Source: a virus (lineage: Duplodnaviria > Caudoviricetes). From it: a DNA stretch of 37,200 bases. Shown in pieces: positions 1 through 37,200 of the stretch (position 1 is the stretch's first letter; each line of letters begins with the position of its first letter). Both the position numbers and the translations under genes were made by a program. The notes below the pieces were generated by a model that ran no database searches, had not been told where the DNA came from, and saw only the letters and a list, made by a program, of their open reading frames with translations. The stretch lies in IMG/VR virus record IMGVR_UViG_3300048599_000216, positions 1 through 37,200 of that record; one strand, given 5' to 3'.

Positions 1-99
1 CTCGCGTACTCCGAATCTCCGAAGCTCATCTGCGACATCGAACGGTTCCTACTGGCGGGGTGGGGCTATTTCAGCACAAGGACTTGTTCAGAGGTTCCC
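1..99. mobile_element. Probable terminal segment of an IS5-family insertion sequence (element continues left of the window)
   Basis: Minus strand from 99 reads GGGAACCTCTGAACAAGTCC, resembling IS5-subgroup terminal IRs (GGAAGGTGCGAACAAG type). It is preceded by ATAA, and the adjacent DUF3800 ORF stops shortly after entering it. Confidence 0.55.
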
Positions 100-280
100 T
101 TATCGCGCCGAGCTTGATTTCATCGGCGTGCGATATACCGACAGAGGTCTTCAAGGCATCGAGAACCTGTCGCATTGCTTCTACATCGCTTTCTGGAATC
201 ACGAGTGCTGCAACAACGCACCATGAGTCGGGGTTTGGCGCAGCTTTGAACACCCCTGATTCATCGACGTAAACGTGCAT
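71..280 (-). pseudogene. DUF3800-family protein, N-terminal fragment, probably truncated at ~100 by the IS end
   Basis: Begins MHVYVDESG, the typical DUF3800 N-terminal motif, and has an EIK motif. It is only 69 aa, with the last ~9 codons inside the IS-like end. Confidence 0.7.
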
Positions 281-400
281 TGGGCATTGGCTCCGGGCAG
301 GACAAGGTGCGGGGCTGACTGCCTCATTGTGGAGCGACGGACACTGCAATTCGAGCGTGCTTTCTAGGGCGTTCCCCCGAGCTGGCTTCGCCTCGGCGCT

Positions 401-544
401 TCAGTTTGTCGAAGAACGCCAGGAGGGAGGGGTACTCTCGTCGTTCATCCAGACGTGCGCAAATCGGGCGACCTGCGGCTCCGCGGCGACAAACCGATCG
501 ACGTCCACCAGTAGTGCGTCGGCTTCGCCGGGTGTTGGCCCTTC
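401..544 (-). pseudogene. 3' remnant of a host gene interrupted by the prophage
   Basis: Frame EGPTPGEADALLVDVDRF...WRSSTN* joins in frame across the target duplication to QRFWVEG at 37060-37080. Confidence 0.6.
539..544 (+). repeat. Left copy of 6-bp target site duplication CCCTTC
   Basis: CCCTTC directly precedes TGT at 545, and the same hexamer directly follows ACA at 37059. Confidence 0.93.
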
Positions 545-655
545 TGTCCCTGTGCTTGATATTTCAGGGGGAAAGGCTTGAAAAAAGCCTGGAAGAGCCC
601 GGAAGAAATCGGAAGATTGGATCAGGCCCGGAAAAGAAGTTGCGGTTACCGCAAT
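545..655 (+). repeat. Left phage end: degenerate terminal IR plus GGAAGA repeats at 10-bp period
   Basis: TGTCCCTGTGCTTGATATTT aligns with the right end read inward (TGTAGCGGCGCGCGATAAAT), with TGT and GATA in register. GGAAGA occurs at 591, 601 and 611. Confidence 0.7.
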
Positions 656-1029
656 TCGGCGGCGAGGGAGTTGCCGCCGAACAGATCCAGCTGGGAGCTG
701 ATTCTCGCACGGCCGGCCTCGACGCGGGCGAGCAGTTTGCGGATACCGCGCTCGGTCATCCGGAATTCGCGGGCCAGCTCGAACACCCGAGCGCCCTCCT
801 GGCGGCGAGCGACAATTGCCAGCTCGCGCCCGGAAAGGCCGTAGTACCCATTGACGGGAAAAGTGATCTGCTGGCCGGCCCATCGTTCCAGCAGCATATC
901 GGCCACGGCAGCGCCGAGCTGCGCTGCCACGTCCCCAGCCACACCCAGCTCGGCGGCGGTCGCCTCAGCAGATTGCTGAACATCCTGCAGTAGTTCGTGG
1001 CGCCGCCGCGCCATTGTGCCAGCGCTCAT
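646..1029 (-). CDS. mor: Mor/C-family transcription activator
   Basis: WAGQQITFP motif and C-terminal HTH (ELAREFRMTERGIRKLL); ATGA overlap with the upstream stop; last gene of the early operon. Confidence 0.88.
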   Translation of the reverse strand: MSAGTMARRRHELLQDVQQSAEATAAELGVAGDVAAQLGAAVADMLLERWAGQQITFPVNGYYGLSGRELAIVARRQEGARVFELAREFRMTERGIRKLLARVEAGRARISSQLDLFGGNSLAAELR

Positions 1030-1610
1030 GCCGCTCCCCCTGCCGCCTTGGCTTCTGCCACCTTTCGGTCGTAAGTCGCTTGGTCGATCGCGCCGTACTC
1101 CAGCTGGGACCGATACCACGCCAATGTCGCGGCCAGGGGCGCTTCCTCCTGGCGCTGTGGACTGCTACCCACGCGCGGGCCGGATACGTTGCGCCGACCG
1201 TCCTCACGGGCGCGCTCGGCTTTGGCATCGACCTGGTCGGCCAACCCGAAGACGACTTTGCGCAGATAGTTGTGGCCGTCGAGCGGGGTCTCGATACCAG
1301 CATGCGTCAGCATCTGCTCGATGCCGGCCGCCCAGACCGAGGCCGATGCCGGCCTGCGCACCCCGTTGCGCTCGTCGCGGCACACCGTGCCAGCGCGCAC
1401 CAACTGCGCCAGCTCGGAAATGATCGCGACAGCGCGCGAGACGCGCAGGCCGGACTTGGCAGGCTTGAACAGCCTGAGGTAACTCAGCGCGGCACGACCC
1501 AACGCCGGCTCGAACTCAGCCATGAGCGCGGCCAAACGCTTCCCGTCAGCGTCGGAAAAACCGGCTTCGATCGGAAAGTCCGAATAGCAGCACGGGCAAG
1601 TGACCTTCAT
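1026..1610 (-). CDS. Conserved Mu-like phage early protein with N-terminal CPCC motif
   Basis: MKVTCPCC...YLRLFKPAK...PLDGHNYLRKV pattern typical of genes between gemA and mor; ATGA overlaps on both sides. Confidence 0.8.
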   Translation of the reverse strand: MKVTCPCCYSDFPIEAGFSDADGKRLAALMAEFEPALGRAALSYLRLFKPAKSGLRVSRAVAIISELAQLVRAGTVCRDERNGVRRPASASVWAAGIEQMLTHAGIETPLDGHNYLRKVVFGLADQVDAKAERAREDGRRNVSGPRVGSSPQRQEEAPLAATLAWYRSQLEYGAIDQATYDRKVAEAKAAGGAA

Positions 1611-1906
1611 TGCGGTAGCCACCCGGCGATTTTCGGATTGCGCAGGTGCGCAGCCTCGATCCTGCAACGTGGCAGCGCGCCGCAGTGCTCGCAGGGGTCG
1701 CCTTCCAGCACGACAAGCTGCTCAGGCGCATTGCGCACCGTGCAAACGCGCCATTTTGTCGTGCGCGGCAGCTCGCTGCACGTCCCGATGACGGGGACGT
1801 GCAGGATGAGGTGACGACAGAGCCAGTCCAGCACCCTGACCGGGGCGGCAACGTAGAGCGCTGCCGGCGTGAACTCCGGCGCTGGGTTGCGGGTGCGGCG
1901 ATTCAT
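1607..1906 (-). CDS. Hypothetical Cys-rich protein (CEHC motif)
   Basis: Fills the gap exactly with ATGA overlaps at both ends. Confidence 0.65.
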   Translation of the reverse strand: MNRRTRNPAPEFTPAALYVAAPVRVLDWLCRHLILHVPVIGTCSELPRTTKWRVCTVRNAPEQLVVLEGDPCEHCGALPRCRIEAAHLRNPKIAGWLPQ

Positions 1907-2484
1907 TGCCTGACCTGCGTTGCCAGGTAGTCGCAAACGAGCCTCAGCGAGTCGCGATGTCGCCGCCAGTGCGGGCGCAAAGGCCCCAGTAGTTCAACAA
2001 CACGTTCCGGCGGCCAGGCCAGGTCGGCCAGCAGCCGGTCGATCGCATCGCTCAGGGAGCGTTTCTCCTGCTCGACATGCAGCGCGGCGACAATCGCGGC
2101 CAGCTGGTCCTGCTTTCGGCACCAGGCCACGCGTGCGATGCCGAACATGCGCCTGGCAATCGCGTCGGCGTATGACCACGACAGGCCCATGTCCGCGAGC
2201 TGCGCCTCGATCTTCGCAATCGTCGTCGGCATCGCCATCGACTCGAAGTTGTGCGGCTTGCCCGGATAGGGGCGTGTCTGCTGGCCGGCGCGTCGGCGCA
2301 GTTCGTTGAGCACCGCCTCCCGGCCTGCAGCATCGAGTGCGGTGCTGGACGTCACGCCTGCGACGTACTGCAGGAGGTTTTCATATGCGTCGCGGTCAAG
2401 ATCGAGCTGTCGGCGCAGAACGTGAATCGCCTTGCGCTGCCCTGCAGCGCGCTTTTCCGCGCGTGACTGGTGAGCGGTAGCCAT
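1903..2484 (-). CDS. gemA: GemA / Mu gp16-like regulatory protein (DUF1018)
   Basis: IHVLRRQLDLDRDAYENLL...G.TSS, IAKIEAQLADMGLSWSYADAIARRMFGIARVAW motifs. Confidence 0.88.
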   Translation of the reverse strand: MATAHQSRAEKRAAGQRKAIHVLRRQLDLDRDAYENLLQYVAGVTSSTALDAAGREAVLNELRRRAGQQTRPYPGKPHNFESMAMPTTIAKIEAQLADMGLSWSYADAIARRMFGIARVAWCRKQDQLAAIVAALHVEQEKRSLSDAIDRLLADLAWPPERVVELLGPLRPHWRRHRDSLRLVCDYLATQVRQ

Positions 2485-2696
2485 CACGTCCCCTTCGCCG
2501 GGCGAAATACGCCGCTCGCATTGAGGTAGCGGCGTGCCCCATGGTGATCGACCACGGCCAGCTGCAGACCGCCCGCTGCACGCGACAGCATGGCCGCCGC
2601 GTCCTCGACCTCGGTCGCACGATCGGCGTCGAATTCCAGAACATTGCGCCAGCTGCCGGACTGGTTGACCTGGAGTTTCCAGATCCGCGTGCTCAT
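2484..2696 (-). CDS. Hypothetical protein (70 aa)
   Basis: KLQVNQSGSWRNVLEF motif; translationally coupled to both neighbours. Confidence 0.7.
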   Translation of the reverse strand: MSTRIWKLQVNQSGSWRNVLEFDADRATEVEDAAAMLSRAAGGLQLAVVDHHGARRYLNASGVFRPAKGT

Positions 2697-3328
2697 CGGT
2701 CGCACTCCACAGCCAGGTGCATCCCACTGCTTTCGAGATACGTCAGCGTCAGCGGGCGGCAGTTGGTCCACTCGCGCGGCTCGATGCCGTCGTTGCTGCT
2801 GACGATCACGGCCCAGCTACCGGCCGCCGCCGGCCATTTGGGGCGCTTCGGCGCAGGGCGGACCTCGGTCGTCGCGCTGAAACCGACGATTGCCGCTGCG
2901 CCGACCTGGTCAAGCGCGAGCACAGTCCCCTCGAACCGCACGGGCCATTTCGCGGCGCTGGCGTAGACGTCGAGCGTGTCCGCCCACGTCGGCATTGCCG
3001 ACGCGAGCAGCGTGAGCGCGAGCAGCGCCACGGCGGAAAAGCGTCTCATGCGCTCATTCAGGGCAACTTTGAAGCCCTTGCACTCGCGCTTTTTCAGCCA
3101 CCGCAGGTGCGCGGCGAGCGCATCGCCAGCCGCGTGCTGATTCGGCGCTTCCGGGATACCGGGGACGAGCAGCGTCTTGTTGTCGTGAGCAACGCGCGCT
3201 GTCCCCGCGACCATATTGCGCACGAGGCGGTCTTTGCCGCGGGAAATTTCGATAGCGCCGTCGGGAACGGTCGTGCCGAACTCGATCACTCCGGTGGCCC
3301 AGCAATACGCGATAGTTTCAGATGCCAT
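2693..3328 (-). CDS. Apparent fusion: Mu-like early protein (AYCWATGVIEFG...LLVPGIPEA) plus a signal-peptide-bearing C-terminal domain
   Basis: N-terminal ~90 aa resemble a small conserved transposable-phage protein. An internal Met at 3049 starts MRRFSAVALLALTLLASAMPTWA, a classic signal peptide. Confidence 0.7.
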   Translation of the reverse strand: MASETIAYCWATGVIEFGTTVPDGAIEISRGKDRLVRNMVAGTARVAHDNKTLLVPGIPEAPNQHAAGDALAAHLRWLKKRECKGFKVALNERMRRFSAVALLALTLLASAMPTWADTLDVYASAAKWPVRFEGTVLALDQVGAAAIVGFSATTEVRPAPKRPKWPAAAGSWAVIVSSNDGIEPREWTNCRPLTLTYLESSGMHLAVECDR

Positions 3329-3342
3329 GTCATGCCCCTTGA

Positions 3343-3612
3343 TCAGTGCGTTTTCTTCACTCGCGGCTGCGAGCGGATGGAATCGGCGAACAGCTCGAAC
3401 ATCCGGGCAGCGGAGGTGCCGCCAACCTCGGCTGCCAGTCCGCCTGCAAACTTCACGGAGAAATGCTCGATGAACACTGCGCGCGCCGTTTCATCGTCGA
3501 ATTCGTGGCAGATACCGAAGAAAATCGGAAAAAAAGTGCTGCAAACGCTCTCGGCCGTGGCTTCCGGGTCATTGGTGTAGATCTCAATCTGCGCGTGCTT
3601 GACGTTCGCCAT
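3343..3612 (-). CDS. Hypothetical protein (89 aa)
   Basis: Co-oriented ORF starting 2 nt after the DUF3164 stop; Phe-rich, no recognised motif. Confidence 0.7.
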   Translation of the reverse strand: MANVKHAQIEIYTNDPEATAESVCSTFFPIFFGICHEFDDETARAVFIEHFSVKFAGGLAAEVGGTSAARMFELFADSIRSQPRVKKTH

Positions 3613-3613
3613 G

Positions 3614-4237
3614 TCAGGCCCCCGCTACGTCGAGGGCGATGAGGTCGTATTGCCCCGTCGCGTCGTTGCGTTCGTACACGCGCACGTAGCTCTTCGAGCC
3701 CACGACCTGCACCGCATCGCCGATGGCTTGCATCGCCCGCAGCCACCGCTTATCCGTGATGTCGAGGCGCCGCAGCGCGAGAATGCTGCCGGTCCTGATC
3801 TTGCCGGCCTGGTCGACGCGGAACGCGTCGGCGATCAGCGCACGCAGCTCGGCGCGCGCGCCTTCCGTCCAGTCGCGTAGACATTCGTCGATCAGCGCCT
3901 TGGATGCCTGTAGGCGCTCGTCGAACACGATGGACTCAGCCATCGCGCGCAGCACCTTGTAGCGCCCGTCAAAGCTGACCAGCGAGACGTTGCCCTTGTT
4001 TCCGCCGAGCCGCGCCTGATATTGCTCAGCCGAGAGCTGCACGAAAGCGGCGATGTCGCCGAACGCCTTGAGCTTGAAACGCTTGATGTGCTCGTGCAGG
4101 GCGCGGGCGTCCTCCACCAGTTCAGCCACGAGCGCGTCACGCGCAGCGTCGATCGGCTTGATGTTGGCCTCGGCGACCAGACGGCCTTGGGCATCCTCCC
4201 GGAAGCCGGCCGGGATCGCGGTGTTCGGTTGATTCAT
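3614..4237 (-). CDS. DUF3164-family protein
   Basis: EDAQGRLV...IKPID, GGNKGNVSLVSFDGRYKV, FDERLQASKALIDECL, SKSYVRVYER motifs; RBS GAGGA. Confidence 0.9.
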   Translation of the reverse strand: MNQPNTAIPAGFREDAQGRLVAEANIKPIDAARDALVAELVEDARALHEHIKRFKLKAFGDIAAFVQLSAEQYQARLGGNKGNVSLVSFDGRYKVLRAMAESIVFDERLQASKALIDECLRDWTEGARAELRALIADAFRVDQAGKIRTGSILALRRLDITDKRWLRAMQAIGDAVQVVGSKSYVRVYERNDATGQYDLIALDVAGA

Positions 4238-4242
4238 TGTCC

Positions 4243-4419
4243 TCAATCCTCGGGATTGGCGCCGTAGCGGCGGATGTCGTGAGCGACGTCCCGATACCGC
4301 TCGCCGATGTACGGCGGCAGCTCGTCGTCGTCGATAGAAACCACCGGCGCCGCCCTGTGGAGCGCGGAGTGAGGGCGCGACGGCGCCGGTGGCGAAAAAG
4401 GGGAATCCGGGGCGGTCAT
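4243..4419 (-). CDS. Hypothetical protein (58 aa)
   Basis: ATGA overlap with the upstream gene; fills the operon gap. Confidence 0.55.
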   Translation of the reverse strand: MTAPDSPFSPPAPSRPHSALHRAAPVVSIDDDELPPYIGERYRDVAHDIRRYGANPED

Positions 4420-4694
4420 GCGTGAACCTTGCGCAGCGTGTGCTCGACCCATTCGAGCTGCGTACCGAAGTACGGCGCGGCATGAACGATCATCCGCGTC
4501 ATGCCGAACGACCGCGCCATGCGAACGCTGCCGCTAACAAAGCTGGGCGAGCGATCGACGCGCAGCACTGGTGTCAAGCCACGGATGACGATGTCGGACA
4601 CAGTCACACCGGCTTTGTCGAGCTTCACGATCGCGTCGAGAGCCCTGTGCAATGCGGACTCCAAGGCCGTGTTGCCGGGAGAGAGCATCGTCAT
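4416..4694 (-). CDS. Hypothetical protein (92 aa)
   Basis: GGAGG RBS and ATGA overlap with the transposase B stop. Confidence 0.75.
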   Translation of the reverse strand: MTMLSPGNTALESALHRALDAIVKLDKAGVTVSDIVIRGLTPVLRVDRSPSFVSGSVRMARSFGMTRMIVHAAPYFGTQLEWVEHTLRKVHA

Positions 4695-5875
4695 GCTGCA
4701 CCTCCCACCAGGTCGCGAGTGACCTTCGGTGCACCCAACTCGGCGGCGGCGTTCATCGCCTGCGCCAGCGCGTTGTGCACGGCCAGCGGATAGAGCAGCG
4801 ACCCACCGCGCTGGTGCTTGCCGCTGGGCGTCAGGCGCGTGCGGAGCGCGTCGAGGCCGCTGCTGTCGATGATGTCGTCCACGTTCGCGCCAGCGCGCTG
4901 GAAGCGGTGCCGCAGATAGTCCGGCAGATGCTGATCCAGCGGCGCGAGGTGCACCAGCTCGATGCGCTGCGCGACCTCGCGTACCTGCGGGTTGCGCTCG
5001 TCCAGCTTCAGGAGCAATTCGGGCTGGCCGATCAGGATGATCGACACCAGCGGGCGCATTTTGTCTTTCAATTCCAGATAGCGCTTGAGGTGCTTGAGCG
5101 TCGGGATCGGCAGGCAGTGCGCCTCCTCGATCAACAGCGTATGCCGCATGCCGCTGCGCGAGCTTTCGCGCAACACCTCGTGCAGCTGGTGGAAACGCGC
5201 GTCCGGACTACTACGCGGTGGCGCCAGGGGCGCGATGCTGCGCATCATGCACTCGGCGATATGCTGACTGCGCAGCGTCTTGCCGACCGTGTCTTTTTCC
5301 TCCATCGCGAGCACGTACGGCTGGCAAGTGATGATCGACGGCTCGTCCTGCGCAATGCGCTCCAGCAGTTCTTCGCGCAAGGTGGTTTTTCCGGCGCCGC
5401 TCTCGCCGACGACACCGAGGAAACCGCCGTGGCGCACGGTGCTCCACATTGCCTCCCGCACGTAGCGAGCATCCGGCGACAGATAGACGTCATCCGTCTC
5501 GCGGCATTCCGTGAAGGGATTGCGCGCGAGCTTGAAGTGCAGGCGCGCCGCGGGCGTCAGGGTGTGCTTTCGCAGTAACATGGATTCCGTCTCCTCTACT
5601 TCGCAGGTGTGGGGGACAACCGGCCTCGAAGCGTTAGCGCGCTTCGGGGCCTTCTTTTTGGGGGTATGGGGCTCGGTGGAAATGCCGTGGCCGGCGAGCC
5701 AAGCCGCCAAGCGCTCGGCCAGGCCCGACGCATCAAGCGCCGGCCAGATGCCGCGATTGACCAGCCGCGAGACCGCGCCCCGGTCGACGCCGACGCCCGC
5801 GGCGACTGCCGCCAGCGTGATGCGCTGCTCGGCCAGCTGCGCCTTGAGGTTCGGCGGCAGGGGCAGCGCGCTCAT
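4691..5875 (-). CDS. Transposition protein B: N-terminal HTH plus ExeA-like AAA ATPase
   Basis: Walker A GESGAGKT, Walker B LLIEEAH, IILIGQPEL; downstream of the DDE transposase. Confidence 0.93.
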   Translation of the reverse strand: MSALPLPPNLKAQLAEQRITLAAVAAGVGVDRGAVSRLVNRGIWPALDASGLAERLAAWLAGHGISTEPHTPKKKAPKRANASRPVVPHTCEVEETESMLLRKHTLTPAARLHFKLARNPFTECRETDDVYLSPDARYVREAMWSTVRHGGFLGVVGESGAGKTTLREELLERIAQDEPSIITCQPYVLAMEEKDTVGKTLRSQHIAECMMRSIAPLAPPRSSPDARFHQLHEVLRESSRSGMRHTLLIEEAHCLPIPTLKHLKRYLELKDKMRPLVSIILIGQPELLLKLDERNPQVREVAQRIELVHLAPLDQHLPDYLRHRFQRAGANVDDIIDSSGLDALRTRLTPSGKHQRGGSLLYPLAVHNALAQAMNAAAELGAPKVTRDLVGGAA

Positions 5876-6072
5876 GCCTCGCCTGCCTTTCCGCGGCCGG
5901 GGTAGACCTCGGCGAGTTCAGCTCGCAAGAGGACGCACTGATCCGCCAGCTCGCTGAGCTGGGCGACAAAGTACTCGTCGACTTCCCCCCACTGGGCAGC
6001 CATGTCCACCAGGCTGTTGCGGATCGAAGCCAACCGCTTCTTGTGGCGCATGGCCAGCGCACGCGGCGTCAT
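5872..6072 (-). CDS. Hypothetical protein (66 aa) between transposase A and B
   Basis: GGAGG RBS; ATGA overlaps on both sides. Confidence 0.75.
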   Translation of the reverse strand: MTPRALAMRHKKRLASIRNSLVDMAAQWGEVDEYFVAQLSELADQCVLLRAELAEVYPGRGKAGEA

Positions 6073-7877
6073 GCGGCACCTCCGGCCAGGGCGCGCAGTC
6101 CGCCACGCATCAGCGCCACCGCGCAGTCGTCGAGCTGCTCATCCGGCACGCCGTCAGGCCACAACACCGTCATGCGCGCATACAGGTCCGCGTTCCATGC
6201 GCCGCCACGCGCTTCGACGCGACGCTTCAGGCCGCGCGCCATTTCCGCATGCGACAGCAGCGCAGGCGCGTACTGCGGCCGAATGCTCGGGATCGTCGGC
6301 GACGGTTCGACGATGGCCGGCGCTTGTACCGTCGATGGCGTGCCGGCACGCGGCAAGGCTTCCGGCACCTTCGCGTCCCGCCAGGGTTTCGTCGGGTCGA
6401 TGCTGTCGGCGAATGCACGGCGCTTGGCCTTGCGCGCCGCCGCGGCTTCGGCGTCCGTTTTGACGTCCATCGCCAGGCGATCCAGCTCCTTGCGTGCTGC
6501 ATCGACCGGCGTTTCCGGCTGCGCTTTGAACTCGGCGCCGATGATCGCGGCATTGGCCTCGAAGCCGTAGGCACCGAACTCGATCCGCGGCGCCAGGTAG
6601 TGCGCCGGCCGGCCGTCGTCGCCGGTGACCAGCACCCGCAGCGTCGTCGGGTCGAGTGCGTTGATCACGACGTCCAGCGTGCTGTCGTTGAGCACGCCCG
6701 GCAGACCCGACACGTCCCACAGTGCGCCGTCGTGCTTGATGCGGTAGTCACGCACCTTGCGCGCGACCGGTGCCGTCGTCGCTAGAGTGCGAAGCACCTC
6801 AACAGGCGGCGCGAGCTGGCGCTCGCCGATGGTGAGATACGCAGCCTGCCGCGTCGTGCCAGTGCGGCTATGGATCGTCGTGGCGTTGTAGGCGCGGCAC
6901 CATTTCGCGGCCAGCGCGTTGATTTCGGCCAGCGAAGCCACCGGCTTTTGCAGCTTCAGCGCCGCCTCAAAATGGGTCTCGACGACGTACTGCGCATTTT
7001 CCACTTGTCCTTTTGCGCGCGCGTTTCCGACTTCGTTGACGATCAGCTCGATGCACATCGCATCGAGGAAGCTGCGCGTCGTGCCGGCCGTGACCGCGCT
7101 GCCGGGATCGGCCATGAGGTATTTCGGCGAGCCATACATTGGCGAGCCGGCGCGCTCGGTCATCACGTAGATCAGCGCCGACAGCAGATTCGCCGCGCTC
7201 TCGGCGCCCTGGACGTAGAACGCCTCGATGTAGCCGCTCGCATGGTCGGTCACGACGTAGCGCCACAAACGGCGGTCGTTGATCTTGGCGAAGTTGCCCG
7301 GCTTGCCGCGGTAATACACGCGACGATCCATGACCTGGGCGCCGTCGTCCGCGAGGAAATACTGCCGGCTGACCGAGGCGTCGATCTGCCAGCAATAGTT
7401 CGGGTGCGGACTGCGCAAGCGGCTGGCCGGCGTCGGCGCGGCGAGCTGGCCAGGGTGGCAATGGAACTGCACCAGCGACCGACGGATAGCCGAAACGCTC
7501 AGCGGCGTGAATTCGCCCGTCCCGGCATCCACGCGGCCGGCCAGGATCTTTCCGCTCGCGCGCAGCATGCTCACGGCATCCTCCAGCGGCAGTTCACCGG
7601 TGCCGGTCAGGCGCCGGGTCTCTTCCACCGTGGCTGCAATAAGCAGTGCCTCGTCGCGCGTCAGCGCGCAGGCGCCCGCATCGCTGCGCCGCTTGCGCGG
7701 CTTGCTGACGCGAACCTGTTTGAGCCGCGTCAACAGCGTCGGAATCGACACGCCGAGGCGATCAGCCGCCTCGCGGTAGACCGCAGTCTTGCCGCCGTGT
7801 CCAGCCGACTTGGCGGCGTTGGCCACCGCGGCGAGCTCCTCGTACATCGCAGGGGATAGGACGGTCGCCATCGTCAT
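6069..7877 (-). CDS. DDE transposase A (B3/BcepMu type)
   Basis: RKRRSDAG, catalytic motifs CWQIDAS / YLMADPGSA / AKGQVE; ATGA overlap at 7874-7877. Confidence 0.95.
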   Translation of the reverse strand: MTMATVLSPAMYEELAAVANAAKSAGHGGKTAVYREAADRLGVSIPTLLTRLKQVRVSKPRKRRSDAGACALTRDEALLIAATVEETRRLTGTGELPLEDAVSMLRASGKILAGRVDAGTGEFTPLSVSAIRRSLVQFHCHPGQLAAPTPASRLRSPHPNYCWQIDASVSRQYFLADDGAQVMDRRVYYRGKPGNFAKINDRRLWRYVVTDHASGYIEAFYVQGAESAANLLSALIYVMTERAGSPMYGSPKYLMADPGSAVTAGTTRSFLDAMCIELIVNEVGNARAKGQVENAQYVVETHFEAALKLQKPVASLAEINALAAKWCRAYNATTIHSRTGTTRQAAYLTIGERQLAPPVEVLRTLATTAPVARKVRDYRIKHDGALWDVSGLPGVLNDSTLDVVINALDPTTLRVLVTGDDGRPAHYLAPRIEFGAYGFEANAAIIGAEFKAQPETPVDAARKELDRLAMDVKTDAEAAAARKAKRRAFADSIDPTKPWRDAKVPEALPRAGTPSTVQAPAIVEPSPTIPSIRPQYAPALLSHAEMARGLKRRVEARGGAWNADLYARMTVLWPDGVPDEQLDDCAVALMRGGLRALAGGAA

Positions 7878-8800
7878 TCTCCCTGCGCCCAACTCGGCGC
7901 GCCGTGGTCGTTGACGATCGGCAGGCCGAACGCATCGCGTACGCGGCGCAGCTCGCCCATCAGCTCGCCGATGATGCCGGCCATGTACTGGTCGTGCTCA
8001 TCGCCAGAGCTATCCGCGTCACCGGCATCGACCGCGTGTGCGCGCAACTCGGAGAAGCGCTCGAACAGGCTGTCAGCGTCCTCGCCGTGGGCGCTGATGT
8101 CGGCGCGGACCTGCAGCAGTGCCGAGGTGACCCGATCACGCAGCACGGCCTGCGTTTCTGCCGGTGTCGCGCGCTGGCGTTCCAGCTTCGCCTGCCGCAG
8201 TTGCTTCTGCAGCTTCTCGATGTCGCGCTCGCGCTTGGCGGCGCGATCATCCTTGGCGTCAATGTCGGCACGCGCATCGCGAAGGGCCTGACGGAGCTGG
8301 CTGGCACCCATGCGCTCGACGTCGTCGAGCGTGATGCCCGCGACCGATTCGCCCGACTCCAGGGCGGCCAGCTCGTCGTCATCCAGAACGGCCAGCTCCA
8401 GCACCTTGGCCTGAGACCCGGCGGCCTTCAAAAGCGACACGCTGTCACTTTTCGAGAACTTCAGCGCTACGGACATGAACCGCTGAGCGGTGCGCCTATG
8501 GGTGCCGCGAGCCTCGCATTGCTGCAGGAAATCGCCGTGCGGCGTCTGCTCCTTAATCAGCAGCAGGGCGCGGCCCATCGTCAGGATGTCGTCGACGGAA
8601 CGGCGCTGGCGGTGTTCGTAGACGCCCCACAGCGATTCCGTGTCCAGCGCGCCGGCGTAACCGATCGAGCTCGCCAGCTTTGCGATGGCGGCATCCGCTG
8701 CATGCACCTGCGCCTCGCGCTCGGCAATGGCCTGCGGCGTCTTTTCGGCGATCTGAATGTCCGTGCCGGGCTCGGCCGGCTGGAGTTTCTTGCGTGCCAT
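7874..8800 (-). CDS. DUF3102-like protein with C-terminal coiled coil
   Basis: MGRALLLIKEQTPHGDF...RTAQRFM motif; position upstream of transposase A as in B3-like phages. Confidence 0.85.
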   Translation of the reverse strand: MARKKLQPAEPGTDIQIAEKTPQAIAEREAQVHAADAAIAKLASSIGYAGALDTESLWGVYEHRQRRSVDDILTMGRALLLIKEQTPHGDFLQQCEARGTHRRTAQRFMSVALKFSKSDSVSLLKAAGSQAKVLELAVLDDDELAALESGESVAGITLDDVERMGASQLRQALRDARADIDAKDDRAAKRERDIEKLQKQLRQAKLERQRATPAETQAVLRDRVTSALLQVRADISAHGEDADSLFERFSELRAHAVDAGDADSSGDEHDQYMAGIIGELMGELRRVRDAFGLPIVNDHGAPSWAQGE

Positions 8801-8817
8801 TTGGGTGAAGTCCTTGG

Positions 8818-9120
8818 TCAGCTAGGGGTGCGGCTATAGCGGCGGGTGAAGTCGTCGACGCGCTGCGTGATGCGCGCGACTTCGGCTTGATGCGCGATGG
8901 CGAGCTGGATCAGGCGCGGCGACAAGCGCCAACGCTCGTCCTTGCCGGGAATGCGCTCGGCCCAGCCGATGGCTTCGAGCGCTTGCAGGTCGCGTAGCGT
9001 GGTGCTCGGGGACTGGCACACGGATTCGGCAAGCTGCTGGTTGCGCAGGCCGTCGAAGTTGTGCCCGGCAAGCGCCTCGATCACGGCCTTGGTACGGGTC
9101 AATGCGGCGGGCGCGCTCAT
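8818..9120 (-). CDS. Winged-HTH (IclR-like HTH) DNA-binding protein
   Basis: GLRNQQLAESVCQSPSTTLRDLQALEAIGWAER...WRLSPRL. Confidence 0.85.
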   Translation of the reverse strand: MSAPAALTRTKAVIEALAGHNFDGLRNQQLAESVCQSPSTTLRDLQALEAIGWAERIPGKDERWRLSPRLIQLAIAHQAEVARITQRVDDFTRRYSRTPS

Positions 9121-9341
9121 GCCGATACCCGCTCGAAATGGCGCGCGATGCTGTAGTCGCTGGCGATGGCCGTGCCGTCGTCGTCCGGGCCGTTCTGTCC
9201 GCGGCATTCGTCCGACTGCAGTACGCAATGCGCGGGGCGGCCGCCCGCAGCCGGCACACGGCGAACGAAGGTCCAGACGATCGAGCGAACAGAGTGCCGG
9301 TTGCGAACCCGATCGCCGCGGCGAAGTGCGGTGGGCTTCAT
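9117..9341 (-). CDS. Hypothetical protein (74 aa)
   Basis: ATGA overlaps with both neighbours. Confidence 0.65.
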   Translation of the reverse strand: MKPTALRRGDRVRNRHSVRSIVWTFVRRVPAAGGRPAHCVLQSDECRGQNGPDDDGTAIASDYSIARHFERVSA

Positions 9342-9556
9342 GCCGCCGACCTGCGGTCGACGCCGGCCGCCTTGAGGATGCGGGCGCGCATTACCCGGCC
9401 CTTGGGGCCGTCCCAGGTGCCGTAGATCGCCTGGCGCGCGGCGCTGGGATGAATGCCGCTCTCGCGGCACCACTGGGCGAGCGTCGTGTGCTTGAGGAGG
9501 AAGCCGGCGCGCACCTGCATCAGCAGGTCGCGGCTCGGTGGCGCGATGTGGCTCAT
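9338..9556 (-). CDS. Ner/Cro-like DNA-binding protein (BcepMu gp16-like)
   Basis: VRAGFLLKHTTLAQWCRESGIHPSAARQAIYGTWDGPKG; first gene divergent from the repressor; RBS AAGGA. Confidence 0.85.
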   Translation of the reverse strand: MSHIAPPSRDLLMQVRAGFLLKHTTLAQWCRESGIHPSAARQAIYGTWDGPKGRVMRARILKAAGVDRRSAA

Positions 9557-9594
9557 AACGTATCCTTGCTTCGCTGTGTAAACGTGGCGGAACA

Positions 9595-9623
9595 AGGATG
9601 GGTAATTAACTACCCAAAGTCAA
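9595..9623 (-). promoter_or_regulatory. Putative early promoter (Pe) for the leftward operon
   Basis: Minus strand TTGACT (9623-9618), 17-bp spacer, CATCCT (9600-9595), upstream of the ner-like gene. Confidence 0.6.
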
Positions 9624-9651
9624 GGGGCGATATGGGTTCTATGTTTCCCAT
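9598..9651. promoter_or_regulatory. Two putative 20-bp operators
   Basis: ATGGGTAATTAACTACCCAA (9598-9617) and ATGGGTTCTATGTTTCCCAT (9632-9651); both are TGGG-N10-CCCA dyads. Confidence 0.6.
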
Positions 9652-10075
9652 TGGAGAGCGGCTTTCTGAGGAGCGGCAACGCCTCGGAATGAACCAGACG
9701 GACTTTGCTGCGCTGGCGTCGGTGACCCGCAAGACACTGTTCGGATACGAAACGGGCGCAAGGGCGCCCGATGCTGAAGCGTTGGCCTCATGGTCCGTTG
9801 TTGGCCTTGACGTGCTGTACGTCGTCACCGGCCGACGCAGCCCTGCCGGAGCATCAGCGCCAGGCGTCGCAGAACCTGAGCCGCCCCTAAGCGACCGTGA
9901 TCGCCTCAGGGTTGCTGTTGAGGCTGTCGAGGAAGGGCTGGCCGAAACCCGCCGCAAATTGCCTCCGGACAAACGTGCGGAGCTTTTTTTGGCGGCCTAC
10001 GATCTGATCGCGGAAATGGCAGAACCTGAGCAATCACGCGCTAACGTCATACGTCTAGTTCGCGTGGCGGCGTGA
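9632..10075 (+). CDS. Phage repressor (XRE/HTH_3), no S24 peptidase domain
   Basis: IGERLSEERQRLGMNQTDFA...YETGARAPDA...GLDVLYVVTG; divergent from the ner-like gene; RBS AAGGGG. The start may alternatively be 9641. Confidence 0.92.
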   Translation: MGSMFPIGERLSEERQRLGMNQTDFAALASVTRKTLFGYETGARAPDAEALASWSVVGLDVLYVVTGRRSPAGASAPGVAEPEPPLSDRDRLRVAVEAVEEGLAETRRKLPPDKRAELFLAAYDLIAEMAEPEQSRANVIRLVRVAA

Positions 10076-10093
10076 AATCAACACAGCACAGGG

Positions 10094-10531
10094 ATGCCAA
10101 TGAAGAAGTTCGAACGCCCAGGAGAAAGAATCAAACGTCTGATGCGCGAAGCCTCGCCGGGTGGTTCCGACTCCGGAACCGGAACCGCGAAAACCTTGCG
10201 TGATCTAAGTACAGCCGAGCTGCTCGATCTGGCGACTCGTCACCAAACGACCTACCGTCGCCTACAGCTCTCCGTATACGTGTCTCTTCCTGTCGGCGCA
10301 CTCTCCATCGCATGCGTGTTCGCGCTGGTCGTGATATTGCACAACGTACATGCTGGCTTTCTCTCCGAGATTAGCCATGCAATGCACGTCATCCAGCTAG
10401 CCGCAATTGCCGCTATTGCCGCCTGTGGCCTCTGGGTAGGATTCCATCGTTCGGCGATTTATCAGCAGCAGAATGCTTTGGGGCTTCGCCTGCAGAAGAT
10501 CGCTGATGAATTAAGTTGCCGCGTCGAGTGA
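10094..10531 (+). CDS. Accessory membrane protein, two predicted TM helices
   Basis: Hydrophobic segments VYVSLPVGALSIACVFALVVIL and VIQLAAIAAIAACGLWVGF; directly downstream of the repressor. Confidence 0.75.
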   Translation: MPMKKFERPGERIKRLMREASPGGSDSGTGTAKTLRDLSTAELLDLATRHQTTYRRLQLSVYVSLPVGALSIACVFALVVILHNVHAGFLSEISHAMHVIQLAAIAAIAACGLWVGFHRSAIYQQQNALGLRLQKIADELSCRVE

Positions 10532-10547
10532 GAAGAGCAGAAGGAAA

Positions 10548-10925
10548 ATGAGAGGACTGATCATTGGAATCGTCACGCTGGCCGCGGCCGCAGGTTGCAC
10601 CCATGTCGACAAGGCAGAAGATCTGAATTTCGGAACATGTGCGGCCGTCCTGAAGGCCCTCGCGAAGAATCCAAGTAGCGCGCGAATTCCGCGTGCTCGT
10701 GCGATCGATATAGGTGATGGGCACGTCCAGTATGACTGGCGGCACGGAGACGGCCTCGCGCTCCAGAACGGCTTCGGTGCCATGATCGACACTACGGCGT
10801 CCTGCGTCTTGAACAACGGCGCGCTGTGGATATTGGTGCTCAACGACGATAGGCGCTACGTCAGTGGGCCAGAGTTCGACCTCCTAGCGTTGGCGGCTGC
10901 CAACTATCGAACGGCCCACAAGTAA
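10548..10925 (+). CDS. Accessory lipoprotein
   Basis: MRGLIIGIVTLAAAAG-C lipoprotein signal; QNGFGAMI..TASC motif; RBS AAGGA. Confidence 0.8.
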   Translation: MRGLIIGIVTLAAAAGCTHVDKAEDLNFGTCAAVLKALAKNPSSARIPRARAIDIGDGHVQYDWRHGDGLALQNGFGAMIDTTASCVLNNGALWILVLNDDRRYVSGPEFDLLALAAANYRTAHK

Positions 10926-10941
10926 TCGCTGCGTAGCCTCC

Positions 10942-11412
10942 ATGACCCCGCAAACATTCAAGCTGTTCCAGGATTGGTGCGAGCGCCACTGCAAAGCGCC
11001 TATGAATGAACTCGTGCCTATGCCTATTGATGGCTGGGCAGTCGTGCGAGCTCTCTGGCCTTTGAACGATGCATTCCGGCCGAACTTCGCTGCGTTCAAG
11101 GGAATGCCATATGGTGCCGAACACGAACCACAGGCCGATGCCGCTATTGAGCGTTACCTTGCCACCGGCAGCTGGGGGCCGGTGAGCATCGAGACTTGGC
11201 GTGTGCTACTGGAGCGCCAGCAACAGGCAATCATGGTTGCGGTAATCAATGCGCAGCAAGGCAATCCGCCGATGCGTGCGCCCGATCGGCTGCCTGAAGC
11301 CGCGCTAACAGGCGCTGCAATGCTGTGGTTCCTGCATTCGATGAGGCTTCCGTTTCCGCCAGATGATCGATCTCGCTCAGAATTGCCGAGCGATGGGCCA
11401 CCGGTAGCGTAA
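10942..11412 (+). CDS. Accessory hypothetical protein (156 aa, Trp/Pro-rich)
   Basis: Co-oriented ORF 16 nt after the lipoprotein gene. Confidence 0.7.
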   Translation: MTPQTFKLFQDWCERHCKAPMNELVPMPIDGWAVVRALWPLNDAFRPNFAAFKGMPYGAEHEPQADAAIERYLATGSWGPVSIETWRVLLERQQQAIMVAVINAQQGNPPMRAPDRLPEAALTGAAMLWFLHSMRLPFPPDDRSRSELPSDGPPVA

Positions 11413-11521
11413 GTGCGACGGCGCGTGCGCGCAGGCGCGCATTGTGAAGTATCGATTCCCAGTTCATCTCCAATCCTCTAGTTCGCCGCGCCCACCTTCC
11501 CACGCGCGCGCGCAGAGGTAA

Positions 11522-11565
11522 TCGGAACCAGGGCCGATGATCGCGGCCTAACGTCTGCGGACACT
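11522..11565 (+). promoter_or_regulatory. Putative activator-dependent late promoter for the lysis operon
   Basis: TCGGAACCAGGGCCGAT-N17-TGCGGACACT; a matching motif occurs at 18685. Confidence 0.75.
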
Positions 11566-11630
11566 CACCCGAACCAAAACGGTTCGGGAGTCCGCTATGC
11601 GTCCATCCAAATCAACGCGCCGGTGTCGCC

Positions 11631-12146
11631 ATGGCTGACCCGGTGCAGCCTGGTAACACGGGTCAGATCGTCGGTGGATCGCTGCTCGTGATGCTGCTGG
11701 CCGCCCTCCTGATCCAACCATGGGAAGGTCGCGTACTGAAGCCCTACCGGGACATCGTCGGCGTGCTCACCGTGTGCGATGGCCACACGGGCAGCGTCGA
11801 GCAGCGCACCTACACCGAGGCCGACTGCGACAAGCTGCTCGCCTCTGACCTTGGCGCGGCGTGGGCCACAGTGCAGCGCTGCTACACCCACCCTATGACC
11901 GAGTACCAGGCCGCGGCGCTGGTCTCGCTCGCTTTCCGCGTAGGACCAGGCGCCGCTGGCGAGAAGGACGGCGTGTGCTGGCTCAAGTCCGGCCGCATGC
12001 CAACCATTCGCGTGGCTGCGAACGACGGTCGCTGGGCCGATGCCTGCGCACAGTTCGACAACTGGGTCATGGCCGGCGGCCAGCGCGTGCGCGGGCTGGA
12101 GCGCCGCGCGGCGGCCGAGCGCAAGCTGTGCGAGGGGCGCCCGTGA
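11631..12146 (+). CDS. SAR endolysin, T4-lysozyme-like (GH24)
   Basis: N-terminal hydrophobic anchor followed by the E-X8-D-X5-T triad (WEGRVLKPYRDIVGVLTVCDGHT); C-terminal GLERRAAAE. Confidence 0.93.
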   Translation: MADPVQPGNTGQIVGGSLLVMLLAALLIQPWEGRVLKPYRDIVGVLTVCDGHTGSVEQRTYTEADCDKLLASDLGAAWATVQRCYTHPMTEYQAAALVSLAFRVGPGAAGEKDGVCWLKSGRMPTIRVAANDGRWADACAQFDNWVMAGGQRVRGLERRAAAERKLCEGRP

Positions 12147-12634
12147 TCGACAGAATCATCAACGCGGTTGCTGCCGTGGCGCTCGTTGGCGCAGCTCTGT
12201 TCGCCGGCTATGGCCTCTACGTCGGGACGTCGGAGCGCGACTCACTGCGTGCAGAACGCGATGCGCTGCGCACCGACATCGCCACCCAGCGCGCCAGGTT
12301 CGAGGCTGAAGCCCGCCGACAGGAGCGCGAGCAGCACCTGGCACTCGCCGGAATCCGTTCGATCTTCGACAAGGAAATGGAAGATGCCAATGCCGAGCAC
12401 AACCGCGTTGTGGATGGGCTGCGCGCTGATGCTTTGCGGCTGCGCCAGCACTGGCAGGGCTGTACTGCCACCGCCGAGCTGTCCGCAACCGCCGCCGCCG
12501 CCGCCCGAGCTTATGAAGACGCCGAACTTCGAGCACGCGGTGCGGCTGATCTTGTTCGACTCGGCGCCGAGTGCGACGCCCGCATCCACGGCCTCCAGTC
12601 CGCCGTCCGCGTCTACAGCGGAGGCACCCCATGA
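12143..12634 (+). CDS. i-spanin (Rz-like)
   Basis: GTGA overlap with the endolysin stop; one N-terminal TM followed by a coiled coil. Confidence 0.88.
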   Translation: MIDRIINAVAAVALVGAALFAGYGLYVGTSERDSLRAERDALRTDIATQRARFEAEARRQEREQHLALAGIRSIFDKEMEDANAEHNRVVDGLRADALRLRQHWQGCTATAELSATAAAAARAYEDAELRARGAADLVRLGAECDARIHGLQSAVRVYSGGTP

Positions 12635-12647
12635 TTTTCAGCGTTGA
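12384..12647 (+). CDS. o-spanin (Rz1-like lipoprotein) nested in the +1 frame of the i-spanin
   Basis: MPMPSTTALWMGCALMLCG-C lipobox, then Pro-rich CPQPPPPPPELM. Confidence 0.85.
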   Translation: MPMPSTTALWMGCALMLCGCASTGRAVLPPPSCPQPPPPPPELMKTPNFEHAVRLILFDSAPSATPASTASSPPSASTAEAPHDFQR

Positions 12648-12972
12648 GCCCATCTACGTGATCTGGATCGCCGGGCTTCTGCTGGGTTTTCTAGGTGCCG
12701 CCGCCGGCATCGGCCGTTGGCTGCTCGCGCAGTTCCAACGGCGCATCGACGATCGGTTCGCCTCGTTGGCCGAAGACGCGCGCGCTTGGCGCCAGACCGA
12801 GCGCAACCTCATGGAGCTGCGCGCGCACGTCAGCGAGCACTACGTGCGCCGCGAGGACTACGTGCGCAACCAGAGCGTGGTCGAGGCGAAGCTCGATGCG
12901 CTGGCTGCGAAGCTGGAACTGATGCAGGCGCAATCCACATCCCCGCGAGGAGCCCCTCGGCATGAACATTGA
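12631..12972 (+). CDS. Mu gp25/DUF2730-like single-TM coiled-coil protein (releasin-like)
   Basis: N-terminal TM, YVRREDYVR motif; synteny between the spanins and the gp26/gp27-like genes. Confidence 0.7.
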   Translation: MIFSVEPIYVIWIAGLLLGFLGAAAGIGRWLLAQFQRRIDDRFASLAEDARAWRQTERNLMELRAHVSEHYVRREDYVRNQSVVEAKLDALAAKLELMQAQSTSPRGAPRHEH

Positions 12973-13273
12973 TTCCGGCAAGCCCCGCCACGAACAGGTG
13001 CGCTGGGTGCTGCTGCTCACGCTCAACAACGCGCGTCCGCGCGGCGCAGGCGGTAGCGTGCTGCTCGGCACTGTGCAGGGCGCGCTGTATCCGGACGCCA
13101 CGCTGCTGGAGATTCGCCGCGAACTCGAATACCTCGAAAGCCGCCGCCTGGTGGAAGTCGAGGAGTCGCCGGCCGGGCCGTGGCTGGCGCGCCTGACGCG
13201 CTACGGCGTGGACATCGCCGAGTACACCATCGACTGCGCGCCGGGCATCGCTCGCCCGCCGAAATACTGGTGA
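12962..13273 (+). CDS. Mu gp26-like winged-helix protein
   Basis: VRWVLLLTL...IRRELEYLESRRLV...ARLTRYGVDIAEY...PGIARP. Confidence 0.85.
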   Translation: MNIDSGKPRHEQVRWVLLLTLNNARPRGAGGSVLLGTVQGALYPDATLLEIRRELEYLESRRLVEVEESPAGPWLARLTRYGVDIAEYTIDCAPGIARPPKYW

Positions 13274-13276
13274 CCT

Positions 13277-13819
13277 ATGCCCCCGCCGAGCAAGATTGAT
13301 CTGCTGCCGGAGGAAGTCCGCCGCGAACTGGATGAGCGCATTGTCGCCGCCGGCTTCGGCGGCTATGTCGCGCTGTCGGAATGGCTCGCGGAACGCGGCT
13401 ACGAAATCGGCAAATCCACCTTAGGTATGCACGGCAAGAAGATGGAGCGCCGGCTGAGCGCCGTTCGGGCCAGCACACAGGCCGCCGCGCTGTTCGAGGA
13501 GGCGGCACGCGACGACACCGATGCGCGCAGTGCCGCTATCTTCGCCCAGGTGCAGTCCGGGCTTTTCGACGCGCTGGTCGATTTCGCCGAAGCCGAGGAC
13601 GAAACCGACCCGGTCAAACGCGCGGCCATCTATGCCCGCATCGGCAAGGACTTTGCCGCGGCCGCGAGCGGATCGCGTGCCGGCAAGAAGTTTGCGCGTG
13701 AGGTTCGCGAGCAGATCGCCGCCGCGCTGGCGGCGATGAAGAAAGAAGGGTTCGACGCCGGCACGCTGGAAGAGGCCGAGCGCCGCATCAGCATCTATCT
13801 GCCCGCCAACAACCGATGA
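13277..13819 (+). CDS. Terminase small subunit, DUF3486 / Mu gp27-like
   Basis: SKIDLLPEEVRRELD...LSEWLAERGYEIGKSTLG motif; directly upstream of TerL. Confidence 0.88.
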   Translation: MPPPSKIDLLPEEVRRELDERIVAAGFGGYVALSEWLAERGYEIGKSTLGMHGKKMERRLSAVRASTQAAALFEEAARDDTDARSAAIFAQVQSGLFDALVDFAEAEDETDPVKRAAIYARIGKDFAAAASGSRAGKKFAREVREQIAAALAAMKKEGFDAGTLEEAERRISIYLPANNR

Positions 13820-15264
13820 ACGCAGCACACATCATCAAGCCGCAGCCCGGACCGCAGGAACAGTTCCTGGCGTCGCCGGCCGACATCGTGTTCTACGGCG
13901 GCGCGGCCTTCGGCGGCAAGACCTATGCGCTGCTGCTCGAAGGCGTGCGCCACACCGACAACGGCCGCTTCGGCGGCGTGATCTTCCGCCGCACGACGAA
14001 GCAGGTAACGGCCGAGGGCGGCCTGTGGGACACCAGCGAGGAGATTTATCCGTCGCTCGACGCCAAGTCGAACCTGTCGCGGCTGCAATGGCAATTCCCC
14101 AGCGGTGCGGCGCTGACGTTCGCGCACCTGGAGCACGAGAAGAACAAATTTGACTGGCAGGGTTCGCAGATCGCGTTTATCGGCTTCGATGAGGTCACGC
14201 ATTTCTCGGCTGGCCAGTTCTGGTACCTGCTCAGTCGCAACCGCTCGACCTGCGGCGTGCGGCCCTACGTACGCGCGACCTGCAACCCCGACCCGGATAG
14301 CTGGGTCGCGAAGTTCATCGCTTGGTGGATCAACCAGGACACGGGTTACGCGATCCCCGAGCGCTCCGGCGTGATTCGGTACTTCATCCGGCGCAACAAC
14401 GAAATCGTCTGGGGCGATACGGCCGAAGATCTGATAGCACAGCAGCCCGGCGCACAGCCCAAGAGCTTTACGTTCATCGCGTCCTCATTCCAGGACAACA
14501 AGCTGGGCCTGGAGCGCGATCCGGGCTACCTCGCCAATCTGGAAGCACTGCCATCCGTCGAGCGTGAACGGCTCAAGATGGGCAACTGGAAAATCAAACC
14601 GTCGGCGGGGGACTACTTCAAGAAAGCGTATTTCCCCATCGTCGATGCCGCGCCGCCGGTGGGCCGGCGTATTCGGTATTGGGACCGCGCCGGCACGGAA
14701 CCCAGCGAATCCAATCCAGATCCCGACTGGAGTGCCGGCGTGCGCGCATGCCTCGCCGGTGACGGTTATGTCTACATCGAGCATGTCGAGCGGTTTCGGG
14801 GAACGCCCGGCAAGGTGGCCAAGCGCGTTCGTGCCACGGCTGAGCAGGATGGGCGACGGATTTCCATCGGCATCGAGCAGGACCCCGGCCAAGCCGGCAA
14901 GTTCGAGGCCGAAACCTACGTGCAGCTGCTCGCGAGCTTCGTCGTGTTCACGGTGCCGCCGCAGGGCGACAAGGAAACGCGCGCCACGCCCGCATCCACG
15001 GCGGCAGAGCACGGCCGCATCCGCCTGGTGCGCGGGCCGTGGAATGAGGCGTTCCTCGACGAGCTGGAGAGCTTTCCGAAAGGGGCGCACGACGACCAGG
15101 TTGACGCCCTGTCGGGCGCCTACAACCAGCTGATCGGCAATCCGCGCATCCCGATCGAGTTCCAGTCCACTGGCGCGCGCGCCGCCGCCGACGTCGGCGC
15201 CGATCTGTCCGATACCGGCTTCGGCAGCGTGCCGGGCGGCAATGACTTTGGAGGTTACCTGTGA
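13816..15264 (+). CDS. terL: Terminase large subunit (Terminase_6/6C type)
   Basis: PQPGPQ, Walker A GGAAFGGKT, Walker B IGFDE, ATCNP, nuclease motifs YWD and FPKGAHDDQVDA. Confidence 0.95.
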   Translation: MNAAHIIKPQPGPQEQFLASPADIVFYGGAAFGGKTYALLLEGVRHTDNGRFGGVIFRRTTKQVTAEGGLWDTSEEIYPSLDAKSNLSRLQWQFPSGAALTFAHLEHEKNKFDWQGSQIAFIGFDEVTHFSAGQFWYLLSRNRSTCGVRPYVRATCNPDPDSWVAKFIAWWINQDTGYAIPERSGVIRYFIRRNNEIVWGDTAEDLIAQQPGAQPKSFTFIASSFQDNKLGLERDPGYLANLEALPSVERERLKMGNWKIKPSAGDYFKKAYFPIVDAAPPVGRRIRYWDRAGTEPSESNPDPDWSAGVRACLAGDGYVYIEHVERFRGTPGKVAKRVRATAEQDGRRISIGIEQDPGQAGKFEAETYVQLLASFVVFTVPPQGDKETRATPASTAAEHGRIRLVRGPWNEAFLDELESFPKGAHDDQVDALSGAYNQLIGNPRIPIEFQSTGARAAADVGADLSDTGFGSVPGGNDFGGYL

Positions 15265-16724
15265 CCACGCCTCGCCCGGAGTTGGGCCGAGAAATCGCGA
15301 CGACGGCAGATGGCATCGACATCACGCGCGGCTTTACCGGCCCGCTGCTCATGCCCTACGACAGCGTGCTGCGCGCGCGCGGCGCGAACGACCTGCTGAT
15401 CTACGAACAGGTGCTGTCCGACCCGGAAGTCAAAGCGACGTTCAGCCAGCGCCAACTCGCCGTCACGAAATGCGAGTGGCAGGTGGATGCCGGCGGCACC
15501 AAGCGCATCGACCGGCAGGCCGCGGATTCCCTGCGCGAACAGCTGAACGCCGTCGGCTGGGACAACGCCACGACCAAGATGCTTTATGGCGTGTTCTACG
15601 GCTACGCGCCGGCCGAGCTGATCTACCGCCCGGACAACGACCGCATCTGCATTGATGCGATCAAGGTGCGCAACCGGCGCCGTTTCCGCTACACGCCGAA
15701 GGGCGAGCTGCGGCTGCTCACGCCGTCGAGCATGACCGAAGGCGTGCCGGCGCCGGCCCCGTATTTCTGGAGCTTCCAGACCGGCGCCGACAACGACGAC
15801 GAACCCTATGGCCTTGGCCTGGCGCACTGGCTGTACTGGCCGGTGCTATTCAAGCGCAACAACATCCGATTTTGGTTGATGTTCCTGGAAAAGTTCGGTC
15901 AGCCGACTGCCGTCGGCAAGTACGACACGGATGCCAGCGATCCCGAGCGTGCGAAGCTGTTGGCCGCCACACGCGCGATTCAGACGGACAGCGGCATCAT
16001 CATGCCCAAGGGGATGGAGCTGCAGCTGCTCGAAGCGGCGCGCAGCGGCACGGCGGACTACAAGGCGCTGCACGACACCATGGATGCGATCATCCAGAAG
16101 GTCGTGCTCGGCCAGACGGCTAGCACGCAGGGAACGCCCGGCAAACTCGGCAACGACACCCTGCAGTCGGAAGTGCGTGCCGACATCATCAAGGCCGACG
16201 CGGATCTGGTGTGCGAGAGCTTCAATATCGGCCCAGCACGCTGGCTCACCGAGTGGAATTTCCCCGGCGCTGCTATCCCGCGCGTGTACCGCGTCACCGA
16301 GGCGAGCGCCGATCTGGACAAGCTCGCTGAGCGTGACGAACGCCTTAGCCGCGTCGGCTACAAGCCCACACTGGCGCGAGTCCTCCAGGTATTCGGCGAA
16401 GGTTATGAGCCGGTCTCCGCGGCCACGCCGCCGGCCGAAGCGCTACCGCCCGCGGCGTTCGCTGCCGGTCAGCCGGATGCTACGCCGATCGACACGCAGA
16501 CCGATGCGCTGGCGGCCCAGGCCGCGCCGGCCTGGACCGCCATCCTCGACACAATCACGCGCCTGGTCGAGACCGCGCCTGACCTGCCCGCCCTACGCGA
16601 TGGCCTGCTCGCCGCATATGCGGACTTGCCGGTCGAGCAGCTCGGCGAGGTCATGCAAATGGCGCTGGCCGCCGCTGACCTGGCCGGCCGCTATGACGTG
16701 ATCCAGGAGTCCGCTCGTGGCTAG
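15261..16724 (+). CDS. Portal protein, DUF935 / Mu gp29-like
   Basis: PYGLGL..LYWPVLFK...FLEKFGQP...KVVLGQT motifs. Confidence 0.93.
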   Translation: MTTPRPELGREIATTADGIDITRGFTGPLLMPYDSVLRARGANDLLIYEQVLSDPEVKATFSQRQLAVTKCEWQVDAGGTKRIDRQAADSLREQLNAVGWDNATTKMLYGVFYGYAPAELIYRPDNDRICIDAIKVRNRRRFRYTPKGELRLLTPSSMTEGVPAPAPYFWSFQTGADNDDEPYGLGLAHWLYWPVLFKRNNIRFWLMFLEKFGQPTAVGKYDTDASDPERAKLLAATRAIQTDSGIIMPKGMELQLLEAARSGTADYKALHDTMDAIIQKVVLGQTASTQGTPGKLGNDTLQSEVRADIIKADADLVCESFNIGPARWLTEWNFPGAAIPRVYRVTEASADLDKLAERDERLSRVGYKPTLARVLQVFGEGYEPVSAATPPAEALPPAAFAAGQPDATPIDTQTDALAAQAAPAWTAILDTITRLVETAPDLPALRDGLLAAYADLPVEQLGEVMQMALAAADLAGRYDVIQESARG

Positions 16725-17958
16725 CACGGCGCAGCGTGACCCGGCCGTCGCCGGTGTGCTGAAGCGCCCGTTTGCCGAACAGGTCGCGTTCTTCCGCGGC
16801 AAGCTCGGCAACCTGGTGCCGACGCAGCGCTGGACCGACATGCTGCGCGAGCAGCACGACCGCGCCTTTATGGTGGCCGGCGCTCAATCCGCCGACTTGC
16901 TGGCGGGGCTCGCTGCCGCGGTTGATCGCGCGATTACCGAAGGCAAGAGCATCGACGCATTCCGCAAGGACTTCGCCGCGCTCGTCGAAAAATCCGGCTG
17001 GGACTACACCGGCGGTTTCGACTGGCGTACCCGCACGATCTACCGCACCAACCTGATCACCAGCTACGCCGCTGGCCGACAGGCGCAGCTACGCGATGGC
17101 AAGTTCCCCTATCGGATGTACAAGCACGGCGACCCTCAGACGCCGCGCCTGCAGCACGAGCGCTGGGACGGTCTCGTGCTGCCCGCAGATCATCCGTTCT
17201 GGATTCGACACTCGGCGCCGAACGGTTGGGGCTGCACATGCCGCACCATCGGATTGCGGTCACCGGAAGATGCCCGGCGGCTTGGCGGCGATCCATCGAA
17301 GGCGCTGCCGGACGATTGGGACGCTGTCGATCCGAAGACAGGTGCGCCGGTCGGAATCGACAAAGGCTGGGACTACACGCCCGGCGATACCGTCAGCGAT
17401 ACCGTGGCGCAGATGGCGGCCAAGGCGCAGCAATGGGATGACGCGCTGGCGAAGGCATACATGCAGGGCGTGCCGGACAGTCAGCGCGATGCACTGGCCA
17501 CGGCCTACCGATCGTTGCCTTCGGTCGCGGACGACGCGCGGCTCTACGCACAGAAGATCCTCGAAGGGCGCACGCATCTGGACATTCCGCCGCATCGCAC
17601 GCTCGGTCTCACTACATCCGACCAGGCGAGCGCCATTCGCGAAGCGCTGGGTATCAATGTGGCTAGCTTCGACTGGTCGCTCGATCAGCGTGCCGTCAAG
17701 GAACTCGGCAACGCGCAGGCCGACACGGCCACTGGCCAACGCGCCATCACGCCGCGCGACTACGTGCGACTACCACAGCTCCTCAACGGCGTGGATGGTC
17801 TCTCGATCGAAAGCGGCCTGGTTCACGTCGAGAAGGTGTTCGGCGAGGAGCGGCACGTTGCCGTGTTCGCGCCGCTAAGCAATCGCCGCACGCTGGCGCT
17901 GAAGTCGTTGACCGTCTACCGCGAGAGCAGCAAGCGCCCGACCCCCGGAAAACCATGA
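16717..17958 (+). CDS. MuF (gp30-like) head morphogenesis protein with C-terminal extension
   Basis: PFAEQVAFFR.K, RAFMVAGA, TIYRTNL..SY.AGR, PNGWGCTC, GIDKGWDY.PG; about 190 extra C-terminal residues. Confidence 0.92.
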   Translation: MASTAQRDPAVAGVLKRPFAEQVAFFRGKLGNLVPTQRWTDMLREQHDRAFMVAGAQSADLLAGLAAAVDRAITEGKSIDAFRKDFAALVEKSGWDYTGGFDWRTRTIYRTNLITSYAAGRQAQLRDGKFPYRMYKHGDPQTPRLQHERWDGLVLPADHPFWIRHSAPNGWGCTCRTIGLRSPEDARRLGGDPSKALPDDWDAVDPKTGAPVGIDKGWDYTPGDTVSDTVAQMAAKAQQWDDALAKAYMQGVPDSQRDALATAYRSLPSVADDARLYAQKILEGRTHLDIPPHRTLGLTTSDQASAIREALGINVASFDWSLDQRAVKELGNAQADTATGQRAITPRDYVRLPQLLNGVDGLSIESGLVHVEKVFGEERHVAVFAPLSNRRTLALKSLTVYRESSKRPTPGKP

Positions 17959-18494
17959 TCACCGAAAAGATCGAAGTCGACGACGACGATGTCCGATCGC
18001 TGTTTGCGCGACTGCGTGCTGCGGCAACGGACCTGACGCCGCTGATGCAAGACCTCGGCGAGTATCTGACCGAATCCACCAAGCAGCGATTCGCAACGTC
18101 GATTGGTCCCAGTGGTCGCGCATGGGCGCCGAACGCGCAAAGCACGTACGTACGCCTGGCGAGCAAGCACAAGAGTTCCAGCGGCGCAGACGGGCGTATC
18201 AACAAAGCCGGCGCGGCTCGCGTGATGGGTAAGAAGCCGCTGATCGGCGAAACCAAATCCCTGGTCGGCACGCTCTTCTATCGCGCCTGGCCCGGCTTCG
18301 TGGACATTGGCAGCCCGATGGAATATGCCGGTGTGCAGCAGCGCGGCGCGAAGAAGCACAGTTTCTCCGGTGGCAAGACACCGTGGGCTGACATCCCGGC
18401 ACGTCCGTTCCTCGGTATCAGCGACGAGGACGCGCAGGCGATCGTTGAACTCGGCGAGCAACATCTACGCGACGCCGCTGTTCGTCCGAAATGA
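17955..18494 (+). CDS. Mu gpG-like virion morphogenesis protein
   Basis: TPLMQDLGEYL..ST.QRF...P.G..W, YAGVQQ.G, IPARPFLGIS. Confidence 0.92.
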   Translation: MITEKIEVDDDDVRSLFARLRAAATDLTPLMQDLGEYLTESTKQRFATSIGPSGRAWAPNAQSTYVRLASKHKSSSGADGRINKAGAARVMGKKPLIGETKSLVGTLFYRAWPGFVDIGSPMEYAGVQQRGAKKHSFSGGKTPWADIPARPFLGISDEDAQAIVELGEQHLRDAAVRPK

Positions 18495-18684
18495 GGTATT
18501 TTCCCGCGGCCGCCTGTGCGGCCGTGTCGGCGTTTTGAGGCGCTATCCGCGACGCTGATACCTGCTGAGGGGCGATCCGCGCTGAAACCCCGCGTGTCAC
18601 GCGCGGAATGCGGCATCACGATTCCCGTCTACGCGTTTCGTCGCTGCAAGGACTCCGCGCTCACGTAGCGCCCGCGAGAAAAGT

Positions 18685-18728
18685 TCGGAACCGGGGCCGA
18701 TTACCCGCGACGCCCCGATGCGGACCAT
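18685..18728 (+). promoter_or_regulatory. Putative activator-dependent late promoter for the head/tail operon
   Basis: TCGGAACCGGGGCCGAT-N17-TGCGGACCAT; same motif and spacing as 11522. Confidence 0.75.
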
Positions 18729-18736
18729 GCACCGAC

Positions 18737-19879
18737 ATGGACGCCGCCACCACCACCGACATCGAAATCTTCCGCGCCGGTCAGCACATCGACATGCACG
18801 GCCGCACGTGGAATATCACGCGTGCCGATTTGGCCGCTATCGCGAGCGGCTATGACCCGGCCAAGCACGAAGCGCCGCATGTCATCGGTCACCCGGAAAT
18901 CGCCGCTCCGGCGGGTGCCTGGGTGAAAGCACTGAGTGTGGACGGCGACAGCCTCATCGCCAAGACGCACCAGATCGACCCAGCCTTCGCCGACATCGTC
19001 AACTCGGGCCGCTACAAGAAGCGCAGCTCGTCGTTCTTGCTGCCCAACTCTCCGGGCAACCCCACGCCGGGCCAGTACTACCTCAACCATGTCGGCTGGC
19101 TCGGCGCGACGCCGCCTGCCGTAAAGGGATTGCGCGACGCGCAATTCGCCGCCGCCGATCAGTGCGTCGAATTCGCCAGCGATCGGCGCTGGGGCTTCCG
19201 CGACGTGGCCAGCATGTTCCGCCGCCTGCGCGACTGGCTCATCGAACGTGACGGCGCTGATGCGGCCGAACTGGTCATTCCGACTTGGCAGATCGACTCG
19301 CTGATCGAAGCCGCGCAGCCCGACGCTGCCCCCGCCGAAACCGCTTCCCTTCCTGGCCCGGCGTTCGCCGCGCCTCACACCGAGGAAACTACCGTGTCCG
19401 AATCTCAGACCGCCGACTTCGCTGCGCGCGAACAGCAGTTGAACCAGCAGGCTGCCAACCTGCAGGCGCGTGAACAGGCCATCGCGGCGCGCGAGCAGGA
19501 ATCGCGCCGTGCCGATGTCGCGGCGTTCGCGACGAGTCTGGTGCAGTCGGGACGGCTGTTGCCGCGCGAAGCGGCGACCGTCACCGAGCTGCTGCTGGTT
19601 CTGCCTGCAGACAAGCCGCTGAGCTTCGCGGCCGGCGACGGCACCACCACGACCGTGCAGCCGGCGCAGGCGTTACGCGAGCTGCTCACGAGTTTGCCGA
19701 AGCGCGTCGACTACACCGAGAAGTCGGCGGTTACCGCTGCGCCGGTCGCGTCCTTCGCCGCGCCGCTGGGCGAAAGCGTCGATGCCTCGCAGCTCGAACT
19801 GCACGCCCGTGCCTCGACTTACCAGAGCCAGCACCCCGGCATGTCCTGGCTGGCTGCCGTCAAAGCCGTCGGCGGCTGA
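18737..19879 (+). CDS. Prohead protease/scaffold (Mu gpI-like)
   Basis: IEIFRAG.H, YDP..HEAP.VIGHP, G.YKKRS.SF, YL.HVGWLGA.PPAVKGL. Confidence 0.92.
   Translation: MDAATTTDIEIFRAGQHIDMHGRTWNITRADLAAIASGYDPAKHEAPHVIGHPEIAAPAGAWVKALSVDGDSLIAKTHQIDPAFADIVNSGRYKKRSSSFLLPNSPGNPTPGQYYLNHVGWLGATPPAVKGLRDAQFAAADQCVEFASDRRWGFRDVASMFRRLRDWLIERDGADAAELVIPTWQIDSLIEAAQPDAAPAETASLPGPAFAAPHTEETTVSESQTADFAAREQQLNQQAANLQAREQAIAAREQESRRADVAAFATSLVQSGRLLPREAATVTELLLVLPADKPLSFAAGDGTTTTVQPAQALRELLTSLPKRVDYTEKSAVTAAPVASFAAPLGESVDASQLELHARASTYQSQHPGMSWLAAVKAVGG
19394..19879 (+). CDS. Probable in-frame internal scaffold protein (Mu gpZ analogue)
   Basis: GAGGA RBS followed by an in-frame GTG at 19394, at the start of the coiled-coil half of gpI. 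Confidence 0.65.
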   Translation: MSESQTADFAAREQQLNQQAANLQAREQAIAAREQESRRADVAAFATSLVQSGRLLPREAATVTELLLVLPADKPLSFAAGDGTTTTVQPAQALRELLTSLPKRVDYTEKSAVTAAPVASFAAPLGESVDASQLELHARASTYQSQHPGMSWLAAVKAVGG

Positions 19880-19903
19880 TCTCGTCACACCCAGGAGCAA
19901 GTC

Positions 19904-20248
19904 ATGACCCAGAAGATTTCCATTTTCTCGCTGGCGATCGTTGCCAGCGCGGCGATCGAAGCCGAGCGTTTTGTCGGCGCCGACGGTGCCTATGCTACGG
20001 CGGCCGGCACCAGTGTCGGTGTTTCGACCACGAAGGCGGCGGCCGTCGGCGAGCGGTTCAACGCCGACGTGCTCGGCACCACGATCGTTACCGCGGGCGG
20101 CGTCATCGCGAAGAACGCCTATCTGCAGGTCGGTGCCAACGGCAAGGCCGTCACGCGCACCGCGGGTGTGTCGGTGGCGCAGGCCCTTCAGGCCGCCGCC
20201 GCCGATGGCGATCGCATCGAAGTGCTGCTGATTCCGAACGCGCCCTGA
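19904..20248 (+). CDS. Capsid cement/decoration protein (DUF2190-like)
   Basis: Small Ala/Gly-rich protein ending ALQAAAADGDRIEVLL, between scaffold and capsid genes. Confidence 0.85.
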   Translation: MTQKISIFSLAIVASAAIEAERFVGADGAYATAAGTSVGVSTTKAAAVGERFNADVLGTTIVTAGGVIAKNAYLQVGANGKAVTRTAGVSVAQALQAAAADGDRIEVLLIPNAP

Positions 20249-20297
20249 CGCACTGCACGTCGCCGCGCACCCGATTGCCCCTTTCGAGAGATTACCC

Positions 20298-21254
20298 ATG
20301 ACTCAGCAGACCGCTGCACAGTCCCGCGTCATCGACCCCATTCTGACCACGCATGCGCGTGGCTACGTGCGCCCCGGCAACGTGGGCCATCACCTCTTTC
20401 CGAGCGCCGAAGTCGGCATCTACGGTGGTCAGATCCTCACCTTCGGCAAGGAAGGTTTTCGTCGCTACAACACCAAGCGCGCGCCGGGTAGCCCGACGAA
20501 ACGCGTGACGTTCGGTTACGACGGCGAGAAATACGCGATCGTCCCGAGCGCGCTCGAAGCGGTCGTGCCGGACGAAACCGCGAACGACGCGCTGAAGGTT
20601 CCGGGTGTCGACCAGGCCGGCGACTCGGTCGATCTGATCCTGGACGTGTTCGCGCTGGAGCATGAATGCGAGTGCGCGGACATTGCACGCAATCCGGCGC
20701 TGTACGACGTCGATCACAAGGTCGCGCTCCTCGGTGCCGACCGCTGGCGCGGCGCCAACGGCGATCCGACCGCGGATGTCACTGCCGGCAAGAACGCGAT
20801 CCGCAAGTCGATCGGCATCCGCCCGAACACGATCCTGATTTCCGATAGCGCGTTCTCGGCGCTGGAGAGCAACGCGAAGATCCAGGCGTACATGGATCAC
20901 CGCAGCATCCCCGCGCTGACGGCGGAAGTCATCGCGAAGATGTGGCAGATCCCGAACGTCGTTATCGGCGAGTCGGTGGTCGCCAGCGGCCAGGCCGACG
21001 ACTTCGGCGACGTATGGGGTCACGACGTGATCCTCGCCTACGTCGCGCCGCCGACGGGCAGCAACCGTCGCAGCAACGCGCGGCCGAGCTACGGCTACAC
21101 CTACACGATCAAGGGCCATCCGAGCGTGCGCGCCCCGTATCGCGACGAGAACCGCGTGTCCTGGGTGTACCCGGTCAGCTGCGATCGCACGCCGGTCCTC
21201 AGCGGCGTCACCGCGGGCTACCTGATCCAGAACGCGGGCGCCGATCCCGCGTAA
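20298..21254 (+). CDS. Major capsid protein
   Basis: RVIDPILT.HARGY, FGKEGF..YNT.RAPG, PSYGYTY motifs; 318 aa; synteny. Confidence 0.9.
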   Translation: MTQQTAAQSRVIDPILTTHARGYVRPGNVGHHLFPSAEVGIYGGQILTFGKEGFRRYNTKRAPGSPTKRVTFGYDGEKYAIVPSALEAVVPDETANDALKVPGVDQAGDSVDLILDVFALEHECECADIARNPALYDVDHKVALLGADRWRGANGDPTADVTAGKNAIRKSIGIRPNTILISDSAFSALESNAKIQAYMDHRSIPALTAEVIAKMWQIPNVVIGESVVASGQADDFGDVWGHDVILAYVAPPTGSNRRSNARPSYGYTYTIKGHPSVRAPYRDENRVSWVYPVSCDRTPVLSGVTAGYLIQNAGADPA

Positions 21255-21341
21255 CGCAAACGCACCCCCGAGAAAGGGAACGACCCCGATGACGCCGTCG
21301 TGACCGCCGGGAGAGACCGGCATTTCTTCAGGAGCCCCGCC

Positions 21342-21611
21342 ATGTCCAAACCCAACGCCGAACTGTTCTATGCGGTGCTGTCGCCGTTCAAGTTCCGCGG
21401 TGCGGTCGTGAAGCCGCCCACGCTGGTGCCGATGAGCGTCGAGGAAGCGCGCCCGTACCAGACCGCTCGCGTGCTCAGTGAGGACGCCGCGGATGCCTTG
21501 CCGCCGGAGCCGATCACCGATGCCCCGCAGACCCCCAAGGCCGAAGCGCCGCCGCCGGCACAGCCGGCTACCAAGGCCGCGTCGGCCGCCAACAAGAAGG
21601 CCGTGAAGTAA
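21342..21611 (+). CDS. Hypothetical head-associated protein with Pro/Ala/Lys tail
   Basis: AGGAG RBS; directly after the capsid gene. Confidence 0.75.
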   Translation: MSKPNAELFYAVLSPFKFRGAVVKPPTLVPMSVEEARPYQTARVLSEDAADALPPEPITDAPQTPKAEAPPPAQPATKAASAANKKAVK

Positions 21612-21835
21612 TGGAAAACCAGCATCGCCAGATTCGCGGCTATCGCGAACTCGACGCCGCCGAGATCGACCTGGTCAACGCGATCAAGGACCGCGGCGCG
21701 GACCTCGGCCTGGTCGTCGAAGCGACCGAAGCGCTGGCCAGCGTCGACAAGCGCGCGCTCGCGATCGCCAAGACGCAGTTGCAGACGGGCCTCATGTGGC
21801 TCGTGCGCAGCGTCACGAAGCCGGAGAGCTTCTAA
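21611..21835 (+). CDS. acb2: Acb2-family cyclic-oligonucleotide sponge (anti-CBASS)
   Basis: MENQHRQIRGYREL...EIDLVNAIK and ALAIAKTQLQTGLMWLVRSVTKPESF match the N- and C-terminal signatures of Acb2 (MDNQH..I.GYR.L...EI..MN.IK ... LAI.KT..QTG.M...RA.A.P.SF). Confidence 0.9.
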   Translation: MENQHRQIRGYRELDAAEIDLVNAIKDRGADLGLVVEATEALASVDKRALAIAKTQLQTGLMWLVRSVTKPESF

Positions 21836-21836
21836 G

Positions 21837-22364
21837 ATGTACTGCACGCTCGCCCAACTGGCTGACGCGAATCTCGCACGCGAGTTCGCTCAGCTCACCA
21901 CGCCCGAACGGTATGCCGTCGTCAGCGACGAACTGTTCGAGGCTGCGTTGCGCGGCGAGGACCTTAGCCGCTTCGACCCCGCCGACGTTGCCGTTGCGGG
22001 GGAAGCCCAGGCGCGCGTCGTCGCAGCGCTCGTCAGTGCCGATGGCGTGATCGAAGGGTATCTGGCGCTGCGCAAGCCGCATCCGTATGCGCTGCCGCTC
22101 AACCCCGTGCCGGGCATCGTCTCGGTGTGGGCTCGGCAGATCGCCCGCTACATGCTCAACAAGGACCGCGTCGGCACGCGGGAAGAATCCGACCCGGTCG
22201 TGCGTGACTACCGCGACGCGATCCGTTTCCTGGAACAAACGCGCGACGGCAAGTTCAGCCTCGGCGCCAATGATCCGCTGCCGCCGCCGAGCGCGGGCGC
22301 ACCGGAGTTCTGTGCGCCGCCGCGTGTGTACACGCAGGAAACCCTGCGGGACTACGGCCAGTGA
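21837..22364 (+). CDS. Head-tail adaptor, Mu gp36-like (DUF1320)
   Basis: MYCT...A...IEGYL..R..YALPL..VP...IARY.L...V.RDYRDAIRFLE...GK.SLG. Confidence 0.92.
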   Translation: MYCTLAQLADANLAREFAQLTTPERYAVVSDELFEAALRGEDLSRFDPADVAVAGEAQARVVAALVSADGVIEGYLALRKPHPYALPLNPVPGIVSVWARQIARYMLNKDRVGTREESDPVVRDYRDAIRFLEQTRDGKFSLGANDPLPPPSAGAPEFCAPPRVYTQETLRDYGQ

Positions 22365-22795
22365 TCGGGCCGTTTCCCCTTGATGGCGTCATTCAGCGCG
22401 CCACCAGCATCGCCGGCCTGCGCCTGGTCGGCAACGCCGCTGATCTGCAAGCCGCGCTGGAAACGCCGCCGAACGCGGTGCCGGCCCTGTATGTGCTGAG
22501 CGAGGAAGCCGGTGACCAGGCGATCGGCGCGACCGGCCTACCGATGCAGAACGTTACCGTCGTCGTGAAGCTCGTGCTCTGGGTGCGAAACGCCGGCGGC
22601 GCGGCACGCGTGGTCGCGGCGATGACCGAGTTCGAGCGCGCCGTGCGCAGCGTCTTTTTCGGCTGGCGACCGAATGCGGAATTCCGCCCGTTCACGATAC
22701 GGGCCAGCGGCGCCGAGCAGGCGTACGGCGACCACATGGTCCGCCAGCTGCTGCTGTCCACCAGCTACCGCCACACCACCGAGGCCACTCCATGA
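22361..22795 (+). CDS. Tail terminator/completion protein (gp37-like)
   Basis: Synteny; PALYV and FFGWRP motifs. Confidence 0.75.
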   Translation: MIGPFPLDGVIQRATSIAGLRLVGNAADLQAALETPPNAVPALYVLSEEAGDQAIGATGLPMQNVTVVVKLVLWVRNAGGAARVVAAMTEFERAVRSVFFGWRPNAEFRPFTIRASGAEQAYGDHMVRQLLLSTSYRHTTEATP

Positions 22796-23001
22796 ACAAG
22801 CCCAACCCGCATGCCTGTACCGCATTCGACATGCCGTTCCCGACGCGCGGCGGCGAGTACGTCAGCACCGGCCGCGACATCGCGCGCGTCAAGCCGGAGC
22901 CGGCCCAGCCGCCCGAGGCGCTCGTGGAACCGTCGAACGCGATCGACACCGAATCCGCCGCGCGTCGCGGCAAGAAGCGCGAGGAGAGCAGCAATGGCTG
23001 A
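22792..23001 (+). CDS. Hypothetical protein (69 aa, PTRGGEY motif)
   Basis: Overlaps both neighbours; typical small gene ahead of a tail tube gene. Confidence 0.7.
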   Translation: MNKPNPHACTAFDMPFPTRGGEYVSTGRDIARVKPEPAQPPEALVEPSNAIDTESAARRGKKREESSNG

Positions 23002-23989
23002 ACCCCAGATCGAGTACTTCACCCAGCGCGGCGTGCTGGTCAAGATGGAAGCCATCGCCAACACCGATCCGATTCTGGACCCGGCGACTGACGGCATCCG
23101 GTTCTACGACGGCGCGGCCGGTACCGAAATCGAGAAGAAGGAGCGCACGCCCGATCGTCCGTTCTGGGGCGGGCGACCGTTCAAGGCGATCAAGAAGCGC
23201 GCCTTTATCGAGGGAACGTTCGATCTGTTCCCGCCGACGACGCCCGGCGCGGCCGGTGCCACGGGCAATGCGTTCTGCGAGCGCATCCTGCTGCCGTCCG
23301 GCTTCGCCATCACGAAGTCGCTGCCCAGCAAGCTCACGCGCTACAACCCGATCAGCCACAACATCCCCGCGGCCTGGTCGCGGTTCCACCAGGGCGGTGA
23401 AGTCCTGAATCTGCAGAGCGCCCGCCACACGCTGAGCGCTGTGCGCATGGCGATCGACGACGGCATGTCCGCCAAGGCGCGCCTGCAGGGCAACTACGAC
23501 ACGATCCTGGAAGGCGTTGCGCCGGAAATCCCGGTCAACGAAACCGAATCGACGGTCGCGACCTGGGACAACTCGGTGGCGTTTCTGAGCACCGTCGATG
23601 GCGACGTGACGGACCTGGAATTGCGCTGCAAGCACCTGGAATGGGATTCCGGTTCCGAGGTCACGTCGTCGATGTTCACGGGTCTGCGCCTCAACGGCCA
23701 CAAGGACCGCACGCCGACGGCCAAGTGCCTGCTGCTGCGGCCGCGCAACGCCGACATCAATCTGACGACCGTCCGCGATGCGAACAGGCTGATCACGATC
23801 CGTTTCCGCACCTACGAGAGCAACACCAAGGTCGGGCTCTACAGCGAGCACGGCGTGCGCATGCAGATCGAAAACATCCAGCGACAGGACATCGACGGCT
23901 ACTACGGCTACGAGATTTCCGGCCCGTGCGTCCCGTCCAGCACGGGCGGCGACGAAGTGTTCATCGCCTTCGGCGACACGACGCCGTAA
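22994..23989 (+). CDS. Major tail tube protein
   Basis: 331 aa, beta-rich, directly upstream of the chaperone and tape measure genes; GAGGAG RBS; no sheath gene. Confidence 0.8.
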   Translation: MAEPQIEYFTQRGVLVKMEAIANTDPILDPATDGIRFYDGAAGTEIEKKERTPDRPFWGGRPFKAIKKRAFIEGTFDLFPPTTPGAAGATGNAFCERILLPSGFAITKSLPSKLTRYNPISHNIPAAWSRFHQGGEVLNLQSARHTLSAVRMAIDDGMSAKARLQGNYDTILEGVAPEIPVNETESTVATWDNSVAFLSTVDGDVTDLELRCKHLEWDSGSEVTSSMFTGLRLNGHKDRTPTAKCLLLRPRNADINLTTVRDANRLITIRFRTYESNTKVGLYSEHGVRMQIENIQRQDIDGYYGYEISGPCVPSSTGGDEVFIAFGDTTP

Positions 23990-24040
23990 CCCTCTTCCCA
24001 CCAACGCACTACGCGGCACCGCCGCATCAGGAGAAAAACC

Positions 24041-24436
24041 GTGTCCGAGAAACTCGACGTCAACCTGCTCGCCACCAGCACCATGACCGCAACCATTCAG
24101 TGCCAGCTCCCCGGTAACGGGGCTGACGTCTGGAAGCCCTTTTCGTTCAAGGCGACGTACAGGGTGCTGGACGAACAGGAGTCCGACGAACTCGACGAGA
24201 AGGGCCTGACGATCGGCGACTACTTACGCGAGGTCGTCATTTCGGTCGAGGGCGTCCCGGCCGGGACCGACCCGAAGACCGGCGAGGAGGTATCGCCGCT
24301 CGAATGCGCCATTCGCAACCGCTTCACGCAGGCGGCGATGTGGGGTGACTACACCGGGCGCTATGGCAAGAACGCGAGCGATGCCGTGATGCGGCACCAG
24401 TCCGGAAAAAACTCGCGGCGATCGCGCAAGTACTAG
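24041..24436 (+). CDS. Tail assembly chaperone (G-like)
   Basis: AGGAG RBS; ends just after a slippery heptamer. Confidence 0.85.
   Translation: MSEKLDVNLLATSTMTATIQCQLPGNGADVWKPFSFKATYRVLDEQESDELDEKGLTIGDYLREVVISVEGVPAGTDPKTGEEVSPLECAIRNRFTQAAMWGDYTGRYGKNASDAVMRHQSGKNSRRSRKY
24406..24412 (+). promoter_or_regulatory. Programmed -1 ribosomal frameshift site A AAA AAC
   Basis: Correctly phased X XXY YYZ heptamer; the -1 frame is open to 24849. Confidence 0.85.
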
Positions 24437-24849
24437 CCGGCGGCGCGATCGACGAGACCGTCGAGCCATGGATTCTCCCGCCGCCGGATGACGGCGGCGA
24501 GGAGGACGAAGAGGACGACGACGAAGGCAATGTTCCGTGGGCCGGTGAAGGCTATGAACGCGTGGAGAAAACGCGGCCTGTCGGCGAGATATGGGTCGGT
24601 GTCCTCCCGGAAAACATCGGCGTCGTGCGCGTGTTTGAGCGCTGCCAGCCGCAGGTCGCTATCGGTATGGGCGTGATCTGGCAGGGCGCCAGCGCGTCGG
24701 AAGTGCGTGCCGCCTGCCTGATGTCCCGCGTGCCGCGCACGGACTGGCCCCGATACCTCGATGGCGTGCAGCTCATGGCGCGTGTGGTGGCTGGCATCCG
24801 CAACGCTGAGGAGGAGAAACACGCGAAGCGGCGCAAGAAGGCGAAGTGA
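24412..24849 (+). CDS. Tail assembly chaperone frameshift extension (GT-like, DUF1799-like)
   Basis: -1 frame LAAIAQVLAGG...DDGGEEDEEDDDEG...VLPENIGVVRVF...VQLMA; ends just before the tape measure gene. Confidence 0.8.
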   Translation, partial: LAAIAQVLAGGAIDETVEPWILPPPDDGGEEDEEDDDEGNVPWAGEGYERVEKTRPVGEIWVGVLPENIGVVRVFERCQPQVAIGMGVIWQGASASEVRAACLMSRVPRTDWPRYLDGVQLMARVVAGIRNAEEEKHAKRRKKAK

Positions 24850-24899
24850 TCGGCGCGCAGTAGCGCGCCGCATACCGCAACTGGAATGGAAGGAACCCT

Positions 24900-27800
24900 G
24901 TGGCCGAATTCGCCGTAAACCTGCGCATCAACGCCGACGGAAAGGTTGCCGTCAAGGTGGTGAACCAGGTCGCAGAGGCCAGCCAGCGCATGGGCGTAGT
25001 TGCACGCCAAGGCGGCCAGAACGCGGCACAGGGCATGGCATCCGCCCATGCGCCTACGGCTCGTCTCTCATCGTTGGCCGAGGACGCGAAGAACCAGCTC
25101 GTCAAGCTGGTTGCGGTCGCTGGCGGCGCCGTAGCGGTCCTGCGTGGCCTGGCCTCTGCGGCGGACGCATGGGCGAATCTCACCTCGCGCATCAAGCTCG
25201 CGACGAAGACGAAAGAACAGTACGCGATCGCAGAGGCTGAAGTCTTTGCGATCAGTCAACGCACGTCTACCCAAGTCGATGCAACCGCCACGCTTTACAC
25301 CAAGCTGGCCAACTCGATGTCGGGGACGGCTACGACCCAGCGTGAACTGCTGGGACTGACCGAGACGATCAATCAGGCATTCGCTCTCAGCGGCGCGAGT
25401 TCGGTAGACCAAGCCAATGCCATCCGGCAGCTATCGCAAGCCTTCGCTGGCGGCGTGCTGCGCGCCGAGGAGTACAACTCGGTTGTCGAACAAGGCGAGC
25501 GCCTATCACGAGCGCTTGCCGCCGGCCTGGGCCTCACTGCCGGCGAGCTGAGAAAGCAAGTCAACGACGGCACCGTGACCGTCGATCGCATGGTCGCTGC
25601 CTTGAAGAACCAGGCGAACGCGATCAAATCCGAATTTGACCAGCTGCCGCTGACGATCGGTCGTGCGTGGACGCAGCTCGAAAATACGGTCCTCAAGACG
25701 GTCGGCGAGCTGGCCAAGACCACCGGCGTCGCCACGTTGGTCGCGAGCTCGTTGGTTGTGCTTGGCGGCAATCTCAATCTCGTCGTGGTCGCACTGCTGG
25801 CCTTCGCGGCCGCGCGCATGGCGTCCGTGGCTCAGGCTGCCCTGCAAGATGCCGCGCAGCGCCGCGTGGCCGCGAGCGCGCTGGCCGAGGCGGAAGCACA
25901 GGTAGCCAAGGCACGCGCCATGGTGCTGGTCGGCGGTAGCACTGCCGCGCTGGCCAGCGCAGAACTTCGCCTTGCCGCTGCGCAGGAGGCAGCGACAGCG
26001 GCTGGAGTCGGCAAGCTCGGTTTGCTCAGCCGTATGGGCTCCGGTCTGCTCGCGTTGGCGGGTGGCCCGATTGGCGTCGCCATGCTCGCGATCGGTGGCT
26101 TGGTCGCCGCGATGCAGGCGATGAGCAATGCCGAGGCGGAGCGGGTGCGCCAGTTCAACGCCGGCGTCAAAGCGACGAACGACGCTGCACAGAGTATCGA
26201 CGGCCTTGTCGCGCAAATTGAGCGCGCGAAGCAGCACTACGACCAGTTGCCCGACTTCGCCACGATGGCGCGGGAATGGACCAATGCGACCGAGCAGCTC
26301 GCAGCTGCGCAAGCAAACCTCAATGCCAAACGAGCGGAAATGGAAGGGCTTGAAGCGCGTGTGGCCTACGCGCAGCAGTCAAGTGCGGAGGGCGCTGGGA
26401 CGGCGCTGCTCTCGTTGGTACCGAAACTAGAACAAGTCAAGATCGAATACACCGCGCTCGACGACGTGGTGAATCGCCTTTCGGGATCGCTGAAGAATCT
26501 CAACTTCGATGCGGTATTTAACCCTACAGCCGGCCAAGTTTCAGGTGATCAGGCGAGACAGGCTCTTGCGCTGCTGACCGCAGAAGCCAAGAAGTCCGAA
26601 GCGGAGTTCGAGAAAGCGAAACGGGGGCAGATCGGCTATTGGACCGAGCTGGCCAATACGCGTGTCGCGGCAGCGCGAGCGGCTAATGCGTCGGCGGCGC
26701 AGATCGCGACCATTCAGGCTGAAAACGAAGCGCTATTGAAGACGATCAGCAGCACGATGAAGAAGGAGACCGCGACCAAGTCGGTCGCATCTGCTGGTGC
26801 TGAACTGGTGGCCAAGCTCAAGGAAGAAATCGCCGTCTACGGTCAGAGCGGCACCGCACTGGATCGCTACCGGCTGTCGCAGGCGAAGCTGACGCCGGCG
26901 CTCCGCAGCCAGGGTGAAGCCGCGATTGCGCTGCGCGAAGCCTGGGACCGCTACGCGAAAACGCTGAAGCCCGCCGTCGAGGCTATGGAAAAGATCAATG
27001 CCGGCAGCGCGGATCTGGATGCCGAACTGGCGAAGGGACGTGACGTTCTAGCGGGCCTCGACGACGCCCAGGTGCAGTACAACGAGAGCGTGCGCGAATC
27101 GGTTGCGCTCTACGAGGCTGCACTGGCTCTTGGCCCTCCAACGCAGAAGATGCAGGAGGCGGAAGAGGCGCGCCTGCGCAAGCTGGCTGATCTGCGTGAT
27201 CAGCGTCGAGCGGTCGACCAGCATCAGGAAAGGACGCGCGCGGCGCTTGATGCCGAGCGCCAGCAACTTCAGCGCTCGCAGCAGATGTGGGGCGACTACG
27301 CAGACGCGGTATTCGATGCCGTGTCTCGCAGCGGCAATACACTGAAGAACCTGGCCAACAACCTGCGCGACGTTGTGACGCGCATGCTCGCCGAATGGTT
27401 CCGCACGCGCGTGATCGGCACATTCACGGGCGGCGGTGCCGGTGGTGGCGGTGGCGGCAGCTGGTGGGGTGCCGCGTTGAACGCGGTATTCGGCGGCGGC
27501 AGCGGTGGTGCTGGCGGTGGCGGTGGTGGCGCGGTCGGCAGCGGCGGGAGCCCGGCCGGCGGCAACGCGTGGGGGTCGTTCATCGGGGCCGGCGTGAGCT
27601 ACGCCGCTGGCGGCGGTGGCGCTGGCAGCGGGGCGAACCTGTTCACAAACGCTCTGACGTCCGTCGCGGGCAACTACGTTCAGAACTACTTCTTCGGCAG
27701 CGGCGCTTCGTCGCTGGCCGGAAACGCGGCTGCCGGCGGCATTGATCTATCAGCGTCCGCGGGCAATGCGTACAGCCTGTCGTCGAACACCGCGGCCGGC

Positions 27801-30800
27801 GGAATCAATCTATCCGCGTCGGCCGGCGCAGCGCAGCCTTATGGCTCGCTGGGCGCCTACGGCTCTGCGGCCGCCTGGGGCGGTGGCGTTCTTGGGGCGT
27901 ACTACGGCGCAACGCGCGCCAGCGACGGTCAGTTCCACAATCGTGTCGGTGCCGGCGTGACGTATGGCGCTCTCGGCATGGGCGTGGCCGGTACGGCCGC
28001 TGGCGTCGCCGGTGGCGCGAGCCTCGGCGCCGCGGCAGGCGGTGCCTACGCGGCCATCGGCAGTGCCTCGTGGATTCCGATTGTCGGCTGGATTCTCGCG
28101 CTGGTTGCCGCACTCGACATGGGTTCTGGCGGGAAAGTTTTCGGAACGAAATGGAAGCCTGACACCATCACGCAGAGCATCGGCGTCCAGGATCAAGCCG
28201 CTTACGCAAACATCCACATTCTCGACAAGAAATACGGCAGCGCCCGGTTTTTCGCGGCACCGGGCGACGCACTCGGTCGTGCCCGGTGGCGCGGCCGCGA
28301 CGAAGAAGCGACGCCGGAAATGCAGGCCGCTGCGGCGGCGATTTTCCGGACGGCATCGAGCACGATGCGCACTGCCGCGGCGCAGCTGCAGATCGAAGTC
28401 CCGCCCCTCATCGAGGGCTACTGGGAGACGGTCACCAAATACACCCGAAAGGGGAACGTGAAGTACACCGATGAGATGTCGGTGTTCTTCGGCGTGAAGT
28501 ACAAAGAGAGCTTCGAGCAGTTCCAAAAACGCTTGAACGCCGAGCAGCTGATCGGTGCGGTAGAAGCCGCCGGCGGCGCGGGGCACGACGTTGCCGAACA
28601 GTGGCGCCACAACGCGGACCTGTTGCTGGACGGCGCGAGCATGCTGCTCGCCGCGCAGGTCGATCTCGTCAAGGGACGCGCGTTGCTCAGCGAGAAGTTC
28701 ACGCTCGCCGACGTCACGGAACTGGTTCAGGACAACCAGGTCGGCGACGAGTCGTTGCTGGAAACCTACGTCCGACTGCAAGAGTCGACGATGATCTTCG
28801 AGGACGCTCTGGCGATCCTCGGCCAGCAGCTGAACCTCGGTCGCGTCGCATTCGTCCAGTTCGCGGCTGACATCGCGGAGGCTGCCGGTGGCGTTGACCA
28901 GGCGCGGGCGCTTTGGACTTCGTACTTCGAGGAATTCTTCGGCCAGCAGCAACTGCTGCTCCGGCAGCGCGATGGAGCGCAGGCCGACGTCGGCGCGCAG
29001 CTGACCGCGATCGGGCTCGCCCCCGACGCCACGCTCGCCGATTTCCGGGAGCAGTTTGAGCGCGCCCTCCCGAAGCTGTCGCCCCAGGAAATCGTGCAAT
29101 GGTTGGAAGCGGGACGCGCTCTGGGTGCGTTGTCCGACCTGACGAGCCGTGCGGGCGCTGCAACGGATCTGCTCACCGCCTCGCTGCACAACATGGGCGT
29201 GACGCTCGATTTGTCGGCGCAGCAGTTCGAGACGTTTGCGGCGCAGATCGCTGACGCAGCCGGTGGGCTTGACGAGGCGAACAAGCTCTGGACGGCATTT
29301 TTCCGGTCGTTCTACAGCGAAGGCGAGTTGCTCGGACAGCAGGTCGCGCTCATGCGAACCAGTGTCGACGACCAGCTGGCTGGGCTTGGCCTGGACACCG
29401 ACATCAGCATGGCGGACTTCCGCGAGAGGTTCGAGCGGGCGCTCCCGAAGCTCAGCGCAGAGGACATCGTCAAATGGCTGCAGGCGGGCAACGCGCTCGC
29501 GCTGCTCACCAATGCGCAGGCGCAGCTCGAGCAGCAGGTGGCGCAGGTGCTTGGACCGATGGGCCTGGCCGGCCGTGGGCTGTCGCAGTTTGGTCAAGCA
29601 CTGGTCGCAATCCATACGCAGGAATCGGCCGCTATCGACGCCGCGAACGCGCTGGCCCGGTCGCGCGGCGCCGAAGGGGCGAGCGCGATACAGGTTGCCG
29701 CCATCCATCACTGGGCTATGCGACAGATCGGCGCGGCCGCGCGCCAGCTCCAGGCGGAGATGACGCGCCTAGTCGCGGACCTGTACGGCGCCGTGCCGGG
29801 CAACCTCGACCTGATCAATCAGCGCATTTCCGAACTGGAGAGCGCATCGCAGAATGCCGCCGGCGGTATCAACAGCGTTGCCGACGCCGGTGCCAATCTG
29901 TTCGAGCAGTGGGCGAACGGGATCAAGTCCGTGCAGGACTATCTCGACAGCATGCTATTCGGCGACCTCAGCTCACTGTCGCCGGAACAGCAGATCGAGG
30001 AAGCGCGCAACCAACTGCTGGATGCCCAGGCCGCAGCCATGCGTGGCGACACCGAAGCGTTGTCTCGGTTGCCGCAGCTCGCCGAGCTGTACCTGCGGTT
30101 GCAGCGCGGCGCCCTGACGAGCGGCGGCGACTTCAACGCCCAGTCCGACTGGGTGCGCCAGTTGCTGCAGGCGGTCACGGGCATGGCGAACCCGCATGCA
30201 CGGCCGGGCGACAGCGGCGAAACCTACACCGTCGGACCTTCGGCAGAGCTGCAGGCGCTCTACGCGGCGCGCGATGCGGCGCTGGCCGGGCAGTATGCGG
30301 AACAGCGCAGGCAGCTCGCCGAGCAGCTCGTGCAGCACCTGGCTGACTTCGCCGCACTGTTCCGCGTTCCGATCTTCGATCTGATTCAGGCCCAAGGCGT
30401 GAACCTGCGCACGCTGGCGACTGACCTTGGCGTGGATCTGTCAAATCTCACGGCAGCCAGCGTTGACGTGTTGGGCTACATGGCGACCACGCTAGGTGTC
30501 AGCATGACCGAGCTGACGCAGAACCTTGGGATCGAGCTGACGGACCTGGGAACCGGCATCACAGAGTTGACGCAGCGGCTCGGTATCGATCTGGGCGCGC
30601 TCACCGTGGAAAGTACCCAGTCACTGGCCGCGCTGGCTGCGAGTCTCGGCATGAACCTCGCTGAGCTGTCGGAAGCCGTTGGCATCAACCTGGGTGACTT
30701 GACCGACCGGCAGAGCCTTCTCAACCAGGCCCTGGCCGGGACGATTGACCAACTCCCGAGCGCCCAACGTGACCAGCTACGACCGCTGCTGGAAGCCATC

Positions 30801-31394
30801 TCGTCTGCCACGACGGAGGCCGATGCGAACGCGGCGATCGGCACGCTGCGCGAGGCTGTGACGGCGCTGTCGCCGGACCTGCGCAATCAACTCGCGCCGT
30901 TCTTCGAGGGCATCGTGCCGAGCAGCGCGCTGACGCAGCTCGACTACCTGGGCGACATCCAGAGTATCGCGGGCAATCAGCTTGAGGTGCTGGTCTGGAT
31001 GAACGATGTACTCGGTGCGATCAACGCGAACCTGGCGGCCGCGAACTCAAGTGCCGGCATTCCGAGCTACGCCGTCGGCACGGGCTTTGTGGATGGCGAT
31101 CAGCTCGCGAACATCCACCATGGTGAGGCCGTAGTGCCGGCGGCGGTCAACGCCTGGTTCCGCGATGCGAACTGGCAGCTACCGCGTTCGTCGTCCAATG
31201 ACGACGGTCGCCTGGTTGCTGGGCTGAAGCGCATCGAGGAGCGCCTCGAATCGCTGGAGCGCAGCAACGCGGCTGGGCACACGCGGACCGCGCAGACCGT
31301 CGACGCCGGCGACGCCAAAGCTCGCCAGCAGCGCGAAGAAACCAACCGGACGCTTCGTGACGGCAGCACCAACCGGAGCAATCGCTATGGTTGA
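24900..31394 (+). CDS. Tape measure protein (2164 aa)
   Basis: Tape_meas N-terminal motif (QLSQAFAGGVLRAEEYNSVVEQ), coiled coils, internal repeats, C-terminal YAVGT..V..DQLANIH.GEAVVPA. Confidence 0.95.
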   Translation: MAEFAVNLRINADGKVAVKVVNQVAEASQRMGVVARQGGQNAAQGMASAHAPTARLSSLAEDAKNQLVKLVAVAGGAVAVLRGLASAADAWANLTSRIKLATKTKEQYAIAEAEVFAISQRTSTQVDATATLYTKLANSMSGTATTQRELLGLTETINQAFALSGASSVDQANAIRQLSQAFAGGVLRAEEYNSVVEQGERLSRALAAGLGLTAGELRKQVNDGTVTVDRMVAALKNQANAIKSEFDQLPLTIGRAWTQLENTVLKTVGELAKTTGVATLVASSLVVLGGNLNLVVVALLAFAAARMASVAQAALQDAAQRRVAASALAEAEAQVAKARAMVLVGGSTAALASAELRLAAAQEAATAAGVGKLGLLSRMGSGLLALAGGPIGVAMLAIGGLVAAMQAMSNAEAERVRQFNAGVKATNDAAQSIDGLVAQIERAKQHYDQLPDFATMAREWTNATEQLAAAQANLNAKRAEMEGLEARVAYAQQSSAEGAGTALLSLVPKLEQVKIEYTALDDVVNRLSGSLKNLNFDAVFNPTAGQVSGDQARQALALLTAEAKKSEAEFEKAKRGQIGYWTELANTRVAAARAANASAAQIATIQAENEALLKTISSTMKKETATKSVASAGAELVAKLKEEIAVYGQSGTALDRYRLSQAKLTPALRSQGEAAIALREAWDRYAKTLKPAVEAMEKINAGSADLDAELAKGRDVLAGLDDAQVQYNESVRESVALYEAALALGPPTQKMQEAEEARLRKLADLRDQRRAVDQHQERTRAALDAERQQLQRSQQMWGDYADAVFDAVSRSGNTLKNLANNLRDVVTRMLAEWFRTRVIGTFTGGGAGGGGGGSWWGAALNAVFGGGSGGAGGGGGGAVGSGGSPAGGNAWGSFIGAGVSYAAGGGGAGSGANLFTNALTSVAGNYVQNYFFGSGASSLAGNAAAGGIDLSASAGNAYSLSSNTAAGGINLSASAGAAQPYGSLGAYGSAAAWGGGVLGAYYGATRASDGQFHNRVGAGVTYGALGMGVAGTAAGVAGGASLGAAAGGAYAAIGSASWIPIVGWILALVAALDMGSGGKVFGTKWKPDTITQSIGVQDQAAYANIHILDKKYGSARFFAAPGDALGRARWRGRDEEATPEMQAAAAAIFRTASSTMRTAAAQLQIEVPPLIEGYWETVTKYTRKGNVKYTDEMSVFFGVKYKESFEQFQKRLNAEQLIGAVEAAGGAGHDVAEQWRHNADLLLDGASMLLAAQVDLVKGRALLSEKFTLADVTELVQDNQVGDESLLETYVRLQESTMIFEDALAILGQQLNLGRVAFVQFAADIAEAAGGVDQARALWTSYFEEFFGQQQLLLRQRDGAQADVGAQLTAIGLAPDATLADFREQFERALPKLSPQEIVQWLEAGRALGALSDLTSRAGAATDLLTASLHNMGVTLDLSAQQFETFAAQIADAAGGLDEANKLWTAFFRSFYSEGELLGQQVALMRTSVDDQLAGLGLDTDISMADFRERFERALPKLSAEDIVKWLQAGNALALLTNAQAQLEQQVAQVLGPMGLAGRGLSQFGQALVAIHTQESAAIDAANALARSRGAEGASAIQVAAIHHWAMRQIGAAARQLQAEMTRLVADLYGAVPGNLDLINQRISELESASQNAAGGINSVADAGANLFEQWANGIKSVQDYLDSMLFGDLSSLSPEQQIEEARNQLLDAQAAAMRGDTEALSRLPQLAELYLRLQRGALTSGGDFNAQSDWVRQLLQAVTGMANPHARPGDSGETYTVGPSAELQALYAARDAALAGQYAEQRRQLAEQLVQHLADFAALFRVPIFDLIQAQGVNLRTLATDLGVDLSNLTAASVDVLGYMATTLGVSMTELTQNLGIELTDLGTGITELTQRLGIDLGALTVESTQSLAALAASLGMNLAELSEAVGINLGDLTDRQSLLNQALAGTIDQLPSAQRDQLRPLLEAISSATTEADANAAIGTLREAVTALSPDLRNQLAPFFEGIVPSSALTQLDYLGDIQSIAGNQLEVLVWMNDVLGAINANLAAANSSAGIPSYAVGTGFVDGDQLANIHHGEAVVPAAVNAWFRDANWQLPRSSSNDDGRLVAGLKRIEERLESLERSNAAGHTRTAQTVDAGDAKARQQREETNRTLRDGSTNRSNRYG

Positions 31395-34017
31395 TCGCCG
31401 TCGCATTCTGCTGGCCGAAGTTTCGCCGAGCGTCCAGCGACCGATCGTTCCAGGCGCCTGGCTGCTCGCGGACGCGAGCGTTGTCCTGAGCAATAGCGCG
31501 CTGACTGCGACCAAGATCACGTCAAGTGGCGTGGCGTGGGCCTGCGCTTCGGGAATTCCTATCGCCGCAGGGCAGTGGTACTGGGAAACGCAGGTCACCA
31601 TCGTGGACGGCGGCCTTGCCGCAGGCATTGCCGTCGGCGTGGCGACCGCTGCAGCAAGTTTGGCGGTGCAGCCGGGCTTTGACGCGACGGGCTACTCGAT
31701 CGCGGTCGGCCGTGACGGCTACGTGCGTGCGAAGGGGCTGGCCATTGCGTTTGTCGGCGCGATTGCGAACGGCGCGATCGTGCGCCTGTGGCTTGACGTA
31801 GACGGACAACGACTGTTCGTCGCCGTCAACGGCGGGGTGTGGCTACCATGTCCGTTGCCGGCGTCGATGCTCGGCGTCGGCCTGCGCCCCATTGTTGGCT
31901 TTCTTCGGCCATTCGGTGCCACTGCCTCTGCGACCGCGAATTTCGGCGCGTCGGCGTTCGCGTATGCGGTACCAGACGGTGCCAACACCGGCCTCTATGT
32001 CAAAGAGGCCCCGGTTCCGACGACTTTCTATCTCGGTAGCGAAGGCTTCGACTACGTACCTCCGAAGTCGAAGGGCGGTCTCGACTACGCGGCCGCACAA
32101 CGCTACGTCTCACGCATCGCCTTCGATTCCGATGTCGATCTGAGCTGCGAGGGCGGCTGTTGGGTATGGGGAAACCAGTCGACAGCCAGCTATGGGCAAG
32201 TCGTGCTCGTCAATGTCGACGGCGGCCTTGATGCGTGGCTGACCTACGAATGGCGCGGCGCACCGATTACTTTGCTGAGCGGCTATGAAGGTGATGCCTA
32301 CGAGGACTACACGCTCTGGACGGAGACGGTGGTTGATCGCATGTCGGCGACGCGCGACGGTCGGCTGATTCTGCACCTCTGCGATCCGCTCTCCCTGTAC
32401 GACCGCGCGCTGCAGATGCAGCTCTACCCAGATGACCAGGCAAATTCGCAGGCCGCGGCTCAGCCTGGTCTTATCGTCATCGGACGTCCGCTGTACTGCG
32501 AGGGCGTGCTGCTCGATCCGAATCCGATCGTGCGTGACTACGATCTGCACGCACCGATTACGGGCTACAGCGCGCCCGGCGGCCCGGTCACTGTTGCCGG
32601 CGACGGTATCGCGTCGATTTCGGCCATCTACGATCGCGGGAACCTGTTCAAAGGCCCCAACGATCCGTACTTTGCTCATAACCCTGTCACCCTGGCGAAC
32701 GGCGGCGCATTCACGACCTGGGCGGCCGACACCGCCGGCGTCCAGATGCCTCAGAACTGGGCGCGCGTGACCGGATTTACTGCAGGCGACCGCTTCCAGC
32801 AGGGCGTCGCAGCCGGCACGCTGCGCATGCTCAGCACGGGCCAGGCCACAACGACCATCGCGCATACGGCTTCCAGCGTACAAGTCGGCTATCGCTACAC
32901 GATCAGCTGTACGGTGACCGCTGTTCCGAAGGCGGGCCAGGTCATTTTCCGGGCAGCGAACACCACGTCGAAACTGCCGCACGACGACGTCGTCGTCGCG
33001 ATCACGGCGGTGGGCACGTTGTCGATTGTGCTCGACGTCGCGAGTCCGGCCGTGTTTCAGATCGTGCTCGGCCGCACCGAGCTGGACGCGACGATTGATG
33101 ATCTGACGGTTTCGTCGGTGAAGGTCGAGGATTGGCAATACCGTTCTGCCGGTGCTAATCGGGTGGGATTCCACCTCGCCAACGCGCCGGCAGGAAAGAT
33201 CGTCGCGAATCCGGTTGGCCCCAATGCCGGCGGCGTGATCGAACACCTCGGTGACGTGCTCAACTACGTGCTGTGGCGGGGCTGGATCAACGCCGGTGCC
33301 ATTGGCACGGCTCCTGACGTCACCGATGCAGCCAGCGCAATTACGGCGCGGGCGAATTATCGAATCGCGACGTTCGAGCGCCGCCCGGTCACTGCGCTGG
33401 CTTTGTTGCGCGACATCATGGATAGCTGGTGCGGCTGGATTGCGCCCCGACGTGATGGCAGCCTGACGGTGGGCCGGGTCATAGCTCCCGAGGGCGTGCG
33501 TTCTGCGCCAGTGGTCACGTTGGATGACACCAACCTCATTGGCGAGGTGGAGGTGTCAGATGACCTCGCCAAAGGGCTCACAGTACGTATCGCCGGCCGC
33601 CGCAATCACAGCGTCCACGCTGACGGCGACCTCGCGACCACCGTGTCGCCCACGCTTCGCGCCGAACTCACGACCGAAATGACGTGTGTGCGTACTGGCG
33701 CGCCGGCGATCAGCCGCACCCCAGTGAGCGCGACGTATGCGCAGGCCGTCGGCGCACCGCCGAAGGCCACGCTACTGCAAGAGCCTTCTGACATTCAGAT
33801 CGAGGCCAACCAGGTTGCGACGCTGTGGCGACCAACGCGCCGCTTCTACGTCGTGACCGCGCTGCTTGGCGCCTCTATTGCCGACACACTGGAACCGGGA
33901 CAGGTGGTTCACCTGGTCTGGCCCGGTTACGGCCTGCAGGCCGGTAAAAACCTTCTCGTCATCGGCGTCCGCCGGCGATTCTTCAGCCGGCGCGTCGATC
34001 TCAAACTGTGGGGATAA
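31387..34017 (+). CDS. Large tail tip protein with N-terminal SPRY/ConA-like domain and internal carbohydrate-binding-like domain
   Basis: LSNS.LTAT, GQWYWE, VRLWLDVDGQRLFVAVNG (SPRY-like); C-terminal LEPGQVV.L..P.YGL..GK hub-type motif. Confidence 0.75.
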   Translation: MVDRRRILLAEVSPSVQRPIVPGAWLLADASVVLSNSALTATKITSSGVAWACASGIPIAAGQWYWETQVTIVDGGLAAGIAVGVATAAASLAVQPGFDATGYSIAVGRDGYVRAKGLAIAFVGAIANGAIVRLWLDVDGQRLFVAVNGGVWLPCPLPASMLGVGLRPIVGFLRPFGATASATANFGASAFAYAVPDGANTGLYVKEAPVPTTFYLGSEGFDYVPPKSKGGLDYAAAQRYVSRIAFDSDVDLSCEGGCWVWGNQSTASYGQVVLVNVDGGLDAWLTYEWRGAPITLLSGYEGDAYEDYTLWTETVVDRMSATRDGRLILHLCDPLSLYDRALQMQLYPDDQANSQAAAQPGLIVIGRPLYCEGVLLDPNPIVRDYDLHAPITGYSAPGGPVTVAGDGIASISAIYDRGNLFKGPNDPYFAHNPVTLANGGAFTTWAADTAGVQMPQNWARVTGFTAGDRFQQGVAAGTLRMLSTGQATTTIAHTASSVQVGYRYTISCTVTAVPKAGQVIFRAANTTSKLPHDDVVVAITAVGTLSIVLDVASPAVFQIVLGRTELDATIDDLTVSSVKVEDWQYRSAGANRVGFHLANAPAGKIVANPVGPNAGGVIEHLGDVLNYVLWRGWINAGAIGTAPDVTDAASAITARANYRIATFERRPVTALALLRDIMDSWCGWIAPRRDGSLTVGRVIAPEGVRSAPVVTLDDTNLIGEVEVSDDLAKGLTVRIAGRRNHSVHADGDLATTVSPTLRAELTTEMTCVRTGAPAISRTPVSATYAQAVGAPPKATLLQEPSDIQIEANQVATLWRPTRRFYVVTALLGASIADTLEPGQVVHLVWPGYGLQAGKNLLVIGVRRRFFSRRVDLKLWG

Positions 34018-34022
34018 CACGC

Positions 34023-34865
34023 ATGTCTGCACTGATTGCCTATCGCAACCTCTCCGACGGTGTTCCGCTGTCTGGCGCTGAACTGCCCAAGTTTCCGTTA
34101 TCGAATCTGCAACAGCGCGAGCTTTCTTCGACCTGGCGCGCCGAAGTCACCTCGGCTCCCGTGATCCTGCTGGACTTGGGCGCCGTGCAGGTAATCCGGT
34201 GCGTCGCGCTAATCGGCGCCAATCAGGAAATGCGGAGCGGGGACTCGACGATGGTTGAGACCAGCATTGATGGTGTGAACTGGAGCGCGAACTGGATACA
34301 GGCGCCGGTCGATGATGCTGCACGCAACCTTCAGAAGATCGTCGTGGCGCTCCAGCCTCAGGACGGGTCGCACAGCCCGGCGCGCTATCTGCGCATCACT
34401 CCGGGCTGGACGCCAGCAAACGAAGCCACTTACTACGAAGCGGCCCGCCTGTGGATCAGCGACGCGATCGTGTTCCCGGACGAGGTGGACGGGAACTGGG
34501 AGCTCGGTGTGCGGGACCGTGGGCGGATTGATGAATCAGGAGGCTTGCAGGTTCGCGCCGACGTGCGCAAGAAGCAGCGGACGCTGCGCATGGCGATCAC
34601 CGCGGTGCCCACGGAAGTCGCGTTCGGATTTGCCGATGACGCAATTGACGCTGAGGACATTCCCAGCCTGCAGGACATGATGCTGCATGCCGGCAGCACC
34701 GGTGAGGTGCTGGCGCTGATCCGCAACTACGGTAGCCCCGAGAATGCTGCGCTCTGGATGCGCCGCCTCGGCATCTACGGTCACCTCACCGACGACAGCT
34801 TGTTCATCCGTCATGACGATGGTCCGCACCACTCGGCAACGCTCACGATCATCGAGGAGTGTTGA
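34023..34865 (+). CDS. Tail protein with discoidin/F5-8-like beta-sandwich
   Basis: FPLSNL......WR, LLDLGA...I..VALIGAN, SIDGVNW, ARYLRI, RLWI motifs. Confidence 0.7.
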   Translation: MSALIAYRNLSDGVPLSGAELPKFPLSNLQQRELSSTWRAEVTSAPVILLDLGAVQVIRCVALIGANQEMRSGDSTMVETSIDGVNWSANWIQAPVDDAARNLQKIVVALQPQDGSHSPARYLRITPGWTPANEATYYEAARLWISDAIVFPDEVDGNWELGVRDRGRIDESGGLQVRADVRKKQRTLRMAITAVPTEVAFGFADDAIDAEDIPSLQDMMLHAGSTGEVLALIRNYGSPENAALWMRRLGIYGHLTDDSLFIRHDDGPHHSATLTIIEEC

Positions 34866-34869
34866 AGAA

Positions 34870-34975
34870 GGGAGCGGCCGAGCCAGCGCGTCAACGCTGG
34901 CTCGGCCGCTCAACGCACGAGGGATGGTCTCGTGAGCAAAGCCAAAGCTCCCTGCCGCGACGTCGCAGCTGGGAA
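34870..34975 (+). other. Structured leader (three hairpins) upstream of the methylase
   Basis: Perfect 17-bp stem 34872-34888/34895-34911; CACGAG/CTCGTG stem; GCGACGTCGC dyad; alternative GGGAGC/GCTCCC pairing. Confidence 0.7.
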
Positions 34976-35011
34976 ATCATGCCGAGGCGCAATCTCAGAT
35001 TCGGAGACCTG

Positions 35012-35785
35012 ATGCATCCCATTATTCCTTGGGTCGGCGGCAAGCGCCGGCTCGCGAAGCAACTGCTGCCCCTTATCGAAGGGACAGCCCATACCTGTTA
35101 TGTCGAACCCTTCGCCGGCGCGGCCGCGCTCCTGTTCATGCGCTCGGCGCCGGCGAAAGCCGAAGTGCTCAACGACGTGCATCACGATCTCGTCACGCTC
35201 TATCGCGTCGTCCAGCATCATCTGGATGAGTTCGTTCGGCAGTTCAGATGGGCTCTCAGCAGCCGTGAAATGTTCCGGTGGGCGAAGCTCCAGCACGTCG
35301 ACACGTTGACCGATATTCAGCGCGCTGCTCGGTTCTACTACCTCCAGCAGCTCACCTTCGGATCGAAGATCACCAGCCAGACGTTCGGGGTGAGCACGAC
35401 CGCGCCGGCAGGTTTAAATCTGCTGCGCATTGAGGAAGAGCTGAGCGCCGCCCACCTTCGGCTAGCGAGGGTCACGATCGAGCATCTGCCCTGGCAGAAC
35501 TGCATCGAACGCTACGATCGCGTGCACACGTTGTTCTTTGCAGATCCACCCTACTGGCGCACTCAGGGTTACGGCGTCCCCTTCGGCTGGGAGCAGTACG
35601 AGCAACTGGCCGAGGTCATGCGTCGCATAAAAGGCCGCCTGATCCTGACGATCAACGACCACCCGGACGTCCGCCGGTTGTTCGCTGAATTCCCAACTAA
35701 GCCCGTCGACATCCAGTACACCTTGGGTGGCGGAGCTGCAGCGAAACCCGCACGGGAGCTCATCATTCGGGCCGGCTGCTGGTAG
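35012..35785 (+). CDS. DNA adenine methyltransferase (D12/Dam-like) in the mom position
   Basis: PWVGGKRRLA, YVEPFAGAAA, EVLND, FFADPPYW; GGAG RBS at 35003. Confidence 0.95.
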   Translation: MHPIIPWVGGKRRLAKQLLPLIEGTAHTCYVEPFAGAAALLFMRSAPAKAEVLNDVHHDLVTLYRVVQHHLDEFVRQFRWALSSREMFRWAKLQHVDTLTDIQRAARFYYLQQLTFGSKITSQTFGVSTTAPAGLNLLRIEEELSAAHLRLARVTIEHLPWQNCIERYDRVHTLFFADPPYWRTQGYGVPFGWEQYEQLAEVMRRIKGRLILTINDHPDVRRLFAEFPTKPVDIQYTLGGGAAAKPARELIIRAGCW

Positions 35786-35887
35786 CCACTCGGCTCCCTA
35801 CGGCGGCGAATTTGGTCGTCGTGGATAAACTGTGTTGTATACTCTGCAACCTCAGGGGAGTGATCACTTAGGGATAAGGGGTTGAGA

Positions 35888-36883
35888 ATGCTTCGTAAGT
35901 ACCTGGTCATCTTTGGGTTGGCGGCGGCCTGCCACAGCGCCGCCAGCCTGGGCGCAATCCAAGCCGTCGAATGCAATAACTGCTCGGGCGCGCAGGAAGA
36001 ACAGAAGGCACTATCGACGCCGGGGCTGGGCATCCGGTACGTCTACGATCTTCCGGGGAACGAGATACGCAAGTTCAAGGTGTATCTCGACAACCCTACG
36101 AACTTCGTCACCGATGCGGTGCCGGTGTCGCCTCAGCCGAAGCTGGACGTGAACGTGCAAACGCCGGCCGGTGTTGCTGTCCGAACGCTTTGGGAAATGA
36201 GCGTCGACCCGGCCATGGTCGTTATCTTCGGTGAGATGCGCTCGCTCTATGTGAAGTACGGGGCAGCTGCCTTTTCCAAGCAGTTCCGGGTCGACATCAC
36301 CAATCTGGGCTTGACCTATGGCGACGTCGCTCCGAGGTACTTCGACCCGCAGCGCATCGGCTGGGAATACCCGGGCGGAGAGTCCCGGCGATTCATGGAC
36401 CGCGTGACCGACCTCGTCGGCGGCGCGAACAGTTCCGCCAGTGTCGATGGCCGTTTGTCCCGGCTGATCCACGGGATTCTCAAGCCGGCCCAAAGCGTAT
36501 CCGTCGAAGGTAGTACCGACGGGGCTGGCGGGGGTGTCACCTTCAGCGGCGTGGGCTCAGAGTTCACGGTGGATTTCTGCAACAGTGCTGACGCCTGCAC
36601 CCGCGTGAAGATCAGCATTACCGCCAATGGCATCAAGTCCGAATACGTCGAGTCTCGGGACAAGTTCGATGTCCTCTATCCGACGATGAACGAGACCCGA
36701 CCGATGCGCCGTGAATGGGGGCGCAATGGGTTCGAGTACGCGCGTGACATGGCGGCGTTCATCGCAAGCCGCGCCGGCAGCCCGTACACAGTCGAGGGCG
36801 GCGGCCCGGTCTGCCGGCGCGTTGTGCTCGCCTGTTCAGACGCTGGCGCGCAGTGGTTGTGCACGGTCAACTGCCTGCAGTAA
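35888..36883 (+). CDS. Secreted Cys-rich protein of unknown function (moron)
   Basis: Signal peptide MLRKYLVIFGLAAACHSAASLGA; eight further Cys in four clusters; own AT-richer upstream region and terminator. Confidence 0.8.
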   Translation: MLRKYLVIFGLAAACHSAASLGAIQAVECNNCSGAQEEQKALSTPGLGIRYVYDLPGNEIRKFKVYLDNPTNFVTDAVPVSPQPKLDVNVQTPAGVAVRTLWEMSVDPAMVVIFGEMRSLYVKYGAAAFSKQFRVDITNLGLTYGDVAPRYFDPQRIGWEYPGGESRRFMDRVTDLVGGANSSASVDGRLSRLIHGILKPAQSVSVEGSTDGAGGGVTFSGVGSEFTVDFCNSADACTRVKISITANGIKSEYVESRDKFDVLYPTMNETRPMRREWGRNGFEYARDMAAFIASRAGSPYTVEGGGPVCRRVVLACSDAGAQWLCTVNCLQ

Positions 36884-36891
36884 GCACCAGC

Positions 36892-36921
36892 AGCGGGGGG
36901 CGAAAGGCCCCCCGCTTCTTT
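36892..36921 (+). terminator. Rho-independent terminator
   Basis: AGCGGGGGGC-GAAAG-GCCCCCCGCT then TCTTT, 8 nt after the stop codon. Confidence 0.85.
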
Positions 36922-37017
36922 CGGCGGCCGGCAATCGCCCGTACCGCCTGCGCCCCGGATAGACCGGTTGCGCCCCCCGCAAATTCATTTCCTGTGCGGT
37001 AACCTGCCGGCTCTGCC

Positions 37018-37059
37018 ATTTATCGCGCGCCGCTGGCCGATTTATCGCGCGCCGCTACA
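37018..37059 (+). repeat. Right phage end: two 17-bp direct repeats (transposase sites) and terminal ACA
   Basis: ATTTATCGCGCGCCGCT at 37018-37034 and 37040-37056 (22-bp period), then ACA. Confidence 0.92.
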
Positions 37060-37065
37060 CCCTTC
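37060..37065 (+). repeat. Right copy of target site duplication CCCTTC
   Basis: Identical to 539-544. Confidence 0.93.
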
Positions 37066-37080
37066 GACCCAAAACCGTTG

Positions 37081-37200
37081 GTAACCGTCCGGCCTCACCA
37101 CCCTCCCCGCAGCACCAGCAGCCGCGATAGTCAGCTCGTCGGGCCCCAGCGATGCGGCAACAGCTCGGCGATGCGGCGATCGGGATGGGTCGGCAGGCGG
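37081..37200 (-). mobile_element. IS66-family element, right end (continues beyond the window)
   Basis: Terminus GTAACCGTCCGG matches the IS66 GTAA.CGTCC IR type and lies 50 bp from a TnpC stop codon. Confidence 0.85.
37131..37199 (-). CDS. tnpC: IS66 transposase TnpC, C-terminal fragment
   Basis: Manual translation RLPTHPDRRIAELLPHRWGPTS*, the characteristic TnpC C-terminal ELLP.W motif. Confidence 0.85.
   Translation of the reverse strand, partial: RLPTHPDRRIAELLPHRWGPTS

What the first reader, a model, noticed from the sequence alone, without database searches (positions are those of the whole stretch)
21611..21835. Minimal Acb2 anti-CBASS sponge embedded in the late head operon of a transposable phage
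Seen: 74-aa ORF with both Acb2 signature blocks, coupled by TAATG to the upstream gene and 1 nt from gp36. It lacks roughly 20 central residues relative to the ~90-aa Pseudomonas phage Acb2 as I recall it. Established: Acb2 hexamers sequester CBASS cyclic di/trinucleotides, and late virion-assembly components are implicated in CBASS activation. Inference: co-expression with capsid and protease supplies a stoichiometric sponge when and in the amount needed. The deletion may change the ligand range.
Basis: partly seen in the sequence, partly recalled or inferred. Interest (0 to 1): 0.85.

Follow-up and report, generated by a model that had tools for sequence, protein, structure and literature searches.

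The report
Ordinary short Acb2 sponge after capsid
A transposable phage carries a short gene of the known Acb2 family, whose protein likely soaks up the host's CBASS alarm nucleotides, at the same spot behind the capsid gene as in the already studied phage JBD67, so the gene itself is ordinary; related phages fill that spot with other sponge-family genes too.

Summary
21611-21835 is a real 74-aa Acb2 (PF24729, 64 bits; best sequence and fold match PaMx33 Acb2). It overlaps the upstream gene (TAATG), ends 1 nt before gp36, and sits in a B3-like transposable phage. The residues of both published pockets are kept: Y11/K26/L14/P71 (dinucleotides) and R48/A51/I52/T55 (trinucleotides). The claimed novelty is mostly in print. 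JBD67, where acb2 was knocked out, has the same capsid-small gene-acb2-gp36 order, and the discovery preprint notes that adjacency and calls it non-obligate. The 74-aa form is not a special deletion: it is the common length among close relatives. A gap-free 74-aa homologue (about 47% identical, counted by eye) was shown to block two CBASS systems but not Thoeris or Pycsar, and 50-68-aa homologues work too. 'Stoichiometric with capsid' is unsupported, and close relatives carry the same gene outside the head operon. The new lead is comparative: 25 of 67 related capsid-gp36 intervals hold an extra gene, 20 of these from known sponge families (16 Acb2 from several lineages, 4 Acb4). Two unnamed small families there are candidate new sponges. 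Verdict: new member of a known kind; low interest.

The parts
21611..21835 (+). acb2, 74-aa short-hairpin form; cyclic-dinucleotide pocket residues Y11, L14, K26, P71 and cyclic-trinucleotide pocket residues R48, A51, I52, T55 present
   Evidence: PF24729 64.1 bits; PDB 8h2j E 5e-13, profile E 8e-28; AF2 model pLDDT 90.9, helices 16-40 and 47-69; Foldseek top hit 8h2j E 3e-4; residue roles from PMC10312549 and 10.1101/2025.08.24.671296
21342..21611 (+). small post-capsid gene (89 aa, Ala/Pro/Lys-rich tail); its stop overlaps the acb2 start (TAATG)
   Evidence: No Pfam or PHROG hit itself; N-terminal part matches the gene in this position in many relatives at 41-63%; a gene in the same position in L086 is DUF7210 (30.8 bits)
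21837..22364 (+). Mu gp36-type head-tail adaptor, 1 nt after the acb2 stop
   Evidence: PF07030 85.8 bits; phrog_195
21280..21329 (+). conserved spacer element between capsid and the small gene: a predicted 5-bp stem, then a GC hairpin (21306-21321) with a T-rich tail; possible step-down signal (inferred)
   Evidence: Pattern in 20 of 38 loci examined, one of them (L099) a likely false match; terminator-like call at 21306-21321, though such calls are not above chance in this region, 10 against 11.3; weak covariation at one pair of 5; no Rfam match
20298..21254 (+). major capsid protein
   Evidence: phrog_1005 E 7e-81
19904..20248 (+). 114-aa head gene (PHROG label: head scaffolding protein)
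   Evidence: phrog_673 E 3e-19
18608..19879 (+). head maturation protease (true start probably the ATG at 18737)
   Evidence: phrog_976 E 6e-119 from residue 44 of the long ORF; sequence
6069..7892 (-). DDE transposase (context: transposable phage)
   Evidence: phrog_310 E 4e-86
4691..5875 (-). transposition AAA ATPase (context)
   Evidence: phrog_296 E 1e-66; PF13401

Best explanation
The gene encodes a short-form Acb2 that is likely made late from the head-tail operon and likely assembles into the family's hexamer, which would bind and hide CBASS cyclic dinucleotides (3'3'-cGAMP, cUA) and possibly cA3/cAAG so that the host's effector is not switched on. Shown here: family membership, fold, pocket residues, gene order and overlaps. 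Inferred from relatives: dinucleotide sequestration and anti-CBASS activity (about 0.9), trinucleotide binding (about 0.65), late co-transcription and translational coupling (about 0.8). The gene is an accessory insert in an interval that these phages often leave empty; late placement is probably useful but is not required.
For: Family and fold; VIA-align Z 8.2, rmsd 2.9, 73 aligned to 8h2j and Z 8.0, rmsd 3.0, 72 aligned to 7uq2, the top two rows, though Z of this size is weak for a helical hairpin. Pocket residues map one to one on PaMx33 Y11, L14, K26, P90, R67, A70, I71, T74 (with 13, 14, 46); Y, K, R and T are all present in 103 of 107 distinct 72-76-aa relatives. [quoted passage not shown] JBD67 acb2 in the same slot is needed against CBASS and binds cGAMP and cA3. 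CBASS escape maps to capsid and protease genes (abstract of 10.1101/2023.05.21.541620). Self-association model, 3 copies: score 0.76, best control 0.45, runs agree in at least 89% of contacts, pLDDT at least 78; the mark was reached by 20 of 30 solved homodimers and 1 of 23 single chains; solved Acb2 complexes exist, so this shows likeness only.
Against: No binding, expression or plating data for this protein. The host is unknown and the held genome is only the 37.2-kb window, so host CBASS could not be looked for. Residue conservation does not guarantee cA3 binding: T4 Acb2 D61R still did not bind cA3 because pocket geometry matters, and no cA3 system was in the panel that tested Acb2_26. The complex model gave a confident interface mainly between two of three copies and does not test the hexamer. 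10 of 46 Acb2 homologues tested inhibit type I Thoeris, so ligand range in this family is not fixed.
Confidence: 0.88

Rival explanations
1. The late head-operon position is selected because capsid assembly triggers CBASS, and the interval is a recurrent landing place for signal sponges; the window's gene is one instance.
For: Of 67 interval clusters (from 194 of 238 gp36 loci that also held the capsid), 25 have an extra gene and 20 of these are sponge families: 16 Acb2, 4 Acb4/PF13876 (Pfam checks; PF13876 = Acb4 per 10.1101/2024.12.30.630793). The interval's Acb2s are not one clade (17 against 51 rows, AU p 0.0003; at least 4 label changes forced by well-supported branches). Nine further Acb2 loci lie just upstream of a Mu-type portal gene, also late.
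Against: 42 of 67 clusters have no extra gene, as do B3, JBD18 and two Stenotrophomonas phages. Only 2 of the 80 best Acb2 viral loci have capsid or gp36 matches within 3 kb, and 5 related Mu-like contigs put it on the opposite strand beside the lysis genes. The gp36 seeds came from Acb2-bearing phages, which inflates the Acb2 count; the tree has only 74 columns and one very long branch. PaMx41 acb2 is a middle gene. An easy insertion site with a strong transcript would give a similar picture.
Confidence: 0.5
2. The short form has a shifted ligand range, binding gcADPR (anti-Thoeris) instead of or besides CBASS signals.
For: Acb2_43, a 75-aa family member, binds 3'cADPR and not CBASS signals; 10 of 46 tested homologues inhibit type I Thoeris.
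Against: Acb2_43 uses terminal beta-strands and other residues. The model here has no strands and aligns better to PaMx33 and T4 Acb2 (Z 8.2, 8.0) than to Acb2_43 (9ptq: Z 6.5, rmsd 3.1, 58 aligned, 12% identity). Acb2_26, the close 74-aa homologue, did not inhibit Thoeris I, II or IV.
Confidence: 0.08
3. It is a structural or virion-packaged head protein, or works mainly for the prophage, and the sponge fold is incidental.
For: It lies among head genes and is coupled to them.
Against: The gene is absent from most related intervals; JBD67 lacking acb2 is viable without CBASS; the same protein occurs in unrelated phages and positions.
Confidence: 0.04

Closest known systems
Acb2 of Pseudomonas phage JBD67 (Beetrevirus, B3-like; JX495043 22985-23311)
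   Same: Same family, same phage type, same order capsid-small gene-acb2-gp36, same stop/start overlap (TGATG); both pockets' residues present.
   Different: 108 aa against 74 aa, 36% identity; the window's protein does not group with the long Pseudomonas forms.
Acb2_26 of Hadary et al. (PMC12393519, Table S2 row 26)
   Same: [quoted passage not shown]
   Different: Another phage, context not examined; cA3 not tested; no structure.
Acb2 of Pseudomonas phage PaMx33 (PDB 8H2J, 8IXZ) and T4 Vs.4 (7UQ2)
   Same: Best sequence and fold matches; helical hairpin; all named pocket residues of PaMx33 are kept.
   Different: 19 more residues at the hairpin tip in PaMx33; lytic phages; T4 Vs.4 lacks the R and does not bind cA3.
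Uncharacterised 74-aa gene of phage Lsp-JY19 (PP438411, 21938-22162)
   Same: 61% identical, same gene order, TAATG overlap and 1-nt gap to gp36.
   Different: Annotated as hypothetical; not tested.
Tad1 and Acb2_43 (anti-Thoeris sponges sharing PF24729)
   Same: Shared hairpin; Tad1 binds cyclic trinucleotides with a like R/T pair.
   Different: The window's protein lacks Tad1's N-terminal beta-sheet and Acb2_43's terminal strands.

Membership tests
Acb2 | Match to PF24729 above the curated cut-off and best match to solved Acb2 | tested here: met
   64.1 bits against 27; 8h2j E 5e-13
Acb2 | Two long antiparallel helices after a short N-terminal arm | tested here: met
   Model H16-40, H47-69, pLDDT 90.9; top Foldseek rows all Acb2/Vs.4
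Acb2 | Cyclic-dinucleotide pocket residues Y11, K26 (with L14, P90) | tested here: met
   Y11, L14, K26, P71 (with 13, 46)
Acb2 | Cyclic-trinucleotide pocket residues R67, A70, I71, T74 | tested here: met
   R48, A51, I52, T55; residues only, pocket geometry not tested
Acb2 | Interlocked homohexamer | tested here: inconclusive
   Three-copy model passes the mark (0.76 against 0.45) but shows mainly a dimer interface, may rest on likeness to solved Acb2, and six copies were not modelled
Acb2 | Binds signals without cleaving them and rescues phage from CBASS | not testable with these tools
   Shown for the 74-aa homologue Acb2_26 (rescue) and for JBD67 Acb2, not for this protein
Tad1 | N-terminal antiparallel beta-sheet ahead of the hairpin, forming the gcADPR pocket | tested here: not met
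   74 aa, no strands in the model; profile against CmTad1 8kbb E 0.88, hairpin only; feature from PMC10680739 passages
Acb2_43-type anti-Thoeris Acb2 | N- and C-terminal beta-strands with T4/H5/L6/V7, K19, K55 binding 3'cADPR | tested here: inconclusive
   No strands predicted for the monomer, but the N-terminal 10 residues have pLDDT about 60; 12% identity over 58 aligned to 9ptq
B3-like transposable phages | DDE transposase, transposition ATPase, GemA, Mu-type portal/F/gp36, leftward early and rightward late genes | tested here: met
   order matches JBD67. Genome ends and host DNA tails not examined in depth.

The most novel reading that the evidence does not exclude
The interval between capsid and gp36 in B3-like transposable phages is a recurrent late-expressed sponge slot, filled repeatedly by unrelated Acb2 lineages and by Acb4. 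Its two unnamed occupants would then be new immune-signal sponges: a 73-aa beta protein (L056, L057; 3,746 representatives at E 0.001; one member fused to a Tad1-type hairpin; weak likeness to Mop/TOBE oxyanion-binding folds) and an 85-aa protein (L086, L101). The slot could be mined for more. The four slot Acb2s that have lost Y11 and K26 but keep the R and, in three of four, the T of the trinucleotide pocket (L280, L314, L334, L352) may be trinucleotide-only sponges.
Probability: 0.35. Interest if true: 0.62.

Novelty: new member of a known kind. Interest (0 to 1): 0.27.

Why it matters
The gene itself adds one more member to a family of over 4,000 known homologues, in an arrangement already published for JBD67, so it matters little. 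Two things could matter. First, whether the common 74-aa form binds cA3 has not, in the papers I read, been measured; this protein keeps the full residue set and is a clean test of what the variable hairpin tip does. Second, if the capsid-gp36 interval is a sponge slot, gene position in a late operon becomes a way to find new anti-defence families, with two candidates in hand, and it makes the link between virion assembly and CBASS triggering testable by moving the gene.

Tried and rejected
Artefact or wrong strand: an antisense 159-aa ORF (21368-21847) overlaps the gene and its frame is also open over the 222 nt in three relatives, but codon-position differences and all family matches favour the + frame; the antisense product was not searched. 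'Minimal deletion variant' rejected. Host CBASS: not testable, G000 is the window alone. Expression: no RNA holder listed; the two runs laid were contigs, probably DNA, of other strains, and say nothing on expression. Promoter scan found 0 sigma-70-like sites in 9000-25000. Spacer element: no Rfam match at E 1 for the window or E 10 for 21220-21370, only weak opposite-strand hits in L049; RNAalifold gave no consensus structure; four motif spellings found in 0 papers. My recalled guesses (C4-type RNA, Mu-gpT-DE) were not borne out by those scans. 73-aa slot protein: no Pfam hit above E 0.1, no PDB sequence match of note, no Foldseek hit at E 0.001, best VIA Z 6.0; the five named Lockin sequences share a different motif and three motif spellings were absent from the 7 supplement files of PMC12265669, so I do not call it Lockin. 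Only 1 of 35 longer members scanned had a Pfam sponge domain, at 27.5 bits against a cut-off of 27. 85-aa slot protein: only phrog_2293, unknown function. The L044 Acb4-family protein has no useful PDB sequence hit. Earlier scan notes: none by six words, by sequence or by place.

Full report
Observation. Its ATG shares an A with the TAA of the 89-aa gene before it, and gp36 starts 1 nt after its stop. It scores 64.1 bits on PF24729 (cut-off 27) over the whole 58-position profile. Its best PDB matches are PaMx33 Acb2 (8h2j, E 5e-13) and T4 Vs.4 (7uq2). A profile of 53 sequences aligns to PaMx33 Acb2 end to end with one 19-residue gap. Codon-position GC and the pattern of differences to three relatives mark it as a coding frame. 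The window is a B3-like transposable phage and is the whole of the held genome, so the host is unknown.

What it is. The AlphaFold2 model (53-sequence alignment) has mean pLDDT 90.9 and two helices, 16-40 and 47-69. Foldseek's first nine rows are Acb2 or Vs.4 chains; VIA-align ranks 8h2j (Z 8.2, rmsd 2.9, 73 aligned) and 7uq2 (Z 8.0, rmsd 3.0, 72 aligned) first, with unrelated helical proteins at Z 7.0 and below, so the fold result alone would be weak. Cao et al. (PMC10312549; I read parts 1-2 of 7) give Y11 and K26 for dinucleotides and R67, A70, I71, T74 for trinucleotides; Hadary et al. (10.1101/2025.08.24.671296; parts 1-2 of 7) add L14 and P90. All are present here as Y11, L14, K26, P71 and R48, A51, I52, T55. 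Among 107 distinct 72-76-aa relatives, 103 keep all of Y, K, R and T. A three-copy model scored 0.76 against a best control of 0.45 (contacts agree at least 89%, pLDDT at least 78; 20 of 30 solved homodimers and 1 of 23 single chains reach that mark), mainly through a two-copy interface; solved Acb2 complexes exist, so it shows likeness, not binding.

Is it 'minimal'? No. 36 of 53 protein hits and 72 of 80 viral loci are 74 aa, and most of the top 60 of 485 phage records match without a gap; these counts lean towards the query's length, and the spread listing shows many longer forms. The discovery preprint describes conserved ends and a middle of varied length (10.1101/2022.03.30.486325, passages). 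Table S2 of Hadary et al. (PMC12393519 supplement file 3, parts 1-3 of 5) lists a 74-aa homologue, Acb2_26, that lines up with this protein without gaps (35 of 74 identical, counted by eye). [quoted passage not shown] Homologues of 50, 62, 64, 67 and 68 aa also inhibited cGAMP CBASS. No cA3 system was in that panel, so trinucleotide binding by the short form stays open. T4 and CHI14 Acb2 do not bind cA3, and the authors blame the unkinked helix before the R position; here that helix begins only one residue before R48, which removes the clash, and Tad1 binds cA3 with a like R/T pair (PMC10680739, passages). I put cA3 binding at about 0.65; this is inference.

Is the position new? No. JBD67 has portal, Mu F, morphogenesis gene, protease, small head gene, capsid, small gene, a 108-aa acb2 with a TGATG overlap, then gp36. 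The preprint states that acb2 is adjacent to the JBD67 capsid gene, that its position is highly variable elsewhere, and that the link is not obligate; deleting it sensitised JBD67 to CBASS and escapers mapped to the capsid. Lsp-JY19 has the same order with a 61% identical 74-aa gene. B3, JBD18 and two Stenotrophomonas phages have no extra gene there.

How it most likely works. Shown: gene, family, residues, order, overlaps. Inferred: it is transcribed with the late genes, since from capsid to tail tube the only gap over 1 nt is the 87-nt spacer after the capsid, and is translated in coupling with its neighbours; the protein likely forms the Acb2 hexamer and sequesters CBASS dinucleotides, perhaps trinucleotides, at the stage when assembly proteins are implicated in triggering CBASS (abstract only of 10.1101/2023.05.21.541620). 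The spacer holds a conserved element (20 of 38 loci by pattern, one likely false) with a terminator-like hairpin (such calls are not above chance in the region) and weak covariation at one of five pairs (6 cells, 8 of 500 shuffles as high). It could lower expression downstream of the capsid; that is a guess. Against necessity of the position: only 2 of the 80 best Acb2 viral loci have a capsid or gp36 match within 3 kb, nine lie upstream of a Mu-type portal, and five related Mu-like contigs carry it on the opposite strand by the lysis genes. A known cost is that Acb2 can trigger Panoptes defence (PMC13712596, passages).

The comparative lead. I gathered 238 gp36 loci; 194 also held the capsid gene and fell into 67 clusters at 85% DNA identity; the other 44 were dropped. 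42 clusters have only the small post-capsid gene or nothing (checked). 25 have an extra gene: 16 Acb2 (own HMM; Pfam-checked for five of these loci or contigs), 4 PF13876, which is the Acb4 family (10.1101/2024.12.30.630793, passages), 2 of a 73-aa family, 2 of an 85-aa family and 1 unnamed block. A tree of 17 slot and 51 other Acb2 proteins (44 of the 80 loci, picked by hand, plus 7 others; 'other' means no capsid or gp36 match in the flank) rejects one slot clade (AU p 0.0003; at least 4 changes forced), with 74 columns and a long branch as caveats. The gp36 queries were seeded on Acb2-bearing phages and I made no count for other intergenic sites, so enrichment is suggested, not measured. 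The 73-aa family is large, beta-rich, has one Tad1-type fusion at a marginal score and is not Lockin by motif (10.1101/2025.07.12.664507, parts 1-4 of 9; supplement searches). I found no paper describing this slot as a recurrent sponge site in the listings; the library lacks most subscription papers, and Hadary's large homologue table (supplement file 2) was not read. One earlier AI note (e1-5915896) reports Acb2-type genes beside head genes in other phage lineages; I did not test it and do not count it as support.

Comparison and verdict. It works like, and by every feature testable here is, an Acb2; it is not a Tad1 (no N-terminal sheet) and is unlike Acb2_43. Binding, hexamer and rescue are untested for this protein. 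Novelty: new member of a known kind. Interest 0.27. Most novel reading not excluded: a recurrent late sponge slot with two new sponge families, probability 0.35, interest 0.62 if true.

Noticed in passing
L056:3273-3497, L057:3274-3498 (family alignment A5): 73-aa beta-rich protein in the acb2 position of two related phages; large unnamed phage family (3,746 representatives); AF2 pLDDT 91, five strands and one helix; weak Mop/TOBE-like fold matches; one member, P0122, is fused to a Tad1-type C-terminal domain. Candidate sponge.
   Followed up: partly
L086:3241-3498, L101:3237-3497: 85-aa unnamed protein (phrog_2293, weak) in the acb2 position of two related phage clusters.
   Followed up: partly
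L049:3159-3497, L044:3528-4001 (same contig as L103), L119:2595-2969, L230:2037-2423: Acb4-family (PF13876) genes between capsid and gp36; in L119 it lies before the small gene, not after it.
   Followed up: yes
L280, L314, L334, L352 (about 2253-2474): 73-aa Acb2-family proteins as the only gene between capsid and gp36, with H and T in place of Y11 and K26 but the trinucleotide R kept; very long branch. Possible altered ligand range.
   Followed up: partly
window 21280-21329: Conserved two-stem element after the capsid stop in about half of the related loci examined; no Rfam match; role unknown.
   Followed up: partly
L130, L134, L143, L150, L204: Related Mu-like phages carry a 74-aa acb2 on the strand opposite the late genes, between the lysis genes and the repressor region; in L130 it starts head to head with the lysin gene.
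   Followed up: partly
L131, L135, L140, L142, L147, L148, L151, L153, L154: acb2 lies shortly upstream of a Mu-type portal gene, a second late position; several of these contigs are near copies.
   Followed up: no
L050:2310-3501: Block of two or three unnamed genes (237, 63 and 112 aa) inserted in the same interval.
   Followed up: no
window 24900-31394 and 34859-35785: A 2164-aa ORF in the tape-measure position, long for a phage of this size (not searched), and a DNA methyltransferase near the right end (phrog_56).
   Followed up: no
window 10094-11412: Three ORFs (145, 125, 156 aa) between the repressor and the lysozyme with no Pfam or PHROG match; possible accessory genes.
   Followed up: no
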